In this document: in pieces, positions 1-64,000 of the stretch | Layout: each line of letters starts with the position of its first letter | Position numbering within the stretch: the first letter of the stretch is position 1 | From: Escherichia coli | Lineage (GTDB): Bacteria > Pseudomonadota > Gammaproteobacteria > Enterobacterales > Enterobacteriaceae | Reading direction: 5' to 3' (one strand) | Assembly: GCF_050320075.1 (NCBI RefSeq) | Contig: NZ_CP190018.1 | DNA: 64,000 nucleotides | Translations under genes and position numbers: made by a program | The notes under the pieces: model-generated | The model's database searches: none | Seen by the model: the letters and a program-made list of their open reading frames with translations, nothing else | What the model was told of the DNA's origin: nothing

Positions 1-2310
1 GCCGCGCACCTGAGCCAGTTCCTCGCCAAAAGCCGGATACCAGCTGACATCTACCGCCGCTTCCGTCGGGCCATATAGATTATGCAACGGCACGCTGGTT
101 AACTGTTGCCATTCGCGGCATAAATCAGCGGGTAAGGCCTCACCACTACAGAAAACCTGTTTCAACGTCGCGCAATTCTGGCGAGCGGTTTGCGGCGTCA
201 GCGATGCAACAAATGCCGCCAGCATCGACGGCACAAAGTGCGTAGTCGTTACGCCATATTCGGCAAAGAATTGCTGCATAGCGAGCGGGTCGCGGTGCGC
301 TTCCGGTTCAGCCATCACCAGTTTAGCCCCGGCAATAAACGGCCAGAAAAACTCCCACACCGAGACATCAAAACTGCACGGCGTTTTTTGGGCAACGACA
401 TCTTCGCCTGTAAGCGGGTAGTGGTTTTGCATCCAAAGCAGGCGGTTAACGATAGCCGTCTGCCCGACCATTACCCCTTTCGGCCTGCCGGTGGAGCCAG
501 AGGTAAAGATGATATAAGCCGTGTGGTGCGGTTGTGAAAGTTTCAGCGGCGCACTGCCCTGCGGTGTAAGCGGGGCGTTATAGCAAAGGCGGGTTAAATC
601 TGGAACATCGGCAAAGCGCGGCAGTTGATCGTCGGTGGTGATTAACAGCGACGGACGCGCATCTTCCAGCATCATTTTCAGGCGATCGTCCGGATAGCCG
701 GTATCCAGCGGTAACCAGGCCGCACCAGCCTCAACAATTGCATGTAGCGCCAGAGTCAAAAAGACCGAGCGCGGTAGCGCCACCGCCACGCTGTCGCCTG
801 GTTTAACGCCGCGCTCACGCAGCAGATTCGCCAGCGCCACCACCTGCTCGCGCATTTCCCGATAGCTAAACTGGTAACTCGCATCAACCAGCGCCGGAGC
901 ATGCGGTGTTTTTGCCGCCTGTTCCGCCACCAGCGCGCTCAGCGTGGTTTCTGGAATCTCAACCTGAGTGGCGTTGATCTGCGCCAGCTGCACATATTCA
1001 CCTGGCAGCATAATATCGACATCGCCGCACAACAGCGCCGGATCCGCGGCGAACTGGGCAATCAGCATTTTCAGGCGTTCAGCGTGTTGAATTAACGTTG
1101 GCTCATCGTAACGCTGTTTATTGGCGAGGATCTCAATACTCAAATCACCGTGTTCATCCGGGAACAGTGCCAGTTCAAGGTCATTAACCGGACCGGTTGC
1201 CAGGGTATGGGTTTGCGCCTGAACACCAGGAATATCCAGTTGGTAATCAAATACCTTGATATTGAGTACCGGACCAAACAGCGGTTCATCACCTGCCGCT
1301 CGCCCGCTGTCACGGACAATTTGTTCGGCATCGTAACGTTGATGACGACGCATTTTTTTCAGTTGTGCTGCCAGTCGGGTTGCCAGTTGCGGCAGCGTTT
1401 CTTGCGCCTCAATATGAATACCCAACGGCAAAACGTTGAGCACGGGTCCGGTAGCCGTCAGCGCCGCCGAGCCCAGTCGACGCATAAAGATAAATCCGGC
1501 GGCGTAGTCCATGCGATTGCACAATCGCCCCAGCCATAAGGCCACCAGCGCAAGGGCTAAATCGGTACGCTGCACACCTGAAAGTTGCGTAGCCAGCTGG
1601 CGGAATTCCCCGTCAGTAAATTCCAGTTTCAGGCGAAGAATATCTGCCGAAGCGCTGCGCCCCGGTAAAGGTGCCGGAGAAAGTGACGCGGGCGGCGGCA
1701 ATTGACGACGCTGTTCCGCCCAGAATGCCGCATCACGCTGCCAGGCTTCGCTTTCGCGGTATTGCTGGTACTCTTCCACTACATCAGCGAAAGGCGTAAA
1801 CGGCGAAGCAGGCGTTGGTTCGCCACGCAGCCATGCGCAGTAAATATTGGCGATCTGGCGGGTAATGGCCGGGAAACTGAAGCCATCGACCAGCAAATGG
1901 TGATAACGCTGATACCAGTACCAGCGGTTATCCGCCACCTGTATCAACTGATGAAAGACCAGTGGTTTACCGCTATCGACGCGCAAATCTTGTTGCAAAT
2001 CCGCCTGCATTAATGCCCGCGCAGTACCGTGCGGATCAATGTTGGTTCGCAGGTCGATAATTTCTGGCAATTCGAACGTCTGCGCATCATCGACCCACTG
2101 CCAGACTTCGCCGTTATCTTCCGTAAAACGCATCCGCAGCGTATCTGCTTGCGCTAATCCGGCAACCACCGCGCGGGCCAGTAATGGCGCATCAACCTCT
2201 CCGGTTAACTCAACGTAATGCGCCACGCTCCAGGCGGAGGGTAAATCCGACAGTTTTTCTGCCATCCAGATGCCGGGCTGTGCGGCGACCAAAGGTAAAT
2301 GCTGGCTCAT
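1..2310 (-). CDS. entF: Enterobactin synthase component F (NRPS), N-terminal part of the gene; 3' end lies beyond the window start
   Basis: Reverse-strand reading frame runs to the window edge; start codon ATG at 2308-2310 (revcomp ...ATGAGCCAGCATTTACC = MSQHLP); synteny with ybdZ-fes-fepA. Overlaps ybdZ stop by 4 nt. Confidence 0.85.
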   Translation of the reverse strand, partial: MSQHLPLVAAQPGIWMAEKLSDLPSAWSVAHYVELTGEVDAPLLARAVVAGLAQADTLRMRFTEDNGEVWQWVDDAQTFELPEIIDLRTNIDPHGTARALMQADLQQDLRVDSGKPLVFHQLIQVADNRWYWYQRYHHLLVDGFSFPAITRQIANIYCAWLRGEPTPASPFTPFADVVEEYQQYRESEAWQRDAAFWAEQRRQLPPPASLSPAPLPGRSASADILRLKLEFTDGEFRQLATQLSGVQRTDLALALVALWLGRLCNRMDYAAGFIFMRRLGSAALTATGPVLNVLPLGIHIEAQETLPQLATRLAAQLKKMRRHQRYDAEQIVRDSGRAAGDEPLFGPVLNIKVFDYQLDIPGVQAQTHTLATGPVNDLELALFPDEHGDLSIEILANKQRYDEPTLIQHAERLKMLIAQFAADPALLCGDVDIMLPGEYVQLAQINATQVEIPETTLSALVAEQAAKTPHAPALVDASYQFSYREMREQVVALANLLRERGVKPGDSVAVALPRSVFLTLALHAIVEAGAAWLPLDTGYPDDRLKMMLEDARPSLLITTDDQLPRFADVPDLTRLCYNAPLTPQGSAPLKLSQPHHTAYIIFTSGSTGRPKGVMVGQTAIVNRLLWMQNHYPLTGEDVVAQKTPCSFDVSVWEFFWPFIAGAKLVMAEPEAHRDPLAMQQFFAEYGVTTTHFVPSMLAAFVASLTPQTARQNCATLKQVFCSGEALPADLCREWQQLTSVPLHNLYGPTEAAVDVSWYPAFGEELAQVRG

Positions 2311-2525
2311 TGTGCCTCCTGCAACTGGGTGAAATTCGTCGGTGTCAGAGTACGCCAGTGGGCTTCCAGCCACTGCTGGCAGGACGCCTGTGACTGCGGC
2401 TGACACACAACGTCCCAGCCTGCCGGTAAGGCGCATTGTTGCGGCCACAGACTGAATTGCCCCTGCGCATTGCGCAAAATGTAAAACGCTCCCTGCGGAT
2501 CATCGAAGGGATTACTGAATGCCAT
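2307..2525 (-). CDS. ybdZ: MbtH-like protein of the enterobactin cluster (72 aa)
   Basis: ORF 2307..2531 translation MAFSNPFDDPQGAFYILRNAQGQFSLWPQQ... recognised as MbtH-like YbdZ; start taken at second Met. Confidence 0.85.
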   Translation of the reverse strand: MAFSNPFDDPQGAFYILRNAQGQFSLWPQQCALPAGWDVVCQPQSQASCQQWLEAHWRTLTPTNFTQLQEAQ

Positions 2526-2527
2526 AT

Positions 2528-3730
2528 TCAACTCCTGTCATGGAAAAGTGGTTGCCAGAGGTCGATTAGCCCCTGCATCAAGCCACCGCGCCAACAAAGC
2601 GCATCATGTCCGCCGTCAACCTGACGCCAGAAAATGGATTCTTTTATGGGGTGTAATTGCGCATACAGCGCCTGATTGGCCCGCATGATCATCGGCTCGC
2701 GAATACCCGCTTCCAGCACAATGCGCAGACCTTCGGCGCTAACTTCACCAGTTTTTAGCTGTTCAAGTAACACGCCCTCTTGCTGCCCGCCTCGATGCGG
2801 CCACCAGTATGATCCTGACTGGCTTAATACACAGCCAAAGCGTTCAGGCCAGTTTAGTCCGGCATACAGCGCGGAAAGCCCACCAAAACTCTGCCCGGCG
2901 ACCACGGTGCGATCGGCGCGATCGCTAAAAGGGGCAATAGCTTTCACCAGGGGTAATAACTCTTGCTGTACTGCCAGCCAGAAATCCGCATTACACGGCA
3001 GTTCGTGGGCGCGGTGCGTGGTGTCGATAGCGTCGATCAACACATACACGGCGGGAGGAAGTTGCTGACGATGGGTCAGCGAAGTCAGCACAGGCCAGAC
3101 GGGCATACTTTGCGCCCAAAATTCGCCATCGAGCAAAACTGCCAGCGGGCGTTCTTCTGCTGTTACATCGCCGGTGGTAAAAATCCATACACGACGTGAA
3201 TTTTTCAACCATTCACTTTTCCAGATAATTTCTTTGGCAGGTGTTTCTGGCGCTTGCGGACAATCCCAACCCGGTTGCAGGGGCGCTTGCGGCATTTCGA
3301 GTGCAGAAACAGCGTGCCCTCGCCCGCCTTTCCAGCTTTGTGGATTCAGCGGATCGGCTATCGCCTGGGGCAATAGTTTTCGCCAGCCTTCACGTAATTC
3401 GAGGCGATCGGGGGATGGTGCAGAAAAAATGTCATCGCGTTCGGTGGGAATAAAACAGTAGCTGCCGCGCCAGTTGGCATTAAGTTGTGTCGTCCACTGC
3501 CAGACGTTGGTACCTGCAATTCGCTGCATCGACTGGGGCTGGCTGTTCTGATGGTGATCGGTCACACCAGTGATGTAGACCCATACGCGCTTTATCGTCG
3601 AGTATTCTTCAGAACCCTGGGGATCACGCCACCAGAAAGTGACCTCAAACATTTCGTCATTCAGACGCTGCCATTCCGGGCCATGTTTCGACTGCCACCA
3701 GCTCTCACTTCCTACTTTTAACGCCGTCAC
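2528..3730 (-). CDS. fes: Ferric enterobactin esterase
   Basis: 400-aa ORF, MTALKVGSESWWQSKHGPEWQRL..., esterase/alpha-beta hydrolase-like C-terminus; divergent from fepA with shared Fur-regulated promoter region. Confidence 0.9.
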   Translation of the reverse strand: MTALKVGSESWWQSKHGPEWQRLNDEMFEVTFWWRDPQGSEEYSTIKRVWVYITGVTDHHQNSQPQSMQRIAGTNVWQWTTQLNANWRGSYCFIPTERDDIFSAPSPDRLELREGWRKLLPQAIADPLNPQSWKGGRGHAVSALEMPQAPLQPGWDCPQAPETPAKEIIWKSEWLKNSRRVWIFTTGDVTAEERPLAVLLDGEFWAQSMPVWPVLTSLTHRQQLPPAVYVLIDAIDTTHRAHELPCNADFWLAVQQELLPLVKAIAPFSDRADRTVVAGQSFGGLSALYAGLNWPERFGCVLSQSGSYWWPHRGGQQEGVLLEQLKTGEVSAEGLRIVLEAGIREPMIMRANQALYAQLHPIKESIFWRQVDGGHDALCWRGGLMQGLIDLWQPLFHDRS

Positions 3731-3774
3731 ACCATAACCCCATGTTTACTGTGAAATTTTTCATTGATTGCAGA

Positions 3775-3812
3775 AATATATTGATAATATTATTGATAAC
3801 TATTTGCATTTG
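3775..3812. promoter_or_regulatory. Fur box(es) in the bidirectional fes / fepA promoter region
   Basis: Sequence ATATATTGATAATATTATTGATAACTATTTGCATT contains tandem GATAAT-type hexamers matching the Fur consensus (GATAATGATAATCATTATC); location between divergently transcribed iron-uptake genes. Confidence 0.6.
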
Positions 3813-3972
3813 CAATAGCGTAATGGCGCGCCGTGGGAAGCGCGGACATTAATTAACCAACTGCACTGCGTGTCTTTCAGGATCAAAGGTTTTCGCGGTA
3901 GCGGGATGCGTCGTGTTGATGACGACCATGCCCGACAGTTGCAATTCGTGGCAAAAATGCAGGAATAAAACA

Positions 3973-6213
3973 ATGAACAAGAAGATTCATTCCCTGGCCT
4001 TGTTGGTCAATCTGGGGATTTATGGGGTAGCACAGGCACAAGAGCCAACCGATACTCCTGTTTCACATGACGATACCATTGTCGTTACCGCCGCCGAGCA
4101 GAACTTGCAGGCACCTGGCGTTTCGACCATCACCGCAGATGAAATCCGCAAAAACCCGGTTGCCCGCGATGTGTCGGAGATCATCCGTACCATGCCAGGC
4201 GTTAACCTGACCGGTAACTCCACCAGTGGTCAGCGTGGGAATAACCGACAGATTGATATTCGCGGCATGGGTCCGGAAAACACGCTGATTTTGATTGACG
4301 GCAAGCCGGTAAGCAGCCGTAACTCGGTGCGTCAGGGCTGGCGTGGCGAGCGCGATACCCGTGGTGATACCTCCTGGGTGCCACCTGAAATGATTGAACG
4401 TATTGAAGTTCTGCGTGGTCCGGCAGCTGCGCGTTATGGCAACGGCGCGGCGGGCGGCGTGGTTAACATCATTACCAAAAAAGGCAGTGGTGAGTGGCAC
4501 GGCTCGTGGGACGCATATTTCAATGCGCCAGAACATAAAGAGGAAGGTGCCACCAAACGCACTAACTTTAGCCTCACCGGTCCGCTGGGCGACGAATTCA
4601 GCTTCCGCTTGTATGGCAACCTCGACAAAACTCAGGCTGACGCGTGGGATATCAACCAGGGCCATCAGTCCGCGCGTGCCGGAACGTATGCCACGACGTT
4701 ACCAGCCGGGCGCGAAGGGGTGATCAATAAAGATATTAACGGCGTGGTGCGCTGGGACTTCGCACCATTACAATCGCTGGAACTGGAAGCAGGTTACAGC
4801 CGCCAGGGTAACCTGTATGCGGGCGATACCCAGAACACCAACTCTGACTCCTATACCCGCTCGAAATATGGCGATGAAACCAACCGTCTGTATCGCCAGA
4901 ACTACTCGCTGACCTGGAACGGCGGCTGGGATAACGGCGTGACCACCAGCAACTGGGTGCAGTACGAACACACCCGTAACTCGCGTATTCCGGAAGGTCT
5001 GGCGGGCGGTACCGAAGGGAAATTTAACGAAAAAGCGACACAGGATTTCGTCGATATCGATCTCGATGACGTGATGCTGCACAGCGAAGTTAACCTGCCG
5101 ATTGATTTCCTCGTTAACCAGACGCTGACGCTGGGTACGGAGTGGAATCAGCAGCGGATGAAGGACTTGAGTTCCAACACCCAGGCGCTCACCGGGACGA
5201 ATACCGGCGGCGCTATTGATGGCGTGAGTGCCACCGACCGTAGCCCGTATTCAAAAGCAGAAATTTTCTCGCTGTTTGCCGAAAACAATATGGAGCTGAC
5301 TGACAGCACCATCGTAACGCCGGGGCTGCGTTTCGATCATCACAGCATTGTTGGCAATAACTGGAGTCCGGCTCTAAACATATCGCAAGGTTTAGGCGAT
5401 GACTTCACGCTGAAAATGGGCATTGCCCGTGCTTATAAAGCGCCGAGTCTGTACCAGACTAACCCAAACTACATTCTCTACAGTAAAGGTCAGGGCTGCT
5501 ATGCCAGCGCGGGCGGCTGCTATCTGCAAGGTAATGATGACCTGAAAGCGGAAACCAGCATCAACAAAGAGATTGGTCTGGAGTTCAAACGCGACGGCTG
5601 GCTGGCGGGTGTGACCTGGTTCCGTAACGATTATCGCAATAAGATTGAAGCGGGCTATGTGGCTGTAGGGCAAAACGCAGTCGGCACCGATCTCTATCAG
5701 TGGGATAACGTACCGAAAGCGGTGGTTGAAGGTCTGGAAGGATCGTTAAACGTACCGGTTAGCGAAACGGTGATGTGGACCAATAACATCACTTATATGC
5801 TGAAGAGTGAAAACAAAACCACGGGCGACCGTTTGTCGATCATCCCGGAGTATACGTTGAACTCAACGCTGAGCTGGCAGGCACGGGAAGATTTGTCGAT
5901 GCAAACAACCTTCACCTGGTACGGCAAGCAGCAGCCGAAGAAGTACAACTATAAAGGTCAGCCAGCGGTTGGACCGGAAACCAAAGAAATCAGTCCGTAC
6001 AGCATTGTGGGTCTGAGCGCGACCTGGGATGTGACGAAGAATGTCAGTCTGACCGGCGGCGTGGACAACCTGTTCGACAAACGTTTGTGGCGTGCAGGTA
6101 ATGCCCAGACCACGGGCGATCTGGCAGGAGCCAACTATATCGCCGGTGCCGGGGCGTATACCTATAACGAGCCGGGACGTACGTGGTATATGAGCATTAA
6201 TACTCACTTCTGA
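3973..6213 (+). CDS. fepA: TonB-dependent ferric enterobactin outer-membrane receptor
   Basis: ORF 3913..6213; start placed at MNKKIHSLALLVNLGIYGVAQA signal peptide; TonB box DTIVVTA near N-terminus; C-terminal aromatic residue (…SINTHF). Confidence 0.95.
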   Translation: MNKKIHSLALLVNLGIYGVAQAQEPTDTPVSHDDTIVVTAAEQNLQAPGVSTITADEIRKNPVARDVSEIIRTMPGVNLTGNSTSGQRGNNRQIDIRGMGPENTLILIDGKPVSSRNSVRQGWRGERDTRGDTSWVPPEMIERIEVLRGPAAARYGNGAAGGVVNIITKKGSGEWHGSWDAYFNAPEHKEEGATKRTNFSLTGPLGDEFSFRLYGNLDKTQADAWDINQGHQSARAGTYATTLPAGREGVINKDINGVVRWDFAPLQSLELEAGYSRQGNLYAGDTQNTNSDSYTRSKYGDETNRLYRQNYSLTWNGGWDNGVTTSNWVQYEHTRNSRIPEGLAGGTEGKFNEKATQDFVDIDLDDVMLHSEVNLPIDFLVNQTLTLGTEWNQQRMKDLSSNTQALTGTNTGGAIDGVSATDRSPYSKAEIFSLFAENNMELTDSTIVTPGLRFDHHSIVGNNWSPALNISQGLGDDFTLKMGIARAYKAPSLYQTNPNYILYSKGQGCYASAGGCYLQGNDDLKAETSINKEIGLEFKRDGWLAGVTWFRNDYRNKIEAGYVAVGQNAVGTDLYQWDNVPKAVVEGLEGSLNVPVSETVMWTNNITYMLKSENKTTGDRLSIIPEYTLNSTLSWQAREDLSMQTTFTWYGKQQPKKYNYKGQPAVGPETKEISPYSIVGLSATWDVTKNVSLTGGVDNLFDKRLWRAGNAQTTGDLAGANYIAGAGAYTYNEPGRTWYMSINTHF

Positions 6214-6252
6214 TGCTAACGTCAGATTGTTGACAAAGTGCGCGTAGTTCAT

Positions 6253-6350
6253 GCCGGATGCGGCGTGAACGCCTTATCCGGCCTACAAAAATCTTGCCAA
6301 TTCAATATATTGCAGGACCACGTAGGCCTGATAAGCGTAGCGCATCAGGC
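6253..6350. repeat. REP (repetitive extragenic palindromic) elements in fepA-entD intergenic region
   Basis: GCCGGATGCGGCGTGAACGCCTTATCCGGCCTAC and inverted GTAGGCCTGATAAGCGTAGCGCATCAGGC copies, classic E. coli REP sequence. Confidence 0.65.
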
Positions 6351-6387
6351 AGTTTTGCGTTTGTCATCAGTCTCTAATATGGTCGAC

Positions 6388-7008
6388 ATGAAAACTACGC
6401 ATACCGCCCTCCCCTTTGCCGGAAATACGCTGCATTTTGTTAAGTTCGATCCGGCGAGTTTTTGTGAGCAGGATTTACTCTGGCTGCCACACTACGCGCA
6501 ACTGCAACACGCTGGACGTAAACGTAAAACAGAGCATTTAGCCGGACGGATCGCTGCAGTTTATGCGCTGCGGGAATATGGCTATAAATGTGTGCCCGCA
6601 ATCGGCGAGCTACGCCAACCTGTGTGGCCTGCGGGGGTATACGGCAGTATTAGCCACTGTGGGGCTACGGCATTAGCCGTGGTATCTCGTCAACCGATTG
6701 GCATTGATATTGAAGAAATTTTTTCTGCGCAAACAGCGGCAGAATTGACAGACAACATTATTACACCAGCAGAACACGAGCGACTCGCAGAATGCGGTTT
6801 AACCTTTTCTCTGGCGCTGACACTGGCATTTTCCGCCAAAGAGAGCGCATTTAAGGCAAGCAAGATACAGGCCGCTCAAGGTTTTCTGGATTATCAGATA
6901 ATTAGCTGGAATAAACAGCAGATCATCATTCGACTAGAGGATGAGCAGTTTGCTGTGCACTGGCAGATAAAAGAAAAAATAGTCATAACGCTGTGCCAAC
7001 ACGATTAA
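6388..7008 (+). CDS. entD: Enterobactin synthase phosphopantetheinyl transferase
   Basis: ORF 6238..7008; start chosen at MKTTHTALPFAGNTLHFVKFDP...; alternative upstream starts exist (MVDM at 6379). Confidence 0.85.
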   Translation: MKTTHTALPFAGNTLHFVKFDPASFCEQDLLWLPHYAQLQHAGRKRKTEHLAGRIAAVYALREYGYKCVPAIGELRQPVWPAGVYGSISHCGATALAVVSRQPIGIDIEEIFSAQTAAELTDNIITPAEHERLAECGLTFSLALTLAFSAKESAFKASKIQAAQGFLDYQIISWNKQQIIIRLEDEQFAVHWQIKEKIVITLCQHD

Positions 7009-7129
7009 TTGACAACATCTGGTACGATTCGCCCGCAGCCATTACTGACCGCGGGCGAAAGTGTAAAGCAGGTGCCTTACCATCCTGACCTGACAACCGG
7101 ATATGCGGGGATTGCTCCCCGCACAACGG

Positions 7130-7282
7130 CTACTTCTTCGGTTCGTAAGCGAGAACAGCCTTAAACTCAATATTACGTTCCTTCACCGTAAACTCACACA
7201 GCGAGTCGCGGACCAGAAGCGTAAATCCCAGCACCGTTAAACACAGCACTATGACTGCCACAAGGGCATATTTCGTCAGCAT
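7130..7282 (-). CDS. hokE: Hok-family small toxic membrane peptide (type I toxin); overlapping mok-like frame at 7194..7382
   Basis: Translation [50 protein letters not shown] is a canonical 50-aa Hok peptide; overlapping reverse-strand ORF in another frame is consistent with mok. Confidence 0.8.
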
Positions 7283-7715
7283 GTTTATATTGCCTCCATG
7301 CGAAGAAGGGACTACCATCCAAATTGTTTGGGTTTGGAGTGGCAGCCCCAGGGTTGATAGAAATATCGTCCTGGGGCTTCATCTTTCCAGACCTCAGAGT
7401 AAACCTGAAACCGGAAAGCTTCAGGCACCCGCCGTTATCTTACCCTTCCTTAGCAAAATAACTGTTTATTTATACAGTAAGTCCTGTTTCGGACTTCTCA
7501 ATCCTCATTTGATCAACTGAAGCTGAACCCGTTTTTTTCTGCATGCCTCAATCGTCAAAATTCTTCGCCACCAGTCCGCACTGCCATAACTTGTCATATT
7601 GCAAAATGTAGCCAATTTGCTTCAGTCACCATCATCAAAAAAAGAAACATTCCAGAACTTCCGCATCTCGCCCAGTCGCTCCCACTTCTATACTGAATAG
7701 AAAACGCCAACATAA

Positions 7716-8843
<1,128 letters not shown>

Positions 8844-8908
8844 GCCGGGAATTGCCTTACAGAAGAATATCCCTGACAATGGTGTTTTAACTTACATTTA
8901 ACAATGTT

Positions 8909-9157
8909 ATGAAACACCCTTTAGAAACCTTGACCACCGCAGCAGGCATTTTGCTGATGGCTTTCCTTTCTTGCCTGCTGCTACCCGCCCCCGCACTGGG
9001 GCTGACGCTGGCACAAAAACTGGTGACCATGTTCCATCTGATGGATCTTAGCCAGCTTTACACTTTATTGTTTTGTCTGTGGTTTTTAGTGCTGGGCGCT
9101 ATTGAGTATTTTGTTCTGCGCTTTATCTGGCGACGCTGGTTCTCGCTGGCGGATTAA
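8909..9157 (+). CDS. ybdJ: Small inner-membrane protein (DUF1158)
   Basis: 82-aa hydrophobic ORF; position between ybdK and ybdF. Confidence 0.75.
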
Positions 9158-9221
9158 ACGTCGATTATCGCCGTACTTCGCGGCATACTTTGCTTATTCT
9201 CCTTCGCCTAAAGGAACGTTT

Positions 9222-9590
9222 ATGGATAAGCAATCACTGCACGAAACGGCGAAACGCCTGGCCCTTGAGTTACCCTTTGTCGAGCTTTGCTGGCCTTTTG
9301 GCCCGGAGTTCGATGTTTTTAAAATTGGCGGCAAGATTTTTATGCTGTCGTCGGAGCTGCGCGGCGTCCCCTTTATCAATCTGAAGTCCGATCCACAAAA
9401 ATCCCTGTTAAATCAGCAAATATATCCGAGCATTAAGCCAGGGTATCACATGAATAAAAAGCACTGGATTTCGGTGTATCCCGGAGAGGAAATCTCCGAA
9501 GCGTTACTTCGCGATCTGATCAACGATTCGTGGAATCTGGTGGTTGATGGTCTGGCTAAACGCGATCAAAAAAGAGTGCGTCCAGGCTAA
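9222..9590 (+). CDS. ybdF: Conserved protein YbdF (122 aa)
   Basis: ORF 9102..9590; start placed at internal Met [22 protein letters not shown]... giving 122 aa. Confidence 0.8.
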
Positions 9591-9683
9591 AGCGGGAATC
9601 TATAGCGCATTTTTCTCGCTTACCATTTCTCGTTGAACCTTGTAATCTGCTGGCACGCAAAATTACTTTCACATGGAGTCTTT

Positions 9684-10337
9684 ATGGATATCATTTCTGT
9701 CGCCTTAAAGCGTCATTCCACTAAGGCATTTGATGCCAGCAAAAAACTAACCCCGGAACAGGCCGAGCAGATCAAAACTCTCCTGCAATACAGCCCATCC
9801 AGCACCAACTCCCAGCCGTGGCATTTTATTGTTGCCAGCACGGAAGAAGGTAAAGCGCGTGTTGCCAAATCCGCTGCCGGTAATTACGTGTTCAACGAGC
9901 GTAAAATGCTTGATGCCTCGCACGTTGTGGTGTTCTGTGCAAAAACCGCGATGGACGATGCCTGGCTGAAGCTGGTTGTTGACCAGGAAGATGCCGATGG
10001 CCGCTTTGCCACGCCGGAAGCGAAAGCCGCGAACGATAAAGGTCGCAGGTTCTTCGCCGATATGCACCGTAAAGATCTGCATGATGATGCAGAGTGGATG
10101 GCAAAACAGGTTTATCTCAACGTCGGCAACTTCCTGCTCGGCGTGGCGGCGCTGGGTCTGGACGCGGTACCCATCGAAGGTTTTGACGCCGCAATCCTCG
10201 ATGCAGAATTTGGTCTGAAAGAGAAAGGCTACACCAGTCTGGTGGTTGTTCCGGTGGGTCATCACAGCGTTGAAGATTTTAACGCTACGCTGCCGAAATC
10301 TCGTCTGCCGCAAAACATCACCTTAACCGAAGTGTAA
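9684..10337 (+). CDS. nfsB: Oxygen-insensitive NAD(P)H nitroreductase
   Basis: ORF 9633..10337; start at [17 protein letters not shown]..., 217 aa, nitroreductase fold signature. Confidence 0.9.
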
Positions 10338-10396
10338 TTCTCTCTTGCCGGGCATCTGCCCGGCTATTTCCCCTCAGATTCTCCTGATTTGCATAA

Positions 10397-11692
<1,296 letters not shown>

Positions 11693-11693
11693 T

Positions 11694-11734
11694 TAAAAAA
11701 ACCGCTCTTATCGAATGGATGAGAGCGGTTTCGG
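11694..11734. terminator. Candidate bidirectional rho-independent terminator between convergent ybdG and pheP
   Basis: A-tract (AAAAAAA) + hairpin ACCGCTCTTATC-GAATG-GATGAGAGCGGT + TTT; sits between two convergent genes. Confidence 0.5.
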
Positions 11735-11772
11735 ATGGTTGACATCATTTTGTCGGATACGGCGTGAATGCC

Positions 11773-13149
11773 TTATTTCCGACGCAGCGTTTTAAACGCT
11801 ACAAACAGGAATACAATCCACACTGGCAGCAGAATCGCTGACAAGCGCATATCATCCATCGTGCACATCAGCAGCAAAATCATGCCGAGGAAGGCAATGC
11901 AGAGATAGTTGCCGAACGGATAAAGCAGCGCCTTAAACTGTGTTTCACGTCCCTGACGTCGCATCGCCGCGCGAAAACGCAGATGCGCCAGGCAGATCAT
12001 AATCCAGTTCAACAGCAGCGTTGCTACCACCAGCGCCATCAGCAGACCAAACGCTTTTTGCGGCAGCAGATAGTTGATTAACACCACCAGCGAAGTGATC
12101 GCTCCGGAAAGCATCAGCGAGTTAATCGGCACGCCGCGACGGCTGACGCGAGTCAAAAACTTCGGCGCATTACCCTGCACAGAAAGGCCAAACAGCATGC
12201 GGCTGTTAGAGTAAACCCCGCTGTTATACACCGATAATGATGCTACCAGAATGACGAAGTTCAGCGCAGAAGCTACCACGTTGCTGTCGAGATTATGGAA
12301 AATCATCACAAAAGGGCTACTGTTGGATTTCACTTCCACCCACGGATAGAGTGCCAGTAAAACCACCAGTGAACCGATATAAAACAGCAGGATGCGATAC
12401 ACCACCTGATTCACTGCTTTCGGGATGCTTTTTTCCGGATCGCGCGCTTCTGCCGCAGTAATCCCAATCAGCTCCAGACCGCCGAAGGAGAACATAATTA
12501 CCGCCAGCGACAAAATCAGCCCATTCCAGCCGGTGGCGAAGAAACCACCGTAGCGCCAGAGGTTGTCGATACTGGCTTTTTCGCCGCCGTGCCCAGAAAA
12601 CAGCAGCCACAGGCCAAAGCCGATCATACCGATGATCGCCAGCACTTTAATCAGCGCAAACCAGAATTCGGTTTCGCCATATAAGCGCACGTTTACCAGG
12701 TTAACGGCGTTGATGATAATAAAGAAGGCGGCAGCCCAAATCCACGTTGGAACATCCGGGAACCAGTACTGCATATAGATGCCCGCAGCGGTCAGCTCTG
12801 CCATTCCCACCAGCACGAACATCACCCAGTAGTTCCAGCCAGAGAGGAAGCCCGCAAACGGTCCCCAGTATTTATAGGCAAAGTGGGCAAATGAACCAGA
12901 TACCGGCTCTTCGACCACCATCTCGCCGAGCTGGCGCATAATCAGGAAAGCGATGATCCCGGCGACGCCGTAGCCCAGCAATACAGCCGGACCCGCCATC
13001 TGAATCGCCGGGCCAATGCCAAGAAACAGACCAGTACCAATTGCGCCACCCAGCGCAATCAGTTGAATATGACGGTTATGTAATCCGCGATGAAGCGTCG
13101 GCTCTTGATTCGACGCAGTATCTTCCGATACGGTTGACGCGTTTTTCAC
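11773..13149 (-). CDS. pheP: Phenylalanine-specific permease (APC family)
   Basis: ORF 11773..13185; likely GTG start corresponding to ...KNASTVSEDTASNQEPTLHRGLHNRHIQLIALGGAIGTGLF; 12 TM amino acid transporter. Confidence 0.9.
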   Translation of the reverse strand: MKNASTVSEDTASNQEPTLHRGLHNRHIQLIALGGAIGTGLFLGIGPAIQMAGPAVLLGYGVAGIIAFLIMRQLGEMVVEEPVSGSFAHFAYKYWGPFAGFLSGWNYWVMFVLVGMAELTAAGIYMQYWFPDVPTWIWAAAFFIIINAVNLVNVRLYGETEFWFALIKVLAIIGMIGFGLWLLFSGHGGEKASIDNLWRYGGFFATGWNGLILSLAVIMFSFGGLELIGITAAEARDPEKSIPKAVNQVVYRILLFYIGSLVVLLALYPWVEVKSNSSPFVMIFHNLDSNVVASALNFVILVASLSVYNSGVYSNSRMLFGLSVQGNAPKFLTRVSRRGVPINSLMLSGAITSLVVLINYLLPQKAFGLLMALVVATLLLNWIMICLAHLRFRAAMRRQGRETQFKALLYPFGNYLCIAFLGMILLLMCTMDDMRLSAILLPVWIVFLFVAFKTLRRK

Positions 13150-13250
13150 GCCTTTCCCCTGTGTGTCTTTATTGTTGAGGGGCACCTTTTAACATTTAGT
13201 GCCCATCGTCGCAAGACACAATCCACACGGTTAAACCGGGTATCCTGCTT

Positions 13251-16200
13251 TTATTTCCGTACCCGATGTCGGTGCAGCCACATCAGCTTATATGCCGCCG
13301 GGATAATAAACAGCGATAGCAAAGGCGCGGTGATCATGCCGCCAATCATCGGCGCGGCAATCCGGCTCATCACCTCTGAACCTGCTCCCGTTCCCCACAG
13401 AATCGGCAGCAGACCAGCGATAATCACCGCCACCGTCATCGCTTTCGGGCGCACGCGCAGGACCGCGCCGTGATACAACGCCTCATCCAGCTTCTGCTCG
13501 CTGAATGTTTGCGGATTATTCAACGACGGCTCGGCCTCTATGGCGTGACGTAAATACATCAGCATCACCACGCCAAATTCGGCGGCAACCCCGGCGAGGG
13601 CAATAAAACCGGTGCCCGTCGCCACGGAAAGATGAAAGCCCATCCACCACAGCAACCAGATGCCGCCCACCAGCGCAAACGGTACGCTGCTGATAATCAG
13701 CAACGCTTCGCCCACCCGACGGAACGCCAGATATAACAGCACGAAGATGATCATCAGCGTCATCGGCACCATGAGTTTCAGCTTATGGTTGGCGCGTTCC
13801 AGTAGCTCGAACTGCCCGGAGAATGCCACGCTGGTGCCCGGTTTTAACTGTACTTTTTCAGCTATCGCTTTTTGCAGATCGTGAACCACCGACACCATGT
13901 CACGATCGCGGGCATCGATATAAATCCAGCTCGTCGGGCGCGCATTCTCGGTTTTCAGCATCGACGGTCCGGTAGAGACTTTAACGTCGGCCACGTCTGC
14001 CAGGGTGATTTGCTGCTTCATCGGCGTCAGGATCGGCAACTGGCGCAGCGCCTGCGGACTATCGCGCCAGCTTTGCGGATAACGCAGATTAATTGGATAA
14101 CGGGCAATCCCTTCCACCGTTTCGCCAACCATCGCCCCGCCCACCGCAGAAGTCACAAACAATTGCACATCCGCCACCGTCATACCGTAACGCGCGGCTT
14201 TTTCACGGTTAATCTCAACGTTGATATAGCGCCCACCTTCCAGACGCTCAGCAAGCGCAGAAGCTACGCCTGGCACCGTTCGTGCCACTTCTTCAATTTG
14301 CTCAGCCATCGCGTCGATATCCGCCAGCACAGTACCGGAAACTTTAATGCCGATGGGGCTTTTAATGCCAGTCGAGAGCATATCGATACGGTTACGAATT
14401 GGCGGCACCCACAGATTCGCCAGCCCCGGCAGCCGCACGGTGTTATCCAGTTCCTCGATGATTTTGTCCATCGTCATGCCTGGCCGCCACTGCTCTTGTG
14501 GCTTAAGCTGGATGGTCGTTTCTACCATCTCCAGCGGAGCAGAATCGGTGGCGGTTTCCGCTTTGCCGGTTTTGCCAAATACCCGCGCCACTTCAGGTAC
14601 GCTCATAATCAGCTTGTCGGTTTTTTGCAGCATAATCGCCGCCTCTGCTGCGGAAATCCCCGGCAGCGTCGATGGCATATACAACAAGTCACCTTCATTG
14701 ATCTGCGGTAAAAACTCCCCGCCAACTTTATTGAGCGGCCAGAGAACCGTCAGCACCGAAAGCGCTGCCACCAGCAGCGTGGTTTTCGGCCAGTGCAGTA
14801 CTTTCAGCAACAGCGGATGATAAACACGAATCAAAAAGCGATTGAGCGGGTTACTGCTTTCCGGCGGAATTTTGCCACGGATCCAGTAGCCCATCAGGAT
14901 AGGGATCACTACGATCGCCAGCAGCGCCGCACCCGCCATCGCATACGTTTTGGTGAACGCCAGCGGGCCAAACAGACGCCCTTCCTGCCCTTCCAGGGTG
15001 AAGATCGGGATAAACGACAACGTGATAATCAGCAGACTGATAAACAGCGCCGGCCCCACTTCAACAGATGCATCGGTGATCACCTGCCAGCGCGTTTTAT
15101 TATCCAGCGTGGCGTCAGGATGCTGGTGCTGCCACTCTTCCAGCCGTTTATGCGCATTCTCGATCATGACGATAGCGGCATCGACCATCGCCCCGACGGC
15201 AATAGCAATACCGCCCAGCGACATAATATTGGCGTTCAGTCCCTGAAAGTGCATGACAATAAAAGCAATACACAACCCCAGCGGCAACGAAATAATCGCC
15301 ACCAGCGCCGAGCGCACATGCCAGAGAAACAGCGCACAGACTACCGCCACCACAATAAACTCTTCCAGCAACTTGCCGCTGAGGTTGTCGATGGCGCGGT
15401 CAATGAGCTGGCTGCGATCGTATGTTGTAACTATCTCCACGCCTTCCGGCAGACTACTTTTCAGCGTTTCCAGTTTGTCTTTCACGGCGGCGATCACTTC
15501 TCGGGCGTTTTTGCCGGAGCGCAGGATCACCACCCCGCCCGCCACTTCGCCTTCGCCGTTCAGTTCGGCAATGCCCCGGCGCATTTCCGGGCCAATCTGG
15601 ACCTTCGCAACATCACGCAGATAAACGGGCACGCCATTTTCACTGGCTTTTAAAACGATGTGATTAAAGTCGTCGAGCGTTTGCAGATAGCCGCTGGCTC
15701 GCACCATATATTCCGCTTCCGCCAGTTCGATCGACGAACCGCCCGCTTCCTGGTTTGAAGCATCCAGCGCGCTTTTTACTTCGGCGAGACTGATGCCATA
15801 TTGCGCCAGGCGCTGAGGATCGATAACCACCTGATACTCTTTCACCACACCGCCTACCGACGCCACTTCCGCAACGTCAGGAATGGTTTTCAGCTCATAT
15901 TTGAGAAACCAGTCCTGCAATGAGCGTAAATCGGCCAGATCGTGCTTACCGCTGCGATCCACCAGTGCATATTCATAGATCCAGCCAACACCCGTGGCAT
16001 CTGGCCCCAACTCGGCGCTGACTCCCGCAGGCAGCTTACCCTGTACCTGGTTGAGGTACTCCAGCACCCGCGAGCGCGCCCAGTACGGATCGGTGCCATC
16101 TTCGAAAATGACATACACATAAGAGTCGCCAAACTGCGAAAAACCGCGCACAGTCTTCGCGCCAGGCACCGACAACATGGTGGTGGTTAGCGGATAAGTC

Positions 16201-16394
16201 ACCTGATTTTCAACGATTTGCGGTGCCTGACCGGGATAGCTGGTTTTAATAATCACCTGCACATCGGAGAGATCCGGCAGCGCATCCACTGGCGTATTAA
16301 TGATGGTCCAGGTGCCCCAGATACTCAGAAATAACGCGCCCATCAGCACCAGAAAACGGTTCGCCACCGAGCGACGAATAATCCATTCAATCAT
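13251..16394 (-). CDS. cusA: Cu(I)/Ag(I) efflux RND transporter
   Basis: 1047-aa [30 protein letters not shown]..., RND permease; operon cusCFBA. Confidence 0.95.
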
Positions 16395-16405
16395 TGGTTA
16401 TTCCC

Positions 16406-17629
16406 TCAATGTGCATGGGTAGCACTTTCAGAGCGCATCCGCTCCAGTGCGCCAGAAATATTGGCTTCGGAATCAATCAGGAACAGGCCGCTGGAAACCA
16501 CCTTTTCACCTTCCGCCAGACCAGAGCGTAACGCGGTGACGCCTTGCGATGCCTGGAAAACGGCAACGCGTTTCGGTACAAAGCGCCCGTCGGCATCAAC
16601 GGTAATCACCCGCTGTTCGTTGCCGGTATCAATCAGCGCCTGTGACGGAATGAGCAGCATCGGTTCGCTGGCGGTGTTGAGTTGCAACCAGGCGTTCATT
16701 CCCGGTTTTAGCGCCTCGTCGGCGTTGTCGACTTCCAGACGCAGCTGCAACGTGCGGGTCGCGGCATCCACGCCAGGTAGTAGCGTCCATTTGCGGATGG
16801 TGAGTGTTTTATCAGGTCGCGCCGGAACGGTGAGCGTAAACTGCGAGGCATCTTTCACCAGCCAGGCGATGGACTCCGGGATCGCAGCAGTGACCCACAC
16901 CGGGTCCATACCCTGAATTTTCGCGACCACGTTATCTTTGGCGATATTCATTCCCGCGCGCAGATCAAACGCGGTGATCACGCCATCAATGGGCGCTTTG
17001 AGCGTAAAGCGAGTCTGTATTTTTTGCGTGGCGATCAGGCGGCGAATATCCGCCTCCGGCATTCCCGCCAGTCTCAGCCGCTCAAGAATGCCTTCAGTCT
17101 GGGTCGCCGTACCGCCGGTTTCGCGCAGCAGTAAATACTCACTCTGCGCTTCCACCCAGTCGGGAATGGTCAGGTCGAGAAGCGGTGTGCCCTTTTGTAC
17201 TTTATCGCCCACGGTAAGCGGATACACCTTGTCGATAAACCCGGCAGCGCGAGCCTGCACAATGGCATACTGATACTCGTTGTAACTGACATTCGCCGGG
17301 AAACTCTGGGCAAAAGTCAGCGGTCCGCGCGTGACGGTAGCCGTTTTCACCCCCAGATTCTGCGTCTGAGTCGGGTCAATGCGCACACCAGACGCAGAAC
17401 TCTCTTCATCGGCATATTTCGGCACCAGATCCATATCCATAAACGGCGATTTACCTGGTTTATCGAACCGCGTATTGGGATACATCGGGTCGTACCAGAA
17501 TAAGATTTTACGTTCTGCGGTCGACGTTTTTTCTGCGGGCGGTTCAGCCCGGTCAAACCAGGTAAAACCTGCCGCAGAAATAATACCGCCCGCGATCATG
17601 CTGCCGATAATAAGCGCGATTTTTTTCAT
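16406..17629 (-). CDS. cusB: Cu(I)/Ag(I) efflux membrane fusion protein
   Basis: 407-aa ORF; N-terminal signal/anchor; directly upstream of cusA. Confidence 0.95.
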   Translation of the reverse strand: MKKIALIIGSMIAGGIISAAGFTWFDRAEPPAEKTSTAERKILFWYDPMYPNTRFDKPGKSPFMDMDLVPKYADEESSASGVRIDPTQTQNLGVKTATVTRGPLTFAQSFPANVSYNEYQYAIVQARAAGFIDKVYPLTVGDKVQKGTPLLDLTIPDWVEAQSEYLLLRETGGTATQTEGILERLRLAGMPEADIRRLIATQKIQTRFTLKAPIDGVITAFDLRAGMNIAKDNVVAKIQGMDPVWVTAAIPESIAWLVKDASQFTLTVPARPDKTLTIRKWTLLPGVDAATRTLQLRLEVDNADEALKPGMNAWLQLNTASEPMLLIPSQALIDTGNEQRVITVDADGRFVPKRVAVFQASQGVTALRSGLAEGEKVVSSGLFLIDSEANISGALERMRSESATHAH

Positions 17630-17644
17630 CTCATTAAACCTGGG

Positions 17645-17977
17645 TTACTGGCTGACTTTAATATCCTGTAATAAAGAAAGGTTGCCCTGCTGGACAAAAT
17701 TAAACGCCACTTTGTCGCCAGTTTTAATTTCACTCATTTTCGTCTGCGGAGTGATGGTAAAGCGCATGGTCATCTCCGGCCAGTTCACCGCGGTAATTGG
17801 ATCGTGGTGGATGGTGATTTTTTTGCTTTCCAGATCAATGGTTTTTACCACCCCAGTGGCGCTAATGACCTGTGGTTGTGCCTCGCTCATGGTTTCATGA
17901 TGATGTTCGTTAGCCTGGGCATTAAAGCCAATCACGGTAAACAGACTGAACATTGCGACTTGCAGTGCTTTTTTCAT
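17645..17977 (-). CDS. cusF: Periplasmic Cu(I)/Ag(I) metallochaperone
   Basis: 110-aa ORF with signal peptide, His-rich region and Met/Trp metal site; between cusC and cusB. Confidence 0.95.
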   Translation of the reverse strand: MKKALQVAMFSLFTVIGFNAQANEHHHETMSEAQPQVISATGVVKTIDLESKKITIHHDPITAVNWPEMTMRFTITPQTKMSEIKTGDKVAFNFVQQGNLSLLQDIKVSQ

Positions 17978-18000
17978 TTATTCTCTCCTGGAGTTAAAAA

Positions 18001-19383
18001 TTATTGCTGCCAACCGCCACCAAGTGCGGTATATAAAGAAATTTCGTTGACCTGACGGGCATAATTCAGGTCAAGTAAGGTTTGTCGGGTTGCAAATAAA
18101 GAACGCTCGGCATCCAGCACTTCCAGATAACTGACTGCGCCGTGCTGATATAATGCCCGCGCCCGTTGCAAAGTAATTTGCAGCGACGCCAGATAACGCT
18201 GCTGGGCGCTGATTTGATCGTTCAGGCTTTGACGTAATGCCAGCGCATCTGCCACTTCTTTAAAGGCGTTCTGGATTTTCTGTTCATAATTCACTACCGA
18301 CTGCTGCTGGCGAATTTCGGCGATATCCAGATTGGCCTGGTTGCGTCCGGCATTAAAAATGGGGATCTCAATTTTAGGAATAAAATTCCACATCCCGCTG
18401 CTGGCGTTAAATAATGACGACAGATCGCTGCTGGCGGTTGATATTCCGCTGGTCAGGCTTATAGATGGGAAAAATGCCGCGCGTGCGGCCCCAATATTGG
18501 CATTAGCCGCCATTAACGCGTGTTCAGCTTCCATAATATCCGGGCGCTGCAATAAGATTTGCGACGACAAGCCCGCCGGTAATTTAACGCTTTGCAGGCT
18601 GTCGCTGTTTACTGTCTGCGCTTGCGGCAGCTTGCCGTAGCTTCCCAATAATAGTTGCAATGCATTATTCGCCTGCGCCAGTTCCCCCTGACGTTTAGCG
18701 ATGTCGCTGCGGGTACTTTCAATCACCCCGCGAGCCTGTTCCAGCGCCAGAACATTGCTGCTACCGGTCAACAGTTGTTTTTCGACAAACGCATATGACT
18801 GCTGATAATTACGCAGCGTTTCTTCGGCTATTTGCAATTGCGCATACGCCAGCTGCTGATTGAAATAGCTTTGCGCGACATTAGAAACCAGCAGAATATG
18901 CACCGCGCGCTGGGCTTCCTCAGTGGCTAAATAATTTTGTCGCTCGGCTTCGCTCACGTTCTTTAAGCGACCGAAAAAATCGAGATCAAAGCTGGCGTTA
19001 AGGCCAGTCGAGAACTCCCGCGTCGTGGCTGAATCGCCTTTAAGATTGCCGCTCCAGCTGCCGCTGCCCTCGCCATTGAGCTGTGGGTAGCGGTCGGCAT
19101 CGGTCAGACGATATTGCGCCCGCGCTTCCTGCACTTTCAGCGTCGCCATGCGCAAATCCCGGTTATTCACCAGCGCCTCGCTAATCAGCGTCTTCACCTG
19201 ATTATCAACAAAAAAGGTGCGCCAGCCCGCGTTCTGGTAGTTATCTGCTGCGTTAACCAGGCCGTTCTGGTTGAGTGAGAACTGCTGCGGCACGGGCATT
19301 GCCGGGCGCTGATAATCCGGTGCCAGTGAACAACCGGTTAGCGCAAGGGCCACACAAAATGGCAGAAGTTTACAAGGAGACAT
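18001..19383 (-). CDS. cusC: Cu(I)/Ag(I) efflux outer-membrane factor (lipoprotein)
   Basis: ORF with lipobox LALTGC; OMF family; first gene of cusCFBA. Confidence 0.95.
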   Translation of the reverse strand: MSPCKLLPFCVALALTGCSLAPDYQRPAMPVPQQFSLNQNGLVNAADNYQNAGWRTFFVDNQVKTLISEALVNNRDLRMATLKVQEARAQYRLTDADRYPQLNGEGSGSWSGNLKGDSATTREFSTGLNASFDLDFFGRLKNVSEAERQNYLATEEAQRAVHILLVSNVAQSYFNQQLAYAQLQIAEETLRNYQQSYAFVEKQLLTGSSNVLALEQARGVIESTRSDIAKRQGELAQANNALQLLLGSYGKLPQAQTVNSDSLQSVKLPAGLSSQILLQRPDIMEAEHALMAANANIGAARAAFFPSISLTSGISTASSDLSSLFNASSGMWNFIPKIEIPIFNAGRNQANLDIAEIRQQQSVVNYEQKIQNAFKEVADALALRQSLNDQISAQQRYLASLQITLQRARALYQHGAVSYLEVLDAERSLFATRQTLLDLNYARQVNEISLYTALGGGWQQ

Positions 19384-19452
19384 AGGCTCATAATTTCTGG
19401 TGATTTTATGCCGCCAACTTTACTCGCCAGGCTCTGATTTTCCGGTGACAGG

Positions 19453-19474
19453 AAAATGACAAAATTGTCATTTT
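19453..19474. promoter_or_regulatory. CusR box (palindrome) in divergent cusC / cusR promoter region
   Basis: Perfect inverted repeat AAAATGACAAAATTGTCATTTT between divergent cusC and cusRS. Confidence 0.65.
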
Positions 19475-19539
19475 GCCAATAAGCGATTGCCATCTGATCC
19501 CGCTACTCTAGAATTGCCCGGGCAACATGCGGAGGAAAT

Positions 19540-20223
19540 ATGAAACTGTTGATTGTCGAAGATGAAAAGAAAACCGGAGAATACTTGACCAAAGGGTTAA
19601 CCGAAGCCGGTTTTGTGGTCGATTTGGCCGACAATGGGCTGAATGGCTACCATCTGGCGATGACCGGTGATTATGACCTGATAATCCTCGATATTATGCT
19701 GCCGGACGTGAACGGCTGGGATATCGTGCGCATGTTGCGCTCCGCCAATAAAGGGATGCCGATTCTGTTGCTTACCGCGCTTGGTACCATTGAACATCGC
19801 GTCAAGGGGCTGGAGTTGGGGGCGGATGACTACCTGGTGAAGCCGTTCGCTTTTGCTGAACTGCTGGCGCGGGTGCGCACTCTACTGCGGCGCGGGGCGG
19901 CGGTAATTATCGAAAGTCAGTTTCAGGTTGCCGATTTGATGGTCGATCTCGTCAGCCGCAAAGTCACCCGTAGCGGCACGCGCATCACGTTGACCAGTAA
20001 AGAATTTACTTTGCTGGAGTTTTTCCTCCGCCATCAAGGCGAAGTGCTGCCCCGCTCGCTTATCGCCTCGCAGGTGTGGGACATGAATTTCGACAGCGAT
20101 ACCAACGCCATTGATGTGGCAGTGAAGCGGCTGCGCGGCAAAATCGACAACGACTTTGAGCCGAAGCTGATTCAAACCGTGCGCGGCGTGGGTTACATGC
20201 TTGAGGTGCCGGATGGTCAGTAA
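19540..20223 (+). CDS. cusR: Copper-responsive two-component response regulator (OmpR family)
   Basis: 227-aa [19 protein letters not shown]..., receiver + winged-helix domain. Confidence 0.95.
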
Positions 20224-21661
20224 GCCATTTCAGCGCCCGTTTTCGCTGGCAACCCGCCTGACCTTTTTTATCAGCCTGGCCACCATCGCGGCGTTTTTCG
20301 CCTTTGCCTGGATCATGATTCACTCGGTAAAAGTGCATTTTGCTGAGCAGGATATTAATGATTTAAAAGAGATTAGCGCCACACTCAAGCGCGTTCTTAA
20401 TCATCCCGAAGAGACACAAGCCCGACGCTTAATGACGCTGGAAGATATCGTCAGTGGTTATTCCAATGTGTTGATTTCCCTGGCAGATAGCCAGGGTAAA
20501 ACGGTGTATCACTCCCCCGGTGCGCCGGATATCCGCGAGTTTACGCGTGACGCCATACCCGATAAAGACACGCGGGGCGGCGAGGTGTATCTCCTTTCCG
20601 GCCCGACGATTATGATGCCGGGCCACGGTCACGGGCATATGGAACACAGCAACTGGCGGATGATTAACTTGCCGGTTGGCCCGTTGGTGGACGGCAAACC
20701 GATTTATACGCTCTACATCGCGCTTTCGATCGATTTTCATCTTCATTACATAAATGATTTGATGAATAAACTTATTATGACCGCATCGATCATCAGCATC
20801 CTGATCGTCTTTATCGTGCTGTTGGCGGTACATAAAGGTCACGCACCGATCCGCAGCGTCAGCCGTCAAATCCAGAACATTACCTCGAAAGATCTCGACG
20901 TTCGCCTTGACCCGCAGACCGTGCCGATTGAGCTGGAACAGCTGGTACTGTCGTTCAACCATATGATCGAGCGTATTGAGGATGTCTTTACTCGCCAGTC
21001 CAATTTCTCAGCGGATATCGCTCACGAAATTCGTACACCAATTACGAATCTCATAACGCAAACCGAAATCGCCCTCAGCCAGTCACGCAGCCAGAAGGAG
21101 CTGGAAGATGTGCTCTACTCTAATCTCGAAGAGCTGACGCGAATGGCGAAAATGGTCAGCGATATGCTGTTTCTCGCCCAGGCCGATAACAACCAGCTAA
21201 TCCCCGAAAAGAAAATGCTCAACCTGGCGGATGAAATCGGCAAAGTGTTCGATTTTTTCGAGGCGCTAGCGGAAGATCGCGGCGTGGAACTGCGGTTTGT
21301 TGGTGACGAGTGTCAGGTTGCGGGCGATCCGCTGATGCTGCGTCGGGCGTTAAGCAACCTGCTTTCGAACGCCCTGCGTTATACGCCGCCCGGAGAGGCG
21401 ATTGTAGTGCGCTGCCAGACGGTCGATCACCAGGTGCAAGTTTCCGTCGAAAACCCCGGTACGCCCATTGCGCCCGAGCACTTACCGCGATTGTTTGACC
21501 GTTTCTACCGCGTTGACCCCTCCCGCCAGCGAAAAGGCGAAGGTAGCGGTATTGGGCTGGCGATAGTGAAATCGATTGTTGTCGCGCATAAAGGCACGGT
21601 TGCAGTAACGTCAGATGCTCGGGGGACAAGGTTTGTGATTATGCTGCCGGAGAGAGAGTGA
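20213..21661 (+). CDS. cusS: Copper-sensing histidine kinase
   Basis: ORF 20201..21661; start at [16 protein letters not shown]...; H-box ([12 protein letters not shown]) and ATPase motifs; overlaps cusR stop. Confidence 0.95.
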
Positions 21662-22397
21662 TTATTAAGTTCAAATTCAGGGCGTGGTGCATCACCTCCT
21701 GGTATTGTTGATCAACAAATTAGAGAAAAACTTATTAAACATATGAAATATCGAAGGCTTTTATTTTTCAAAGTTTCACGAGATGTTTGTATATGAAACT
21801 TAGTTAAATCTGTGTTTCTTCCAATTGTAGATCACAATGCCCTTTCTAAATTTTCATCGTTATAAACAAGCCATCTATCATATAAAGCAATGAATAATTT
21901 AATCGCGATTAATCATCATTAATTGTTATATTATTCACTCAATCTATTTATCAAGTGAATTTGATAAATTCCTAATTTAAAATATCCACTATTGAGCCAG
22001 TATTTAACAACGTTAAGATGTGCAATGTGCAGATCATGTTATCAGGGTGGAGCGGTAGCATATATTTCTTATGCAATCATTCATTTTAATAATGTTAATT
22101 GGATTATTTATTGCTGTGAATAAAAATATATTATGAATATTGGTTTAACTTTGCGTTTTTGTTACTCGTTGTGATATGCGTACCTGTCCTGAATAACGCC
22201 AAGAAACAAGAGGTTGAGCTTGTGATTATTTTTTTGACTGAACAGACACCCGTTTCTGTAAAGTAATATTTAAACAAAATTCTCACATAACCATAGCATT
22301 TTCTGTTCCTTCCCTAATAACGTCTGAAGTCGTCCCGCTTATCACATTATCCGCAGTTGTACGGTACGGATCATTATTCATTTTACTGGAGGTTGCT

Positions 22398-24299
22398 ATG
22401 TCAACCGGATTACGTTTCACACTGGAAGTGGACGGCCTGCCGCCGGATGCTTTTGCGGTGGTTTCCTTTCATCTGAACCAGTCACTCTCTTCGCTCTTTT
22501 CCCTCGATCTCTCCCTGGTCAGCCAGCAGTTTCTCTCCCTTGAATTTGCGCAGGTGCTGGACAAAATGGCCTACCTGACGGTATGGCAGGGCGATGACGT
22601 ACAGCGCCGGGTGAAAGGCGTGGTGACCTGGTTTGAACTCGGGGAGAACGACAAAAACCAGATGCTGTACAGCATGAAGGTGCACCCGCCGCTGTGGCGT
22701 GCCGGTCTGCGCCAGAACTTCCGTATCTTCCAGAACGAGGACATCAAAAGCATCCTCGGCACGATGTTGCAGGAAAACGGGGTGACCGAATGGAGTCCGC
22801 TGTTCAGCGAGCCGCATCCTTCCCGTGAGTTTTGTGTCCAGTACGGTGAGACTGATTACGATTTCCTGTGCCGGATGGCGGCGGAGGAAGGCATCTTCTT
22901 TTATGAGGAGCATGCTTACAAAAGTACCGACCAGAGCCTGGTGCTGTGCGACACAGTCCGCCATCTGCCCGAATCTTTTGAAATCCCATGGAACCCGAAC
23001 ACCCGTACCGAGGTGAGCACCCTCTGCATCAGCCAGTTCCGCTACAGCGCACAAATCCGCCCTTCTTCCGTGGTGACCAAAGACTACACCTTTAAACGCC
23101 CCGGCTGGGCCGGACGTTTTGAACAGGAAGGCCAGCACCAGGACTACCAGCGCACGCAGTATGAAGTGTATGACTACCCCGGACGTTTCAAGGGTGCCCA
23201 CGGGCAGAACTTTGCCCGCTGGCAGATGGACGGCTGGCGAAACAATGCAGAAACCGCGCGGGGAATGAGTCGCTCGCCGGAGATATGGCCGGGACGACGA
23301 ATTGTGCTGACGGGGCATCCGCAGGCGAACCTGAACCGGGAATGGCAGGTGGTGGCAAGTGAACTGCACGGCGAACAGCCACAGGCGGTGCCAGGACGGC
23401 AGGGAGCGGGGACGGCGCTGGAGAACCATTTTGCGGTGATCCCGGCAGACAGAACATGGCGACCACAGCCGTTGCTGAAACCGCTGGTCGACGGCCCGCA
23501 GAGCGCTGTCGTGACAGGACCGGCAGGCGAGGAAATCTTCTGCGACGAACATGGTCGCGTGCGGGTGAAGTTCAACTGGGACCGCTATAACCCGTCAAAC
23601 CAGGACAGTTCGTGCTGGATCCGTGTGGCACAGGCGTGGGCAGGCACCGGTTTTGGCCACCTGGCGATACCGCGTGTGGGTCAGGAGGTGATTGTAGACT
23701 TCCTCAACGGCGATCCGGACCAGCCGATCATTATGGGGCGCACCTACCACCAGGAAAACCGCACCCCCGGCAGCCTGCCGGGAACAAAGACGCAGATGAC
23801 CATCCGCTCCAAAACGTACATGGGCAGCGGATTTAATGAGCTGAAGTTTGATGATGCGACAGGGAGAGAACAGGTCTACATCCACGCGCAGAAGAACATG
23901 GATACCGAAGTGCTCAACGACCGTACCACCACCGTAAAACACGATCACCACGAAACCGTAAAAAATGACCAGACGGTCACGATCCAGGAAGGTAACCGCC
24001 TTCTTACGGTGGAAAAAGGCCACAAGATCACCGGAGTACTGAAAGGGTCTTTATCTGAGGATGTCTTTCAGGACAGAGGCACGATTGCCGGTTCGGTGCA
24101 TGTTGACGCTGTAAACAATGGTGGCGAAGGCGACGGTATACAGGCTTATACGGCGATTAAGGAAATTTTGCTGGCCGTGGAGGAAAGCAAAATTGCGCTG
24201 ACGCCGGATGGCATTCAGCTACAGGTCGGGGAATCGACGGTAATCAGGCTGTCGAAGGATGGCATCACCATCGTGGGCGGTTCTGTTTTCATCAACTGA
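22398..24299 (+). CDS. vgrG: Type VI secretion spike protein VgrG (gp27/gp5-like)
   Basis: 633-aa ORF MSTGLRFTLEVDGLPPDAFAVVSFHLNQSLSSLFSLDLSLVSQ... typical VgrG N-terminus; GGAGG RBS 7 nt upstream. Confidence 0.9.
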   Translation: MSTGLRFTLEVDGLPPDAFAVVSFHLNQSLSSLFSLDLSLVSQQFLSLEFAQVLDKMAYLTVWQGDDVQRRVKGVVTWFELGENDKNQMLYSMKVHPPLWRAGLRQNFRIFQNEDIKSILGTMLQENGVTEWSPLFSEPHPSREFCVQYGETDYDFLCRMAAEEGIFFYEEHAYKSTDQSLVLCDTVRHLPESFEIPWNPNTRTEVSTLCISQFRYSAQIRPSSVVTKDYTFKRPGWAGRFEQEGQHQDYQRTQYEVYDYPGRFKGAHGQNFARWQMDGWRNNAETARGMSRSPEIWPGRRIVLTGHPQANLNREWQVVASELHGEQPQAVPGRQGAGTALENHFAVIPADRTWRPQPLLKPLVDGPQSAVVTGPAGEEIFCDEHGRVRVKFNWDRYNPSNQDSSCWIRVAQAWAGTGFGHLAIPRVGQEVIVDFLNGDPDQPIIMGRTYHQENRTPGSLPGTKTQMTIRSKTYMGSGFNELKFDDATGREQVYIHAQKNMDTEVLNDRTTTVKHDHHETVKNDQTVTIQEGNRLLTVEKGHKITGVLKGSLSEDVFQDRGTIAGSVHVDAVNNGGEGDGIQAYTAIKEILLAVEESKIALTPDGIQLQVGESTVIRLSKDGITIVGGSVFIN

Positions 24300-24326
24300 T
24301 TCACTCAGATTATCAGGGAGTATTTT

Positions 24327-24788
24327 ATGCAGTTCACTTTTAATGAAGGCCACATTCAACTGCCGTCTCAATGGCAGGATCAGTCAATGCAGGTCCTGGT
24401 GTCCACAGATAACAGTGGCATCAACCTGGTCATTACCCGCGAAGCCGTTCCACAGGGAACCCTGACACCAGAGCTGTACCAGGAAACGCTGGCGCTGTAC
24501 CAGGGCAAACTTGATGGGTACACCGAACATGCCTGCCGGGAAATCACTCTGGCAGAGGCCCCGGCCTGGCTGCTGGATTATTCCTGGAACGGTCCGGAAG
24601 ATGAGGGGAATCAGGGGCGGATTAGCCAGATAGCCGTATTCCAGCGGCGTGGAGATACGCTGCTGACCTTCACTTTCAGCACCTCCTTATCCCTGAAGAA
24701 CAGTCAAAAGACGATGCTGCTGGAGGTGATAAAGAGCTTCACCCCGTTGCCACCGGAGAATGACATCCAAAAGGACCAGCCGCGCTGA
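24327..24788 (+). CDS. DUF1795-family (Eag-type) effector-associated chaperone
   Basis: 153-aa ORF immediately between vgrG and a prePAAR-Rhs gene; size and position match Eag chaperones; family assignment from memory of the sequence class, not from a search. Confidence 0.65.
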   Translation: MQFTFNEGHIQLPSQWQDQSMQVLVSTDNSGINLVITREAVPQGTLTPELYQETLALYQGKLDGYTEHACREITLAEAPAWLLDYSWNGPEDEGNQGRISQIAVFQRRGDTLLTFTFSTSLSLKNSQKTMLLEVIKSFTPLPPENDIQKDQPR

Positions 24789-24807
24789 CATAAACGAGGG
24801 ATAACAC

Positions 24808-27800
24808 ATGAGTGAAGGACCAGGCGGGCCACAGGGAGCGACCGCAGGCGGTACGCTGGCAATGCGAATGCTGTCACAGCAGGCGATGGTCGCCAGCCAG
24901 ATGAAACGGGCAGCCAACGACAAAGCCATTGCACAGATGCTGGCATCAAAAAAGTCCGGCCCCCCCGCCGCCAGGCTGGGCGATGAAATTCAGCACAAGA
25001 GTTTTTTGGGGGCGCTGGCAGGGGCCGTGCTGGGGGCGATAGTGACCATCGCAGAAGGTTGCCTGATTATGGCCGCCTGTGCCACCGGCCCTTATGCGCT
25101 GGTTCTGGTGCCTGCGCTGATGTATGCCAGCTATAAGGCGAGTGATTATGTGGAGGAGAAACAGAACCAGCTTGAATCATGGATAAACAGCTTTTGTGAC
25201 ACGGACGGCGCCATCAATACCGGTTCTGAAAATGTAAACATTAACGGAAAGCCCGCTGCCAGGGCCGCCGTCACCCTTCCCCCTCCTCCCCCACCTGGAG
25301 CAATACCTGAAATCCCACAGGGGGAACCCTCATGGGGTGATATTGCCACTGACCTGCTTGAATCGGCAGCGGAAAAAGCAGTACCACTGGCGAAGGCCTG
25401 GGGGAACGCTGTTATCACCCTGACGGACAGCAATGCCGGTTTTATGGATCGCGTCAGCGCCGGCGCATCGCTTCTGTTTCCCGCCGGTCCGGTATTAATG
25501 GAGTTTGCCACCATGGTGGGCGGGCGTGGCGAAATCAAAAAAGATGTGGATTTCCCGGAAGCCGGTGAGGACACGGCGCTCTGCGACAAGGAGAACAAAC
25601 CACCGAGGATAGCCCAGGGCAGCAGCAACGTCTTTATCAACAATCAGCCCGCCGCGCGCAAGGGCGACAAACTGGAGTGCAGCGCGGCAATCGTGGAAGG
25701 TTCGCCGGACGTCTTTATTGGCGGTGAACAGGTGACCTATCTGGATATCCAGCCAGAGTTCCCGCCGTGGCAGAGAATGATCCTGGGGGGAATAACGATA
25801 GCCAGCTATCTTCTGCCGCCAGCGGGACTGCTGGGAAAACTGAAGAATCTGGCGAGACTCGGCAAACTGGGGAACCTGCTGGGGAAAAGCGGGAAGCTGC
25901 TGGGGGCAAAGCTCGGCGCGTTGCTGGGAAAAACAGGTAAGTCGTTAAAAAGTATTGCCAATAAAGTCATCAGATGGGTAACAGATCCTGTCGATCCGGT
26001 AACCGGCGCGTACTGCGACGAACGTACCGACTTTACGCTGGGCCAGACCCTCCCCCTCTCCTTCACCCGTTTCCACAGTTCTGTACTGCCGCTGCATGGC
26101 CTGACCGGCGTGGGCTGGAGCGACTCCTGGAGCGAATACGCCTGGGTGCGTGAACAGGGAAACCGGGTGGATATCATCAGCCAGGGAGCCACGCTGAACT
26201 TCGCCTTCGACGGTGACAGTGATACGGCGGTTAACCCGTATCACGCCCAGTACATTCTGCGCCGCCGCGATGATTATCTGGAGCTGTTCGACAGGGATGC
26301 ACTGAGCAGCCGCTTCTTTTATGACGCCTTTCCGGGAATGCGTCTGCGCCACCCGGTGACTGACGATACCAGCGATGACCGCCTGGCACACAGCCCCAAT
26401 GACCGGATGTACATGCTGGGCGGGATGAGCGACACCGCCAGCAACCGCATCACGTTTGAGCGCGACAGCCAGTACCGGATCACAGGTGTCAGTCACACCG
26501 ACGGGATCCGGCTTAAACTGACGTACCACGCCAGCGGCTACCTGAAAGCCATTCACCGCACGGATAACGGCATACAGACGCTGGCGACCTACGAACAGGA
26601 TGCGCGGGGGCGGCTGACAGAAGCGGATGCGCGGCTGGACTACCACCTGTTTTATGAGTACGACGCTGCGGACCGGATCATCCGCTGGTCCGATAACGAC
26701 CAGACGTGGAGCCGTTTCACCTACGATGAACAGGGCCGGTGCGTGAATGTCACCGGGGCGGAGGGCTATTACAACGCCACGCTGGACTATGGTGACGGCT
26801 GCACCACCGTGACGGACGGCAAGGGCATTCACCGTTATTACTATGATCCTGACGGCAATATTCTGCGGGAAGCAGCGCCGGACGGCAGCACCACCATGTA
26901 TGAATGGGATGAATTCCATCACCTGCTGGCCCGTCACTCCCCTGCCGGGCGGGTGGAGAAATTTGAATACAACGCCGCACACGGTCAGTTAAGCCGTTAC
27001 ACGGCGGCAGACGGCGCGGAGTGGCAGTACCGCTATGATGAGCGCGGCCTGCTCAGCAACATCACCGACCCTGCCGGGCAGACGTGGACACAGCAGTGTG
27101 ATGAACGCGGCCTGCCGGTAAGTCTGGTGTCGCCACAGGGCGAAGAGACCCGGCTGGCATACACCGCTCAGGGGCTGCTGTCGGGAATATTCCGCCAGGA
27201 TGAACGGCGTCTGGGCATAGAGTACGACCACCACAACCGGCCGGAAACACTCACCGACGTGATGGGCCGCGAACACCACACCGAATACAGTGGTCACGAC
27301 CTGCCGGTGAAGATGCGCGGCCCCGGCGGTCAGTCAGTGAGGTTGCAGTGGCAGCAGCACCATAAACTGAGCGGCCTTGAGCGCACTGGCACCGGCGCGG
27401 AAGGATTCCGCTACGACCGTCACGGCAACCTGCTGGCGTACACGGACGGTAACGGTGTTGTCTGGACAATGGAGTACGGCCCGTTTGATTTGCCGGTGGC
27501 GCGAACGGACGGTGAAGGCCACCGCTGGCAGTACCGCTACGATAAAGACACGCTGCAACTGACAGAAGTCATCAACCCGCAGGGTGAGTCATATCTTTAT
27601 GTTCTGGATAACTGCGGCCGGGTGACGGAAGAGCGTGACTGGGGCGGCGTGGTCTGGCGTTACCGTTATGATGCCGATGGCCTGTGTACCGCCAGGGTTA
27701 ACGGTCTGGAGGAAACCATCCTCTACAGCCGGGACGCCGCAGGCCGCCTGGCAGAAGTCATCACGCCGGAAGGCAAAACGCAGTATGCGTATGACAAATC

Positions 27801-29640
27801 CGGCAGGCTGACGGGTATCTTCAGCCCGGACGGCACATCACAGCGCACCGGCTATGACGAACGCGGGCGGGTGAATGTCACCACTCAGGGCCGACGGGCC
27901 ATTGAATACCACTACCCCGATGAACACACCGTCATCCGCTGTATCCTGCCACCGGAAGATGAACGCGACAGACACCCCGGTGAATCCCTGCTGAAAACCA
28001 CGTACCGCTACAACGCAGCCGGAGAACTGGCAGAGGTCATCCTGCCGGAGGATGAGACGCTGACGTTCAGCCGTGATGAGGCAGGACGTGAAGTGCTCCG
28101 GCACAGTAACCGGGGTTTTGCCTGTGAGCAGGGCTGGAATGCAGCCGGTCAGCTTACCAGCCAGCGCGCCGGACTTTTCCCGGCGGAAGCCACATGGGGC
28201 GGACTGCTCCCCTCACTGGTGCGGGAGTACCGTTACGACAGCGCGGGCAATGTGTCGGCTGTCACCAGCCGGGAAGATTACGGACGGGAAACTCGCCGGG
28301 AGTACCGGCTGGACCGGAACGGCCAGGTCACGGCGGTGACAGCCTCAGGCACCGGGCTGGGCTATGGCGAAGGCGATGAGTCCTATGGCTATGACAGCTG
28401 CGGCTACCTGAAGGCGCAGTCTGCGGGCTGGCACCGGATAAGTGAAGAGACTGACCAGTATGCCGGAGGCCACCGGCTGAAACAGGCCGGAAACACGCAG
28501 TATGACTATGACGCCGCAGGCCGGATGGTCAGCCGCATAAAACACCGTGACGGCTACCGCCCGGAAACAGAGCGGTTCCGGTGGGACAGCCGTGACCAGC
28601 TGACCGGGTATTGCAGCGCACAGGGTGAACAGTGGGAATACCGCCACGACGCCAGCGGCAGACGGACGGAAAAACGCTGCGACCGGAAGAAAATCCGCAT
28701 CACGTACCTGTGGGACGGCGACAGTATTGCGGAAATCCGGGAATACCGCGATGATAAACTGTACAGCGTACGGCACCTGGTGTTTAACGGCTTTGAGCTG
28801 ATAAGCCAGCAGTGCAGCCGGGTACGGCAGCCGCATCCGTCCGTGGCCCCGCAGTGGGTGACGCGGACGAATCATGCGGTGAGCGACCTGACGGGCCGTC
28901 CGCTGATGCTCTTTAACAGTGAAGGTAAAACCGTCTGGCGACCGGGGCAGACCAGCCTGTGGGGGCTGGCACTCAGCCTGCCCGCAGACACCGGCTACCC
29001 GGACCCGCGCGGGGAACTGGACGCGGAAGCCGACCCCGGCCTGCTGTATGCAGGACAGTGGCAGGATGCGGAATCCGGGCTGTGCTATAACCGGTTCCGG
29101 TATTACGAGCCGGAAACAGGGATGTACCTGGTGAGTGATCCGCTGGGGTTGCTGGGGGGTGAGCAGACTTACCGGTATGTGCCGAATCCGTGTGGGTATG
29201 TTGATCCGCTGGGATTAGCATTTTGCCCCAGAATGCAGAAGACATTGCAAAAATTAACTGACAAGGCTGTTGCTGATATTATCGCTAACCCCAGACTCGC
29301 TGAAGATCTGATGTCGGCGGGGAGCTATGCACATTTAAAAAATGGAACTAATTTATATGCAGCCAGTTTTGGTAAGGCTGTTGAACGTAGGGTTGCACAG
29401 TTAGTTAGTGACAATTCCCGATTAAGCAAACTTGTTGAACATACTGGTCAGGCCAAGGGGGCTAATGGACAGTTTATATCGAGCCCTGACTTCACCACTA
29501 AAGGTAAAGGCGTGTTCGACGTTACAACAAATAAAGCACTCCAAGCGCATATAGACAGATATACTAAAGCTGGTGTGTATACTCCCTATAATGATATTGG
29601 TTACTTGGTATATGATGTCGTATATGGATTATCTTTCTAA
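24808..29640 (+). CDS. rhs: prePAAR/PAAR-domain Rhs polymorphic toxin (T6SS effector) with C-terminal toxin domain
   Basis: 1610-aa ORF; N-terminal AARLGDEIQH (prePAAR AARxxDxxxH), hydrophobic TM segments, PAAR-like segments (NINGKPAAR, FINNQPAARKGD), long YD-repeat region, Rhs core ending PCGYVDPLGL (PxxxxDPxGL) at 29188-29217, followed by ~141-aa low-GC C-terminal domain. Confidence 0.9.
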   Translation: MSEGPGGPQGATAGGTLAMRMLSQQAMVASQMKRAANDKAIAQMLASKKSGPPAARLGDEIQHKSFLGALAGAVLGAIVTIAEGCLIMAACATGPYALVLVPALMYASYKASDYVEEKQNQLESWINSFCDTDGAINTGSENVNINGKPAARAAVTLPPPPPPGAIPEIPQGEPSWGDIATDLLESAAEKAVPLAKAWGNAVITLTDSNAGFMDRVSAGASLLFPAGPVLMEFATMVGGRGEIKKDVDFPEAGEDTALCDKENKPPRIAQGSSNVFINNQPAARKGDKLECSAAIVEGSPDVFIGGEQVTYLDIQPEFPPWQRMILGGITIASYLLPPAGLLGKLKNLARLGKLGNLLGKSGKLLGAKLGALLGKTGKSLKSIANKVIRWVTDPVDPVTGAYCDERTDFTLGQTLPLSFTRFHSSVLPLHGLTGVGWSDSWSEYAWVREQGNRVDIISQGATLNFAFDGDSDTAVNPYHAQYILRRRDDYLELFDRDALSSRFFYDAFPGMRLRHPVTDDTSDDRLAHSPNDRMYMLGGMSDTASNRITFERDSQYRITGVSHTDGIRLKLTYHASGYLKAIHRTDNGIQTLATYEQDARGRLTEADARLDYHLFYEYDAADRIIRWSDNDQTWSRFTYDEQGRCVNVTGAEGYYNATLDYGDGCTTVTDGKGIHRYYYDPDGNILREAAPDGSTTMYEWDEFHHLLARHSPAGRVEKFEYNAAHGQLSRYTAADGAEWQYRYDERGLLSNITDPAGQTWTQQCDERGLPVSLVSPQGEETRLAYTAQGLLSGIFRQDERRLGIEYDHHNRPETLTDVMGREHHTEYSGHDLPVKMRGPGGQSVRLQWQQHHKLSGLERTGTGAEGFRYDRHGNLLAYTDGNGVVWTMEYGPFDLPVARTDGEGHRWQYRYDKDTLQLTEVINPQGESYLYVLDNCGRVTEERDWGGVVWRYRYDADGLCTARVNGLEETILYSRDAAGRLAEVITPEGKTQYAYDKSGRLTGIFSPDGTSQRTGYDERGRVNVTTQGRRAIEYHYPDEHTVIRCILPPEDERDRHPGESLLKTTYRYNAAGELAEVILPEDETLTFSRDEAGREVLRHSNRGFACEQGWNAAGQLTSQRAGLFPAEATWGGLLPSLVREYRYDSAGNVSAVTSREDYGRETRREYRLDRNGQVTAVTASGTGLGYGEGDESYGYDSCGYLKAQSAGWHRISEETDQYAGGHRLKQAGNTQYDYDAAGRMVSRIKHRDGYRPETERFRWDSRDQLTGYCSAQGEQWEYRHDASGRRTEKRCDRKKIRITYLWDGDSIAEIREYRDDKLYSVRHLVFNGFELISQQCSRVRQPHPSVAPQWVTRTNHAVSDLTGRPLMLFNSEGKTVWRPGQTSLWGLALSLPADTGYPDPRGELDAEADPGLLYAGQWQDAESGLCYNRFRYYEPETGMYLVSDPLGLLGGEQTYRYVPNPCGYVDPLGLAFCPRMQKTLQKLTDKAVADIIANPRLAEDLMSAGSYAHLKNGTNLYAASFGKAVERRVAQLVSDNSRLSKLVEHTGQAKGANGQFISSPDFTTKGKGVFDVTTNKALQAHIDRYTKAGVYTPYNDIGYLVYDVVYGLSF
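27186..29217 (+). repeat. Direct repeat copy 1 (3' part of Rhs core, ~2.03 kb)
   Basis: Near-identical to 30384..32412 (visible by eye: ATTCCGCCAGGATGAACGGCGTCTGGGCATAGAGTACGACCACCAC... through ...GATCCGCTGGGATT). Confidence 0.9.
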
Positions 29641-29662
29641 AGCAAACTAATGGTAACTAAAT

Positions 29663-30373
29663 ATGACAAAAGTTCTTGAGAATGAAGAGTTCAATTCTAT
29701 ACATATAGACGAAGGTGGGGTTTTTAATAGTTTACGCTTTGAAAAATGTCTTTTTCAAAGCTGTAGCATACTTAGCAGAAAACTAAATGATAATAGTGAT
29801 TTACCTCCTCGCTTTGAAAACATTCTCATTAAAGATTGCACTGCTCTTAATTGTGTAAGTGGCCCAGCTTTTTTAAAAGATGTAACTGTTGAGAATTTTA
29901 GGACCGGTGATATTTTTCTTATTTATTCCACTATGTTTCATCATGTAACATTAAAAGGAAAGCTTGGGGCAATAAAAATAAATAAAAAAGATTATGTGCG
30001 TGACTATGATAGCCATCAAAGACATATTGAGATGATGAGAACGAGATTTTATTCTCAGATAGATTGGGCGATGGATATATCACAGGCGAAGTTTTTAAGT
30101 TTCTCCTGCAAAGGTATCCCAGCAAAATTAATTAGACGAGATAGTGAGACTCAATTTGTTGTAACGAGGAAACGTTTCAACTCTATGGATGTACTAAATG
30201 CAGAATTTAAAGGACAATACCCGTTTGTTTATTTACTGCTGGAGCTCTTTTTAGAATCAGATGAAGATGACCAGGTATTAGTTACACCATTAGGCAAAGC
30301 AAAAAAATATTATCAGCCAATTCTCGAAGGATTTAGAGAGTTAAGACGAGCAGGAATACTCGAACCTAACTAA
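29663..30373 (+). CDS. Putative cognate immunity protein of the Rhs C-terminal toxin
   Basis: 236-aa ORF starting 22 nt after the rhs stop, AT-rich codon usage unlike the Rhs core; position is the canonical immunity slot. No recognisable family. Confidence 0.6.
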   Translation: MTKVLENEEFNSIHIDEGGVFNSLRFEKCLFQSCSILSRKLNDNSDLPPRFENILIKDCTALNCVSGPAFLKDVTVENFRTGDIFLIYSTMFHHVTLKGKLGAIKINKKDYVRDYDSHQRHIEMMRTRFYSQIDWAMDISQAKFLSFSCKGIPAKLIRRDSETQFVVTRKRFNSMDVLNAEFKGQYPFVYLLLELFLESDEDDQVLVTPLGKAKKYYQPILEGFRELRRAGILEPN

Positions 30374-30383
30374 ATAAGGGTTA

Positions 30384-32412
30384 TATTCCGCCAGGATGAA
30401 CGGCGTCTGGGCATAGAGTACGACCACCACAACCGGCCGGAAACACTCACCGACGTGATGGGCCGCGAACACCACACCGAATACAGTGGTCACGACCTGC
30501 CGGTGAAGATGCGCGGCCCCGGCGGTCAGTCAGTGCGCTTACAGTGGCAGCAGCACCATAAACTGAGTGGCCTTGAGCGCACTGGCACCGGCGCGGAAGG
30601 ATTCCGCTACGACCGCCACGGCAACCTGCTGGCCTGGACGGACGGTAACGGTGTTGTCTGGACAATGGAATACGGCCCGTTTGATTTGCCGGTGGCGCGA
30701 ACGGACGGTGAAGGCCACCGCTGGCAGTACCGCTACGATAAAGACACGCTGCAACTGACAGAAGTCATTAACCCGCAGGGTGAGTCATATCTTTATGTTC
30801 TGGATAACTGCGGCCGGGTGACGGAAGAGCATGACTGGGGCGGCGTGGTCTGGCGTTACCGCTATGACGCCGATGGCCTGTGTACCGCCAGGGTCAACGG
30901 CCTGGAGGAAACCATCCTCTACAGCCGGGACGCCGCAGGCCGCCTGGCAGAAGTCATCACGCCGGAAGGCAAAACGCAGTATGCCTATGACAAATCCGGC
31001 AGGCTGACGGGTATCTTCAGCCCGGACGGCACATCACAGCGCACCGGCTATGACGAACGCGGGCGGGTGAATGTCACCACTCAGGGCCGACGGGCCATTG
31101 AATACCACTACCCCGACGAACACACCGTCATCCGCTGTATCCTGCCACCGGAAGATGAACGCGACAGACACCCCGGTGAATCCCTGCTGAAAACCACGTA
31201 CCGCTACAACGCCGCCGGAGAACTGACGGAGGTCATTCTGCCGGGGGATGAGACGCTGACGTTCAGCCGTGATGAGGCAGGACGTGAAGTGCTCCGGCAC
31301 AGTAACCGGGGTTTTGCCTGTGAACAGGGCTGGAATGCAGCCGGTCAGCCTGTCAGTCAGCGCGCCGGACTTTTCCCGGCAGAAGCCACATGGGGCGGGC
31401 TGCTCCCCTCACGGGTACGGGAGTACCGTTACGACAGCGCGGGTAATGTGTCAGGCGTCACCAGCCGGGAAGATTACGGACGGGAAACACGGCGGGAATA
31501 CCGGCTGGACCGGAACGGCCAGGTCACGGCGGTGACAGCCTCAGGCACCGGGCTGGGCTATGGCGAAGGCGATGAGTCCTATGGCTATGACAGCTGCGGC
31601 TACCTGAAGGCGCAGTCTGCGGGCTGGCACCGGATAAGTGAAGAGACTGACCAGTATGCCGGAGGCCACCGGCTGAAACAGGCCGGAAACACGCAGTATG
31701 ACTATGACGCCGCAGGCCGGATGGTCAGCCGCATAAAACACCGTGACGGCTACCGCCCGGAAACAGAGCGGTTCCGGTGGGACAGCCGTGACCAGCTGAC
31801 CGGGTATTGCAGCGCACAGGGTGAACAGTGGGAATACCGCCACGACGCCAGCGGCAGACGGACGGAAAAACGCTGCGACCGGAAGAAAATCCGCATCACG
31901 TACCTGTGGGACGGCGAAGTATTGCGGAAATCCGGGAATACCGCGATGATAAACTGTACAGCGTACGGCACCTGGTGTTTAACGGCTTTGAGCTGATAAG
32001 CCAGCAGTTCAGCCGGGTACGGCAGGCGCATCCGTCGGTGGCCCCGCAGTGGGTGACACGGACGAATCATGCGGTGAGCGACCTGACGGGCCGTCCGCTG
32101 ATGCTCTTTAACAGTGAAGGTAAAACCGTCTGGCGACCGGGACAGACCAGCCTGTGGGGGCTGGCACTCAGCCTGCCCGCAGACACCGGCTACCCGGACC
32201 CGCGCGGGGAACTGGACCCGGAAGCCGACCCCGGCCTGCTGTATGCAGGACAGTGGCAGGATGCAGAATCCGGGCTGTGCTATAACCGGTTCCGGTATTA
32301 CGAGCCGGAAACCGGGATGTACCTGGTGAGTGATCCGCTGGGGTTGCTGGGGGGTGAGCAGACTTACCGGTATGTGCCAAATCCGTGTGGGTGGGTTGAT
32401 CCGCTGGGATTG
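30384..32412 (+). repeat. Direct repeat copy 2 (orphan Rhs core fragment)
   Basis: See copy 1 at 27186..29217. Confidence 0.9.
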
Positions 32413-32865
32413 GCTGCAAGTTCTAAAATCAGCAGTTTGATGGACTATATTGGCGATGGTCGTCGTGTTAGTGGGCATACGGGTTTCCTGGATGGGGTTC
32501 GTTTATCACGTAGTCAAATAAACAATATTGCTAAAGAAATGGAGAAGCTAGGAATTAAAGTAATAAGGAAAGCAGATAAATATTTGCCACCAAATGCTAG
32601 GGCAGCTTTTGATTATGGCCTTCGCAATATTTATCTTAGGAAAAATGCTACCTTATATGAGGTGTATCATGAAGTGATTCATGCTAAGCAATTTGCGAAA
32701 ATTGGACGAGAAGCATACGAAGCACTAGGACGTTTATCTAGGGAGGAACACGTTCTAAATGAAATATTAAAAAGTAAAAATTTATTCAATGAGGCGGAAA
32801 TAGCTCATGCCATAAAATATGTTGAGGGATTGAGAGAAAAATTCATGATGGGACTAATAAATTGA
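30384..32865 (+). pseudogene. Orphan Rhs core-fragment + alternative C-terminal toxin domain, frameshifted
   Basis: Repeats the 3' 2 kb of the rhs core; 1-bp deletion near 31917 (GGCGAAGTATTGCGG vs GGCGACAGTATTGCGG in the main copy) splits it into ORFs 30455..31996 and 31828..32865; ends DPLGL (32398-32412) + divergent ~150-aa CT containing HEVIH. Confidence 0.8.
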
Positions 32866-33113
32866 TAAAACATAACAAAATAACTATCGAAATGGCTCTT
32901 GACTTGGCTCGGCGTGAGTTAGAGTTAAGGGAAATTCCTTATATTAAAAATAGTCTACATGCCAATTACAGCTATAAATCTATTAGTATTGGTTCTAAGC
33001 AAGGTTGGTTAATTTCAGCGAAATTAAAAGTCCCTGAAACTTTTGAGCCTGATATGATATTTATTGAGATATCTGACCCAGAAGGTTTTATTAATATTCC
33101 TGATGTATTATAA
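32862..33113 (+). CDS. Putative immunity protein for the orphan Rhs-CT
   Basis: 83-aa low-GC ORF overlapping the orphan CT stop; start codon uncertain (TTG in ORF track). Confidence 0.45.
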   Translation: MIKHNKITIEMALDLARRELELREIPYIKNSLHANYSYKSISIGSKQGWLISAKLKVPETFEPDMIFIEISDPEGFINIPDVL

Positions 33114-33309
33114 ACTACGTTAGAGGTTTTGTTATAAGGTAATCGGTTTCTTTACAGACCGCTGGCGTACATCGCACAGAGGCTGCTAACAGGGATATTC
33201 CTGCCTGGATGAACGCAAGGCAAGATCATGGAAATAGTGATATACATCACTATTTCCATCCTGATTTTAGCTATCGCATTAATAAAACAGCGGATGTTAG
33301 CCAATATCG

Positions 33310-33500
33310 AAACCAGTAACCCGTATCACGCCCAGTACATCCTGCGCCGCCGCGATGATTACCTGGTGCTGTTCGACCGTGATGCCCTGAGCTGCCGCTT
33401 CTTTTATGACGCCTTTCCGGGAATGCGTCTGCGCCACCAGGTGACCGGCGATACCGACGATGACCGCCTGGCACACAGCCCCGCAGACCGGATGTATACA
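33310..33500 (+). pseudogene. Vestigial Rhs core fragment
   Basis: NPYHAQYILRRRDDYLVLFDRDALSCRFFYDAFPGMRLRH... matches main rhs at ~26228..26420; embedded in ORF 33228..33539 with unrelated flanks. Confidence 0.7.
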
Positions 33501-33579
33501 GGGAAAGATCATCAGAAGTACACTTTTTGTACTAAATAATTCACATTTTATGTTTAAAAATTGAGATATTCCTCATTAC

Positions 33580-34800
33580 CTGAAGCTGTTTTTTATTGCT
33601 TATACATGATCAAATACTCCTTACATAATTAAGGAGAACAAAATGGAACTTAAAAAATTGATGGAACATATTTCTATTATTCCCGATTACAGACAAGCCT
33701 GGAAAGTGGAACATAAATTATCGGATATTCTATTGTTGACTATTTGTGCCGTTATTTCTGGTGCGGAAGATTGGGAAGATATAGAGGATTTTGGGGAAAC
33801 ACATCTCGATTTTTTGAAGCAATATGGTGATTTTGAAAATGGTATTCCTGTTCACGATACCATTGCCAGAGTTGTATCCTGTATCAGTCCTGCAAAATTT
33901 CACGAGTGCTTTATTAACTGGATGCGTGACTGCCATTCTTCAGATGATAAAGACGTCATTGCAATTGATGGAAAAACGCTCCGGCACTCTTATGACAAGA
34001 GTCGCCGCAGGGGAGCGATTCATGTCATTAGTGCGTTCTCAACAATGCACAGTCTGGTCATCGGACAGATCAGGACGGATGAGAAATCCAATGAGATTAC
34101 AGCTATCCCAGAACTTCTTAACATGCTGGATATTAAAGGAAAAATCATCACAACTGATGCGATGGGTTGCCAGAAAGATATTGCAGAGAAGATACAAAAA
34201 CAGGGAGGTGATTATTTATTCGCGGTAAAAGGAAACCAGGGGCGGCTAAATAAAGCCTTCGAGGAAAAATTTCCGCTGAAAGAATTAAATAATCCAGAGC
34301 ATGACAGTTACGCAATGAGTGAAAAGAGTCACGGCAGAGAAGAAATCCGTCTTCACATTGTTTGCGATGTCCCTGATGAACTTATTGATTTCACGTTTGA
34401 ATGGAAAGGTCTGAAGAAATTATGCGTGGCAGTCTCCTTTCGGTCAATAATAGCAGAACAAAAGAAAGAGCCAGAAATGACGGTCAGATATTATATTAGT
34501 TCTGCTGATTTAACCGCAGAGAAGTTCGCCACAGCAATCCGAAACCACTGGCACGTGGAGAATAAGCTGCACTGGCGTCTGGACGTGGTAATGAATGAAG
34601 ACGACTGCAAAATAAGAAGAGGAAATGCAGCAGAATTATTTTCAGGGATACGGCACATCGCTATTAATATTTTGACGAATGATAAGGTATTCAAGGCAGG
34701 GTTAAGACGTAAGATGCGAAAAGCAGCCATGGACAGAAACTATCTGGCGTCAGTCCTTGCGGGGAGCGGGCTTTCGTAATCTTGCCCTGCCTGCTCACCT
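33580..34800 (+). mobile_element. H-rpt / ISAs1-family insertion sequence (approximate bounds)
   Basis: Transposase CDS 33643..34779; terminal inverted repeats not delimited by me. Confidence 0.5.
33643..34779 (+). CDS. H-repeat-associated protein / ISAs1-family transposase (H-rpt)
   Basis: 378-aa [63 protein letters not shown]... recognised as the H-rpt (YhhI/YdcC-like) transposase that accompanies Rhs elements. Confidence 0.85.
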
Positions 34801-35049
34801 CCTCCAGGCACTTCCACTACATGATGACCTGCTCGGTGCCACCGCTCCTTTTCACTATGACGTTAACCTCCCTGTCCCAGGACACCATGCTTTTGTCTAC
34901 ATTCTACGCAAACGGCAACTTTTATAACCAGTGTAAAAATAACGTGCCGCAATAGTCATACCTATTAATGGTAAAAAGCTGTCACAATTCATAAAAAACC
35001 TTAATATACGCCACCCTAAACATAACCAGCGTTAATGTAAGGTTTTTGT

Positions 35050-37287
35050 GTGGACTGGCTTCTTGATGTTTTTGCTACCTGGCTCTACGGCTTAAAAGTA
35101 ATCGCGATAACGTTAGCGGTCATCATGTTCATCAGCGGGCTGGACGATTTTTTTATTGATGTCGTCTACTGGGTACGCCGCATTAAACGCAAGTTGAGTG
35201 TTTATCGCCGCTACCCGCGAATGAGTTACCGCGAACTGTATAAACCAGATGAAAAACCGTTAGCGATTATGGTTCCGGCGTGGAATGAAACGGGCGTCAT
35301 CGGCAATATGGCCGAGCTGGCGGCGACCACGCTCGACTATGAAAACTATCATATCTTTGTTGGCACCTACCCCAACGACCCCGATACTCAGCGTGATGTT
35401 GACGAAGTGTGCGCTCGCTTCCCGAATGTGCATAAGGTAGTCTGCGCGCGACCTGGCCCCACCAGCAAAGCCGACTGCCTGAACAACGTGCTGGACGCCA
35501 TCACCCAGTTTGAGCGTAGCGCCAATTTCGCTTTTGCTGGTTTTATTCTGCATGACGCCGAAGATGTGATTTCACCGATGGAATTGCGTCTGTTCAACTA
35601 TCTGGTCGAGCGTAAAGATCTGATTCAGATCCCGGTGTATCCGTTCGAACGCGAATGGACGCACTTCACCAGCATGACTTACATTGATGAGTTTTCAGAA
35701 CTGCATGGCAAAGATGTTCCGGTGCGTGAAGCCCTCGCCGGACAAGTGCCCAGCGCAGGCGTCGGTACCTGTTTCAGCCGCCGCGCCGTGACCGCACTGT
35801 TAGCTGACGGTGACGGTATTGCTTTCGACGTGCAGAGTCTTACTGAAGATTACGACATTGGCTTCCGCCTGAAAGAAAAAGGTATGACGGAAATTTTTGT
35901 CCGTTTTCCGGTGGTGGACGAAGCCAAAGAACGCGAGCAGCGTAAATTTTTACAGCACGCGCGGACGTCAAACATGATCTGCGTGCGCGAATATTTCCCC
36001 GATACCTTTTCGACTGCGGTTCGACAAAAATCTCGCTGGATCATCGGCATTGTTTTCCAGGGCTTTAAAACCCACAAATGGACCTCCAGTCTGACGCTGA
36101 ACTACTTTCTCTGGCGCGACCGCAAAGGGGCAATCAGTAACTTTGTCAGCTTCCTCGCGATGCTGGTGATGATCCAGCTTTTGCTGTTGCTGGCGTATGA
36201 AAGTTTGTGGCCCGATGCCTGGCATTTCCTTTCTATTTTCAGCGGCAGCGCATGGTTAATGACTCTGCTGTAGCTAAACTTTGGCTTGATGATTAACCGC
36301 ATCGTGCAGCGGGTGATTTTCGTTACTGGCTACTACGGCCTGACGCAGGGGCTGCTATCTGTCCTGCGTCTTTTCTGGGGCAACCTGATTAACTTCATGG
36401 CCAACTGGCGCGCGTTAAAACAGGTACTTCAACACGGCGATCCACGTCGTGTCGCGTGGGATAAAACAACGCATGACTTCCCCAGCGTGACTGGCGATAC
36501 CCGCTCGTTGCGTCCGTTAGGTCAAATCCTGCTGGAAAATCAGGTCATCACTGAAGAACAACTCGATACAGCACTGCGTAATCGCGTCGAAGGTCTACGC
36601 CTGGGCGGTTCAATGCTGATGCAGGGGCTGATTAGCGCCGAACAGCTGGCACAGGCGCTGGCAGAGCAAAACGGCGTGGCGTGGGAGTCGATCGACGCCT
36701 GGCAGATCCCTTCATCACTGATTGCCGAAATGCCGGCTTCCGTGGCGCTGCATTATGCAGTACTGCCGCTGCGTCTGGAAAATGATGAGTTAATTGTCGG
36801 CAGTGAAGATGGTATTGACCCGGTTTCGCTGGCGGCCCTGACGCGTAAAGTCGGACGCAAAGTGCGTTACGTCATTGTTCTGCGGGGACAAATTGTCACG
36901 GGGTTACGCCACTGGTATGCGCGCCGACGCGGTCACGATCCGCGGGCAATGTTGTACAATGCGGTTCAGCATCAGTGGCTCACGGAACAGCAGGCCGGTG
37001 AAATCTGGCGGCAATATGTGCCGCATCAGTTCCTGTTCGCCGAAATACTGACCACGCTCGGTCATATTAATCGTTCAGCAATTAACGTGTTGTTATTGCG
37101 CCATGAACGCAGTTCTCTGCCGCTCGGCAAGTTTTTGGTCACCGAAGGCGTTATCAGCCAGGAAACGTTGGATCGCGTCCTGACAATTCAACGCGAATTA
37201 CAAGTTTCGATGCAATCACTATTACTCAAAGCAGGTTTAAACACAGAACAGGTTGCGCAACTGGAGTCCGAAAATGAAGGAGAATAA
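35050..37287 (+). pseudogene. nfrB: Phage N4 adsorption protein B (family-2 glycosyltransferase), interrupted by in-frame amber codon
   Basis: ORFs 35050..36273 (407 aa) and 36286..37287 (333 aa) are in the same frame, separated only by TAG at 36271-36273; 407+1+337 = 745 codons, the full NfrB length as I recall it. Confidence 0.8.
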
Positions 37288-40246
37288 CCTTAATCGCGTC
37301 ATCGGATGGTCTGGTTTACTGCTGACGTCTTTATTGAGTACCAGCGCACTCGCAGACAATATCGGCACCAGCGCAGAAGAGCTGGGGCTGAGCGATTATC
37401 GCCATTTTGTTATTTATCCCCGTCTCGACAAGGCGCTGAAGGCACAGAAAAATAACGACGAAGCAACCGCCATCCGCGAATTTGAATATATACACCAGCA
37501 GGTGCCGGATAATATTCCGCTAACTTTATACCTTGCTGAAGCCTATCGCCATTTTGGTCATGATGCCCGGGCGCGGCTGTTGCTTGAGGATCAACTGAAA
37601 CGTCACCCAGGAGATGCCCGACTTGAGCGCAGTCTGGCGGCTATTCCAGTTGAAGTGAAAAGCGTTACGACTGTTGAAGAACTGCTTGCCCAGCAAAAAG
37701 CGTGCGATGCTGCGCCGACCCTGCGTTGTCGCAGTGAAGTCGGGCAGAATGCCCTGCGGCTGGCACAATTACCTGTCGCCAGAGCGCAACTGAACGATGC
37801 GACGTTTGCTGCATCGCCGGAAGGAAAAACGCTGCGAACCGATCTGCTGCAACGCGCAATCTACCTGAAACAATGGTCCCAGGCAGATACGCTATACAAT
37901 GAAGCACGCCAGCAGAACACATTAAGCGCGGCAGAACGCCGTCAGTGGTTTGACGTGCTTCTTGCCGGGCAGCTGGATGATCGGATCCTGGCGCTGCAAT
38001 CACAGGGGATCTTCACCGATCCTCAGTCATATATTACTTACGCGACCGCGCTGGCTTATCGTGGCGAAAAAACACGCCTCCAGCATTATCTCATTGAAAA
38101 TACGCCGCTATTTACCACGGACGCACAAGAGAAAAGTTGGCTCTATCTGTTATCTAAATACAGCGGCAACCCCGTTCAGGCGTTGGCGAATTATACGGTA
38201 CAGTTTGCCGATAACCGCCAGTATGTTGTTGGCGCGACGCTACCGGTGCTGTTAAAAGAAGGTCAGTACGACGCAGCGCAAAAACTGCTCGCCACCCTCC
38301 CCGCCAATGAAATGCTTGAGGAGCGTTATACCGTTAGCGTAGCGACCCATAACAAGGCTGAAGCTCTGCGTCTGGCACGATTGCTGTATCAGCAAGAACC
38401 GGCAAATCTTACCCGCCTGGATCAACTGACCTGGCAACTGATGCAGAACGAGCAGTCACGCGAAGCTGCCGATTTATTGCTGCAACGCTATCCTTTCCAG
38501 GGCGATGCGCGTGTCAGCCAGACTTTAATGGCGCGACTGGCGTCTCTGCTGGAAAGTCATCCTTACCTGGCAACGCCGGCGAAGGTGGCGATTTTATCGA
38601 AACCCTTACCGCTGGCGGAGCAACGTCAGTGGCAAAGTCAGTTGCCGGGTATTGCAGATAATTGCCCGGCAATAGTTCGCTTGCTGGGCGATATGTCGCC
38701 TTCCTACGATGCCGCCGCCTGGAACCGTCTGGCAAAGTGTTATCGGGACACGCTACCCGGTGTGGCGTTGTATGCATGGCTTCAGGCCGAACAACGACAA
38801 CCGAACGCCTGGCAACATCGTGCGGTAGCCTATCAGGCGTATCAGGTTGAGGACTACGCCACCGCACTGGCGGCCTGGCAGAAAATCAGTCTTCACGACA
38901 TGAGCAATGAGGATCTGCTTGCTGCTGCCAATACCGCCCAGGCGGCAGGAAATGGTGCGGCTCGCGATCGCTGGCTTCAGCAGGCAGAACAACGTGGGCT
39001 GGGAAACAATGCCCTCTACTGGTGGCTACATGCGCAACGTTACATTCCTGGTCAGCCGGAACTCGCACTGAACGATCTCACGCGCTCAATCAATATTGCG
39101 CCTTCTGCCAACGCTTACGTTGCGCGGGCGACAATTTATCGCCAACGTCATAATGTCCCGGCGGCGGTGAGTGATTTGCGCGCCGCGCTGGAACTGGAAC
39201 CGAATAATAGCAACACCCAGGCAGCGCTCGGTTACGCCTTGTGGGATAGCGGTGATATCGCACAGTCGCGGGAAATGCTCGAACAGGCGCATAAAGGGCT
39301 ACCGGACGATCCGGCACTTATCCGACAACTGGCCTACGTGAACCAGCGTCTGGATGACATGCCTGCGACGCAGCACTACGCCCGGCTGGTGATTGATGAC
39401 ATTGATAATCAGGCGCTGATAACCCCACTGACCCCAGAGCAAAATCAGCAACGCTTCAATTTCCGCCGTCTGCATGAGGAGGTCGGTCGCCGCTGGACGT
39501 TCAGTTTCGATTCTTCCATCGGCTTGCGTTCCGGCGCGATGAGTACCGCTAACAATAATGTCGGCGGCGCAGCGCCAGGGAAAAGCTATCGTAGCTACGG
39601 GCAACTGGAATCCGAGTACCGCATCGGACGCAATATGCTGCTGGAAGGCGACCTGCTCTCAGTTTATAGCCGCGTCTTTGCCGATACCGGAGAAAACGGG
39701 GTGATGATGCCGGTGAAAAATCCGATGTCCGGCACCGGTCTGCGCTGGAAGCCGCTGCGCGATCAGATCTTTTTCCTCGCCGTCGAACAGCAGTTGCCGC
39801 TGAACGGGCAAAATGGCGCATCCGATACCATGCTGCGCGCCAGCGCCTCATTCTTTAATGGCGGCAAATACAGCGACGAATGGCACCCGAACGGTTCAGG
39901 CTGGTTTGCCCAAAACCTGTACCTCGATGCGGCGCAATATATCCGCCAGGATATTCAGGCGTGGACGGCAGATTATCGCGTAAGCTGGCATCAGAAGGTA
40001 GCTAACGGACAGACTATTGAGCCTTACGCTCACGTTCAGGACAACGGCTATCGTGATAAAGGCACTCAGGGCGCGCAGCTTGGCGGTGTCGGGGTCCGCT
40101 GGAATATCTGGACCGGCGAGACGCACTACGACGCCTGGCCGCACAAAGTCAGTCTCGGCGTCGAATATCAACATACCTTTAAGGCGATTAATCAACGTAA
40201 CGGAGAGCGCAACAACGCGTTTCTCACCATTGGAGTGCACTGGTAA
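37274..40246 (+). CDS. nfrA: Phage N4 adsorption outer-membrane protein A (TPR-containing)
   Basis: ORF 37253..40246; start at MKENNLNRVIGWSGLLLTSLLSTSALA (signal peptide); overlaps nfrB 3' end. Confidence 0.9.
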   Translation: MKENNLNRVIGWSGLLLTSLLSTSALADNIGTSAEELGLSDYRHFVIYPRLDKALKAQKNNDEATAIREFEYIHQQVPDNIPLTLYLAEAYRHFGHDARARLLLEDQLKRHPGDARLERSLAAIPVEVKSVTTVEELLAQQKACDAAPTLRCRSEVGQNALRLAQLPVARAQLNDATFAASPEGKTLRTDLLQRAIYLKQWSQADTLYNEARQQNTLSAAERRQWFDVLLAGQLDDRILALQSQGIFTDPQSYITYATALAYRGEKTRLQHYLIENTPLFTTDAQEKSWLYLLSKYSGNPVQALANYTVQFADNRQYVVGATLPVLLKEGQYDAAQKLLATLPANEMLEERYTVSVATHNKAEALRLARLLYQQEPANLTRLDQLTWQLMQNEQSREAADLLLQRYPFQGDARVSQTLMARLASLLESHPYLATPAKVAILSKPLPLAEQRQWQSQLPGIADNCPAIVRLLGDMSPSYDAAAWNRLAKCYRDTLPGVALYAWLQAEQRQPNAWQHRAVAYQAYQVEDYATALAAWQKISLHDMSNEDLLAAANTAQAAGNGAARDRWLQQAEQRGLGNNALYWWLHAQRYIPGQPELALNDLTRSINIAPSANAYVARATIYRQRHNVPAAVSDLRAALELEPNNSNTQAALGYALWDSGDIAQSREMLEQAHKGLPDDPALIRQLAYVNQRLDDMPATQHYARLVIDDIDNQALITPLTPEQNQQRFNFRRLHEEVGRRWTFSFDSSIGLRSGAMSTANNNVGGAAPGKSYRSYGQLESEYRIGRNMLLEGDLLSVYSRVFADTGENGVMMPVKNPMSGTGLRWKPLRDQIFFLAVEQQLPLNGQNGASDTMLRASASFFNGGKYSDEWHPNGSGWFAQNLYLDAAQYIRQDIQAWTADYRVSWHQKVANGQTIEPYAHVQDNGYRDKGTQGAQLGGVGVRWNIWTGETHYDAWPHKVSLGVEYQHTFKAINQRNGERNNAFLTIGVHW

Positions 40247-41137
40247 ATGCGTAAGTTCATTTTCGTATTGCTGACACTGCTTTTGGTCAGCCCTTTTTCC
40301 TTTGCGATGAAAGGTATTATCTGGCAACCACAAAACCGTGATAGTCAGGTTACCGATACCCAGTGGCAGGGGCTGATGAGTCAGTTACGTTTGCAAGGCT
40401 TCGATACCCTGGTTTTGCAATGGACCCGTTACGGCGATGCATTCACCCAGCCAGAACAGCGCGCGTTATTGTTTAAGCGTGCAGCAGCTGCGCAACAGGC
40501 TGGCCTGAAGCTGATTGTCGGGCTGAATGCCGATCCGGAATTTTTTATGCACCAGAAACAGTCATCCGCGGCGCTGGAAAGCTATCTTAATCGCCTGCTG
40601 GCTGCCGATCTCCAGCAAGCCAGATTATGGAGCGCCGCGCCTGGCGTAACGCCGGATGGCTGGTATATCAGCGCGGAAATTGACGACCTGAACTGGCGCA
40701 GCGAAGCCGCCCGTCAACCTTTGCTGACATGGTTAAACAACGCTCAGCGGTTGATTAGCGATGTTTCAGCAAAACCGGTTTATATCAGTAGTTTTTTCGC
40801 CGGAAACATGTCGCCCGATGGCTATCGCCAACTGCTGGAACACGTTAAAGCAACCGGCGTTAATGTCTGGGTACAGGATGGCAGCGGCGTGAATAAACTT
40901 ACCGCTGAACAGCGTGAACGTTATCTACAGGCCAGCGCCGATTGCCAGAGTTCCGCCCCAGCAAGCGGCATTGTTTATGAACTGTTTGTCGCCGGCAAAG
41001 GCAAAACCTTTACAGCGAAACCGAAACCGAATGCAGAGATCGCCTCGCTGTTAGCGAAACGTTCCTCTTGCGGTAAAGACACGCTCTATTTCTCTCTGCG
41101 CTATTTGCCCGTCGCACACGGCATTCTCGAGTATTAA
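40247..41137 (+). CDS. ybcH: Conserved protein YbcH (DUF4434)
   Basis: 296-aa ORF with signal peptide; synteny nfrB-nfrA-ybcH. Confidence 0.85.
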   Translation: MRKFIFVLLTLLLVSPFSFAMKGIIWQPQNRDSQVTDTQWQGLMSQLRLQGFDTLVLQWTRYGDAFTQPEQRALLFKRAAAAQQAGLKLIVGLNADPEFFMHQKQSSAALESYLNRLLAADLQQARLWSAAPGVTPDGWYISAEIDDLNWRSEAARQPLLTWLNNAQRLISDVSAKPVYISSFFAGNMSPDGYRQLLEHVKATGVNVWVQDGSGVNKLTAEQRERYLQASADCQSSAPASGIVYELFVAGKGKTFTAKPKPNAEIASLLAKRSSCGKDTLYFSLRYLPVAHGILEY

Positions 41138-41319
41138 ATCCCCTCCAGGTAAGTCGGGTACGACCTGGCTTACCTCTTTCGCTCTCGTCAGAATTCCATC
41201 AAGATTAATTGCTAAAAAGCGTGCTAAAGAAAGAAGATCGTTATCGGCGAACGGGCCGATCACTCATGCAGGAAGCATAGATCCTTTGAGCGGAGTTTCT
41301 GATATCTGAGGAGTGCGAA

Positions 41320-42072
41320 ATGCAATTGAGCAGCAGTGAACCTTGCGTGGTGATCCTGACCGAAAAAGAGGTAGAGGTAAGCGTTAATAACCATGCCACG
41401 TTTACCCTTCCGAAAAATTACCTGGCCGCCTTCGCGTGCAACAATAACGTCATTGAACTCTCAACGTTAAATCACGTATTAATCACCCACATCAACCGCA
41501 ACATCATCAACGATTATCTGTTGTTTTTAAATAAGAACTTAACCTGCGTAAAGCCCTGGTCGCGGCTGGCTACCCCGGTTATCGCTTGTCATAGCCGTAC
41601 ACCGGAAGTGTTCCGGCTAGCCGCCAACCACAGCAAGCAGCAACCCAGCAAACCCTGCGAAGCGGAGTTGACGCGCGCATTGCTTTTTACCGTATTGTCT
41701 AACTTTCTTGAGCAATCGCGGTTTATTGCCCTACTGATGTATATCTTACGCAGCAGCGTCCGCGACAGCGTCTGCCGCATTATTCAAAGCGATATTCAGC
41801 ATTACTGGAATCTGCGAATTGTCGCCAGTTCGCTATGTTTAAGCCCCAGCCTGCTCAAAAAGAAATTAAAAAACGAAAATACCAGCTATAGCCAGATTGT
41901 CACAGAGTGTCGTATGCGTTACGCCGTACAGATGTTATTGATGGATAACAAAAATATCACTCAGGTAGCGCAATTATGTGGCTATAGCAGCACGTCGTAC
42001 TTTATCTCTGTTTTTAAGGCGTTTTACGGCCTGACACCGTTGAATTATCTCGCCAAACAGCGACAAAAGTGA
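41320..42072 (+). CDS. envY: AraC-family transcriptional regulator (porin thermoregulation)
   Basis: 250-aa ORF MQLSSSEPCVVILTEKEVEVSVNNHATF... with C-terminal AraC HTH. Confidence 0.85.
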   Translation: MQLSSSEPCVVILTEKEVEVSVNNHATFTLPKNYLAAFACNNNVIELSTLNHVLITHINRNIINDYLLFLNKNLTCVKPWSRLATPVIACHSRTPEVFRLAANHSKQQPSKPCEAELTRALLFTVLSNFLEQSRFIALLMYILRSSVRDSVCRIIQSDIQHYWNLRIVASSLCLSPSLLKKKLKNENTSYSQIVTECRMRYAVQMLLMDNKNITQVAQLCGYSSTSYFISVFKAFYGLTPLNYLAKQRQK

Positions 42073-42125
42073 TGTGGTGAAGGGCAAAGCGGAAACGGAT
42101 AAGACGGGGATAAATGAAGAAGAAA

Positions 42126-42202
42126 TGGCGCGCCCTGCAGGATTCGAACCTGCGGCCCACGACTTAGAAGGTCGTTGCTCTATCCAACTGAGCTAAGGGC
42201 GC
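42126..42202 (-). tRNA. argU: tRNA-Arg (anticodon UCU)
   Basis: Reverse complement reads GCGCCCTTAGCTCAGTTGGATAGAGCAACGACCTTCTAAGTCGTGGGCCGCAGGTTCGAATCCTGCAGGGCGCGCCA; cloverleaf-compatible, anticodon loop CTTCTAA. Confidence 0.92.
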
Positions 42203-42443
42203 GTTGATACCGCAATGCGGTGTAATCGCGTGAATTATACGGTCAACCCTTGCTGAGTCAATGGCTTTTGATCTGGTTGCTGAACAAGTGAACGACCGCG
42301 TCTGATTTTCTGATTTATTCGCTATAGCGGCAAACAAACGCACATCGCTGCGCGTCTGAATCAAGAAAACCCGTATTTTCATGTATCAAAGTACAATTTC
42401 CCGCCCTAACGGAAAATTGTCCGATCCAATGAGACTGGTAACT

Positions 42444-43076
42444 ATGAAACCAACGTCGGTGATCATTATGGATACTCATCCTATCATCAGAATGTCTATT
42501 GAAGTTCTGTTGCAAAAAAACAATGAATTGCAAATTGTCCTGAAAACGGATGATTATCGCATAACCATCGATTATCTCCGAACCCGTCCTGTTGATTTAA
42601 TTATTATGGATATAGACTTGCCCGGAACAGACGGTTTTACCTTCCTGAAAAGGATCAAACAAATCCAGAGCACAGTGAAAGTATTATTTTTATCATCGAA
42701 ATCAGAATGCTTTTATGCTGGCAGAGCGATACAAGCTGGTGCTAACGGTTTTGTCAGTAAATGCAATGATCAGAATGATATTTTTCACGCCGTTCAGATG
42801 ATCCTCTCCGGATACACTTTTTTTCCCAGCGAAACGCTCAACTATATAAAAAGCAATAAATGCAGTACGAATAGTTCAACGGTCACGGTGCTATCTAATC
42901 GTGAAGTGACCATATTACGTTATCTGGTTAGCGGATTATCCAATAAAGAAATTGCCGATAAGTTATTACTTAGCAATAAAACAGTTAGTGCGCATAAATC
43001 TAATATTTATGGCAAGCTAGGTTTGCATTCAATTGTAGAGCTTATCGACTACGCCAAATTATATGAATTAATATAA
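42444..43076 (+). CDS. fimZ: LuxR/FixJ-family response regulator of fimbrial expression
   Basis: ORF 42381..43076; start at MKPTSVIIMDTHPIIRMSIEVLL...; receiver domain + C-terminal LuxR HTH. Confidence 0.85.
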   Translation: MKPTSVIIMDTHPIIRMSIEVLLQKNNELQIVLKTDDYRITIDYLRTRPVDLIIMDIDLPGTDGFTFLKRIKQIQSTVKVLFLSSKSECFYAGRAIQAGANGFVSKCNDQNDIFHAVQMILSGYTFFPSETLNYIKSNKCSTNSSTVTVLSNREVTILRYLVSGLSNKEIADKLLLSNKTVSAHKSNIYGKLGLHSIVELIDYAKLYELI

Positions 43077-43078
43077 TA

Positions 43079-43594
43079 TTAATTATAATTGATCATAAAT
43101 ATCGCATCCGCTTTCGCCACACCTGGCTGAACACCGCTGGCTAACGCTCGATAATTGGCAAAAAAGTTTAGTGTGACATTGCCATTTGCATCTACTTCCT
43201 CAGTCTGGCTCGCCTCCCCCAGTGCGAGCCGGGAGCGATCGCTATTACGTAATTCGATGGCGACGGTTTGTGCCATTGCGGGATCATCCAGAGCCAGCAG
43301 GTTGGCATCAGATGCCGGCGTTCCCGTAAATAAAATCGCAACTGAACCCGGAGGACATCCCTCCAGCCGCAGGCTAAAAGGGACGAGTGCCGTGGTATCG
43401 CCAGCGCTCAGTAATTGTGTCGTAGGCCATCTGCCTAAATCTACCGTCTTATCCTTATCCGCTGTGTTTACGGTACAGGAGAAATCAACAACGTTACCGT
43501 GCAAATTGATATTAATCGTTCCTAAAGGGTCAACTGCCCATCCACTGGAACTCCACAGTAGCCCGCAGAAACAGCTAAAGAGTACTCTTCTCAT
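43079..43594 (-). CDS. sfmF: Fimbrial-like minor subunit
   Basis: ORF 43079..43789; start placed at MRRVLFSCFCGLLWSSSGWA (signal peptide), 171 aa. Confidence 0.8.
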   Translation of the reverse strand: MRRVLFSCFCGLLWSSSGWAVDPLGTININLHGNVVDFSCTVNTADKDKTVDLGRWPTTQLLSAGDTTALVPFSLRLEGCPPGSVAILFTGTPASDANLLALDDPAMAQTVAIELRNSDRSRLALGEASQTEEVDANGNVTLNFFANYRALASGVQPGVAKADAIFMINYN

Positions 43595-43604
43595 TCTCCG
43601 TACC

Positions 43605-44612
43605 TCATTGATAATCGACGCGTAAATACCCCAGCGCGCTAAACGGCCCTTCGGTCGGTTTTTGACCGGTAATACTGATAGGCCAGGCGCGAAGTGTGAC
43701 ATTGGCTGCCGCAGCTGCATCCAGACGGAAAGGAATAACGCTATTGAGATCGTTAGGCGTGATCGGCGTATCGTTCTGATCGGCCACAATAAAACCTAAA
43801 TCCTGATTGTCCGACACCATCGCCTGACCAGAAACGGCACTGGCTTCTAGACGCATTGTTAAATAAGCCTGCGCAGCAACATTCGTACATTTGATCGCAA
43901 TGCTCTTGGTTTGCGGCATGACACCAGCTGGTCGATTCCCCGGCCCTGCCGCACTAAATAACGATGCGCCGATATCACCAAAATCAAATTCAACAATTTG
44001 CCCGGCATTTAATTCGCAGTTTTGCGGTACTTCAACCCGGCCACCAAAACTAATGGTATAAACAGGTGTAACCAACGGATCGTTAGGCGTTGATGTCACA
44101 TACACGGTAAACATCACCTGTCTGGGGATCTCCACCATGTTAATAAAGGGACGAATAACCTTTAAACGAAATATCAAACGAGAATCCATCACCCCGAACG
44201 GAAGGTTTTGCGAAACGTTAGGATCTGTTCCCATACGAATATAATTTTGCGGAGGGAATTGAATATCCATCACGCTATCAACCAGACTCATCGCACCTAA
44301 TAGATAATCATTTAATTGCATATATTTATAATTATCGATAGTTTCCTGAACAATAAAGTTGGTGACATAACTACGGTATGTATAATTCACCAGCGTGCCG
44401 GGTGGACAAATTGCTGACACACCTACCCAGCCGGATTTTTCCGGTAAAACAACAATCTGCCCTGGCTGGTTATTGGTGCTATTAAAGACATTTGAGAGAT
44501 CATAGTGTTCATCTTCTGCTACGCCAGTACTATTTGCACAAACAGTAGCCCAGGATATGTTTGTCAGACACAAACATGCCATTGCCAATAATAATCTGCA
44601 GATTATCTTCAT
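43605..44612 (-). CDS. sfmH: Fimbrial adhesin-like protein
   Basis: 335-aa ORF with signal peptide; FimH-like; exact start uncertain. Confidence 0.8.
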   Translation of the reverse strand: MKIICRLLLAMACLCLTNISWATVCANSTGVAEDEHYDLSNVFNSTNNQPGQIVVLPEKSGWVGVSAICPPGTLVNYTYRSYVTNFIVQETIDNYKYMQLNDYLLGAMSLVDSVMDIQFPPQNYIRMGTDPNVSQNLPFGVMDSRLIFRLKVIRPFINMVEIPRQVMFTVYVTSTPNDPLVTPVYTISFGGRVEVPQNCELNAGQIVEFDFGDIGASLFSAAGPGNRPAGVMPQTKSIAIKCTNVAAQAYLTMRLEASAVSGQAMVSDNQDLGFIVADQNDTPITPNDLNSVIPFRLDAAAAANVTLRAWPISITGQKPTEGPFSALGYLRVDYQ

Positions 44613-44624
44613 TGATAATTTCCT

Positions 44625-47234
44625 TTATGAGCCAGGATGTGTGCAAACTGCCGAAATAACAGTGACGGCTTGCTGTAAGCTTTGCTTCGGCAATACATAG
44701 TGCGCAATGCAGCGTGAGTTCGCGCCGTCTCCCCACTGAACCAGTAATTCACCAGACAATGGCGCACCGCTTAAATAAACTTGCCCGTCATCACCCACCA
44801 TACTGGTTATTCCGGTACTGTTTTCCCGTACCAGTGATCCAAACGGCACCGGTTTTCCGCCCTGGGTAACGGTAATGAGCGCCCGTACGCCTATGCGGGT
44901 ATCAAAATTGGCACGAACCAACGCGCCTTGCGTCGGCACAACGCTGCTAATATTTTTTTCAACATCGATGGAATTCCCCATCGTATTGGTATCAAGCGCG
45001 ATACGGTTATACCGATAAACCGTGGCATACGGCATCACCGCATAGCCGCGCCAGTCGGTTAAAATGCCAGTTTGATTTTCAATGCGTACACCGCCTGCGC
45101 CAGGCGCTTTAATCAAAACATTGGTATCCCCTAAAGGCTGGCTCAGCGTTATACCATTTTCATGCCCGACCACACCGCCAGACAGCTGCCAGTTAACGTC
45201 ATGTTGATCGCGGTCGTAGTTATACCCGACCCCCAGCGTACCGTAAGCGGCCTGCCAGTTTGCCGTGGCGCTGCCCGTATACCCATTATTCGAGGTATCG
45301 CCCTGGCTTACGTGATAACTCAGGTTGTGGCCTTCCAGTAAGGTCCCACCAACGCCTGCCAGCCAGCTATTTTGCCCGTTGCTGTTACGGTTGGCGTTAA
45401 AAGAGGCATAAGCGCGGTCGAGCGCATTTTCCCGGGTGTAGCGACGTTTGGTCAGAACATTGAAAGGCACTGAAACATTAAGTCCGACAATACGTTCGTT
45501 ATCGGGGATCCCTACAGATTCATTCCACGAAAATGAGAGTGAATAACTGATGCCAACCCAGCTGCTGGTATACCCCACCTGATACCAGGTATCTGAATCC
45601 GAAGTATTCCAGTATTTTTGATGGGTACCAGAAATATAAAGCGAGCCAAAGTCATTAAGTGATTGTGAAATATTTAACTGCAAACGGTCTTTACGACTAA
45701 AGCGTAAATTGTGGTAATTCACGATTATCGGCTCATCGCGATGCTCACCGTCATAATCGTAATCATATTCGTACCCCTCCATACGACGATACGCAACATC
45801 ATCAAGGGTATAAAAACCTTGTGTCGAATAGCGGTAACCCATTAACTGAAAATTGGTGCCGAAAGTGTTCATTGATTTCGCATAGAGGAAGCGAATGGAA
45901 TCCCCCTCATGACGACTGTCGTCGGCTAACTGACTGCGCGCATGCGTTACATCCAGCGACACTGCGCCCCAGTTCCCGAGATTGCGCCCCAGCCCTAATA
46001 AAAAGGCGGTGTAATTTGCAGATAATTGCGTCCCGCCGTAGGCAGTAAATTCCTGTGGTAAACCGCCGAGTGCCGTGCCCTGAAAAAAGAAAGGCGACGA
46101 TTGCTGACTATTACCGCTACGAAAATCGCCCGCCGTCAGGTCAAATTTGAAACGCCCTTCGCGTTGTAAAATTGGCACTGTTGAATACGGAATCGTGTAA
46201 TTCTGCTGATTACCATCGCGCTCGTCGATGGTGACGTCCAGATCGCCATTTGAAGATGTCGGGTGCAAATCTGTAATTTCAAAAGCGCCGGGGGAAACAT
46301 AGCTTTGATAGATAATAAAACCATTTTGCCGAATCGTTAGCTGGGCCGCCGTACGGGCAATCCCACGTACCGTTGGGGCAAACCCTTGCTGGCTATCAGG
46401 ATACATATTATCGGAAGAGTAAAGCCGTACACCACGAAATCCAACGCCATCGAAAATATCACTTCCTGTATTGCCGTCTCCCATTACCAGTTCACTTTTC
46501 AGCGGAATAATGGCGCGCTGTACCCAGGTGCCAATATTATTCCACTGTTCTGAATGATATGCATTTCCGCGAAAATAGTTCCAGGAACCATTGTTGCGTA
46601 ATCGCCACGGGCCAATATTAATCCCGCTGAGTTCACTAAAAAAATAGCTATCGTTACCATTACCTCTGTTACCGGTGAAATTATAATTCAGGAGTAAAGC
46701 AGGAATACCTTCATCCCACTCTTCAGGCGGAATGTAACCGTGAGCGCTACTCAACAACGCTATCTGAGGAATAGTGATGTTCAGGCGCATCGCTGCAAAA
46801 TCAAAGTTAATTGTGGCATCAGGTACAGCTTTCAGTAAATTAATGCATTTATTATTTTGCTGCTGGGCTAACTCGGGGAATGCACTGCTATTAAGGCCAA
46901 TTCGTTCAAGGAGTGCCTGATTAAAACAAGGCATTAACCCACCTGATTTATCACCTGTATTTACTGTCGTCGATTCAAATACGATATCCTGTGAACCAAT
47001 GAACTCATCATTACGCCAGAGATCCACCCGATACACGCCCGCAGGTTGATGATTACCTCTCTCAAAGCGCGATAAATCAGCAACGGATGTGCCATTCTCT
47101 AATAAAAATGCCGGGTTGAAATAACTTTCCGCATAGCTTAAAAAGGAGGGTAAAATGGCAAGAGATGAATAACAAATTCCGGCCAGACACCAGGTATACC
47201 TCTGCGGAATATCCGTAGTAGTGGGTATTTTCAT
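44625..47234 (-). CDS. sfmD: Fimbrial outer-membrane usher
   Basis: 869-aa ORF; usher family; sfm operon synteny. Confidence 0.9.
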
Positions 47235-47264
47235 AATTAGCTCTGATATTGTCAGATGATTCGG

Positions 47265-47957
47265 TTAGTTTAAGTTCACTTCTCTGACCGGGGTTACTGA
47301 ACCATAATCATTAACGGTCTGAAATTTCAGCTTTCCCTGCACTCCTGAGGGTAAGGGAATTTGTGAATTAACTCTGGGTGCAGCCATAGCATTCCCCAGT
47401 TTTTGGCTGCCCACTTGCAAGTTAACCAGGGTGACATAAAAAGGTGATGGATTATGAACATTGATATAGTTACCGGATCGCGAAAACTTGAGTGTGTCCG
47501 GCGCTTCTGCGGGTAATTCTTGTAATTGAATTGGACGGAGAAATAATTTCATGCGCGATAAAATCGCCAGTTGCAAAACATTCCTGCCGTTCAATGCATT
47601 TTTATCTACCGAAGGGATCGTCTTAACATTCATCCAGAACAGAGACTCACGATCTGCCGCCAGCGGTGGACCGGTGTAAATAATACGCAAAGTATTTTCG
47701 CTTTTGGGTTCACTAACAAACAGTGGCGGTGTAATGATGAATGACTTTTCTTTTACACCGCTGCTGTTTTCAATCCACGAATTGACCAGAAAGCGCTCAT
47801 TGGTATGGCTATTTCTAATCCATACCGCAGTCTGTTTAGCATCAGCGGGATAAATAATACGCGTGGCACCTAATGCGATCCCTCCGGCAGCATGGGCGCT
47901 GGCCGAAATGATTAAATAAAATATAATGAGCATCAATAACTTTATTTTAGTCATCAT
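47265..47957 (-). CDS. sfmC: Periplasmic fimbrial chaperone
   Basis: 230-aa ORF with signal peptide, PapD-like. Confidence 0.9.
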
Positions 47958-48176
47958 AGTTAATACGCCTTGTGTATTCCTGACGGCAAAAATAAGAAAT
48001 ATAAAGAAATGATTGCTTTGGTTTCTTACAACACATCATTCCCTTTTCATTTAATAAAGCGGCATGATACAAAGTGAACATGATTTCGATTTACATTGCC
48101 ACCATACCGCTTCAGACAACCGGTACATTACTTTGTTATAAGACGTGATATATAATTCAAAACAACGTGGTTTTGA

Positions 48177-48719
48177 TTATTCGTATCTCATAATAAAAGT
48201 CGCGTCAGCATTTGCTTGCCCTGCTGATGCACTTGTACCGGTGCCTTTATAACGTGCAGAAAAATGAAGAACGTTGGTCCCGGGGATCAAGTTCTGGTTG
48301 GTTGAGAAGCTATTCCCATCAGGTTTGAGAATTGCGGATGTATTATCAAGTATTTCAATACCGACACCCGTTGCTGTTGTTGTATTAGTACTGGATGCAA
48401 TGGCCAATAAATTATCATTGATTGCATCCGCCTGACCAGAAAATGCAACGGCAGCATTAGCGGCAACGACAGGATCGCAGTCGTTCAACTGTATAGTGAA
48501 TGGAATTAATGCAGAGGTATTACCAACAGCATTGAAAATATCGGTACGATATTGACCGAGTGTGACAACCTGGTCTGCCGAGTCAGTATTCACTGAACAG
48601 GCAGCATTCACCAGTTCGCCTTCAAAGTGAATTGTACCGCCATCTACAACGGCAGCATAACTACCCGTAGCGGCGAATAGTGCGGCGGCCAGCGCAGACG
48701 AAATAAATCTTAATTTCAT
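48177..48719 (-). CDS. sfmA: Type 1-like fimbrial major subunit
   Basis: ORF 48177..48752; start at [22 protein letters not shown]; FimA-like. Confidence 0.85.
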
Positions 48720-49189
48720 ATATATTCCTTCAATCTCATTTATCGACTCCACATCCGTATATAACCGATTACTTTATTTAAGACACTGATAGTAGTAAAT
48801 TCCTTTTTATCCTCTAAGAATGTCTTAATTGAAAATATGCACTCTATTCTAAAAAATAGAGAGCCCCGTTAGATGAATACTTCCGCGCAAAATATATTCA
48901 ACACAAATATAGACCTGAAGCGGTAAATTACCAGGCTGAAAATTCTTTTTATATTGTCAGGTATTTCTTAAATTATCTTAATCCTTTGACAAGGAAATAA
49001 GTCAGTTCCAGATTTACAACGCCATCATGGACGAAAAATGAAGCTTTCAATCTCAGCGACGGTGCGCATCACCTTCGCAAGAGGTCGCTTCACGCGATAA
49101 ATCTGAAACGAAACCTGACAGCGCGCCCCGCTTCTGACAAAATAGGCACATCCCCTTCGACCTACGTAACAGATGGAATCCTCTCTCTG

Positions 49190-50056
49190 ATGGCAGCAAA
49201 GATTATTGACGGTAAAACGATTGCGCAGCAGGTGCGCTCTGAAGTTGCTCAAAAAGTTCAGGCGCGTATTGCAGCCGGACTGCGGGCACCAGGACTGGCC
49301 GTTGTGCTGGTGGGTAGTAACCCTGCATCGCAAATTTATGTCGCAAGCAAACGCAAGGCTTGTGAAGAGGTGGGGTTCGTCTCCCGCTCTTATGACCTCC
49401 CGGAAACCACCAGCGAAGCGGAGCTGCTGGAGCTTATCGATGCGCTGAATGCCGACAACACCATTGATGGCATTCTGGTTCAACTGCCGTTACCGGCGGG
49501 TATTGATAACGTCAAAGTGCTGGAACGTATTCATCCGGACAAAGACGTGGACGGTTTCCATCCTTACAACGTCGGTCGTCTGTGCCAGCGCGCGCCGCGT
49601 CTGCGTCCCTGCACCCCGCGCGGTATCGTCACGCTGCTTGAGCGTTACAACATTGATACCTTCGGCCTCAACGCCGTGGTGATTGGCGCATCGAATATCG
49701 TTGGCCGCCCGATGAGCATGGAACTGCTACTGGCAGGTTGCACCACCACCGTGACTCACCGTTTCACTAAAAATCTGCGTCACCACGTAGAAAATGCCGA
49801 TCTATTGATCGTTGCCGTCGGTAAGCCAGGCTTTATTCCCGGTGACTGGATCAAAGAAGGCGCAATTGTGATTGATGTCGGCATCAACCGTCTGGAAAAT
49901 GGCAAAGTTGTGGGCGACGTCGTGTTTGAAGACGCGGCTAAACGCGCCTCATACATTACGCCTGTTCCCGGCGGCGTTGGCCCGATGACGGTTGCCACGC
50001 TGATTGAAAACACGCTACAGGCGTGCGTTGAATATCATGATCCACAGGGTGAGTAA
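49190..50056 (+). CDS. folD: Bifunctional methylenetetrahydrofolate dehydrogenase / methenyl-THF cyclohydrolase
   Basis: 288-aa [33 protein letters not shown]... Confidence 0.95.
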
Positions 50057-50057
50057 C

Positions 50058-50270
50058 ATGGCGACATTTTCTTTAGGTAAACATCCGCACGTTGAGCTGT
50101 GCGACTTGCTGAAACTGGAAGGCTGGAGCGAAAGCGGCGCGCAGGCGAAAATCGCGATTGCCGAAGGCCAGGTGAAAGTCGACGGTGCGGTTGAAACGCG
50201 CAAACGCTGCAAAATCGTTGCCGGGCAGACAGTGAGTTTTGCCGGTCACAGCGTACAGGTTGTTGCCTGA
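50058..50270 (+). CDS. ybcJ: S4-like RNA-binding protein
   Basis: ORF 50004..50270; start placed at MATFSLGKHPHVELCDLL (70 aa). Confidence 0.8.
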   Translation: MATFSLGKHPHVELCDLLKLEGWSESGAQAKIAIAEGQVKVDGAVETRKRCKIVAGQTVSFAGHSVQVVA

Positions 50271-50377
50271 TCCCTTTCCCGGCCTGTAACAACAGGCCGG
50301 TTCTCTTTTCAGACTTTTGCCCTCTACGCCCCGTTCATCCATGCTGATAGCATCGACATTTTGCCGAAGCGACCATC

Positions 50378-50899
50378 ATGCCAACCGTTGTTACGCACGC
50401 CGCCGTTCCCCTTTGCATTGCTTTAGGGTTGGGTTCGAAAGTCATCCCTCCGCGTCTGTTATTTGCCGGAATCATCCTGGCGATGCTGCCCGATGCCGAC
50501 GTGTTGTCGTTTAAATTTGGCGTTGCTTATGGCAATGTTTTTGGTCATCGCGGGTTTACCCATTCGCTGGTGTTTGCGTTTGTTGTCCCGCTGTTATGTG
50601 TGCTGATTGGACGCCGATGGTTCAGGGCTGGGCTGATTCGCTGCTGGGTGTTTTTAACCGTCTCGTTGCTATCGCACAGCTTGCTGGATTCTGTAACCAC
50701 TGGTGGTAAAGGGGTTGGCTGGCTGTGGCCGTGGTCAGATGAACGCTTTTTCGCCCCCTGGCAGGTGATTAAAGTCGCGCCGTTTGCATTGTCTCGTTAC
50801 ACCACGCCGTACGGGCATCAGGTGATTATTTCTGAATTAATGTGGGTGTGGTTGCCGGGGATGCTACTGATGGGAATGTTGTGGTGGCGCAGGCGATAA
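50378..50899 (+). CDS. ybcI: Inner-membrane metal-dependent hydrolase family protein (DUF457)
   Basis: 173-aa hydrophobic ORF; synteny between ybcJ and cysS. Confidence 0.8.
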   Translation: MPTVVTHAAVPLCIALGLGSKVIPPRLLFAGIILAMLPDADVLSFKFGVAYGNVFGHRGFTHSLVFAFVVPLLCVLIGRRWFRAGLIRCWVFLTVSLLSHSLLDSVTTGGKGVGWLWPWSDERFFAPWQVIKVAPFALSRYTTPYGHQVIISELMWVWLPGMLLMGMLWWRRR

Positions 50900-50934
50900 C
50901 CGGATGCGAAAACTCGCATCCGGCAATAGCGCAA

Positions 50935-52320
50935 TTACTTACGACGCCAGGTGGTCCCTTGCGGGCCATCTTCCAGCACGATCCCCATCTCATTCAGACG
51001 GTCACGCGCCGCATCTGCCGCCGCCCAGTCTTTCGCTTTACGGGCATCCAGACGCTGTTGAATTAACGCTTCAATCTCAGCCACTTCGCTGTCGTCTGCC
51101 TGCGCGCCGCTTTGCAGGAACGCTTCCGGTTCTTGCTCCAGCAGGCCCAATACAGCGGAAAGTTTACGCAGGTGAGATGCCATTGCATTCGCCGCTGCCA
51201 TATCTTCTGCTTTCAGACGGTTCACTTCACGCGCCATATCAAACAGTACGGAATAGGCTTCCGGGGTGTTGAAATCGTCGTCCATCGCTTCAATAAAGCG
51301 CGCTTCAAACGCTTCACCACCCGCAGGCGCAACGGTTTTATCGGTGCCGCGCAGCGCAGTGTAGAGACGCTCCAGCGCCGCACGCGCCTGCTTCAGGTTC
51401 TCTTCGCTGTAGTTCAGCTGGCTGCGATAGTGGCCCGACATCAGGAAGTAACGCACGGTTTCAGCATCGTAGTATTTCAGCACATCGCGCACGGTAAAGA
51501 AGTTACCCAGCGATTTGGACATCTTCTCGCGGTCAACCATCACCATCCCGGAGTGCATCCAGTAATTCACATACTGACCATCATGGGCACAGGTGGACTG
51601 CGCGATTTCGTTTTCGTGGTGCGGGAACATCAGGTCTGAACCGCCGCCGTGGATATCAAAGTGGTTACCCAGCTGCTTGCAGTTCATTGCCGAACATTCA
51701 ATGTGCCAGCCAGGACGGCCCGCGCCCCACGGAGACGGCCAGCTCGGTTCGCCCTCTTTCGACATCTTCCACAGAACGAAATCCATCGGGTTGCGTTTGT
51801 CGTCGACCACGTCAACGCGCGCGCCTGCCTGCAGCTGGTCGAGATCCTGACGCGACAGCACGCCATATGTCGGATCGGTCGGGACGTCGAACATCACGTC
51901 GCCGTTGTCCGCCACATAAGCGTGACCTTTGGCGATCAGTTGTTCAGTGAGTTCAATAATTTCGGCGATATGGTGCGTCGCACGCGGCTCCATATCCGGG
52001 CGCAGAATGTTCAAAGCATCAAAATCTTTGTGCATTTCGGCGATCATGCGATCCACCAGCGCCACAAAGCTTTCGCCATTTTCATTGGCGCGTTTGATGA
52101 TTTTGTCGTCGATATCAGTAATGTTGCGCACATACTTCAGCTTATAGCCGAGGAAACGCAGATAGCGCGCGACCACGTCAAAGGCAACAAAGGTACGCCC
52201 GTGACCGATATGACAGAGATCGTAAACGGTGATTCCACACACGTACATGCCGACTTCCCCGGCGTGAATAGGCTTAAATTCCTCTTTTTGGCGTGTCAGA
52301 GTATTGAAGATTTTTAGCAT
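50935..52320 (-). CDS. cysS: Cysteine--tRNA ligase
   Basis: 461-aa ORF with HIGH (HIGHGRT) and KMSKS motifs. Confidence 0.95.
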
Positions 52321-52493
52321 CGAAGATTCCGTTTAGACATGTGTGGGTAATTGAGTTGCGTATAATACCCATATTTCCCGCGCGAATCAGCATACATTGC
52401 GAGATGATCCGATCGTGCGGTTATGCTATAACACCACCCTATATATGACCCGAACCGGGTTGAAGCACCAATCAAACGGAACAGGATGCAAAA

Positions 52494-52988
52494 ATGGTTA
52501 CTTTCCACACCAATCACGGCGATATTGTCATCAAAACTTTTGACGATAAAGCACCTGAAACAGTTAAAAACTTCCTGGACTACTGCCGCGAAGGTTTTTA
52601 CAACAACACCATTTTCCACCGTGTTATCAACGGCTTTATGATTCAGGGCGGCGGTTTTGAACCGGGCATGAAACAAAAAGCCACCAAAGAACCGATCAAA
52701 AACGAAGCCAACAACGGTCTGAAAAATACCCGTGGTACACTGGCAATGGCCCGTACTCAGGCACCGCACTCTGCAACTGCACAGTTCTTCATCAACGTGG
52801 TTGATAACGACTTCCTGAACTTCTCTGGCGAAAGCCTGCAAGGTTGGGGTTACTGCGTGTTTGCTGAAGTGGTTGAAGGCATGGACGTGGTAGACAAAAT
52901 CAAAGGTGTGGCAACCGGTCGTAGCGGTATGCACCAGGACGTGCCAAAAGAAGACGTTATCATTGAAAGCGTGACCGTTAGCGAGTAA
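52494..52988 (+). CDS. ppiB: Peptidyl-prolyl cis-trans isomerase B (cyclophilin)
   Basis: 164-aa [30 protein letters not shown]... Confidence 0.95.
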
Positions 52989-52990
52989 TC

Positions 52991-53713
52991 GTGGCGACAC
53001 TCTTTATTGCAGATCTTCATCTCTGCGCGGAAGAACCGGCGATCACCGCCGGTTTTCTGCGTTTTTTAGCGGGGGAAGCCCGCAAGGCCGACGCGCTGTA
53101 TATTCTTGGCGATCTGTTTGAAGCGTGGATTGGCGACGACGATCCCAACCCACTCCATCGCCAGATGGCGGCAGCGATCAAAGCGGTGTCCGATTCCGGC
53201 GTTCCCTGTTATTTCATTCATGGCAACCGTGATTTTCTGCTCGGCAAACGCTTTGCCCGTGAAAGCGGCATGACGTTATTGCCGGAAGAAAAGGTGCTCG
53301 AACTGTATGGTCGCCAGGTGTTGATTATGCATGGCGACACGCTGTGCACCGATGACGCCGGTTATCAGGCTTTTCGCGCCAAAGTCCACAAACCCTGGCT
53401 GCAAACGCTATTCCTCGCCCTGCCGTTGTTTGTGCGCAAACGCATTGCCGCGCGAATGCGAGCGAACAGCAAAGAAGCCAACAGCAGTAAATCGCTGGCG
53501 ATCATGGACGTTAACCAAAACGCGGTGGTCAGTGCGATGGAAAAACATCAGGTGCAATGGCTGATTCACGGGCATACCCATCGCCCGGCAGTACATGAAC
53601 TTATCGCCAATCAGCAACCTGCTTTCCGCGTGGTACTGGGTGCCTGGCATACGGAAGGTTCAATGGTGAAAGTCACGGCGGATGACGTTGAGCTGATTCA
53701 TTTTCCGTTTTAA
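52991..53713 (+). CDS. lpxH: UDP-2,3-diacylglucosamine pyrophosphatase
   Basis: 240-aa [29 protein letters not shown]..., calcineurin-like phosphoesterase motifs. Confidence 0.95.
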
Positions 53714-53742
53714 ATACCCGCAACTTTGCTGATTTCACAGCC

Positions 53743-53758
53743 ACGCAACCGTTTTCCT
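53743..53758. promoter_or_regulatory. Candidate PurR box upstream of purEK
   Basis: ACGCAACCGTTTTCCT resembles PurR operator consensus ACGCAAACGTTTGCGT; position ~70 nt upstream of purE start. Confidence 0.45.
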
Positions 53759-53829
53759 TGCTCTCTTTCCGTGCTATTCTCTGTGCCCTCTAAAGCCGAG
53801 AGTTGTGCACCACAGGAGTTTTAAGACGC

Positions 53830-54339
53830 ATGTCTTCCCGCAATAATCCGGCGCGTGTCGCCATCGTGATGGGGTCCAAAAGCGACTGGGCTACCATGCA
53901 GTTCGCCGCCGAAATCTTCGAAATCCTGAATGTCCCGCACCACGTTGAAGTGGTTTCTGCTCACCGCACCCCCGATAAACTGTTCAGCTTCGCCGAAAGT
54001 GCCGAAGAGAACGGTTATCAGGTGATTATTGCGGGCGCAGGCGGCGCAGCGCACCTGCCTGGCATGATTGCCGCCAAAACGCTGGTGCCAGTGCTGGGCG
54101 TGCCAGTACAGAGCGCCGCACTGAGCGGTGTCGATAGCCTCTACTCCATCGTACAAATGCCGCGCGGCATTCCGGTGGGTACACTGGCGATTGGTAAAGC
54201 TGGCGCGGCAAACGCGGCGTTACTGGCAGCACAAATTCTTGCGACTCATGATAAAGAATTGCACCAGCGTCTGAATGACTGGCGCAAAGCACAAACTGAT
54301 GAAGTGCTGGAAAACCCGGACCCGCGAGGTGCGGCATGA
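53830..54339 (+). CDS. purE: N5-carboxyaminoimidazole ribonucleotide mutase
   Basis: ORF 53803..54339; start at [20 protein letters not shown]. Confidence 0.95.
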
Positions 54340-55403
54340 AACAGGTTTGCGTCCTCGGTAACGGGCAGTTAGGCCGTATGCTGCGTCAGGCAGGCGAACC
54401 GTTAGGCATTGCTGTCTGGCCGGTCGGGCTGGACGCTGAACCGGCGGCGGTGCCTTTTCAACAAAGCGTGATTACCGCTGAGATCGAACGCTGGCCGGAA
54501 ACCGCATTAACCCGCGAGCTGGCGCGCCATCCGGCATTTGTGAACCGCGATGTGTTCCCGATTATTGCCGACCGTCTGACTCAGAAGCAGCTTTTCGACA
54601 AGCTTCACCTGCCGACCGCACCGTGGCAGTTACTTGCCGATCGCAGCGAGTGGCCTGCGGTGTTTGATCGTTTAGGTGAGCTGGCGATTGTTAAGCGTCG
54701 CACTGGTGGCTATGACGGTCGCGGTCAATGGCGTTTACGTGCCGATGAAACCGAACAGTTACCGGCAGAGTGTTACGGCGAATGTATTGTCGAGCAGGGC
54801 ATTAACTTCTCTGGCGAAGTGTCGCTGGTTGGCGCGCGCGGCTTTGATGGTAGCACCGTGTTTTATCCGCTGACGCATAACCTGCATCAGGACGGTATTT
54901 TGCGCACCAGCGTCGCTTTCCCGCAGGCCAACGCGCAGCAGCAGGCGCAGGCCGAAGAGATGCTGTCGGCGATTATGCAGGAGCTGGGCTATGTGGGCGT
55001 GATGGCGATGGAGTGTTTTGTCACCCCGCAAGGTCTGCTGATCAACGAACTGGCTCCGCGTGTGCATAACAGCGGTCACTGGACACAAAACGGTGCCAGC
55101 ATCAGCCAGTTTGAGATGCATCTGCGGGCGATTACCGATCTGCCGTTACCGCAACCGGTAGTGAATAGTCCGTCGGTGATGATCAACCTGATTGGTAGCG
55201 ATGTGAATTATGACTGGCTGAAACTGCCGCTGGTACATCTGCACTGGTACGACAAAGAAGTCCGTCCGGGGCGTAAAGTGGGGCATCTGAATTTGACCGA
55301 CAGCGACACATCGCGTCTGACCGCGACGCTGGAAGCCTTAATCCCGCTGCTGCCGCCAGAGTATGCCAGCGGCGTGATGTGGGCGCAGAGTAAGTTCAAT
55401 TAA
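54336..55403 (+). CDS. purK: N5-carboxyaminoimidazole ribonucleotide synthetase
   Basis: 355-aa ORF, ATP-grasp; overlaps purE stop. Confidence 0.95.
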
Positions 55404-55421
55404 CCTGGTGCTCATATTCTT

Positions 55422-55532
55422 GCCGGATTCGGCGTGAACGCCTTATCCGGCTTACCGCTCCGGTACCCATTGTAGGCCTGATAAGACGCGTCAAGCATCG
55501 CATCAGGCATGGTGCGCCGATTGCCGGATGCT
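55422..55532. repeat. REP elements downstream of purK
   Basis: GCCGGATTCGGCGTGAACGCCTTATCCGGC ... GTAGGCCTGATAAGACGCGTCAAGCATCGCATCAGGC. Confidence 0.65.
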
Positions 55533-55539
55533 CTCATCA

Positions 55540-56433
55540 CTACAGCGAAATACAGGTCCCCGCTTCGCCCGCCAGTGTCTCTTCAATTCGCGATAACGCC
55601 CCAATCCACGCAGGTTTGCCACGGCTTCTGACATAGCCACTCACCGCCGTTACCTTCGGCCCCATCGAACCATCGGCTTTGGCAAATGGCGCTAACTCAT
55701 CCGGTGTGGCATGGCGAATGGCACGTTGCTGCGGCGTTCCCCAGTTTTCATATACCGCATCAGCATCGGTGAGGATCACCAGCCCATCGGCGTTAATCTG
55801 CTCGGCGAGCAACGCAGCGGCGAGATCTTTATCAATCACTGCTTCACTCCCTGCTCCGTCATCCGTCACAGGCACACCGCCGCCGCCACTGCAAATCACC
55901 ACATGCCCCTCTTTGAGCAACAACTCGATGGCTTCGCTGTCGAGAATTTTACGCGGTTGCGGAGACGCCACCACCCGGCGCAAATATTTACCATCACGTT
56001 TCATCTGCCAGCCGTAAGCCGCTTCCAGTGCCTCTTGTTCTTCTGGCTGATAAACCGGACCGATAAACTTCTCTGGCTGCAAAAACGCCGGATCATCAGG
56101 CGAAACCTCAATGCGCGTCAGCACCGTCGTGACAGGCGGCATCTGCGGCTGTGCGCTCAAGCTCTGCGCCAGCATATAGCCAATCATCCCCTGGCTTTCC
56201 GCCACCAGCACATCCAGCGGATACGGTTCTACCTCTTTCCACGCCAGATTCTGTAACGCCAACAGCCCCACCTGTGGCCCGTTGCCGTGAACAATCGCCA
56301 GCCGATAAGAACGGGCCAGGCGCGCCAGTGCGGGTACAGCGCTGGCGATATTGCGATATTGATTTTCTGCCGTCAGCGCCTCACCGCGCTGAAGCAAGGC
56401 ATTGCCCCCAAGAGCCACAACCAGTGTTTTCAT
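55540..56433 (-). CDS. ybcF: Carbamate kinase-like protein
   Basis: 297-aa [21 protein letters not shown]..., amino acid kinase family. Confidence 0.85.
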
Positions 56434-57245
56434 GGTTTTCCTTGTAATAATTGTTGACCAAGCCAGAACCCCAGCAGCGTATCTGCCCCTGACGTATGCC
56501 CCAGCGCCATCAGCGAATCAATCGCAACAGCGGTACGTTTCGGGCAACTCAGAGCATGAACAAAGTGCAGGAGTGGCGAGGCGAAATATCCTTGCGCGGC
56601 ATAACGTAAATAATTAACGCTCACCGCTGTGGTAACGAGTTGAAGATTGTCGGAACAGGCAAAAAACTGGCGACCGGAGCGCGTATCTAAAGCGCCATAA
56701 TACCAGGCCGCCAGCAGCATTCCGCTCAGCGTGTCATCATGACTTGGCGTTAATCCCGGACCTTTACCCAGCCAGTGCCGCCAGTCGGTCTTCACGCCAT
56801 TGAGCGCGGCCTGAAAACAGTGACGAAACTGGCGTAATTCAGCGGGCAGCGGATCGCCTGCCGCCAACGCCAGTGGCCCGAAAAGCCCGGTTTCCTCCGC
56901 GCGTTGCATCCATGCAGCTGCAAGCGGTTGAGGATGCGCAGGCGGCGTAATACGCAGCAAACAATAACGCTGTGGCTGTTTAACCGTGAAACGCCCGAGG
57001 CGAATCCCTTGAGCCACAACCTGCGGTCGTTCATTGCCGCATAATCCACCACATAACGCATCGAATTGCGCGCGGCGAAGCACCCATCCTCCGGGGCCGA
57101 AACCACTACCCTGACGATGCAGCGTTAACAGTTCGCCGCTTTCCGTCATCAGGTTAATCGCCCGTCGCCACACTCCCGCTAACCGCCAGGACTGGCAATA
57201 ATTCGGTGCGCTACGGCTGGCAAGCAGAGGATGGATGATCGTCAT
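56430..57245 (-). CDS. ylbF: Conserved protein YlbF (DUF2877)
   Basis: 271-aa ORF; synteny in fdrA-ylbE-ylbF-ybcF cluster. Confidence 0.75.
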
Positions 57246-57255
57246 TGCGCGTTCC

Positions 57256-58515
57256 TCAACCTATCCCCATGCTTTCAGCCAGTGCTTCCAGCGCCTGTTC
57301 AAAGCAGGCCAACGGTGCCCGCACAGTGCCTGCGCCAATCTGCCCGATCCCCGCCTCTTTATGGGCGATACCGGTATTGATGAGTGGCGTAATGCCGGTT
57401 TCTACCACGCGACGAATATCCAGCCCCAGGCACGCGCCCTGAAAATCCCAGCCTGGGATCTGCAACTGCATATTGCGTTCAAGGTAAATTTCCGCCATCT
57501 CTTCAGATACCGCTCTGGCCGCTTCCATGCCACCCGCACCGACAAAGCGCGTTACGCCAGGCGCTGCGATCATTGCCGCACCTCCGATACCAAAGGTTTC
57601 GGTAATCGCACTATCGCCCATATCCGGGTTCGCCAGATCCTGCGAGAAGCCGGTGAAAAACAGACCTTGCGGAGTGTTTACAGGCGCAGTAAACCAGCGT
57701 TCGCCCAGCCCGCTGACCCGAATCCCGAACATATTGCCGTTGCGGGTCATTGCCGTGACGATGCTGCCTGCGCGGATCATCGCACCAGCATCCATCGCCG
57801 CCTTGCAGTAAGCCATCGCGAGGTTAAGGAAGAACTGATCGGTCACGCTGAGGAAATCCATCACTTCGGCGATGCTCTGTTTATCATGATCAAGGCGAGC
57901 AATTTGTGGGGCCAGCGTACGCATTAACAGTGCTGAGGAAGCAATATTGCGTTGATGGAACTCATCGCCCATGGTAATGCCCTGCGCCATCATTGCCGTG
58001 AGATCGATACCGCGATCCATGCGCCCCAGCGCCGCGCTTAATACTGGCATTAACACATCGCGCATCCAGCGATGGCGAGTCAGGACATCTTCGCCGTAAG
58101 CGCCAAAACGCATCACTTTGCCGATACCTTCGTTGAGGTTGCAGTACGCCCGGTTGCCGTCGGTCACGTTCTCGACCACCAGCATCGGCATACTGGCAGA
58201 AGTAATACCGCCCATTGGCCCTACGGCATTCACATGGTGACAAGGAATGAAGTTCACTTCCCCCTGCTCCAGTATTGCCAGCGCCTGCGCTTCATCTTTC
58301 GCCCAGCCTTCGAACAGACATGCGCCCACGCACGCCCCTTTCATGGGTCCGGTCATCTCCTGCCAGCGCATTGGCGGCCCGGCGTGAAGCAGTGTTTTGC
58401 CCTCGTTTAGTTCGCTGATAAGTGAAGAAGCCGGTTGCACATCCAGCCAGTGTGGACGAGCGCGACGAATTTGTTCGATAACCGCAGCATTGGCTTGCGC
58501 CACTGATGTAAACAT
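57256..58515 (-). CDS. ylbE: Conserved protein YlbE (DUF1116)
   Basis: 419-aa ORF; synteny. Confidence 0.75.
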
Positions 58516-58524
58516 GGGAACCCC

Positions 58525-60192
58525 TTATTGCAAACGTTCTAATAAACGAGCCAGTTTTTTATTGCCGCCGGCGACTGGCGACCATTGGTAATGCACAACC
58601 GGTTTGCTGGCGCTTTGTAGCGCCAGCGCAAAGCTGCGTAATCCGATGTTAATCACGGCGACGTTTTCCAGTAATGACGGTGTGTGTTGCTGTGTGGCAG
58701 GCGAGAGCGGATGAATTAACGCTGCCGCCAGCAAGGTGGCTTCCGGCAGCGAACTCACGACCGCGATCCCCGCATCTTCCAGCGTGGCGATTTGTTGCGA
58801 GCGGCATTGCGGGTCACGTTCGGTGCCTGTCACCGTGGCAATGGCATACAGTGGTTGATTGTCTGGACGCGCGGCACAGGCTTTTTGCCAGGCGCTCACC
58901 AGCGAGGCGGCAGGATCGGCAGTCGCACCGAAGCCAATCACGACATCAAGCAGCAACACGCGCACTTGCGGTTTAGCGCCGAGATCGGCAATTAACAGGT
59001 TGCGTAAGGTCGGGTCGATCATCGGATGGGGACGCCCGACGGTGTAAAAATCATCGCCCAGGTCGAGGATCTGATGTCCGTCGGCGTCGAGCATCATGCC
59101 ATGTTGATGGGTATCGTCGGCTTCCACGCCAAGGTGTCCGGCAAGTAATCCCGCCGCTTCAGCAGCCAGCGTACCGCCGGTATACAAACCGCAAATAAAT
59201 CCGCTGCTGACAGGTGCTATTGCGTTACGTCGCGCCGTGACGCGTGAAAGCAGGCAAGCCAGGCGTGCGGCCTCATCCAGCGAGGAGGCAAACCAGACAT
59301 TCTCGTCGCGGGCCACCGCCGGGGTATAACCTAAAAACAGCGCCACCGTCGGTTTGCCGGTTGCTTTCATGGCATTAACAATTTTCAGACGCACAGCTTC
59401 GGCAGGTGGTTTTGAAACAAATGCCAGCACTTCGCTTTTCTCGTCTGCACTGAGCATTTCCAGCGCCGTTAGCGCACTGATGCCGCTCACTTCACGGCTG
59501 AGATCGCGCCCGCCAAGGCCAATCGCGTGAGTAATTCCCTCACCTGCCAGCGCAATCTGCGAACACAGTTCCTGAATCCCGGTACCGGAAGCGCCAATGA
59601 CGCCAATGTTGCCTTCCGGTATCACGTTAGCAAAAGCCAGCGGCGTGCCGGCAATCATCGACGTACCGCAGTCCGGCCCCATCACCAGCAAGCCTTTTTC
59701 CCGCGCGCGGGTTTTAAGTTGGATTTCATCTTCCAGCGTGACGTTATCAGAGAACATCATCACGTTGAGGTTGCGATCCAGCGCCTGATTCGCCAGCTCC
59801 GCCGCATACTCGCCAGCCACTGAAATCAGCGCCAGACTGGCGTCGGGTAATTTCTGACAGGCACTGTCCCAGCGACGCACCTGCGTCAACGCCTGGCTGC
59901 TGCCTGACCCCTGCGCCAGTTGTTTTAGCGCCTCTTCAAGCTGCTGCATAATCGCCTGCGCGATCCCCGCATCCGCCGCTTCGCTACGAATTGCCACGCA
60001 AATATCGTTCGGCGTGGCGTTATTAAAATCGTCATGCCAGAAACCTGTGGTATCTAATAACGCTTTATTGGCGGGCGTACCCATCATTACGGAAACATCA
60101 TCAACATTTTCTGATTCGCTTAGTTTTCGTGAAATAATCATTAAACTGACCGAATCCTGAAAACACCCTTTTTTAATAAAGGCGTGGATCAT
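58525..60192 (-). CDS. fdrA: FdrA (succinyl-CoA synthetase alpha-like / CoA-binding family)
   Basis: 555-aa ORF MIHAFIKKGCFQDSVSLMIISRKL... Confidence 0.85.
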   Translation of the reverse strand: MIHAFIKKGCFQDSVSLMIISRKLSESENVDDVSVMMGTPANKALLDTTGFWHDDFNNATPNDICVAIRSEAADAGIAQAIMQQLEEALKQLAQGSGSSQALTQVRRWDSACQKLPDASLALISVAGEYAAELANQALDRNLNVMMFSDNVTLEDEIQLKTRAREKGLLVMGPDCGTSMIAGTPLAFANVIPEGNIGVIGASGTGIQELCSQIALAGEGITHAIGLGGRDLSREVSGISALTALEMLSADEKSEVLAFVSKPPAEAVRLKIVNAMKATGKPTVALFLGYTPAVARDENVWFASSLDEAARLACLLSRVTARRNAIAPVSSGFICGLYTGGTLAAEAAGLLAGHLGVEADDTHQHGMMLDADGHQILDLGDDFYTVGRPHPMIDPTLRNLLIADLGAKPQVRVLLLDVVIGFGATADPAASLVSAWQKACAARPDNQPLYAIATVTGTERDPQCRSQQIATLEDAGIAVVSSLPEATLLAAALIHPLSPATQQHTPSLLENVAVINIGLRSFALALQSASKPVVHYQWSPVAGGNKKLARLLERLQ

Positions 60193-60508
60193 AACAACTC
60201 CTTAAAAATTGCACCCATGGCAATTGCACGAGCAGTGTTAATGTGGCGATTACGGTATCGATGACAACGGGTAAATAAGGTGATGAATATCACACAGGGA
60301 TTATTAACAAAAGAATTCAAATAACCGCCATGCTATTACGTGTTATTTTTTAATAAGCGTGGTTGTTTTAAAAACCAGGTTAAAAGCGAGCGGATTATCA
60401 AATAAATTCTAACTATATTTTTTTGCCTGTCTGGATCACATAATCCAGATATTTTCCCTGTATGTTAATTGCAGTCATGCTTCACACCGTCGTTAAAAAG
60501 GAAGACAG

Positions 60509-61558
60509 ATGAAAATCAGTCGGGAAACACTCCACCAGCTAATTGAGAATAAACTCTGCCAGGCTGGGTTAAAACGTGAGCACGCTGCAACCGTGGCTGA
60601 AGTATTGGTTTACGCCGATGCCAGAGGGATCCACTCTCATGGCGCGGTGCGCGTGGAATACTACGCGGAACGCATTTCAAAAGGCGGCACCAACCGCGAA
60701 CCGGAGTTTCGTCTTGAGGAAACCGGGCCGTGCTCGGCAATTTTACATGCCGACAATGCCGCCGGACAGGTCGCGGCGAAAATGGGTATGGAACATGCCA
60801 TCAAAACCGCCCAGCAAAATGGCGTTGCGGTGGTCGGTATCAGCCGGATGGGTCACAGCGGCGCAATCTCTTATTTTGTGCAGCAGGCAGCCCGCGCCGG
60901 ATTAATTGGCATTTCGATGTGCCAGTCCGATCCAATGGTGGTGCCGTTTGGCGGCGCGGAAATTTACTACGGTACTAACCCACTGGCCTTTGCCGCGCCG
61001 GGAGAAGGCGACGAGATCCTTACCTTTGATATGGCGACTACCGTACAGGCATGGGGAAAAGTGCTCGACGCCCGCTCGCGTAATATGTCTATCCCGGATA
61101 CCTGGGCGGTCGATAAAAACGGTGCACCAACAACCGATCCGTTCGCGGTACATGCTCTGCTCCCCGCCGCCGGGCCGAAAGGGTATGGCCTGATGATGAT
61201 GATTGACGTCCTCTCAGGCGTCTTACTCGGCTTACCGTTCGGGCGACAGGTTAGTTCGATGTATGACGATTTACACGCCGGGCGTAATTTGGGGCAATTA
61301 CATATCGTTATTAACCCGAACTTTTTCTCCTCCAGCGAACTATTCCGTCAACATCTTAGCCAGACCATGCGCGAATTAAATGCCATAACCCCCGCGCCCG
61401 GTTTTAACCAAGTTTATTATCCCGGACAGGATCAGGATATTAAACAACGCAAAGCCGCCGTCGAAGGCATCGAAATTGTTGATGATATTTACCAGTATTT
61501 AATTTCCGACGCGCTTTATAACACGTCATACGAAACGAAAAATCCCTTTGCGCAATAA
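60509..61558 (+). CDS. allD: Ureidoglycolate dehydrogenase
   Basis: 349-aa ORF, Ldh_2 family. Confidence 0.9.
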   Translation: MKISRETLHQLIENKLCQAGLKREHAATVAEVLVYADARGIHSHGAVRVEYYAERISKGGTNREPEFRLEETGPCSAILHADNAAGQVAAKMGMEHAIKTAQQNGVAVVGISRMGHSGAISYFVQQAARAGLIGISMCQSDPMVVPFGGAEIYYGTNPLAFAAPGEGDEILTFDMATTVQAWGKVLDARSRNMSIPDTWAVDKNGAPTTDPFAVHALLPAAGPKGYGLMMMIDVLSGVLLGLPFGRQVSSMYDDLHAGRNLGQLHIVINPNFFSSSELFRQHLSQTMRELNAITPAPGFNQVYYPGQDQDIKQRKAAVEGIEIVDDIYQYLISDALYNTSYETKNPFAQ

Positions 61559-61579
61559 TTATTGAGACAGGACTTTCTT

Positions 61580-62815
61580 ATGATTACACATTTCCGTCAA
61601 GCCATAGAAGAAACGCTGCCCTGGCTTTCCTCTTTTGGCGCTGACCCAACGGGTGGTATGACCCGTTTACTTTATTCGCCGGAATGGCTGGAAACCCAGC
61701 AGCAATTTAAAAAAAGAATGGCAGCAAGCGGGCTGGAAACACGTTTCGATGAAGTGGGAAATTTATACGGTCGCCTGAGTGGCACCGAATATCCACAGGA
61801 AGTGGTTCTGAGCGGTTCGCATATCGATACCGTGGTTAACGGCGGTAACCTCGACGGGCAATTCGGCGCGCTGGCGGCGTGGCTGGCAATTGACTGGTTG
61901 AAAACGCAATACGGCGCGCCGTTACGTACGGTCGAAGTGGTGGCGATGGCAGAAGAAGAAGGCAGCCGCTTCCCGTATGTCTTCTGGGGCAGTAAAAATA
62001 TCTTTGGGCTGGCGAATCCTGACGACGTGCGGAATATCTGTGATGCCAAAGGAAATAGTTTTGTCGATGCGATGAAGGCTTGTGGATTTACTCTGCCGAA
62101 CGCCCCACTAACTCCGCGTCAGGATATTAAAGCCTTTGTCGAACTGCATATCGAACAGGGCTGTGTGCTGGAAAGTAATGGGCAGTCAATTGGCGTGGTG
62201 AATGCAATTGTCGGGCAGCGTCGTTATACGGTGACGCTGAACGGCGAATCAAACCATGCAGGCACCACGCCGATGGGTTATCGTCGTGATACGGTTTACG
62301 CTTTCAGTCGCATTTGCCATCAGTCTGTCGAAAAAGCGAAAAAAATGGGCGATCCGCTGGTTCTGACCTTTGGCAAAGTAGAGCCGCGCCCGAATACGGT
62401 GAATGTGGTGCCGGGTAAAACCACGTTCACCATTGATTGTCGTCATACCGATGCTGCCGTGCTGCGCGATTTCACCCAACAGTTAGAAAACGACATGCGG
62501 GCGATTTGCGATGAAATGGACATTGGTATTGATATCGATTTATGGATGGACGAAGAACCCGTGCCGATGAACAAGGAACTGGTCGCCACCCTGACAGAAT
62601 TGTGTGAAAGAGAAAAACTGAATTACCGGGTGATGCACAGTGGTGCCGGGCACGACGCGCAAATTTTCGCGCCTCGCGTACCAACCTGCATGATTTTTAT
62701 CCCCAGCATCAACGGGATCAGCCATAACCCGGCGGAACGCACCAATATTACCGACCTTGCCGAAGGGGTCAAAACGTTGGCACTCATGCTTTATCAACTT
62801 GCCTGGCAGAAATAA
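61580..62815 (+). CDS. allC: Allantoate amidohydrolase (M20 peptidase family)
   Basis: ORF 61562..62815; start at MITHFRQAIEETLPWL. Confidence 0.9.
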   Translation: MITHFRQAIEETLPWLSSFGADPTGGMTRLLYSPEWLETQQQFKKRMAASGLETRFDEVGNLYGRLSGTEYPQEVVLSGSHIDTVVNGGNLDGQFGALAAWLAIDWLKTQYGAPLRTVEVVAMAEEEGSRFPYVFWGSKNIFGLANPDDVRNICDAKGNSFVDAMKACGFTLPNAPLTPRQDIKAFVELHIEQGCVLESNGQSIGVVNAIVGQRRYTVTLNGESNHAGTTPMGYRRDTVYAFSRICHQSVEKAKKMGDPLVLTFGKVEPRPNTVNVVPGKTTFTIDCRHTDAAVLRDFTQQLENDMRAICDEMDIGIDIDLWMDEEPVPMNKELVATLTELCEREKLNYRVMHSGAGHDAQIFAPRVPTCMIFIPSINGISHNPAERTNITDLAEGVKTLALMLYQLAWQK

Positions 62816-62825
62816 GGAGTCATAA

Positions 62826-63611
62826 ATGGGATATTTAAATAACGTCACCGGTTACCGCGATGATTTACTGGCTAACCGTGCGATTGTTAAACACGGTAAT
62901 TTCGCACTGTTAACACCAGACGGTCTGGTAAAAAATATTATTCCGGGCTTTGAAAATTGTGACGCGACAATCCTCTCCACGCCAAAGCTGGGTGCCTCTT
63001 TTGTTGATTATCTGGTCACACTGCATCAAAACGGTGGCAACCAACAGGGCTTCGGGGGCGAAGGCATTGAAACGTTCCTGTATGTGATCTCTGGAAATAT
63101 CACTGCCAAAGCCGAAGGTAAAACATTTGCCTTAAGCGAAGGCGGCTATCTTTATTGCCCACCAGGCTCCTTAATGACGTTTGTTAACGCCCAGGCCGAA
63201 GACAGCCAAATCTTTTTATATAAGCGTCGCTATGTTCCGGTAGAAGGTCATGCGCCGTGGCTGGTTTCTGGCAATGCCAGCGAACTCGAACGCATTCATT
63301 ATGAAGGCATGGACGATGTTATTCTGCTGGATTTTCTGCCCAAAGAGTTAGGTTTTGATATGAACATGCATATCCTCTCTTTTGCGCCAGGTGCCAGCCA
63401 CGGTTATATCGAAACTCACGTCCAGGAACACGGTGCCTATATTCTTTCCGGTCAGGGGGTTTATAACCTCGACAATAACTGGATCCCGGTGAAAAAAGGC
63501 GATTACATCTTTATGGGCGCTTATTCCTTACAGGCCGGTTATGGCGTAGGGCGTGGTGAAGCGTTTAGTTATATTTACTCAAAAGATTGCAACCGCGACG
63601 TAGAAATTTAA
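62826..63611 (+). CDS. allE: (S)-ureidoglycine aminohydrolase (cupin)
   Basis: 261-aa ORF MGYLNNVTGYRDDLLANRAIVKHGNFALL... Confidence 0.85.
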   Translation: MGYLNNVTGYRDDLLANRAIVKHGNFALLTPDGLVKNIIPGFENCDATILSTPKLGASFVDYLVTLHQNGGNQQGFGGEGIETFLYVISGNITAKAEGKTFALSEGGYLYCPPGSLMTFVNAQAEDSQIFLYKRRYVPVEGHAPWLVSGNASELERIHYEGMDDVILLDFLPKELGFDMNMHILSFAPGASHGYIETHVQEHGAYILSGQGVYNLDNNWIPVKKGDYIFMGAYSLQAGYGVGRGEAFSYIYSKDCNRDVEI

Positions 63612-63739
63612 GTCATACCACTCGCCTGATTATTTTTAGCTATGTTGGATTTTGCCACGGTTTATACCGTGGCTTTTTTTGCGGTAAATTCAGGTAAAAA
63701 CGGATGCGGGATAAAATGCATCCGCTCTAATGGCAAGAG

Positions 63740-64000
63740 TCAGTTTTTAATTCCCTGACCTATTTTAATGGCGCAGGCAATATTTCGTGCGCTGTTGAAG
63801 AGATTGGTTTCACCGCTGGCGAGCACTTCGGCTAAAGGTGCCAGACGTGGCAAAATGCTGAACACCGCGTCAATGCCGTACTGGTGCACCACTTCCACGC
63901 CATCACCCAATACGCCAGCAATCCCAATCACCGGGACATTAAACTGCTTCGCCACCGACGCCACGCCCAGCGGCGCTTTACCACCTGCCGTTTGCGAATC
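63740..64000 (-). CDS. glxK: Glycerate 2-kinase, C-terminal part (5' end beyond window)
   Basis: Reverse-strand ORF 63740..63964 (...[32 protein letters not shown]...) continues to the window edge; synteny after allE. Confidence 0.8.

Follow-up and report, generated by a model that had tools for sequence, protein, structure and literature searches.

A vgrG-eagR-PAAR-Rhs-CT island between cusS and nfrB of Escherichia coli, a probable auxiliary T6SS spike/effector module

INTRODUCTION

PD-(D/E)xK tips of polymorphic toxins, such as the CdiA-CT nucleases and the Tox-REase families, are small C-terminal domains accompanied by a dedicated immunity gene, and Rhs main/orphan arrays, as reportedly described by Jackson et al. 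in 2009, formed by C-terminal displacement. An orphan rhs of Salmonella is activated by recombination (PMC3967940). In E. coli, vgrGO1-eagR-PAAR-Rhs-CT islands have been described (Ma et al. 2017, Environ Microbiol 19:345, as reported through PMC6730261); vgrGO1 and eagR are needed for T6SS delivery of the Rhs-CTs, and Rhs-CT1 is MPTase4 (PMC6730261; also a preprint). In EHEC EDL933 this locus is known as the vgrG1 island, with z0707 (vgrG1), z0706 (eagR) and rhsF (PMC7216683). Salmonella Rhs1 with SciW and P. protegens RhsA with EagR1 are examples of a class I prePAAR effector paired with its Eag chaperone (Ahmad et al. 2020, eLife, PMC7773334). A preprint on Stenotrophomonas rhizophila (bioRxiv 10.64898/2026.07.13.738213) describes Tse6/Tsi6a: the toxin is a rare domain carried on PAAR, Rhs, HINT and TPS proteins and is assigned no activity or function there, a mycobacterial homologue having earlier been predicted to be an ADP-ribosyltransferase, while the immunity protein Tsi6a is pentapeptide-repeat-protein-like.

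Here, we analyse a window of 64,000 nucleotides of E. coli, which is 100% identical to the chromosome of E. coli YZLc1-3 and carries the same genes in the RefSeq annotation there. The island in this window is an ordinary, already described accessory locus type, found between cusS and nfrB in about half of E. coli genomes.

RESULTS

Boundaries and gene content of the island

Alignment with an island-free genome places the island at 21637–34906 of the window (~13.3 kb). On the left, homology breaks at 21636/21637, within the last codons of cusS; on the right, it returns from ~34907, 143 nt 5′ of nfrB, where the backbone opens with GCAAACGGCAAC…. The island substitutes for 26 nt of the empty site, and no target-site duplication was found at the junctions in this alignment. 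The original prediction had called for such an alignment and had given the extent as 21662–35049 (~13.4 kb), between the cusS end (21661) and the nfrB start (35050), both of which agree with RefSeq; its layout stands, while the homology breaks replace its exact span. Empty-site genomes have a cusS ending in …FVITLPA*, and nfrB in the window is a pseudogene (W408*, TAG at 36271–36273). Every component listed in that prediction is present at its coordinates, with identities from profile searches that retrieved both the VgrG and the Rhs families:

21637–21661, + strand: alternative 3′ end of cusS (…FVIMLPERE*), seen in island-bearing genomes
21662–22397, + strand: AT-rich leader 5′ of vgrG, from composition (31.5% GC)
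22398–24299, + strand: vgrG, T6SS spike protein, 633 aa (625.6 bits with TIGR03361, whose cutoff is 186)
24327–24788, + strand: eagR-type chaperone, 153 aa, DcrB/DUF1795 (PF08786, E 1.7e-27)
24808–29640, + strand: class I prePAAR-PAAR-Rhs effector, 1610 aa, from profile searches and motif positions
29218–29637, + strand: primary C-terminal toxin domain, Rhs aa 1471–1610 (140 aa, 41% GC, pI 9.3), from family alignment and predicted fold
29663–30373, + strand: 236-aa candidate for the cognate immunity protein, 34% GC, from synteny and predicted structure
30383–32865, + strand: orphan rhs fragment lacking the N-terminus, from duplication of the main rhs and a Tox-MPTase4 match
32904–33113, + strand: 69-aa ORF (WP_001299578.1), presumed MPTase4 immunity gene, from identity with other strains
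33317–33496, + strand: vestigial rhs fragment, 180 bp, 91.7% identical to 26232–26411, adjoining the ISEc1 end
33497–34790 (ends approximate, ±3 nt), + strand: ISEc1 (ISAs1 family, 'H-rpt'), from genome matches at query 12497–13796
34791–34906, no strand: unassigned stretch of ~116 nt, from the ISEc1 end to the point where homology returns, from junction alignments

Base composition varies along the island, from about 31% GC in the leader and 34–41% in the tips to 60% in the rhs core, against 52–53% in the backbone. The 3′ part of the leader, from ~21945, is common to a vgrG/Rhs element at ydcC/ydcD (genome matches start at query 946). Within the leader, sigma-70-like promoter matches do not exceed shuffle expectation, and a comparison with Rfam gave no match.

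The Rhs effector and its predicted nuclease tip

The N-terminal region of Rhs matches prePAAR_I (PF25799, E 4.4e-5), PAAR and DUF6531, and the shell matches YD repeats and Rhs_assc_core. The prePAAR motif, AARLGDEIQH, occupies aa 54–63 and is followed by a hydrophobic TMD region (aa 63–107), a PAAR domain split into aa 132–153 and aa 266–310, and a weaker second hydrophobic stretch (aa 324–343); DPLGL motifs lie at aa 1444 and aa 1466. Judged from sequence, the prePAAR motif and TMD match the class I definition of PMC7773334. The adjacent eagR-type chaperone is named 'DcrB-related protein' in RefSeq.

The primary toxin belongs to a family that lacks a Pfam or NCBIfam model, and among 41 members of this family none is matched by a nuclease model of either database. 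Its predicted fold, αβββαβ, is PD-(D/E)xK-like. In the family alignment, P25, G52, E56, D91, T103 and T104 are invariant, position 101 is always acidic (D/E), and H111 is nearly invariant; the canonical (D/E)xK lysine is replaced by threonine, and K53 is not invariant. From the predicted fold and these residues, the most probable activity of the primary toxin is metal-dependent cleavage of DNA or tRNA by a non-canonical PD-(D/E)xK site, E56…P90-D91…D101-x-T103. In 158 genomes, the toxin/immunity DNA has an identity of at least 99%.

The candidate immunity protein is predicted to comprise an N-terminal pentapeptide-repeat-like β-helix and a C-terminal α/β domain. In a distant MAG and in S. rhizophila, two unrelated genomes, a homologue of it is encoded directly 3′ of a homologous toxin. 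A DNA-mimic mode is unsupported, because the protein is not acidic (pI 7.6). The S. rhizophila Rhs (WP_448132835.1) has a homologous tip: an alignment of 228 aa that takes in the core end shows 51% identity (63% to the 140-aa toxin for its cluster representative), and directly after it comes a homologue of the 236-aa protein with 34% identity. This tip is probably Tse6; the locus was tied to the published Tse6/Tsi6a vgrG6 strain via flanking S1 and S9 peptidases rather than via the published sequence.

A second, probably displaced tip

Region 30383–32411 is a direct repeat of 27187–29216 (2031 bp, 97.6% identity) and leads into the orphan toxin domain, Tox-MPTase4 (32412–32862, E 8.4e-33), which has an HEVIH motif. 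A 1-nt deletion at 31918 frameshifts the orphan, and an intact Rhs-MPTase4 is recoverable only by crossover within the last ~494 bp of homology. The 69-aa ORF is presumed to be the MPTase4 immunity gene because the same protein follows full-length Rhs-MPTase4 elsewhere. The ISEc1 transposase ORF (33643–34779) matches NF033564 with 417 bits.

In strain MRSN346647, VgrG and Eag are identical to those of the window, Rhs-MPTase4 is full-length, and the extra cassette is missing. Since this arrangement exists and the 2031-bp repeat is present here, the layout fits an origin by C-terminal displacement, in which the rarer toxin/immunity pair (158 genomes, versus 1152 for the MPTase4 pair) would have demoted MPTase4 to an orphan. 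An ancestral Rhs-MPTase4 island would have gained the new cassette together with ~2 kb of rhs core, leaving the old tip as a promoterless, now frameshifted orphan and its immunity gene intact; the latter may still guard against the MPTase4 toxin, which is encoded by 21% of complete E. coli genomes.

T6SS core genes elsewhere in the genome

As originally predicted, the 64-kb window contains no T6SS core genes (tssA-M, hcp, clpV). Inspection of the genome covered one T6SS locus, at aspV, ~400 kb from the island, which is a complete tssA-M/hcp/clpV cluster; all of its core genes are annotated as intact, and its Rhs gene is frameshifted. Over residues 1–529, the island VgrG matches that of this cluster with 93% identity; the C-terminal ~100 aa diverge. 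The core-less window, the complete aspV T6SS and the 93% identical VgrG core support the earlier reading of the island as an auxiliary spike/effector module needing a T6SS encoded elsewhere.

Distribution of the island

Among 5426 complete E. coli genomes, 2326 have an uninterrupted cusS/nfrB junction. K-12 (ER2796) is one of them, which makes the region accessory by comparison with K-12; as the original prediction stated, cusS and nfrB are close neighbours there with no Rhs element between them. The left junction of the window occurs in 2412 of the 5426, and filled sites are found in O157:H7 (next to cusS, by genome matches), IAI1, O104:H4, SE11 and an ST38 strain; a search for carrier lineages, proposed earlier, thus finds the island neither rare nor lineage-specific. 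Beyond E. coli, Escherichia whittamii has the empty cusS-nfrB-nfrA order with the …FVITLPA* end, Escherichia sp. MOD1-EC7003 (a cryptic lineage) has the island-type …LPERE* end, and Citrobacter CusS ends (…TLPKHAI*) are marginally nearer the empty-site type.

DISCUSSION

We consider it very probable that the locus serves as an auxiliary T6SS spike/effector island and belongs to the published vgrG-eagR-PAAR-Rhs-CT type, with a delivered toxin and a layout produced by C-terminal displacement. By analogy with the families involved, from which we infer that Rhs is secreted, cleaved and toxic, that the producer is immune and that the tip has nuclease chemistry, EagR would cover the N-terminal transmembrane helices of Rhs, as for class I prePAAR proteins, and the prePAAR/PAAR tip would cap a trimer of the island's own VgrG. 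Both VgrG proteins have a common gp27/gp5 core, and the aspV T6SS would shoot the loaded spike into neighbouring bacteria. Self-cleavage of the Rhs shell after the second DPLGL would then free the 140-aa toxin, and the producer would be shielded by the 236-aa protein encoded immediately 3′ of rhs.

The island could instead be a decaying, non-functional remnant, whose genes are not expressed or whose products are not delivered. The frameshifts in the orphan and in the aspV-cluster Rhs gene, the nonsense codon in nfrB and the leader without an above-chance promoter point this way, and T6SS loci of E. coli are frequently silent under laboratory conditions. However, vgrG, eagR, the 1610-aa rhs and both immunity ORFs are intact, the aspV core genes are annotated as intact, the island proteins have the same WP accessions as in other genomes, and the primary toxin/immunity DNA is conserved across the 158 genomes, which makes decay distinctly unlikely. 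Less probable still is that Rhs and orphan modules act mainly within the producer as toxin-antitoxin-like regulators, as reported for Salmonella, whose Rhs and orphan Rhs are described as type II TA-like (PMC7043789): here rhs is linked to vgrG and eagR and encodes a prePAAR/PAAR/TMD delivery region, the orphan is frameshifted, and sister Rhs-CTs are T6SS-delivered in E. coli (PMC6730261).

Of the accessory insertion originally proposed, the accessory part holds relative to K-12, while insertion over loss in K-12 is favoured, not proven, on the basis of the E. whittamii outgroup and base composition. An ancestral island deleted from K-12-like genomes would accord with filled sites as common as empty ones and spread over very different lineages, and with the MOD1-EC7003 cusS end. 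It seems rather unlikely given the empty E. whittamii site, the Citrobacter ends and an island composition strongly atypical of the backbone; moreover, the empty site is no simple excision product, because its 26 nt are not found in the island. As to the toxin, it is similarly doubtful that it is a non-nuclease enzyme (e.g. an ADP-ribosyltransferase) or is topoisomerase-directed, with an immunity protein that shields the target, like Qnr, McbG and AlbG, instead of binding the toxin.

Among known systems, the island shares with vgrGO1 islands the order vgrG, DUF1795 eagR, PAAR-Rhs with variable C-terminal toxin, and immunity, and its orphan tip corresponds to Rhs-CT1, the MPTase4 domain that has been studied by experiment; unlike in those islands, MPTase4 is present only as a frameshifted orphan and the active tip has no Pfam model. 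Features in common with Rhs1/SciW and RhsA/EagR1 are the AARxxDxxxH motif, the single TMD region ahead of PAAR, the shell of YD repeats and the neighbouring DUF1795 chaperone, but the island Rhs is longer (1610 aa, versus ~1200 aa typical of class I prePAAR effectors), its PAAR is interrupted by a ~110-aa insertion, and the second hydrophobic stretch follows PAAR. The core repeat 5′ of the orphan toxin/immunity pair, with H-rpt/ISAs1 distal, resembles Rhs main/orphan arrays, from which the frameshift at 31918 sets the island apart. The primary toxin resembles PD-(D/E)xK polymorphic toxin tips in its predicted αβββαβ fold, conserved E…PD…(D/E) and paired immunity gene, and differs in having no profile match and an invariant Thr-Thr in place of the third-motif Lys. 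With Tse6 it probably shares a family, described in the preprint, in agreement with our findings, as a domain without an assigned function, and its immunity protein is, like Tsi6a, pentapeptide-repeat-like; host and niche differ, and the S. rhizophila vgrG6 cluster has a 540-aa TPR-like protein as chaperone/adaptor, in contrast to the Eag protein of the island.

Gene content of the cusS-nfrB island

The island between cusS and nfrB is an already described, widespread E. coli accessory T6SS effector island that is annotated in RefSeq. Window positions 21000-35500 share 100% identity with the YZLc1-3 chromosome (an E. coli from chicken faeces in China; NZ_CP123240.1), and the genes listed in the original prediction are all annotated there by RefSeq, each component being confirmed by independent profile searches. 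Two details of that list are amended: the orphan rhs fragment is frameshifted, and nfrB is a pseudogene.

Components of the island (window coordinates)
22398-24299: vgrG (TIGR03361, 625.6 bits)
24327-24788: DcrB/DUF1795 (eagR-type) protein, 153 aa (PF08786, E 1.7e-27)
24808-29640: Rhs, 1610 aa (prePAAR_I, PAAR, DUF6531, YD repeats, Rhs-associated core)
29663-30373: candidate immunity ORF, 236 aa
30383-32865: orphan rhs fragment lacking the N-terminus (terminal Tox-MPTase4, E 8.4e-33)
32904-33113: 69-aa ORF
33317-33496: rhs vestige, 180 bp
33643-34779: ISEc1 (H-rpt) transposase, ISAs1 family

The GC content of the island is a mosaic, with 31.5% in the leader, 60% in the rhs core, and 32-41% in the toxin/immunity tips; the flanking genes have 52-53%, and outside the island the 64-kb window carries the usual backbone genes (ent, fep, cus, nfr, sfm/fim, pur, all). 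The segment 21945-22397, ~450 nt 5′ of vgrG, is ~94-95% identical to the leader of a second vgrG/Rhs element adjoining ydcC/ydcD in many genomes, and the likeness suggests a regulatory leader common to orphan vgrG islands. A promoter and terminator scan of the leader scored at or below shuffle expectation, and an Rfam scan of 21000-36000 matched zero RNA families. A 32-nt near-perfect palindrome, ATGGAAATAGTGATATACATCACTATTTCCAT, is located at 33228-33259, between the 69-aa ORF of the orphan cassette and the vestigial rhs fragment.

The island by itself contributes little beyond a textbook case of T6SS arsenal diversification in E. coli at a fixed chromosomal hotspot. Only one part of it retains novelty, namely a Tse6-like toxin and its predicted β-helix immunity protein.

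Junctions, frequency and polarity of the island

Comparison with the island-free E. coli GF4-3 corrects the predicted limits of 21662-35049 to 21637 and about 34906. Specifically, homology breaks at 21636/21637, within the final cusS codons, and returns at ~34907, and 26 nt of the empty site are exchanged for ~13.27 kb in the island carrier. A search of the island ends for a target-site duplication or inverted repeats found none, and the junction is a 26-nt replacement. Because the left break falls inside the last cusS codons, CusS ends in …FVIMLPERE* in island carriers and in …FVITLPA* in empty-site genomes. The cusS 3′ end accordingly occurs as two haplotypes, …FVITLPA* and …FV[IM/IK]LPERE* (window 21637-21665; compared locus L011, 11417-11450).

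The uninterrupted cusS-nfrB junction is present in 2326 of 5426 complete E. coli genomes, K-12 derivatives among them, in agreement with the original prediction that K-12 is island-free at this site. The left junction of the window occurs in 2412 of the 5426, and 1133 have a match over 80% or more of the complete 14.5-kb query. Given 2326 empty sites against 2412 left junctions, and variants at the same site in O157:H7, IAI1, O104:H4 and SE11, the island is no rarity but a polymorphism that is common in the species.

Insertion into an empty site is favoured by three observations: E. whittamii, the one non-coli Escherichia for which a scan of the species-level collection gave the full locus (the scan retrieved no E. 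albertii, E. fergusonii or E. marmotae), is of the empty type, cusS-nfrB-nfrA; the composition of the island is foreign; and the island does not contain the 26 nt of the empty site. On the other side, in the cryptic Escherichia sp. MOD1-EC7003 the …LPERE* CusS end leads into sequence with no relation to the island, which makes the left boundary mosaic; the CusS C-termini of Citrobacter and other genera are weakly informative on polarity. The predicted accessory insertion is thus retained as the favoured reading of an element absent from K-12 and E. whittamii, with the amendment that it is common.

Downstream of the island, codon 408 of nfrB (35050-37287) has changed from TGG to the stop codon TAG (36271-36273; 'internal stop' in RefSeq); the gene is intact in GF4-3 and an intact CDS by annotation in MRSN346647 and IAI1. 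NfrB and NfrA belong to the phage N4 adsorption pathway, and the strain may therefore be N4-resistant. Farther along, at ~41320-42202, envY, tRNA-Arg and fimZ are directly consecutive, and ompT, appY and the DLP12 prophage, which separate envY from tRNA-Arg/fimZ in K-12, are absent.

A T6SS elsewhere and the island spike

As predicted, no T6SS core genes were found across the 64-kb window. The search of the host genome that had been proposed located a complete cluster on the YZLc1-3 chromosome, at tRNA-Asp (aspV), ~400 kb away (NZ_CP123240.1, 4,043,728-4,068,180). The cluster comprises tssB, tssC, tssE, tssF, tssG, tagH, tssJ, tssK, dotU, tssH/clpV, vasI, tssA, tssM, vasL, two hcp genes, one vgrG, and a frameshifted Rhs core gene. 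The last, a vgrG-linked gene annotated as 'RHS element core protein', lies in the interval 4,037,088-4,045,869 (positions 12088-20869 of the aspV T6SS region, L006); after it come a further copy of ISAs1 and part of a transposase gene.

Across residues 1-529, the gp27/gp5 spike core, the island VgrG is 93% identical to the VgrG of the aspV cluster, and divergence is limited to the C-terminal ~100 residues. This is the pattern expected of an alternative spike that would serve the same machine and recruit a different PAAR effector. Together, the aspV cluster and the identity of the VgrG cores support the predicted auxiliary spike/effector module that would rely on a T6SS encoded elsewhere. As for the type of T6SS that fires VgrGO1, PMC6730261, a STEC preprint and PMC7216683 disagree, and T6SS-, VgrG- and EagR-dependent delivery and killing are published for sister alleles only (PMC6730261).

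The Rhs protein carries the prePAAR motif AARLGDEIQH at residues 54-63 (PF25799, E 4.4e-5), followed by a strongly hydrophobic region at residues 63-107, ahead of PAAR, and by a weaker hydrophobic segment after PAAR at residues 324-343 (both from Kyte-Doolittle profiles). The PAAR domain (residues 132-310; window 25201-25734) is split by a ~110-aa insertion that includes a stretch rich in proline, PPPPPPPGAIPEIP, as well as a segment of moderate hydrophobicity, and a further hydrophobic, Gly/Lys-rich stretch covers residues 324-380, past PAAR.

Probable C-terminal displacement of an MPTase4 toxin

Positions 27187-29216 of the main rhs gene are repeated at 30383-32411 (2031 bp, 97.6% identity), and the homology between main and orphan copies ends within 4 nt of the second DPLGL of the main Rhs, at residue 1466. 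Beyond this point, the orphan tip matches PF15640 over model positions 1-132 of 132 (E 8.4e-33), with the zincin HExxH motif present as HEVIH. In E. coli MRSN346647, VgrG (WP_001550773.1) and Eag (WP_001160804.1) are identical to those of the window, and Eag is followed by a full-length 1620-aa Rhs-MPTase4, the 69-aa ORF (WP_001299578.1), the vestige, ISEc1, and an intact nfrB. Among complete E. coli genomes, the MPTase4 tip with the 69-aa ORF occurs in 1152, and the primary tip (the last 140 residues of the main Rhs) with the 236-aa ORF in 158; all 158 copies of the latter are chromosomal and at least 99% identical.

Because of the 2031-bp repeat, the state of MRSN346647 and the counts of 1152 versus 158 genomes, the main/orphan layout is read as bearing the marks of C-terminal displacement. 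An incoming tip/immunity cassette would have recombined into an Rhs-MPTase4 island together with a stretch of rhs core, and the former MPTase4 tip would have been displaced downstream to become the orphan. The orphan carries a 1-nt deletion at 31918, presumably acquired since the displacement, and of the possible crossovers only those within the distal ~494 bp of homology could restore an active Rhs-MPTase4. By keeping the 69-aa gene, the strain plausibly stays immune to the common MPTase4 toxin. With a 'before' (MRSN346647) and an 'after' (the window) of near-identical sequence, the locus offers a clean natural example of the process.

The primary toxin and its candidate immunity protein

Sequence searches of Pfam, NCBIfam and PDB with the last 140 residues of Rhs gave no match. 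A word-indexed protein search returned 3 matches, and the family is visible only by exhaustive profile search, which recovered just 90 relatives of the primary toxin among 1.84 billion representatives. In nearly all 90, the domain is C-terminal, and RHS, PT-HINT or PT-TG modules precede it, including in 4000-aa YD-repeat proteins. The primary tip is a rare polymorphic-toxin tip.

The 236-aa protein likewise had no match in sequence searches of Pfam, NCBIfam and PDB, nor in Pfam even at E<=10. Its predicted fold is a right-handed quadrilateral β-helix, as in pentapeptide-repeat proteins, and the pentapeptide-repeat profile does not match it. DNA mimicry, considered for a pentapeptide-like fold, was downgraded, since the protein is near-neutral (pI 7.6, net charge about +1) and not acidic.

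Two other genomes keep the pairing of toxin and 236-aa homologue. One is an unrelated MAG, where the toxin ORF (33% identical) and the homologue of the 236-aa protein (32% identical) overlap by 4 nt; in the other, S. rhizophila, the Rhs protein WP_448132835.1 has a homologous tip (E 4e-63), with a 34%-identical homologue directly 3′ (E 1e-49). Genes for S1 (Trypsin/PDZ) and S9 peptidases flank the S. rhizophila locus, as a July 2026 preprint describes for its vgrG6 cluster, and the two were compared by these flanks. According to that preprint, Tse6 has a rare tip domain of unknown function and mediates killing of some Actinomycetes by the T6SS, and its immunity protein is similar to pentapeptide-repeat proteins (bioRxiv 10.64898/2026.07.13.738213). 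On the strength of the S. rhizophila homology, the paired homologue and the vgrG6-like peptidase flanks, the E. coli primary tip is probably a member of the Tse6/Tsi6a family.

Pfam toxin models match none of 41 family members. Across the 41 sequences, P25, G52, E56, D91, T103 and T104 are invariant, H111 is nearly so, and position 101 holds D or E throughout. The AlphaFold model of the tip (pLDDT 83, pTM 0.82) has the order α(E56)-β-β(P90-D91)-β(D101-V-T103)-α-β; in particular, it comprises helices 47-65 (with E56) and 108-117 and strands 92-94 (just after P90-D91), 99-104 (with D101) and 127-132. The αβββαβ core of PD-(D/E)xK enzymes, whose acidic residues lie in α1, at the beginning of β2 and in β3, is thus present in the model. 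The Lys position of (D/E)xK is occupied by the invariant T103, and K53 on α1 is not invariant. From the invariant residues and the model, the most likely activity is that of a PD-(D/E)xK-like nuclease with Thr in the place of Lys, a reading to which we give slightly better than an even chance. The same Thr-Thr in place of Lys on a PD-(D/E)xK-like scaffold, taken with the pentapeptide-like (gyrase-protector-like) β-helix of the immunity protein, is also the basis for reading the primary pair (29218-30373) as a biochemically uncharacterised effector class, with either novel toxin chemistry or target (e.g. a topoisomerase-DNA complex) or an immunity protein that protects the target and does not sequester the toxin; this we consider improbable. 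Since 158 complete E. coli genomes carry such a Tse6-like toxin beside its pentapeptide-repeat-like immunity protein, the enzymatic activity of the rare, recently noticed family could be determined in a genetically tractable host.

Comparison with known systems

The island Rhs shares with class I prePAAR effectors the AARxxDxxxH motif, a single TMD region N-terminal to PAAR, and an Rhs/YD shell; such effectors depend on a cognate Eag chaperone (Ahmad et al. 2020, PMC7773334). As in known main/orphan Rhs arrays, the orphan lacks an N-terminus, has a core in common with the main gene, and carries its own CT and immunity gene.

According to PMC6730261, which summarises Ma et al. 2017, E. coli PAAR-Rhs-CT effectors need the upstream vgrGO1 and eagR/DUF1795 for delivery, and Rhs-CT1 carries MPTase4. 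In the STEC preprint this operon has several pairs of rhs and immunity genes. EHEC EDL933 has the locus as its vgrG1 island, in which vgrG1 is z0707 and eagR is z0706 (PMC7216683). The window shares with this E. coli vgrG-eagR-PAAR-Rhs-CT island type the gene order, with vgrG (22398-24299), DUF1795 eagR (24327-24788) and PAAR-Rhs (24808-29640) in direct succession, and the variable toxin after DPxGL followed by a small immunity gene; in its strain, as in that island type, the core T6SS cluster lies elsewhere in the genome.

Follow-up and report, generated by a model that had tools for sequence, protein, structure and literature searches.

The SPI-6 locus of Salmonella is a horizontally acquired T6SS locus that is silenced by H-NS, and in silent operons of the bgl type an AT-rich upstream region bound by H-NS is the target of IS1 or IS5 insertion. 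Rhs elements classically consist of conserved cores with divergent AT-rich flanks. The promoter of the sci1 T6SS of EAEC is reportedly a Fur/Dam epigenetic switch (Brunet et al. 2011). In EHEC, the promoter of an acquired T6SS locus is silenced by H-NS (Wan et al. 2017, PMC5363993). The chromosomal site between cusS and nfrB, to which the DNA described here belongs, is Rhs locus 4 of Jackson et al. 2009 (PMC2935791, Table 3), and its counterpart in EDL933 has been named the 'vgrG-2 orphan locus' (Z0700-Z0707; PMC12981562, PMC5363993).

The spacer between yncH and vgrE/rhsE in K-12 (approximately K-12 1,527,150-1,527,900; Rhs locus 6, Jackson et al. 2009) is a true paralogue of positions 21945-22397 of our DNA, with 80-81% identity overall and 92% in the core. 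Genomic SELEX identified both an RpoD-holoenzyme (sigma-70) site and an H-NS site in the yncH-rhsE spacer in vitro, and the authors predicted a K-12 promoter of the form TTGACT-17-TATTAC (PMC3946193). The same spacer is bound by H-NS in vivo according to the ChIP-seq data of Kahramanoglou 2011, as these are flagged in PMC10294691, and a weak PhoB ChIP-seq peak at K-12 1527862, 5' of rhsE, lies inside the H-NS-bound region (PMC10294691). Our literature search found no direct work on the leader described below, and no hns-deletion derepression data for this locus.

We examined the 736 nt that lie between the cusS stop codon (at 21661) and the vgrG ATG (22398) in the window, by which we mean the whole 64-kb stretch of E. 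coli DNA that was analysed. This leader (21662-22397) is made of two parts, a fast-evolving, locus-specific stretch of 283 nt and a module of 453 nt that accompanies vgrG and precedes it at the yncH locus as well. It has in common with the yncH-rhsE spacer its AT-richness, the vgrG start, the ribosome-binding site and the promoter-like site TTATCA-16-TATATT. It differs from that spacer in its left 283 nt, which are unrelated, and in three deletions (4, 11 and 10 nt); with one of them, the spacing of the promoter that was predicted in K-12 is lost. The K-12 module, for its part, ends at the equivalent of 22339 and is fused by deletion to a 5'-deleted rhsE. As in the EHEC T6SS and SPI-6, AT-rich DNA precedes GC-richer T6SS genes on accessory DNA, and silence under laboratory conditions would be expected here as well. 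However, those loci are main T6SS clusters known to be derepressed in hns mutants, whereas ours is an orphan vgrG island for which composition and the paralogue provide the data. The comparison with bgl-type operons extends to IS1, copies of which interrupt this leader at three separate points in other strains, although in two of the three cases the island was deleted and not activated.

The island and its left breakpoint

K-12 MG1655 aligns to 18483-21639 of the window and picks up again at 34908, which leaves about 13.3 kb (21640-34907) missing from K-12. The names originally given to the flanking genes are borne out by Pfam, VgrG lying to the right and the sensor kinase CusS to the left. 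Lying between cusS and nfrB, the island occupies the nfrB/cusS Rhs locus, and its genes, all on the plus strand, have the order of an orphan vgrG-Rhs island. The first is the spike gene vgrG (22398-24299, 633 aa; Phage_GPD at 3.7e-74, Gp5_trimer_C and Phage_base_V), followed by a DcrB/Eag-type (DUF1795-type) chaperone (24327-24788; Pfam DcrB), a PAAR-Rhs toxin (24808-29640; PAAR_motif, RHS_repeat and prePAAR) and a 236-aa ORF without a Pfam match (29663-30373). Orphan Rhs fragments identified by Pfam lie 3' of the main rhs gene (30455-32865), and the ISAs1 transposase gene follows (33643-34779; Pfam). The 736 nt would represent the untranslated 5' leader of this orphan T6SS effector island, comprising vgrG, the Eag chaperone, PAAR-Rhs, the orphan tips and ISAs1. 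One of the Rhs fragments ends in a Tox-MPTase4 metallopeptidase toxin domain, and their arrangement ahead of the ISAs1 (H-repeat) transposase is the pattern of displaced C-terminal tips.

At the right end of the island, the breakpoint relative to K-12 falls at 34907/34908. The ancestral cusS-nfrB spacer is intact there (34908-35049, plus strand), directly 5' of nfrB and 98.5% identical to K-12 from K-12 position 3181 on, and in a search with the K-12 junction all island-bearing genomes matched from the point corresponding to 34908 onward. The adjacent nfrB gene (35050-37287) contains an in-frame stop at 36271-36273 (..AWLMTLL, stop, LNFGL..) that breaks it up into two ORFs (407 and 333 aa), and nfrB of the island-related strain YSP8-1 is flagged 'internal stop' by RefSeq. 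Farther to the right, a tRNA-Arg(TCT) gene (argU; 42126-42202, minus strand) lies between ORFs 41320-42072 and 42381-43076, which match envY and fimZ by their position in strain OkiPb01679. Between these two ORFs there is no DLP12-type prophage, appY or ompT, in contrast to K-12.

At the left end, homology to the empty-site allele stops at 21636-21639, about 22 nt short of the cusS stop, and all 736 nt of the leader are therefore island-specific. The CusS proteins end in ..IMLPERE (this DNA) or ..IKLPEKG in island-bearing genomes and in ..ITLPA in empty-site genomes (..RFVITLPA in K-12), in each case followed by the stop; since these tails differ, the final cusS codons, stop included, must come from the island. 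SCU-115, a divergent empty-site strain (96% identical), has a CusS tail of the K-12 type, and in strain S1-IND-02-A, which carries a divergent, type II island allele, the breakpoint is at the same place as in this DNA. By K-12 alignment and by base-level and protein comparison, the breakpoint lies within the last eight or so codons of cusS, in the island-specific 3' tail of the gene (21637-21661, plus strand), and this is as fine a placement as can be made because both types of tail retain an I-x-L-P motif.

The original prediction had allowed that the true left junction of the insertion might lie inside the leader, which is wrong by about 22 nt, the breakpoint being within the 3' end of cusS. 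It had also named, as an outcome that would speak against island-specific DNA, alignment of the whole region to the ancestral cusS-nfrB spacer; we found the opposite, as none of the leader aligns there. The description of the leader as horizontally variable DNA 5' of T6SS cargo agrees with its absence from K-12 and from 2,327 of 5,426 genomes. Homology between the two vgrG loci does begin within the leader, at about 21916-21945, which might suggest that an integration junction or attachment site is located there; an internal module boundary therefore exists. However, the breakpoint relative to empty-site genomes lies to the left of the leader (21637-21661) in every allele examined, and a search for integration signatures at the leader revealed no tRNA gene, tandem repeat, convincing flanking direct repeat or relevant inverted repeat. 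Nor did Pfam detect an integrase in the island, whose sole transposase, ISAs1, is at the far end. We consider it highly improbable that the leader holds an integration junction or attachment site, and the start of the island is corrected to a position within the 3' end of cusS.

Composition and two-part anatomy of the leader

The vgrG start at 22398 is the one annotated by RefSeq in identical copies, and a Shine-Dalgarno sequence, GGAGG (22388-22392, plus strand), is found 5 nt upstream of it. Both the exact coordinates of the stretch and its marked AT-richness, with many A/T tracts, had been recognized correctly. With 31.5% GC (68.5% AT) versus 51.9% GC across the window, the leader is the lowest-GC stretch of its length in the 64 kb, only 0.03% of sliding windows being equally low, and it contains 12 A/T homopolymer tracts of at least 4 nt and 12 A/T-only runs of at least 8 nt. 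It is also free of ORFs of 60 aa or more, as had been pointed out, yet this is expected from its composition. No closed ORF exceeds 51 aa, and this is the chance level: in shuffles of equal composition the longest ORF averages 52 aa, and 26% of the shuffles reach 60 aa. The leader codes for neither protein nor structured RNA.

The left part (21662-21944, plus strand) is a hypervariable, locus-specific AT-rich spacer of 283 nt with 29% GC, island DNA that is not common to the yncH/vgrE locus. Its identity to the yncH-locus spacer is 43%, the random level, and its identity to the type II cusS-locus allele of S1-IND-02-A is 74.5%; O157 is without 21688-21845, and in strain D5 an IS1 sits within it. 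The right part (21945-22397, plus strand) is a shared vgrG leader module of 453 nt with 33% GC that precedes vgrG at two loci of E. coli, cusS-nfrB and yncH (vgrE/rhsE), and is 80-81% identical to the yncH-rhsE spacers of K-12 and 1916D6. Indels of 4, 10 and 11 nt set the two leader types apart.

Phylogenetic footprinting was restricted to four E. coli haplotypes because the plasmid, phage and species-genome collections searched yielded no usable homologue outside E. coli. Inter-type conservation delimits a core at 21950-22070 (plus strand), a candidate promoter/operator region, with 90-92.5% identity between leader types versus 76-79% for 22071-22397 (Fisher p = 7e-5 and 4e-4). The sliding maximum of conservation, 97%, is reached at 22010-22054, a second conserved block at 22220-22264 attains 83-87%, and near-identity among all haplotypes returns from about 22373, just ahead of the vgrG ribosome-binding site.

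Several symmetrical sequences occur in the left half of the leader. A palindrome scan detected two perfect 14-nt palindromes, TTGTTGATCAACAA with a GATC at its centre (21705-21718) and TTAATCGCGATTAA just left of the shared module (21900-21913), where 0.08 would be expected; two were reached in 3 of 500 dinucleotide shuffles. The type II allele has lost the TTAATCGCGATTAA palindrome by deletion, and in its version of the TTGTTGATCAACAA palindrome paired G>A / C>T changes preserve arms of 5 bp. A dyad with 9-bp arms, ATTTATCAA-N6-TTGATAAAT (21946-21969), is degraded in the yncH-locus copy. Palindromes and dyad are modestly above shuffle expectation and conserved only partly. The right arm of the dyad yields TTGATAAATT (21961-21970), which matches the H-NS high-affinity motif TCGATAAATT at 9 of 10 positions; it is the single match of this quality in the leader, and 20% of shuffles do as well.

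Candidate promoters and the control of vgrG

A consensus scan identified TTATCA-16-TATATT (22039-22066, plus strand; -10 hexamer TATATT at 22061-22066) as a candidate sigma-70 promoter. It is the only promoter-like site of the plus strand that is identical in all five aligned sequences, and it falls within the most conserved stretch. Transcription from this site would start near 22073 and give a 5' UTR about 325 nt long. A GATC (22032-22035), kept in all haplotypes, is located 3 nt 5' of the candidate -35 hexamer. A second candidate promoter, TTGACT-19-TAAAGT (22234-22264, plus strand), lies in the conserved block 22220-22264 and has the top PWM score in this DNA and the O157 copies, but is weak in type II copies. 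In promoter prediction, proposed earlier as a check on the leader, promoter-like hexamer pairs were no commoner than in shuffles (3 versus 3.6), and the promoter call therefore stands on conservation and not on the number of sites. The specific assignment of the promoter to TTATCA-16-TATATT is tentative, and we regard it as possible rather than probable. The TTGACT-17-TATTAC promoter predicted in K-12 is not transferable to this copy because an 11-nt deletion falls on it (22145-22165). The PhoB peak of K-12 (1527862) maps to 22292-22309, where the Pho-box-like sequence CATGACATTTTTCTGATA of K-12 is degraded to CATAGCATTTTCTGTTCC, and a search of the leader for sigma-54 sites revealed only one TGG-N9-TGC string.

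The idea of an H-NS-silenced promoter, put forward in the original prediction, gains from the K-12 paralogue of the 453-nt module (about 81% identical), which binds both H-NS and sigma-70 holoenzyme. It gains nothing from the count of hexamer pairs, and 10-11 bp phasing of A-tracts (AA/TT), a proxy for the curvature that had been proposed as a further check, is absent from the leader; in silenced regions of this type, however, a high-affinity nucleation motif or intrinsic curvature lends support but is not required. The AT excess extends over several hundred bp, as in regions of the H-NS type (68.5% over 736 nt versus 48% for the 64-kb window), and the DNA is accessory and variable, being absent from K-12 and from the empty-site genomes. 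On composition and the paralogue, H-NS presumably binds this copy of the leader too, and the leader is most simply, and plausibly, placed among the upstream regions of the H-NS-silenced type that precede T6SS cargo acquired by horizontal transfer. We hold with moderate confidence that the leader most likely carries the island promoter under H-NS silencing.

The leader could instead be a passive, promoterless spacer, with vgrG and rhs transcribed by read-through from the copper-responsive cusRS operon. It is consistent with this that cusS and vgrG are co-oriented, that a scan 3' of cusS (21500-22500) predicted no intrinsic terminator-like site, and that the RNA immediately 3' of the cusS stop has no more stable a fold than shuffles do (z = +0.19). 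However, the same 453-nt module is found 5' of vgrG at the yncH locus behind a different upstream gene, and its core is significantly conserved. Moreover, Rho normally halts read-through in untranslated stretches of the H-NS type, and the 736 nt are a stretch of just that sort. Together with the in vitro binding of sigma-70 holoenzyme by the K-12 copy (PMC3946193), these observations make read-through an unlikely source of vgrG transcripts. That vgrG is controlled by a functional RNA (riboswitch, sRNA or structured 5' UTR) or by a small leader peptide is less likely still, and indeed very improbable, even though the predicted 5' UTR is long (about 325 nt) and the centroid fold of the second conserved block (22220-22264) includes a short hairpin. 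An Rfam scan of the leader at permissive E-values returned sub-threshold noise only, with no family at E<0.2 and best matches of 18-24 bits against gathering scores of 40-170. The putative UTR folds worse than shuffles (z = +1.75), the core has z = -1.44 and -1.35 on the two strands, and the leader types differ by indels of 4, 10 and 11 nt. None of the 16 ORFs of at least 15 aa is intact in all four haplotypes, each being disrupted by an indel or a stop in one or more of them. Membership in a structured RNA family (sub-threshold in Rfam, fold z from +1.75 to -1.44) and a leader peptide or small protein gene (no ORF of at least 15 aa kept across the four haplotypes) were both rejected.

A further alternative would make the leader a specific regulatory switch and not a generic H-NS target, either a Fur/Dam epigenetic promoter of the EAEC sci1 type or a promoter controlled by PhoB. 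As in sci1, this is a T6SS-related promoter region with a GATC near candidate promoter hexamers; the GATC at 22032 is conserved in all haplotypes, and sequences with dyad symmetry are enriched in the leader. Unlike sci1, the leader contains no detectable Fur box (none within 6 mismatches of the 19-nt consensus), for which reason a Fur/Dam switch of this type was rejected, and GATC sites are not enriched, the count of 4 versus 2.1 expected being unremarkable. PhoB does give a ChIP peak 5' of rhsE in K-12 (PMC10294691), but the Pho box of K-12 is altered here as described above, and no Pho box was found in the leader at up to 5 mismatches. Altogether we judge a specific switch of either kind distinctly unlikely, slightly more so than read-through.

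Under H-NS silencing of an island promoter, the 453-nt module would carry the sigma-70 promoter of the island, with TTATCA-16-TATATT (22039-22066) in the conserved core as the best candidate. H-NS would cover the 68.5% AT stretch and keep this promoter off under laboratory conditions, in line with what is reported for the module in K-12; spurious sense and antisense promoters of the leader would be silenced by the same cover. The upstream 283-nt spacer may lengthen the platform for H-NS, and may also separate or buffer vgrG from cusRS transcription.

Distribution and divergence of leader haplotypes

Our survey set of 5,426 complete E. coli genomes includes 2,327 with an empty cusS-nfrB site. 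The leader is present in about 2,800, approximately 2,370 of the 5,426 matching it at 99% identity or better, with about 335 carrying the O157-type variant and about 90 a divergent allele. Roughly half of E. coli genomes have the island at this known Rhs locus, the carriers including BL21(DE3), E24377A and O157:H7, and at least 80% of the 453-nt module is found in 3,803 of the 5,426. Leader homologues in the plasmid collection did not go beyond pieces of E. coli chromosome, and there were none in the phage collection. A 20-nt core pattern searched over 100,044 species genomes gave one match, a 37-nt remnant beside yncG in an Escherichia-like MAG. The contig in question (DXKH01000108.1, 'Citrobacter sp.') is 91-95% identical to the yncG/ansP region of E. 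coli, and its remnant of the leader core adjoins an ISAs1-like remnant; the genus label Citrobacter appears doubtful. The yncH-locus leader may predate E. coli.

In other strains, IS1 is present in the leader at positions equivalent to approximately 21880-21930 (D5), 22047 (OkiPb01679) and 22317 (YSP8-1). The event in D5 is a simple insertion, and the two others are accompanied by deletion of the island, one reaching ybcH and one reaching the ISAs1 remnant.

One striking feature in the comparison of strains is the presence of sharp steps in divergence at about 21637 and about 22373, that is, at both ends of the leader. Between this DNA and S1-IND-02-A, cusS differs by 3-7% (17% at four-fold sites), the leader by 14-25% plus indels and vgrG by 0.6%; in the comparison of strains, cusS diverges by 4-5% (12-17% at four-fold sites). 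The vgrG of the yncH locus, too, shows a difference of about 1% in its first 1,300 nt, though it lies behind the other leader type, so that vgrG genes 0.6-1.2% divergent sit behind two leader haplotypes some 20% apart. The simplest explanation is that the GC-rich vgrG/rhs cores evolve in concert, through gene conversion or transfer, and that this process ends where the AT-rich flank begins, a reading that fits the classical Rhs picture of conserved cores and divergent AT-rich flanks (see also PMC2935791). More speculatively, the leader might be a swappable regulatory cassette, in which two ancient haplotypes about 20% divergent, with indels that re-space promoter elements, would provide lineage-specific expression of the same toxin-delivery module at two chromosomal loci, and in which an anti-silencer or a phase-variable switch would dock at the conserved core of 120 nt, with its dyads and the GATC next to the promoter; we think this improbable.

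Both the island and its position were already known, and nothing in the leader departs from a known kind, of which it is an ordinary example. The practical value of our results is modest and they open no new biological question. This orphan vgrG-Rhs toxin island occurs in about half of sequenced E. coli. The data obtained on the yncH-rhsE spacer of K-12 can be used as a proxy for this leader, and the search for the control region of the island is narrowed from 736 nt to a conserved core of 120 nt and one or two candidate promoters.

Follow-up and report, generated by a model that had tools for sequence, protein, structure and literature searches.

The 1610-aa Rhs protein encoded in the window (the whole 64-kb stretch of Escherichia coli DNA that was analysed) is very probably a class I prePAAR effector, chaperoned by the Eag protein encoded next to it and delivered by a T6SS from an orphan vgrG island. 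This "orphan" island, consisting of vgrG, eag, rhs and immunity genes, is located between cusS and nfrB, and its cassette type (spike protein, chaperone, Rhs toxin and immunity) is a common E. coli T6SS weapon that has been described previously. The same applies to prePAAR, the split PAAR, Eag chaperoning, postPAAR and double autocleavage, which have all been published, and the original prePAAR survey took in Escherichia. The only new detail in this otherwise ordinary system is an undescribed insertion of about 100 residues at the spike tip. The analysis itself yielded the identity of the domains, the order of the genes, their degree of conservation and a predicted fold for PAAR, for the features listed below.

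22398..24299, + strand: VgrG spike protein, 633 aa, first gene of the island (NCBIfam TIGR03361 TssI/VgrG, E 5.7e-188)
24327..24788, + strand: Eag-family (DUF1795/DcrB-fold) chaperone, 153 aa, without signal peptide (Pfam DcrB PF08786)
24808..29640, + strand: probable class I prePAAR Rhs effector, 1610 aa (NCBIfam and Pfam profile matches)
24808..24960, + strand: N-terminal extension (aa 1-51), predicted long helix (AF2)
24961..24996, + strand: prePAAR motif PPAARLGDEIQH (aa 52-63), first PAAR repeat with Zn-ligand His63 (regex, Pfam)
24997..25128, + strand: TMD1 (aa 64-107), two hydrophobic helices (Kyte-Doolittle, Hessa-type sums, AF2)
25198..25272, + strand: PAAR repeat 2 (aa 131-155, ...NVNINGKPAARAAV; Pfam PAAR_motif aa 132-153, E 0.006)
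25273..25569, + strand: lineage-restricted PAAR-cone insertion (aa 156-254; Tre23 alignment, related loci)
25570..25767, + strand: PAAR repeat 3 and cone end (aa 255-320), Cys259/Cys291 (Pfam PAAR_motif aa 266-310, E 2.6e-10)
25768..25836, + strand: postPAAR conserved hydrophobic helix (aa 321-343, WQRMILGGITIASYLLPPAGLLG; alignment to Tre23 WERAILIAVEFLVPPS)
25828..25983, + strand: postPAAR cationic Leu/Lys/Gly amphipathic region (aa 341-392; composition, hydrophobic moment)
25984..26007, + strand: predicted N-terminal autocleavage motif DPVDPVTG, cut after Pro394, catalytic Asp393 (Tre23 D288-P289/I290, PMC8636562)
25984..26217, + strand: DUF6531 / N-terminal plug start of the Rhs shell (Pfam DUF6531 from aa 393)
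29137..29217, + strand: predicted C-terminal aspartyl autocleavage site, two DPLGL (aa 1444-1448 / 1466-1470; regex)
29218..29637, + strand: C-terminal toxin domain (aa 1471-1610), unnamed family, probable PD-(D/E)xK nuclease fold
29663..30373, + strand: candidate cognate immunity protein, 236 aa (directly 3' of the toxin)

The initial annotation of this DNA had placed its features correctly, each being recovered at its position. Two further features were added, namely a vgrG gene that immediately precedes eag (22398-24299) and the insertion of about 99 aa (aa 156-254) that causes the wide split of the PAAR domain.

Class assignment and the effector N-terminus

Following the class definition and the roles of Eag and prePAAR given in PMC7773334, the protein shows the class I combination: an AARxxDxxxH motif N-terminal to PAAR, an Rhs/YD cage, a size of more than 1000 aa and one TM-helix region between prePAAR and PAAR, the segment after PAAR (aa 324-343) being marginal. 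NCBIfam models for the YD repeat (E 7.6e-70, eight stretches), the Rhs-associated core (E 2.6e-18) and the PAAR domain (E 5e-11) matched the Rhs protein, and Pfam was run on aa 1-420. The peptide AARLGDEIQH (aa 54-63, nt 24967-24996), read as an AARxxDxxxH prePAAR motif in the initial annotation, indeed opens a Pfam prePAAR_I match (aa 54-100, E 4e-5). When the motif was searched as a regular expression in the six-frame translation of the window, 0.09 occurrences were expected and two observed; the second one (minus strand, 14487) was considered a chance match. In the locus alignment A55, R56, D59 and H63 were invariant (73/73) and A54 was conserved in 72 of the 73 sequences, while the AF2 model reached a pLDDT of 96 over the motif. 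The extension preceding it was modelled as a helix (aa 15-47; pLDDT 88-93 at aa 21-40), and 30-50 residues precede prePAAR in the relatives of the Tre23 clade, compared to 2-9 in most other prePAAR effectors.

Transmembrane regions were called from Kyte-Doolittle hydropathy and Hessa-type sums. Residues 63-107 (45 aa) are strongly hydrophobic, with a 19-residue Kyte-Doolittle peak of 2.13 and Hessa-type sums of -0.5 (aa 66-82) and +1.4 (aa 85-101), and AF2 placed helices at aa 66-92 and 97-127. A glycine zipper (G68xxxG72xxxG76) is present, of which G72 and G76 are almost invariant. Apart from this region and aa 324-343, no segment of the 1610 aa exceeded a Kyte-Doolittle value of 0.67. By these measures aa 63-107 would be the sole convincing transmembrane region, as expected of class I prePAAR effectors.

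Three other identities were considered. A class II (Tse6-like) protein was rejected given the 1610 aa with an Rhs cage, and the marginal post-PAAR segment that is followed by a cationic stretch. A CDI protein (CdiA) was rejected as well, the NCBIfam and Pfam scans having returned neither a signal peptide/TPS domain nor FHA repeats, and the context being vgrG-eag. The same context and the PAAR domain ruled out a T6SS-independent Rhs protein. The initial annotation had already argued for T6SS delivery rather than CDI or a stand-alone Rhs, and this view is borne out by the DcrB, prePAAR_I and PAAR profiles, the upstream vgrG, the synteny and the relationship to Tre23.

The Eag chaperone

The 153-aa ORF upstream of rhs had been proposed to encode an Eag (DUF1795) protein. 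This was confirmed with Pfam DcrB PF08786 (= DUF1795/Eag HMM; E 1.7e-27, 131/153 residues covered), the HMM employed for Eag by Ahmad et al. (PMC7773334). Its best PDB sequence match was EagT6 (6xrf_A / 1tu1, E 1e-5) and it shares approximately 43% identity with the Eag ORFs of Photorhabdus loci; SciW is too divergent to be recovered from this query by phmmer at E <= 1. The N-terminus, MQFTFNEGHIQLPSQ, contains no hydrophobic signal segment (lowest Hessa-type sum +12.3), which points to a cytoplasmic chaperone, unlike the exported DcrB. It is encoded beside a prePAAR effector, the eag stop codon being located 19 nt ahead of the rhs start codon, and 61 Eag-matching ORFs sit 5' of an Rhs gene in the related loci of other species. 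By analogy with EagR, SciW and EagT6 (PMC8636562, PMC7773334), Eag dimers would bind and shield the TMDs of the effector. The genomic context is one of vgrG and eag directly 5' and a conserved synteny; the stability of the effector may depend on Eag, and it may be exported by the T6SS on its cognate VgrG.

The PAAR cone and its insertion

PAAR tetrapeptides occur at aa 53, 149 and 281, in one frame and within 230 codons, and the PAAR-like segments reported in the initial annotation were recovered, with PAAR repeats at aa 131-155 and 255-320. AF2 was confident for all three PAAR pieces (aa 51-63, 131-155 and 255-320), with a pLDDT of 96-97 in repeat 2, whose alignment reaches Tre23 residue 139, and of 84-97 in repeat 3, where C259 and C291 are invariant. 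Foldseek matched the model to the c1882 PAAR protein (4jiw_D) with a target-normalised TM of 0.66 in an alignment spanning the insertion, and to VCA0105 with the same value of 0.66. The model is thus in line with a split PAAR domain that is completed by prePAAR.

The insertion responsible for the wide split comprises about 99 aa, with a PPPPPP tract and predicted helices, and is acidic (14 D/E, 6 K/R, 13 P). It is absent from Tre23, as query aa 155 aligns with Tre23 residue 139 and query aa 253 with residue 138. The loop between PAAR repeats 2 and 3 measures 12-20 aa in 67/72 related loci and 8-23 aa in 71 of the 77 cluster representatives; a homologous insertion was found only in Escherichia, Erwinia tracheiphila, Entomohabitans and Serratia microhaemolytica, its C-terminal half being 40-50% identical to the counterparts in the three other lineages. 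No Pfam match was obtained for the insertion in the run on aa 1-420, and its AF2 confidence was low.

Class I effectors have four Zn ligands, one contributed by prePAAR and three His/Cys by PAAR. The E. coli protein retains H63, C259 and C291, whereas Glu262 takes the place of the CxKH His. This position is His in 67/73 relatives in the locus alignment, and the conserved ligand is missing in all four insertion-bearing lineages. With this His lost and so large an insertion present, the cone could bind Zn and dock on VgrG in a way other than the existing models describe. The missing ligand is a deviation inside the family and no ground for excluding the protein from class I.

A tentative reading, which we consider possible rather than probable, is that the insertion is a functional module and that, together with the change from His to a KE motif, it marks, among the class I prePAAR effectors, a so far undescribed subfamily with a "doubly split PAAR", confined to Escherichia/Shigella, Erwinia tracheiphila, Entomohabitans and Serratia microhaemolytica. 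The insertion, like TMD1, appears to exit the cone beside the Zn site near the tip, and its residues 216-238 are moderately hydrophobic. Such a module could serve as a third element that is bound by Eag or acts on membranes, or else adjust VgrG specificity or the stability of the tip. As the spike-tip cone of the E. coli family accommodates an insertion of 100 residues and lacks one canonical Zn ligand, it represents a natural test case for the tolerance of the PAAR fold and of VgrG docking.

The postPAAR region

The initial annotation had reported two long hydrophobic stretches. The first one (aa 63-107) is transmembrane-like as proposed; the second one (aa 324-343), short and of marginal hydrophobicity, is better described as the conserved postPAAR helix than as a confident transmembrane segment. 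W321 and P337-P338 are conserved in the locus alignment, and AF2 predicted a helix at aa 320-335 (pLDDT ~82), with low confidence for most of the remaining postPAAR region. The peptide that follows had been described as an unusual Gly/Lys/Leu tandem. Its position (nt 25828-25944) was correct, whereas Tandem Repeats Finder detected no tandem repeat in the underlying DNA, the repetition being restricted to the peptide level (a heptad-like LGKxGxL pattern). The 48 residues at aa 341-388 include 14 L, 10 K and 9 G, with 11 basic and no acidic residues, and aa 372-392 have the highest helical hydrophobic moment of the protein. Cationic, K/R/G-rich postPAAR regions are also found in the Photorhabdus, Xenorhabdus and Erwinia relatives, and the cationic composition is typical of the Tre23 clade rather than unusual. 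In Tre23, EagR has been reported to bind both TMD1 and postPAAR (PMC8636562).

It might be argued that the Gly/Lys/Leu stretch serves only as a flexible tether of low complexity that joins the Rhs shell to the PAAR cone, without a binding or membrane role and of incidental composition, as pLDDT values drop to 45-55 over aa 340-380 and both the length (48 to 108 residues) and the sequence of the region vary widely among relatives. We consider this unlikely, given that its cationic, acid-free character is kept across Escherichia, Erwinia, Photorhabdus and Xenorhabdus, that no length variation was seen in the sampled E. coli genomes (full-length module matches of 1663-1664 bases at 95-100% identity in 2292 records), and that the isolated Tre23 postPAAR was pulled down by EagR and cross-linked to its concave face (PMC8636562).

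A second alternative is that aa 324-343 and the Gly/Lys/Leu helices form another membrane-inserting region which, in the class II (Tse6-like) manner, would provide with TMD1 a conduit for the toxin across the target inner membrane. The Kyte-Doolittle peak of 1.62 at aa 324-343, a G366xxxG370xxxG374 glycine zipper and strong amphipathic moment within aa 341-392, the long hydrophobic Gly-rich post-PAAR regions of some other Rhs representatives, and the binding of the Tre23 postPAAR by EagR as if it were a TMD (PMC8636562) are all consistent with it. However, the hydrophobic core spans only about 17 residues with two prolines (Hessa-type sum +4.9), the remaining region has a net charge of +11 and no long apolar run, and the Pfam match is to the class I prePAAR model. 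Ahmad et al. moreover argue against a pore formed by the helices of Rhs-type effectors (PMC7773334), and a dual-TMD effector is therefore quite improbable. The preferred reading is that of a conserved helix followed by a cationic region of the Tre23 type.

Rhs shell, autocleavage sites and toxin

The sequence W-V-T-D393-P394-V-D-P-V-T-G fits an Asp-Pro followed by the xDxxTG plug-start motif and aligns with Tre23 D288-P289; P394 is kept in 65/73 and D393 in 46/73 sequences of the locus alignment. For the plug, Foldseek returned those of two Rhs structures, 7pq5 and 8qjb (E 5e-4). At the other end of the shell, NCBIfam Rhs_assc_core spans aa 1408-1470 and ends at the second DPLGL; the spacing of the DPLGL pair (17 residues) equals that reported for Tre23 and Tc toxins (PMC8636562). 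Double autocleavage has been reported for Tre23 in the same study, and both motifs, present and conserved here, predict double autoproteolysis of the Tre23, TseI and RhsA type. The toxin of this allele has no family model, probably adopts a PD-(D/E)xK nuclease fold and is paired with an uncharacterised 236-aa candidate immunity protein, for which family searches gave no match and which is labelled as hypothetical protein in RefSeq.

The island and its distribution

The VgrG ORF is annotated in RefSeq as T6SS tip protein VgrG. All four ORFs are intact, with gaps of 27, 19 and 22 nt between vgrG, eag, rhs and the immunity gene, and Shine-Dalgarno-like sequences precede the start codons of eag (GGGAG before the ATG) and rhs. 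The vgrG-eag-rhs order recurs among the related loci of Erwinia, Entomohabitans, Xenorhabdus and Photorhabdus, as well as of less closely related genera. DNA encoding Eag and the Rhs N-terminus was found in 2152 of 5426 complete E. coli genomes (~40%), joined to differing C-terminal toxins, and at 97.4% identity in O157:H7 genomes. The annotation is correct and of practical use, marking a genuine interbacterial weapon in about 40% of the complete E. coli genomes, O157:H7 included. The island adjoins an orphan rhs pseudogene and an ISEc1 element. No T6SS core genes were found within the 64-kb window, and firing would thus rely on a cluster located elsewhere.

That the cassette is an inactive relic or T6SS-independent, with no matching T6SS in the strain or with a PAAR cone disabled by the insertion and the lost His, is very hard to sustain: the core genes missing from the window, the neighbouring pseudogene and ISEc1 element and the missing Zn ligand could be cited in its favour, but the ORFs are intact, closely spaced and preceded by Shine-Dalgarno-like sequences, 40% of complete E. 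coli genomes retain the module at 95-100% identity, the C-terminal half of the insertion is conserved across genera, and the orthologous STEC island has been reported to deliver its Rhs protein in an EagR-dependent manner (Ma et al. 2017, as cited in PMC7216683).

Proposed mode of action

The steps proposed here, from binding of the chaperone and loading onto VgrG to cleavage, delivery and the activity of the toxin, rest on homology with Photorhabdus Rhs1/Tre23, Salmonella Rhs1-SciW and Pseudomonas RhsA/Tse6. Eag dimers would first cover TMD1, and probably also the postPAAR helix, in the producing cell and so keep the N-terminus soluble. The prePAAR segment, contributing the first repeat and His63, would fold back onto the two downstream PAAR repeats to form a Zn-bound cone, which would cap the cognate VgrG trimer. 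The C-terminal toxin would be enclosed by the Rhs shell, with the chain cut on either side of it, at Asp393-Pro394 and at the second DPLGL motif. Upon T6SS firing, the spike, tipped with the hydrophobic helices, would be pushed into a neighbouring bacterium and the toxin, probably a PD-(D/E)xK-type nuclease, released in the target, while siblings would be protected by the 236-aa downstream protein. The membrane-translocating role of the Rhs effector N-terminus is a model from the literature; Ahmad et al. hold that Rhs-type effectors, with their 2-3 helices, are unable to build a pore for the toxin, and that these helices serve instead as spike-tip "grease" (PMC7773334).

Comparison with known systems

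By sequence, the closest solved relative is Photorhabdus Rhs1/Tre23, which has been dissected experimentally and is the best PDB match (E 9.6e-39) over both prePAAR-TMD1-PAAR and PAAR-postPAAR-plug. The Photorhabdus laumondii Rhs1 (Tre23)/EagR/VgrG system (PDB 7PQ5; Jurenas et al. 2021, PMC8636562) consists of the same gene trio, and its effector has, in the same order, an N-terminal extension, prePAAR, TMD1, PAAR and a postPAAR with a helix ending in ...VPP and a cationic stretch, followed by a DP cleavage motif, a DUF6531 plug, a YD shell, two DPLGL 17 residues apart and a toxin. The E. coli protein differs in the insertion of about 99 aa between the last two PAAR repeats, the absent His of CxKH, a postPAAR much richer in Leu, and a toxin, probably of PD-(D/E)xK fold, that is unrelated to the Tre23 ADP-ribosyltransferase.

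Salmonella Typhimurium Rhs1-SciW and Pseudomonas protegens RhsA-EagR1 (Ahmad et al. 2020, PMC7773334; RhsA 7Q97) share with it the AARxxDxxxH motif, the Rhs cage, the adjacent Eag gene, a single TMD region before PAAR and a split PAAR completed by prePAAR. In contrast to these, the E. coli prePAAR is located about 50 residues from the N-terminus instead of at residues 3-10, and the PAAR domain is split twice. Pseudomonas aeruginosa Tse6-EagT6 (class II) likewise combines a prePAAR motif, a TMD1 with glycine zipper and an Eag chaperone, whereas class II proteins, approximately 450 aa long, carry a clear second TMD region downstream of PAAR (GxxxxGxxLxGxxxD) and are devoid of an Rhs cage. The three-repeat PAAR cone is shared with orphan PAAR proteins such as E. 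coli c1882 (PDB 4JIW) and V. cholerae VCA0105 (4JIV), in which about 95 uninterrupted residues supply four His/Cys ligands for Zn, while the cone described here is assembled from three segments over 270 residues with H63, C259 and C291 as the only remaining ligands.

Within the species, an island with vgrG1 (z0707), eagR (z0706) and rhsF has been described in EHEC EDL933 (PMC7216683), and EagR-dependent delivery of a PAAR-Rhs protein in STEC is attributed there to Ma et al. 2017. The EDL933 vgrG1-eagR-rhsF locus appears to be the same E. coli island, with a C-terminal toxin and immunity protein that vary by strain.

The vgrG-eag-rhs island

Four closely spaced ORFs on the same strand were found between 22398 and 30373.

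ORFs of the island (window coordinates)
22398-24299, + strand, VgrG, 633 aa (TIGR03361, E 5.7e-188)
24327-24788, + strand, Eag ORF, 153 aa
24808-29640, + strand, Rhs protein, 1610 aa
29663-30373, + strand, ORF in the immunity position, 236 aa (hypothetical in RefSeq)

The window is E. coli chromosome, and many complete genomes carry this 8-kb block at 100% identity. The island is flanked by cusRS on one side, and by an orphan rhs pseudogene, ISEc1 and nfrB on the other. No T6SS core genes are located near it, and it is therefore a vgrG island of the "orphan" type. An Rfam scan of 21000-35000 returned no RNA family, a promoter scan upstream of vgrG gave a signal at chance level and none above it, and neither the toxin nor the 236-aa protein in the immunity position had a match in Pfam, NCBIfam, PADLOC or the PDB sequences. 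Downstream, an orphan rhs C-terminal fragment (30383-32866) is followed by the ISEc1 transposase gene (33643-34779). RefSeq treats the fragment as a pseudogene whose toxin is a zincin-like metallopeptidase and whose N-terminus is missing; here it is divided between two ORFs (30455-31996 and 31828-32865). Arrays of this kind, made of displaced toxin tips, are usual behind a main rhs gene.

prePAAR, PAAR and chaperone

The initial annotation had read the Rhs N-terminus as a prePAAR motif with a split PAAR, and the upstream ORF as an Eag-type chaperone, and profile searches bore out both readings. All the features named in that annotation lie where it put them. The motif AARLGDEIQH occupies aa 54-63 (nt 24967-24996), and the tetrapeptide PAAR occurs three times, from aa 53, 149 and 281. 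Pfam identified prePAAR_I at aa 54-100 (E 4e-5), PAAR_motif at aa 266-310 (E 2.6e-10) and aa 132-153 (E 0.006), and DUF6531 from aa 393. "Split PAAR" is the term of Ahmad et al. for an arrangement in which prePAAR provides the missing first cone segment and one Zn ligand (PMC7773334). The 153-aa ORF matched DcrB (PF08786, E 1.7e-27), the HMM with which the same authors found DUF1795/Eag chaperones (PMC7773334), and its best solved relative is EagT6. These profile results are the proof; the regular expression AARxxDxxxH alone is not specific, since 0.09 matches are expected in a six-frame translation of the window and a second match does occur at 14487 (minus strand, cusCFBA region), which lacks PAAR context and was discarded as a chance hit.

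With 56 relatives as input, AF2 gave a model of aa 1-470 that was confident (pLDDT 84-97) at aa 51-63, 131-155 and 255-320, with predicted helices at aa 15-47, 66-92 and 97-127. In Foldseek this model matched two orphan PAARs, c1882 and VCA0105 (target-normalised TM 0.66), in an alignment that spans the gap, and also the N-terminal plugs of Rhs cages whose structures are solved. The prePAAR of the E. coli protein begins about 50 residues from the N-terminus (24808-24960), after the confidently predicted long helix at aa 15-47, while most prePAAR effectors have the motif at residues 3-10; an N-terminal extension of 30-50 residues is common to the E. coli Rhs and the Photorhabdus/Xenorhabdus clade.

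The postPAAR region

Two hydrophobic stretches had been noted as transmembrane segments, joined to the Rhs shell by an "unusual" Gly/Lys/Leu peptide. Both stretches are present, and the first (aa 63-107) is distinct, with a Kyte-Doolittle peak of 2.13 and Hessa-type sums of -0.5 and +1.4 for its two halves. The second (aa 324-343) reaches 1.62, with a Hessa-type sum of +4.9 and two prolines; past residue 450 no segment exceeds 0.67 on the Kyte-Doolittle scale. The peptide was correctly placed, at nt 25828-25944. The 48 residues of aa 341-388 include 14 Leu, 10 Lys and 9 Gly, with 11 basic and no acidic residues, and aa 372-392 show the highest helical hydrophobic moment of the whole Rhs protein.

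Because they align to the postPAAR of Tre23 (Photorhabdus laumondii Rhs1), the second stretch and the supposedly unusual linker are together the postPAAR region. Among the 56 relatives compared, Escherichia, Erwinia, Photorhabdus, Xenorhabdus and others share this build, in which a short hydrophobic helix leads into a strongly cationic stretch poor in acidic residues; other Rhs proteins form a separate set with a long, Gly-rich and hydrophobic region in its place. The E. coli version is unusually Leu-rich, yet of a known type. Its length did not vary among the sampled E. coli genomes, and a slippage-type DNA repeat under it was rejected, as Tandem Repeats Finder found none in 24300-26400.

The reading of postPAAR as a second TMD in the true sense, which would form a conduit for translocation, is disfavoured by hydropathy and charge, namely the high Hessa-type sum and the cationic stretch. 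A pure tether conflicts both with the conserved charge pattern of the Gly/Lys/Leu stretch and with the Tre23 pull-downs.

Distribution

In a word-indexed homolog search with aa 1-420 nearly all matches were E. coli fragments, and a search of representatives was used for the distant comparison. Scanning one genome per species yielded 80 related loci. The Rhs gene is directly preceded there by an Eag match (61 ORFs matched), and vgrG usually comes before that. The vgrG-eag-rhs context occurs in Xenorhabdus, Photorhabdus, Entomohabitans, Erwinia and more distant Proteobacteria, and the Eag ORFs of the Photorhabdus loci share about 43% identity with the E. coli one. Within the species, 2152 of the 5426 complete genomes contain the DNA of Eag and the Rhs N-terminus, with an identity of 95-100% (97.4% in O157:H7). 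This module is usually single copy, with different C-terminal toxins attached across genomes, as expected of a polymorphic toxin. A 1154-bp contig labelled as a Collinsella sp. MAG (JAIJJM010000894.1) encodes an Rhs N-terminus that is 93% identical in its best tblastn segment, and is almost certainly E. coli contamination of the metagenome bin.

An insertion in the PAAR domain with an altered Zn motif

The loop between PAAR repeats 2 and 3 measures 8-23 residues in 71 of 77 cluster representatives and 12-20 residues in 67 of the 72 related loci of the species-level genome scan. In these two sets a homologous long insertion (112-130 aa) was found only in Escherichia/Shigella, Erwinia tracheiphila, Entomohabitans teleogrylli and Serratia microhaemolytica. 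In E. coli it opens with PPPPPP, has an excess of acidic residues (14 D/E vs 6 K/R) and contains helices predicted by AF2 at low confidence; its C-terminal half, of which the moderately hydrophobic VSAGASLLFPAGPVLMEFATMVGG is a part, is 40-50% identical across the four genera. Pfam and PADLOC gave no match to it.

Directly after the insertion lies the CxKH motif, whose His is present in 67 of 73 sequences, while all four insertion-bearing lineages have C(x)KE. In E. coli the motif lies at 25582-25596 (aa 259-263, LCDKEN) and has Glu in place of the His, as in the other three lineages; in a metagenome locus, L005, a Cys takes the place of this His. A substitute Zn ligand from a His or Cys of the insertion was rejected, none being conserved (GGHGG in Erwinia vs GGRGE in E. 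coli). Ahmad et al. described three His/Cys ligands in PAAR and one from prePAAR, with the Zn near the cone tip (PMC7773334), and on this basis we infer that the metal site is altered in the insertion subfamily and that the inserted segment would leave the cone near its tip, as TMD1 (the first hydrophobic region) does. No account of this insertion was found in the literature, and as the literature covered was incomplete this is weak evidence of novelty; the insertion with its lost Zn-ligand His may be a new, modest detail.

A few other lineages also have an insertion at this position, 44-83 aa long and unrelated to the one above, in some cases with a clear hydrophobic helix. An unrelated insertion of 73-83 aa in two uncharacterised metagenome Rhs proteins (L005, 2884-7596; also P0091 and P0099) contains a clear Gly-rich hydrophobic helix (WFDKAVGAFIGGAKVAGTALLFGPVAAF), and for this reason hydrophobic helices may have been added to the cone repeatedly at this loop.

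Proposed mechanism

The following overall scheme is very probably correct, with the steps of binding, cleavage, delivery and toxicity drawn from homologs and the sequence features and their conservation seen directly. Eag dimers would shield TMD1, and probably the postPAAR helix too, while prePAAR would complete the cone, which would then cap the cognate VgrG. The shell would cage the toxin, with Asp393 and Asp1466 as the predicted cleavage residues, one on each side of the shell. The assembly would be delivered by T6SS firing, and the downstream protein would confer immunity.

Comparison with known systems

The nearest solved relative of the Rhs N-terminus is Tre23 (7pq5, E 9.6e-39), for which Jurenas et al. 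reported the order prePAAR, TMD1, PAAR, postPAAR (a conserved helix), shell and toxin, EagR binding to TMD1 and postPAAR, docking of prePAAR-PAAR on the VgrG tip, and self-cleavage at two points, one following D288-P289 and the other following the second DPLGL motif of a pair with a spacing of 17 residues (PMC8636562). The E. coli Rhs aligns through all these parts: WQRMILGGITIASYLLPP corresponds to WERAILIAVEFLVPP of Tre23, the Gly/Lys/Leu stretch to its K/G-rich stretch and WVTD393-P394-VDPVTG to its N-terminal cleavage site, and the DPLGL motifs at aa 1444-1448 and 1466-1470 are exactly 17 residues apart. Between PAAR repeats 2 and 3 it is longer than Tre23 by about 97 residues.

Ahmad et al., whose survey included Escherichia and Shigella, distinguished class I prePAAR effectors, which are Rhs proteins whose one TMD region precedes PAAR, from class II proteins of ~450 aa with TMD regions on both sides of it (PMC7773334); the E. 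coli protein has the class I features. The system is already known in this species, and apparently at this locus, since the EDL933 island has been described as vgrG1 (z0707), eagR (z0706) and rhsF (PMC7216683) and EagR-dependent PAAR-Rhs delivery in STEC is attributed there to Ma et al. 2017. The initial observation is thus confirmed and its interpretation as a T6SS-delivered effector supported, the locus being an instance of this known system.

Follow-up and report, generated by a model that had tools for sequence, protein, structure and literature searches.

The window, i.e. the whole 64-kb stretch of E. coli DNA analysed, contains an island which in this species sits between cusS and nfrB; all the features described here lie on the + strand. 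The island includes a vgrG gene (22398..24299; NCBIfam TIGR03361, E 5.7e-188, annotated as VgrG in RefSeq) coding for a T6SS spike protein with the length of 633 aa, a gene coding for a 153-aa DcrB/DUF1795-family protein (24327..24788; Pfam DcrB PF08786, E 1.7e-27, full model), which is probably an Eag-type effector chaperone judging by its family and position, and a full-length main rhs gene (24808..29640) with YD repeat, Rhs_assc_core, PAAR, prePAAR_I, PAAR_motif and DUF6531 matches. The main Rhs is a 1610-aa protein consisting of prePAAR (aa 54-100), a split PAAR (aa 132-153 and 266-310), DUF6531, a YD-repeat core matched by TIGR01643 (8 stretches) and TIGR03696 Rhs_assc_core, the DPLGL motif and the C-terminal toxin tip CT1. 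The core-end motif PxxxxDPxGL is present in this gene as VPNPCGYVDPLGL. The vgrG gene, the DUF1795 gene and the prePAAR/PAAR-Rhs gene form a single cluster, as expected for T6SS class I prePAAR effectors, and no T6SS core genes are annotated in the 64-kb window.

Downstream there is a partial core of the same clade and in the same orientation (30383..32414), the orphan, described in RefSeq as “missing N-terminus” and “frameshifted”. It begins 10 nt past the stop codon of the putative immunity gene that follows CT1 and possesses neither the N-terminal delivery region nor a native start codon. Each of the two cores is followed, after its DPxGL motif, by a tip non-homologous to the other and by a small ORF; GC content is about 60-65% in the core and falls to 31-45% in the tips and their immunity genes. 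A third short rhs core fragment (33318..33497), 92% identical to positions 26232-26411, is found in all the locus variants examined, and the island ends with a gene coding for an ISAs1-family (ISEc1, H-repeat) transposase (33643..34779; NCBIfam NF033564, E 4.1e-125, and RefSeq).

CT1 (29220..29640), which follows DPLGL in the main Rhs, is 140 aa long and belongs to an uncharacterised polymorphic-toxin family, possibly with a restriction-endonuclease fold. Directly after it lies a low-GC ORF coding for 236 aa (29663..30373), the putative immunity-1 gene, which from its position only is presumed to neutralise CT1. The orphan tip CT2 (32415..32865) is a Tox-MPTase4 zincin-like metallopeptidase (Pfam PF15640, E 9.3e-34, model positions 1-132 of 132) carrying HEVIH, which fits the zinc-binding motif HExxH. 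It is followed by the annotated 69-aa CT2 immunity gene (32904..33113; WP_001299578.1), the ORF being open from a TTG at 32862; this small ORF has been reported in the literature as the cognate immunity gene cti1. The intact immunity-2 gene should still guard the strain against attackers armed with Rhs-CT2. Neither CT1 nor immunity-1 has a Pfam or NCBIfam match, the 83-aa immunity-2 ORF has no NCBIfam match, and a PDB sequence search with CT1, CT2 and immunity-1 returned nothing meaningful.

In pairwise alignment the 3' part of the main core (copy 1, 27187..29219, 2033 nt) and the orphan core (copy 2, 30383..32414, 2032 nt) form a direct repeat with an identity of about 97.6% (97.5-97.7%), which is far beyond chance. 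The initial sequence-only reading, which described 30384-32412 as a near-identical copy of 27186-29217 with scattered substitutions, is confirmed in substance; both of its starts were 1 nt off, while its ends correctly fall on the final base of the DPLGL codons (GAT CCG CTG GGA TTA/TTG, 29203-29217 in copy 1 and 32398-32412 in copy 2), past which the homology extends for 2 nt more. The gapped alignment shows 47 substitutions between the copies, which become 50 if 28257-28260 is counted as three substitutions in the ungapped register. What appeared as a compensated indel at 28257-28260 in the first alignment is better read as those three substitutions. The codon pairs are synonymous at 32 of the 47 sites and non-synonymous at the other 15, and the longest perfect run is 419 nt. 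The start-to-start spacing of the copies is 3196, changing further along to 3195. There is a net 1-nt deletion in copy 2, which that reading had missed.

The deletion lies between 31917 and 31918, where copy 1 reads GGCGACAGTATT and copy 2 reads GGCGA-AGTATT, and it breaks the orphan up into one ORF at 30455-31996 and another, in a different frame, at 31828-32865, leaving the CT2 reading frame intact 3' of the frameshift. Among 5426 complete genomes searched, it occurs in only one of the 2259 matching genomes, YZLc1-3, which is identical to the window yet was absent from the best 40 tandem matches listed and was found with a 70-mer query; in the other tandem genomes examined, including Ec-U3 and L002, the orphan is in frame. 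As the orphan is frameshifted, only crossovers within the last 497 nt of the repeat (about 23% of the usable identity) would give a functional swap, an intact 1620-aa Rhs-CT2, while those within the 1535 nt upstream of 28722 are computed to yield a truncated 1330-aa product; owing to the 31917/31918 deletion, it is not the case here that any crossover would give an intact fusion. The frameshift before the spare toxin could be either a genuine mutation or an error of one base in the assembly. The remark in the sequence-only reading that the repeat makes the region an assembly hazard for short reads is reasonable, the one hint in this direction being a single-base difference within the repeat between two public assemblies that are identical otherwise; a 2-kb repeat of this kind calls for long reads or careful polishing.

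The orphan also carries copy-1 alleles at 10 contiguous sites (31734..31903), revealed by allele comparison and regarded as a candidate gene-conversion tract, and at one more site, 32247. The patch is common to Ec-U3, YZLc1-3 and the single-copy locus L009 and is absent from L002, L004 and L008. A polishing artefact of one assembly was considered as its source and ruled out by its presence in the independent Ec-U3 and YZLc1-3 as well as in L009.

With at least 99% identity required over 4.6 kb, the tandem arrangement was detected in 82 complete E. coli genomes; with a threshold of at least 80% coverage the number is 149. The count is given as this bracket because neither of two other queries was helpful: the core alone makes up 83% of a 4233-nt query, which was thus uninformative for counting the arrangement, and matches to a synthetic query of CT1, immunity-1, CT2 and immunity-2 were not joined over the 2-kb gap. 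The rhs paralogues account for a median of 4 matching places per E. coli genome. CT2 with immunity-2 is present in 1163 of the 5426 genomes versus 159 for CT1 with immunity-1, and a contiguous long-core Rhs-CT2 was seen in about 6 of 40 evenly spaced rows of 2522 records, i.e. in about 380 genomes as a rough estimate. The single-copy Rhs-CT2 of L008 has copy-2 alleles throughout, L010 and L011 mostly so, and in O157:H7 CT2 is likewise the orphan tip, there following another main tip. In H15 the orphan ends in a tip other than CT2 and is frameshifted with an internal stop. A near-identical immunity-1/core junction is located 5' of two orphan tips, CT2 here and another one in H15, with a cassette divergence of 0.6% versus 3-5% in the flanking cores. 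The CT1 cassette was not found in phages, and its only “plasmid” matches, of 1.2 Mb and 4.8 Mb, are evidently chromosomes.

Recombination between the copies had been predicted from the sequence to delete the CT1/immunity pair and fuse the full-length Rhs to the orphan tip, and comparison with related strains revealed just such an alternative arrangement in CFSAN061763 (L004) and 13 other genomes. The cusS-nfrB locus of CFSAN061763 harbors a single full-length gene coding for a 1620-aa Rhs with the CT2 tip, followed by immunity-2, with CT1 and immunity-1 gone. Its alleles are of the copy-1 type through 27921 and of the copy-2 type from 28017, placing the switch within 27922-28016 (95 nt); 17 sites are of the copy-1 type and the other 30 of the 47 are of the copy-2 type (41 of 58 with the L002 copies as reference). 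A synthetic join of copy 1 and copy 2 of the ST38-type tandem locus L002 reproduces the 9187-bp L004 island with 0 mismatches and 0 gaps, and over 7293 nt of flank L004 has 3 mismatches to the window. This chimera is shared by 14 genomes including CFSAN061763, and in the four sampled the flank proteins are identical. The loci L004, L015, L016 and L017 are single-copy without CT1 or immunity-1, and none of the 14 chimera accessions is among 60 evenly sampled from the 159 immunity-1 carriers. In L004-type strains immunity-1 seems to have been lost completely. The exact match between the synthetic join and the natural island indicates that the predicted crossover has occurred in nature, the main/orphan fusion being seen in related genomes and not in this strain.

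Taken together, the feature is very probably a main-plus-orphan T6SS Rhs toxin locus with recombining core copies and a displaced CT2 tip. The full-length prePAAR/PAAR-Rhs would be armed with CT1, while the promoterless, start-less 2-kb core copy would store the former tip CT2 together with its immunity gene. The two core copies, whose homology tract ends at the core/tip boundary, could serve as substrates for homologous recombination, and a crossover would remove one 3196-bp unit (core segment, CT1 and immunity-1) and join the delivery-competent Rhs to CT2. The tandem state most likely arose by insertion of a CT1/immunity-1 unit ahead of an ancestral Rhs-CT2, since the 1163 versus 159 genomes, the all-copy-2 L008 and the CT2 orphan in O157:H7 point to CT2 as the ancestral tip. 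For L004 the presumed direction of change is from the tandem to the collapsed state.

The opposite polarity, with the collapsed L004-type locus being ancestral and the tandem arising by insertion of the CT1 unit, so that the chimera would not be a deletion product, is quite improbable. The reaction is formally reversible, L004 and the reciprocal circle giving the tandem locus, and CT2 is indeed far commoner than CT1, but the circle would need the exact reciprocal haplotype and, out of 2033 nt, would have to integrate within those very 95 nt, and an all-copy-2 ancestor accounts better for the copy-2 alleles of L008 and for the related haplotypes of diverged lineages. Whichever the direction, the L004 alleles demonstrate crossing-over between the two repeats. 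It is hardly conceivable that the duplication itself is an assembly artefact, the outcome by which the sequence-only reading would have fallen: although short reads do not span repeats of 2 kb and there are several rhs paralogues per genome, the same arrangement recurs in 82-149 complete genomes that many laboratories assembled independently, and the copies, each joined to unique sequence, have 47-58 fixed differences.

Two further explanations concern the role of the orphan rather than its origin. It is rather unlikely to be just a relic left to decay after an earlier tip displacement, one that has no toxin future and retains at most its immunity gene. The missing start codon and delivery domain, the frameshifts here and in H15 and the degraded locus L005, in which only the orphan is kept, would agree with such decay, and premature TAG codons in some natural single-copy Rhs-CT2 genes (L008, L009) mean that decay competes with reuse. 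On the other hand, 1153 genomes have CT2 and immunity-2 at 99% identity or more, every tandem genome examined other than YZLc1-3 keeps the orphan in frame, and in the natural recombinant CT2 is back on a full-length Rhs. A possible though doubtful suggestion, compatible with the swap, is that the orphan acts as a TA-like module driven by an internal promoter in the 3' core independently of T6SS, with recombination being incidental. In Salmonella, main and orphan Rhs tips are expressed from promoters inside the gene and function as type II TA modules, and the frame after the deletion is open over 31828-32865 with ATG codons at 32101 and 32317; the promoter and terminator scan, however, was at background level (16 consensus promoter sites versus 12.2 +/- 3.5 expected), and the link to the O157:H7 gene rhsG is by synteny only.

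Beyond the main-plus-orphan reading, one may tentatively propose that the 3196-bp unit (core segment, CT1, immunity-1 and junction) is a mobile cassette that RecA-mediated recombination can excise and insert again into any clade IV rhs core, by way of the circle put forward by Jackson et al. in 2009; separately, CT1 would represent a new nuclease-like family and the 236-aa product a new immunity protein. We hold this to be doubtful. If it were true, the L004-type locus would be an emptied donor site, and the shared junction and the 0.6% versus 3-5% divergence would be footprints of re-insertion. Two other accounts found no support in H15: concerted evolution within loci, as the H15 copies are 96.8% identical and no closer than between-lineage pairs, and simple circle insertion from a window-like donor, as there is no long low-divergence core tract beside the cassette.

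Both the phenomenon and the locus have already been published, and toxin displacement by such recombination, which the sequence-only reading had recognized as a known mechanism, is documented for Rhs (Koskiniemi 2014; Jackson 2009); the locus leaves the current understanding of Rhs biology unchanged. It is the E. coli clade IV rhs “position 4” and the EHEC S-loop 44 rhsF/rhsG island. Jackson et al. 2009 (BMC Genomics 10:584, PMC2935791) described clade IV rhs at position 4, nfrB-cusS, and its C-terminal tip displacement: at this same site core fragments of the same clade, with non-homologous tips, lie behind a full-length rhs, and a presumably ancestral shared tip is displaced by differing ones from strain to strain, comparable to CT2 lying behind CT1 in the window and behind a different tip in O157:H7. 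That work covered seven strains and proposed circle excision and reinsertion, with the circle seen neither there nor in the present analysis, whereas here the exact chromosomal product of excision or deletion has been identified and the same immunity-1/core junction lies 5' of two different orphan tips. In Salmonella Typhimurium LT2 (Koskiniemi et al. 2014, PLoS Genet 10:e1004255, PMC3967940) a full-length rhs likewise has an adjacent orphan with homology up to the core/tip boundary, and recombination there joins the orphan tip onto the delivery part, over a tract of 522 bp at 95% identity compared to 2033 nt at about 97.6% here. The Salmonella recombination takes place after duplication, with the main immunity kept, while the E. 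coli product is a single-copy deletion without immunity-1 at the locus, so the L004-type loci do not follow the duplication-first pattern. With a simple deletion the CT1 immunity gene is lost as well, a cost that led Koskiniemi et al. to invoke prior duplication.

The EHEC O157:H7 S-loop 44 rhsF-rhsFI-rhsG-rhsGI array (EHEC rhsF/rhsG, NAR 2025, PMC7618764, a study of internal promoters and RNA binding and not of recombination) shares the island and the gene order, with rhsG-rhsGI corresponding by synteny to the orphan CT2/immunity-2. It differs in having RhsF/RhsFI as the main tip instead of CT1 and its 236-aa partner, and its orphan keeps only about 1 kb of the core.

Rhs tips set which neighbours a strain kills and which attacks it survives, so main/orphan arrays supply E. 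coli lineages such as ST38-type and O157:H7 with a reserve of competitive phenotypes. The tandem state, presumably immune to both toxins and armed with CT1, and the collapsed state, armed with the metallopeptidase and apparently without CT1 immunity, make up a near-isogenic pair which is a ready test of the fitness trade-off of switching.

A further closely comparable system in the literature is the Rhs-MPTase4 protein “Rhs-CT1” (Ma et al. 2017, Environ Microbiol 19:345, as presented in PMC6730261 and bioRxiv 10.1101/2024.03.05.583533), which is a PAAR-Rhs with a C-terminal Tox-MPTase4 and a small immunity protein and is reported as a T6SS-dependent antibacterial effector. Compared with the protein as portrayed there, the MPTase4 tip in the window occupies a silent orphan position behind a frameshift. 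The names clash, as the “Rhs-CT1” of Ma et al. 2017, as cited in those sources, is CT2 in the present work.

The island is bounded by cusS and nfrB and includes vgrG (22398-24299; TIGR03361, E 5.7e-188), a DcrB/DUF1795-family gene (24327-24788; PF08786), which is the family of Eag effector chaperones, and a gene coding for a 1610-aa Rhs protein (24808-29640). This protein combines a class I prePAAR motif, a split PAAR, DUF6531 and YD repeats with the Rhs-associated core and ends in the tip CT1 (29220-29640). These genes are followed by a 236-aa ORF (29663-30373), the putative immunity partner of CT1, and by an orphan core which begins 10 nt past the stop codon of this ORF, lacks a start codon of its own and carries the tip CT2 (32415-32865), which matches Pfam Tox-MPTase4 along the entire model (E 9.3e-34) and contains an HEVIH motif. 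The putative partner of CT2 is a 69-aa ORF (32904-33113), beyond which lie a third core fragment of 180 nt (33318-33497; 92% identity with 26232-26411) and an ISAs1/ISEc1 transposase gene (33643-34779). The GC content is 0.60-0.65 in the core and drops to 0.31-0.45 across the tips and the small ORFs, and with this architecture the island is a classic Rhs composite.

The direct repeat of the core 3' end described in the sequence-only reading is present: by local alignment, copy 1 in the main rhs (27187-29219, 2033 nt) pairs with copy 2 in the orphan (30383-32414, 2032 nt), and both starts reported earlier were one base off. Each copy stops just past the DPLGL codons (29203-29217 and 32398-32412), so the ends reported earlier were exact. 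The gapped alignment contains 47 substitutions, or 50 if the difference at 28257-28260 is counted, without gaps, as three substitutions; the codon pairs at the 47 differing sites are synonymous in 32 cases and non-synonymous in 15. The earlier reading overlooked that copy 2 has a net loss of one base.

The swap proposed earlier, in which a crossover between the copies removes the CT1 unit and joins the main Rhs to CT2, has an exact natural product in strain CFSAN061763 (L004). At the copy-distinguishing sites (47 for the window, 58 for the ST38-type tandem record L002), its full-length Rhs-CT2 gene is of copy-1 type at 17/17 sites up to 27921 and of copy-2 type at all sites from 28017 on, with one switch only. 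A synthetic chimera, consisting of L002 from vgrG to the window-equivalent position 27960 joined to the equivalent position in L002 copy 2 and continued through ISEc1, is identical to the L004 island over all of its 9187 bp, with neither mismatches nor gaps. In its flanks, L004 hardly differs from the window (no mismatch in 2185 nt upstream, 3 in 7293 nt downstream) and is farther from L002 (48 mismatches in 6821 nt). The chimeric segment is found at 100% identity in 14 genomes, and the four inspected, whose sources on several continents were cheese, cow, human and swan, share identical Rhs protein and flanking protein alleles, which fits a single event inherited clonally.

This match proves crossing-over between these two repeats, whichever its direction. 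The polarity is inferred, since the same two states would also result if the reciprocal circle integrated within the 95-nt switch interval; deletion is more parsimonious than such an integration because some single-copy genes carry copy-2 alleles throughout (L008) and diverged lineages are mostly of copy-2 type (L010, L011). The swap interpretation is supported, with the frameshift caused by the 1-nt deletion as a strain-specific caveat.

The comparison with related strains suggested in the earlier reading revealed several tip arrangements. Among 5426 complete E. coli genomes, CT2 with its small ORF occurs in 1163 (1153 with at least 99% identity) and CT1 with its ORF in 159, while the tandem region 29000-33600 is found with at least 99% identity in 82 and at least 80% coverage in 149. 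O157:H7 has another main tip followed by a shorter CT2 orphan, in H15 the main tip is CT1 and the orphan is a different, degraded one, and WCHEC025943 retains the CT2 orphan alone. Many strains possess a single full-length Rhs-CT2 (L004, L007-L010), and in L011 it is truncated at the 5' end and joined to a truncated vgrG. The single-copy genes of L008 and L009 have a common premature TAG at codon 878 (window-equivalent 27439-27441; copy-2 TGG to TAG), so some strains seemingly armed with the metallopeptidase hold an inactivated gene.

The deletion in copy 2 lies between 31917 and 31918 (GGCGACAGTATT in copy 1 versus GGCGA-AGTATT in copy 2), in a context with no homopolymer, and splits the orphan into ORFs 30455-31996 and 31828-32865 in different frames. 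The window is identical to NZ_CM192149.1 (Ec-U3, human urine, Burkina Faso) across all 64 kb save the deleted base, and to NZ_CP123240.1 (YZLc1-3, chicken, China), deletion included, over the 22 kb compared; RefSeq labels the orphan 'missing N-terminus' in Ec-U3 and 'frameshifted' in YZLc1-3. A 70-mer across the deletion is exact in one of 2259 matching genomes, all the remaining ones having the extra base, which leaves two explanations for the frameshift: a mutation of very recent origin, or an assembly error of one base within the repeat. Efficient RecA-dependent exchange needs roughly 25 nt of identity at minimum. Perfectly identical stretches of 25 nt or more add up to 1362 nt 5' of the frameshift and 407 nt 3' of it, so about 23% of the usable identity is productive. 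An L004-type crossover in the window sequence is predicted to give a 1330-aa truncated product, and a crossover within 28723-29219 an intact 1620-aa Rhs-CT2; the longest stretch without any difference, 28303-28721 (419 nt), is on the unproductive side.

Other footprints of recombination were detected. At 10 contiguous sites (31734-31903, corresponding to 28538-28707) and at one more, 32247, the window orphan has the allele of copy 1. This patch is absent from L002, L004 and L008; its presence in both Ec-U3 and YZLc1-3, two independent assemblies, rules out a one-off artefact, and the single-copy gene of L009 has the 10 contiguous sites. The patch probably arose by gene conversion. The junction between the CT1 partner ORF and the orphan core is the same in H15 except for one upstream base, although the H15 orphan tip differs. 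Between the window and H15, the segment 29148-30397 (CT1, its partner and the junction) diverges by about 0.6% and the cores on either side by 3-5%, which fits a cassette moved between backgrounds and hints that the CT1 unit is transferable; this comparison gave no support, however, for the plain insertion of a circle derived from a window-like donor.

The CT1 tip belongs to an unnamed polymorphic-toxin family of 79 representative clusters, in which E56, D91, T103 and T104 are invariant and D101 nearly so. Its confident model weakly resembles restriction-endonuclease-fold nucleases, and its 236-aa partner matched no known family.

The displacement mechanism, which the earlier reading held to be already described, is indeed found in Jackson et al. 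2009 and Koskiniemi et al. 2014. The site is rhs position 4 (nfrB-cusS, clade IV) of Jackson et al., their tip-displacement example, where a shared tip, presumed to be ancestral, was displaced independently by two others, and circle-mediated excision with reinsertion was proposed (PMC2935791). Koskiniemi et al. demonstrated by experiment that the main and orphan genes of Salmonella recombine across a tract of 522 bp with 95% identity, following a duplication that preserved immunity to the main toxin (PMC3967940), whereas the product found naturally in E. coli is a simple deletion leaving one copy. In EHEC Sakai the island corresponds to rhsF-rhsFI-rhsG-rhsGI, with the tip and immunity gene transcribed from internal promoters in the 3' core and RhsGint being toxic (PMC7618764); by synteny with the O157:H7 locus, rhsG is the CT2 orphan. 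Salmonella rhs orphans act as TA-like modules, and two secondary sources report an MPTase4 Rhs with a small immunity protein as a T6SS-dependent effector pair (PMC6730261; bioRxiv 10.1101/2024.03.05.583533). System type, mechanism and locus are all previously described; the additions here are the exact natural recombinant, the frameshift with its consequence and the hints of a CT1 cassette.

The third core fragment derives from a more 5' part of the core, adjoins ISEc1 in all the locus variants examined and looks like an old rearrangement scar. With 26232-26411 it forms a second, weaker direct repeat, recombination at which would remove about 7 kb. Just 5' of this fragment and ISEc1 there is a perfect 14-bp inverted repeat, ATGGAAATAGTGAT ... 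ATCACTATTTCCAT (33228-33259), which could represent either an IS-related end or a hairpin resembling a terminator. The neighboring nfrB (35050-37287) has a premature TAG at codon 408 (36271-36273), which is TGG in the ST38-type record, and RefSeq flags an 'internal stop' in Ec-U3 and YZLc1-3 alike. Since phage N4 adsorption requires NfrB, the lineage with this stop may be N4-resistant.

Follow-up and report, generated by a model that had tools for sequence, protein, structure and literature searches.

An Escherichia coli chromosome carries, behind a complete rhs gene, a second rhs reading frame that is broken by a frameshift and ends in a different C-terminal tip. The question raised by this locus is what the fragment is, what its tip encodes, and how much the break in its frame matters. 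We addressed it in a window of 64,000 nucleotides, the whole stretch of DNA that was analysed, to which all coordinates below refer. The locus as a whole is very probably explained as a displaced orphan Rhs-MPTase4 toxin/immunity cassette, lying in a vgrG-eag-rhs island between cusS and nfrB.

Organization of the rhs island

Window positions 19700-45200 are 100% identical to E. coli YZLc1-3 (NZ_CP123240.1), a strain from chicken faeces. The RefSeq annotation of that genome gives the gene order as cusS, vgrG, a DcrB-related (Eag-type) chaperone gene, a gene for a 1610-aa RHS core protein, a 236-aa hypothetical, the orphan rhs, a 69-aa hypothetical, a partial pseudogene, the ISEc1 transposase and nfrB, and the orphan is described there as 'incomplete; missing N-terminus; frameshifted'. 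The features of the island are shown in Table 1. In the first 700 aa of the main Rhs protein, Pfam recognizes prePAAR_I, PAAR_motif, DUF6531 and RHS_repeat, and the product is a standard T6SS prePAAR-Rhs effector. Its own tip has no match in Pfam, NCBIfam or the PDB, and the 236-aa ORF that follows it has no family match. The nearby nfrB gene is also disrupted in the same genome, by an internal stop.

Table 1. Features of the rhs island and their coordinates in the window.
Feature	Coordinates	Strand	Basis
vgrG (T6SS spike), first gene of the island	22398..24299	+	RefSeq annotation of the identical genome; ORF list
DcrB/DUF1795-type (Eag-like) chaperone gene	24327..24788	+	RefSeq 'DcrB-related protein'; homologue on metagenome contig L004 with PF08786
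Main gene for a prePAAR-PAAR-Rhs effector of 1610 aa; its C-terminal tip (29217-29640) is uncharacterised and unlike that of the orphan	24808..29640	+	Pfam
236-aa low-GC ORF, presumed immunity gene of the main toxin	29663..30373	+	Directly 3' of the main toxin; GC ~33%
Orphan rhs core fragment, 5'-truncated, without PAAR domain or start codon; homologous to main 27187-29216	30383..32412	+	BLASTN, 97.6%; RefSeq note
1-nt deletion site (missing C) breaking the orphan frame	31917..31918	+	BLASTN against the main copy
PNPCGWVDPLGL, PxxxxDPxGL motif ending the Rhs core; tip boundary	32377..32412	+	Translation; homology to the main copy stops at 32411
Tox-MPTase4 toxin domain, 150 aa plus stop; HEVIH at 32668-32682, invariant Glu111 at 32743-32745	32413..32865	+	Pfam, alignment, AlphaFold
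Cognate immunity gene, 83-aa model from a TTG overlapping the toxin TGA	32862..33113	+	ORF list, comparison, literature
Short N-terminal rhs core remnant, 91.7% identical to main 26232-26411, adjoining the IS element	33317..33496	+	RefSeq: partial pseudogene
ISEc1 (ISAs1-family, 'H-repeat') transposase gene, closing the rhs island before nfrB	33643..34779	+	ORF list; RefSeq

The orphan is a 5'-truncated rhs fragment homologous to the main gene

The orphan and the main rhs gene give a single BLASTN alignment, 30383-32411 against 27187-29216, with 97.6% identity. The preliminary description of this DNA held that the orphan Rhs-CT is split into two ORFs, 30455..31996 and 31828..32865, by the loss of one base near 31917. 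Both ORFs are present exactly at these positions in the ORF list, and the alignment places the missing base, a C, between 31917 and 31918, where GACGGCGACAGT in the main copy is aligned with GACGGCGA-AGT in the orphan. This is the one frame-breaking gap in the alignment; two further gaps, ~470 nt upstream of the deletion, cancel each other. With the C restored, the orphan reads through as a single frame of 825 aa without a further stop. The ORF at 30455..31996 is a reading of the rhs core, and that at 31828..32865 comprises 345 aa ending ...HEVIHAKQFAKIGREAYEAL...MMGLIN, its C-terminal stretch running ...DPLGLAASSKISS...YEVYHEVIHAKQFAKIGREAYEAL...MMGLIN. The first 30 codons of the second ORF are out-of-frame rhs core, and its GTG start is biologically meaningless.

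The orphan begins 10 nt past the stop codon of the upstream immunity gene, and that stop lies in the orphan's frame. As had been proposed, a divergent C-terminal domain follows DPLGL: it is a tip of 150 aa that contains HEVIH. GC content is ~62% in the rhs core and drops to ~33-36% for the tip and the small ORF behind it. The element thus has the make-up of an orphan rhs-CT/rhsI module, being a 5'-truncated fragment of the upstream full-length rhs, without start codon or PAAR, with a distinct tip after PxxxxDPxGL and then a small immunity gene of its own, and with a GC content in these two parts below that of the core. Modules of this type are described in S. Typhimurium LT2 (Poole et al. 2011, PMC3150448; Koskiniemi et al. 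2014, PMC3967940); they are silent, without initiation and export signals, and recombination between main gene and orphan reactivates them (Koskiniemi et al., PMC3967940). The window copy is like the LT2 orphans in its absence of initiation and export signals, in having its own tip and immunity gene, and in its recombination-permitting homology to the main gene. It differs from them in toxin family and in being frameshifted, and a main-orphan fusion could be intact only if the crossover fell in the final 494 bp of the shared core.

The orphan tip belongs to the Tox-MPTase4 family

The orphan tip matches the Pfam family Tox-MPTase4 (PF15640) with an E value of 8.9e-34 and a score of 116.7, and the match covers model positions 1-132 of 132. 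The family dates from 2012, and all elements of its published signature F[DN], [RK], HExxH (Zhang, de Souza, Anantharaman, Iyer and Aravind, PMC3482391) are present in the tip as F66-D67, R76-K77 and H86-E-V-I-H90. Like the family, the tip is C-terminal to RHS repeats and linked to T6SS, and we see no family-level difference. It follows the rhs core, and full-length PAAR-Rhs proteins carrying the domain are found on metagenome contig L004, in strain 746 and in C227-11. The table of the 2012 study lists no immunity family for Tox-MPTase4 (PMC3482391).

Homologues of the tip were collected by an exhaustive search of representative proteins, which gave 316 representative clusters with E<=0.001; a word-indexed protein search returned mostly fragments, and the diverse homologues came from the exhaustive search. 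Among 38 homologues that share 30-63% identity with the tip, F66, E87, H90, G98, Y102, E111 and V114 are invariant, and H86, R110, E129 and Y136 are nearly so. A conserved R-E pair lies 21 residues past the second His, and its E111 may occupy the place of the third metal ligand of gluzincins.

An AlphaFold model of the tip, built with the alignment of the 38 homologues, has a pLDDT of 90.6 and a pTM of 0.82. Its predicted layout is a helix, three strands, and a long helix starting just ahead of HExxH. The best structural matches are ArdC (6sna), Spartan/SprT (6mdx) and the minigluzincins projannalysin, proabylysin and selecase (4jix, 4jiu, 4qhf), with weaker matches to M32 carboxypeptidases, MATCAP and anthrax lethal factor; the small zincins in this set have a core of strand sheet and HExxH helix in common with the predicted tip. 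A search of PDB sequences with the tip returned only chance-level matches and no solved family member, and scans of the tip against NCBIfam and PADLOC assigned no family.

The preliminary description had read HEVIH as a possible mark of a zinc-metallopeptidase-type toxin, allowing that a motif of five residues can occur by chance, and had suggested profile and structure searches for a metallopeptidase-like fold. Both searches return one, Pfam as Tox-MPTase4 and AlphaFold as a zincin-like model. That HEVIH is accidental and the tip no metallopeptidase is now very improbable, because the whole 150-aa tip, and not the motif by itself, matches Tox-MPTase4 over its full length; in addition, the motif residues and the downstream Glu are invariant or nearly so in distant homologues, and in the predicted fold, which matches zincins, the motif sits on the corresponding helix. 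We therefore rejected the chance reading on the Pfam match and the conservation. The original suggestion of a metallopeptidase-type toxin is upheld by the full-length match, the conserved HExxH and Glu, and the zincin-like predicted fold together, and these support the tip as a predicted zincin-type metallopeptidase toxin domain that would be expected to have zinc peptidase activity.

The same cassette is a main toxin in other strains

The DNA of the tip and the immunity gene (701 bp) is present in 1163 of the 5426 complete E. coli genomes, with at least 99% identity in 1153 of them. It occurs both as an intact main toxin and as an orphan. In strain 746 and in O104:H4 C227-11 a 1620-aa PAAR-Rhs protein with the same tip is encoded at the same cusS-nfrB locus; the tip and immunity DNA of the window is identical to that of strain 746 and 2 nt from that of C227-11, which amounts to one tip residue. 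Strain 144 has it as an orphan with its frame intact, preceded by the main tip also found in the window; O157:H7 has it as an orphan too, with another main tip in front. The exact orphan junction of the window is found in 159 genomes. The orphan tip is thus the tip of a main toxin elsewhere, as is classical for displacement at rhs loci.

The order of events would be as follows. In the ancestral state, a full-length prePAAR-PAAR-Rhs gene would have ended in the Tox-MPTase4 tip and been followed by the small immunity gene. A new tip/immunity pair (29217-30373) would then have recombined into the main gene, and the old tip, with ~2 kb of rhs core, would thereby have moved downstream as a fragment without start codon and without PAAR. 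In an active copy, the Rhs shell would probably release the tip at DPLGL and the T6SS would carry it into a neighbouring cell, where the tip, as a zinc endopeptidase, would attack a cytoplasmic protein; the 83-aa immunity protein is presumed to bind the toxin and block it. In the strain of the window the orphan toxin would not be deployed and the immunity gene is the likely working part, which would guard against the 21% of E. coli carrying the Rhs-MPTase4 toxin.

An arrangement of the ancestral type persists in other strains.

The closest characterized system is Rhs-CT1 (MPTase4)/CTI1 of E. coli STEC004, which, as reviews report, was tested in 2017 together with its immunity protein and is reported to be a T6SS-dependent antibacterial toxin (Ma et al. 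2017, Environ Microbiol 19:345, PMID 27871130). It has the same Tox-MPTase4 domain and the same locus of vgrG, Eag-type chaperone, PAAR-Rhs and small immunity gene. The connection is indirect and runs through C227-11, whose copy a preprint groups with STEC004 AOM81335/cti1 at ~98% (bioRxiv 10.1101/2024.03.05.583533), and from which the window differs by one residue in the tip and not at all in the immunity protein. Unlike Rhs-CT1, the window tip belongs to a 5'-truncated, frameshifted orphan behind another toxin, and its delivery is not expected. A similar arrangement is described in STEC O22:H8 strain 154, which has Rhs-MafB19, Rhs-AHH and a truncated Rhs-MPTase4 (bioRxiv 10.1101/2024.03.05.583533). 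There too, a truncated Rhs-MPTase4 with its immunity gene lies downstream of other Rhs toxins in a vgrG/EagR island, although the upstream main toxins are different and no frameshift is reported.

The orphan Rhs-CT1/Tox-MPTase4 cassette is therefore an ordinary element, already annotated in RefSeq and of a published kind. It shows E. coli stacking old T6SS tips and keeping their immunity genes when a new tip arrives, and with about one in five complete E. coli genomes having the Rhs-MPTase4 toxin, retention of the immunity gene is plausibly useful. Beyond correct annotation its importance is small; for the substrate of Tox-MPTase4 and the mode of the immunity block, the orphan is no better placed to give an answer than the intact copies elsewhere.

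The immunity gene and its start

The low-GC ORF of 83 aa at 32862-33113 had been described as overlapping the toxin stop, and it does so, with the TTG at 32862-32864 and the TGA at 32863-32865. Its suggested role as the immunity gene is strengthened from two sides: the literature treats the gene as cognate immunity, and it lies directly 3' of Tox-MPTase4 tips in diverged alleles. The C227-11 gene and STEC004 cti1 are stated to be characterised cognate immunity genes (preprint, bioRxiv 10.1101/2024.03.05.583533). The immunity protein has no Pfam match even at E<=10 and no family in NCBIfam or PADLOC, and its AlphaFold model (pLDDT 53.5, from an alignment of eight sequences) is too poor for a fold search.

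The position of its start differs between annotations. The RefSeq model has 69 aa (WP_001299578.1) from the TTG at 32904, with the same annotation in all six of the RefSeq genomes examined, and other gene callers give 73 aa from the ATG at 32892. On metagenome contig L004, a full-length PAAR-Rhs-MPTase4 whose tip is 63% identical to the orphan tip precedes an 83-aa immunity homologue (66% identical); there, too, the TTG of the small gene and the TGA of the toxin overlap within AAATTGA, and L007 is arranged in the same way. A toxin-less immunity homologue on L003 has Ile rather than Met at the position of the 73-aa start, and its tandem paralogue begins with an ATG at the codon 2 position of the long form. 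The long form has a conserved N-terminal extension, with the protein sequence MI(K/E)(H/Y)xKI. This comparison of sequences favours the 83-aa TTG start over the 69-aa RefSeq model, which would be a minor refinement of the annotation, as yet unproven. A stronger version is that the gene truly comprises 83 aa from the TTG, with a conserved 4-nt TTGA overlap, that the RefSeq model is 14 codons short, and that translation is coupled to ribosomes finishing the toxin frame; we put this forward tentatively, and hold it to be possible though doubtful. If the coupled form were true, the start-less orphan would need internal initiation in the toxin frame to make immunity protein, and orphan cassettes would be tied to the toxin-antitoxin-like internal expression of Salmonella.

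The N-terminus of the immunity protein, MIKHNKITIEMALDLARRELELRE, is charged and has no hydrophobic signal segment. From the lack of a signal peptide on the immunity protein, and from the carrier, an Rhs of the prePAAR/TM type, we infer that the toxin would act in the cytoplasm. The VgrG2b-type M91 effectors (of P. aeruginosa, and Salmonella SARI_02727) are likewise antibacterial HExxH zinc-peptidase effectors of the T6SS with neighbouring immunity, whereas their peptidase family is another one and their site of action is the periplasm. For the Salmonella M91 effectors, immunity and candidate immunity proteins are reported to have a signal peptide or transmembrane segment. We rejected membership of the M91/VgrG2b type for the orphan tip, the sole Pfam match of which is Tox-MPTase4 and whose immunity partner has an N-terminus that is charged, not hydrophobic. 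The wording "membrane and wall" in bioRxiv 10.1101/2024.03.05.583533 is one with which a cytoplasmic site fits poorly.

The one-base deletion and possible internal expression

A 60-nt probe centred on the deletion has matches in 2258 E. coli genomes. Among the matches listed, the source genome alone is at 100% identity and every other one has the extra base, and the deletion allele is possible in at most 2 of the 2258; the second record of the band at or above 99% identity is not among the matches listed and is probably the one partial-coverage match. Six genomes (H2-H7) that are 99.9% identical over 1.5 kb align over 1502 versus 1501 bases, consistent with the extra base, and the deletion is absent from all orphan and main copies examined. 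Since it is in the source genome alone among the matches listed, the deletion is private and is either a very recent mutation or a sequencing error. It has little functional weight, because the orphan was already without a start codon and a delivery (PAAR) domain. Downstream of the deletion, the core shared by main gene and orphan extends for 494 bp, has 12 mismatches and reaches 91 bp in its longest identical run, and a crossover between the two within those 494 bp would rebuild an intact, deliverable Rhs-MPTase4.

An error of sequencing or assembly, with a real orphan frame that is continuous, would be compatible with the displaced cassette, and would agree with the restriction of the allele to the source genome among the matches listed (at most 2 of 2258), with the 1502 rather than 1501 aligned bases in the six near-identical genomes, and with the presence of the C in the main copy of the same genome. 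We nevertheless think it somewhat unlikely: the missing C is within GACAG and not in a homopolymer, where long-read errors concentrate, a silent fragment is free to gather such mutations, and nfrB of the same genome is likewise disrupted by an internal stop. A programmed ribosomal frameshift controlling toxin production, to which the two overlapping ORFs might point, is extremely improbable. The allele is in no other genome listed with the segment nor in the orphan and main copies examined, the site is within a fragment without a translation start, and no slippery heptamer is seen by eye at GGCGAAGTA; we rejected this reading on the ground that the site is not conserved among homologues.

A further possibility is that an internal promoter and start near PxxxxDPxGL drive expression of the tip and its immunity gene, the two then working inside the producer like a type II toxin-antitoxin system. 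By analogy this has a precedent in S. Typhimurium, where transcription starts 89 nt upstream of PxxxxDPxGL drive rhs-CT and rhsI in main genes and orphans alike and a product initiated at CTG is toxic, and the conserved TTGA stop/start overlap is consistent with immunity translation coupled to ribosomes in the toxin frame. A simple sigma-70 scan, however, found no plus-strand promoter-like site in 31700-33600. A promoter and terminator scan of 31700-33700 gave sites no more often than chance and speaks neither for nor against internal expression. We consider such expression unlikely for the window copy, and it would supplement the displaced cassette as an explanation rather than replace it. 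The frameshift, which lies ~460 nt upstream, would be irrelevant to internal expression.

Toxin and putative immunity genes

The toxin actually deployed by the source strain is the tip of the full-length main Rhs protein, not that of the displaced, frameshifted orphan. No family in NCBIfam matched either this tip or the 236-aa ORF that follows it, and searches of Pfam and of PDB sequences with the tip were likewise without a match. A homologue search with the tip found just three clusters, one of which includes an RHS protein of Pasteurella testudinis (55% identity). The main tip and the 236-aa ORF form an uncharacterised putative toxin/immunity pair, arguably of greater interest than the orphan.

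For the immunity gene directly behind the orphan's metallopeptidase (MPTase4) toxin, three rival start codons lie within 32862-32906. In diverged homologues the toxin stop is still overlapped by the immunity start in a TTGA, and the protein's N-terminal extension is likewise retained, which suggests that the 69-aa RefSeq model is too short.

Features of the rhs island and comparison loci (window coordinates unless a locus is named)
Feature	Location	Details
Main Rhs toxin tip	29217-29640	~140 aa after DPLGL; AFCPRMQKTLQKL...VYDVVYGLSF
236-aa ORF after main tip	29663-30373	
Immunity gene start 1	32862	TTG; 83 aa
Immunity gene start 2	32892	ATG; 73 aa
Immunity gene start 3	32904	TTG; 69 aa; RefSeq model WP_001299578.1
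N-terminal rhs core remnant	33317-33496	180 bp; 91.7% identical to main 26232-26411
nfrB	35050-37287	Internal stop at 36271-36273 in source strain
Main rhs gene, WP4-S17-ESBL-08	L002 8305-13167	Marked pseudogene; internal stop
Main rhs gene, strain 144	L006 1530-6361	Marked pseudogene; frameshift

A metagenome contig (L003; ERZ27238671 k111_6418) has an array of ~17 small ORFs, all on the same strand, between 6500 and 15300; two of them, in tandem and diverged, encode 83-aa proteins homologous to the MPTase4 immunity protein. Almost all of these ORFs lack a Pfam family, no toxin gene was called in the vicinity, and the array looks like an orphan multi-immunity island.

Gene disruption and a probable rearrangement

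Between the immunity gene and the H-repeat element ISEc1 sits the rhs core remnant, which the other strains examined also have and which is probably a scar left by an earlier rearrangement. Beyond it, nfrB encodes a phage N4 adsorption/c-di-GMP-activated glycosyltransferase protein; the gene is intact at the same locus in other strains but broken in the source strain. The main rhs gene is itself marked as disrupted in WP4-S17-ESBL-08 and strain 144, and therefore either rhs disruption is common at the cusS-nfrB locus or these long repetitive genes draw assembly errors.
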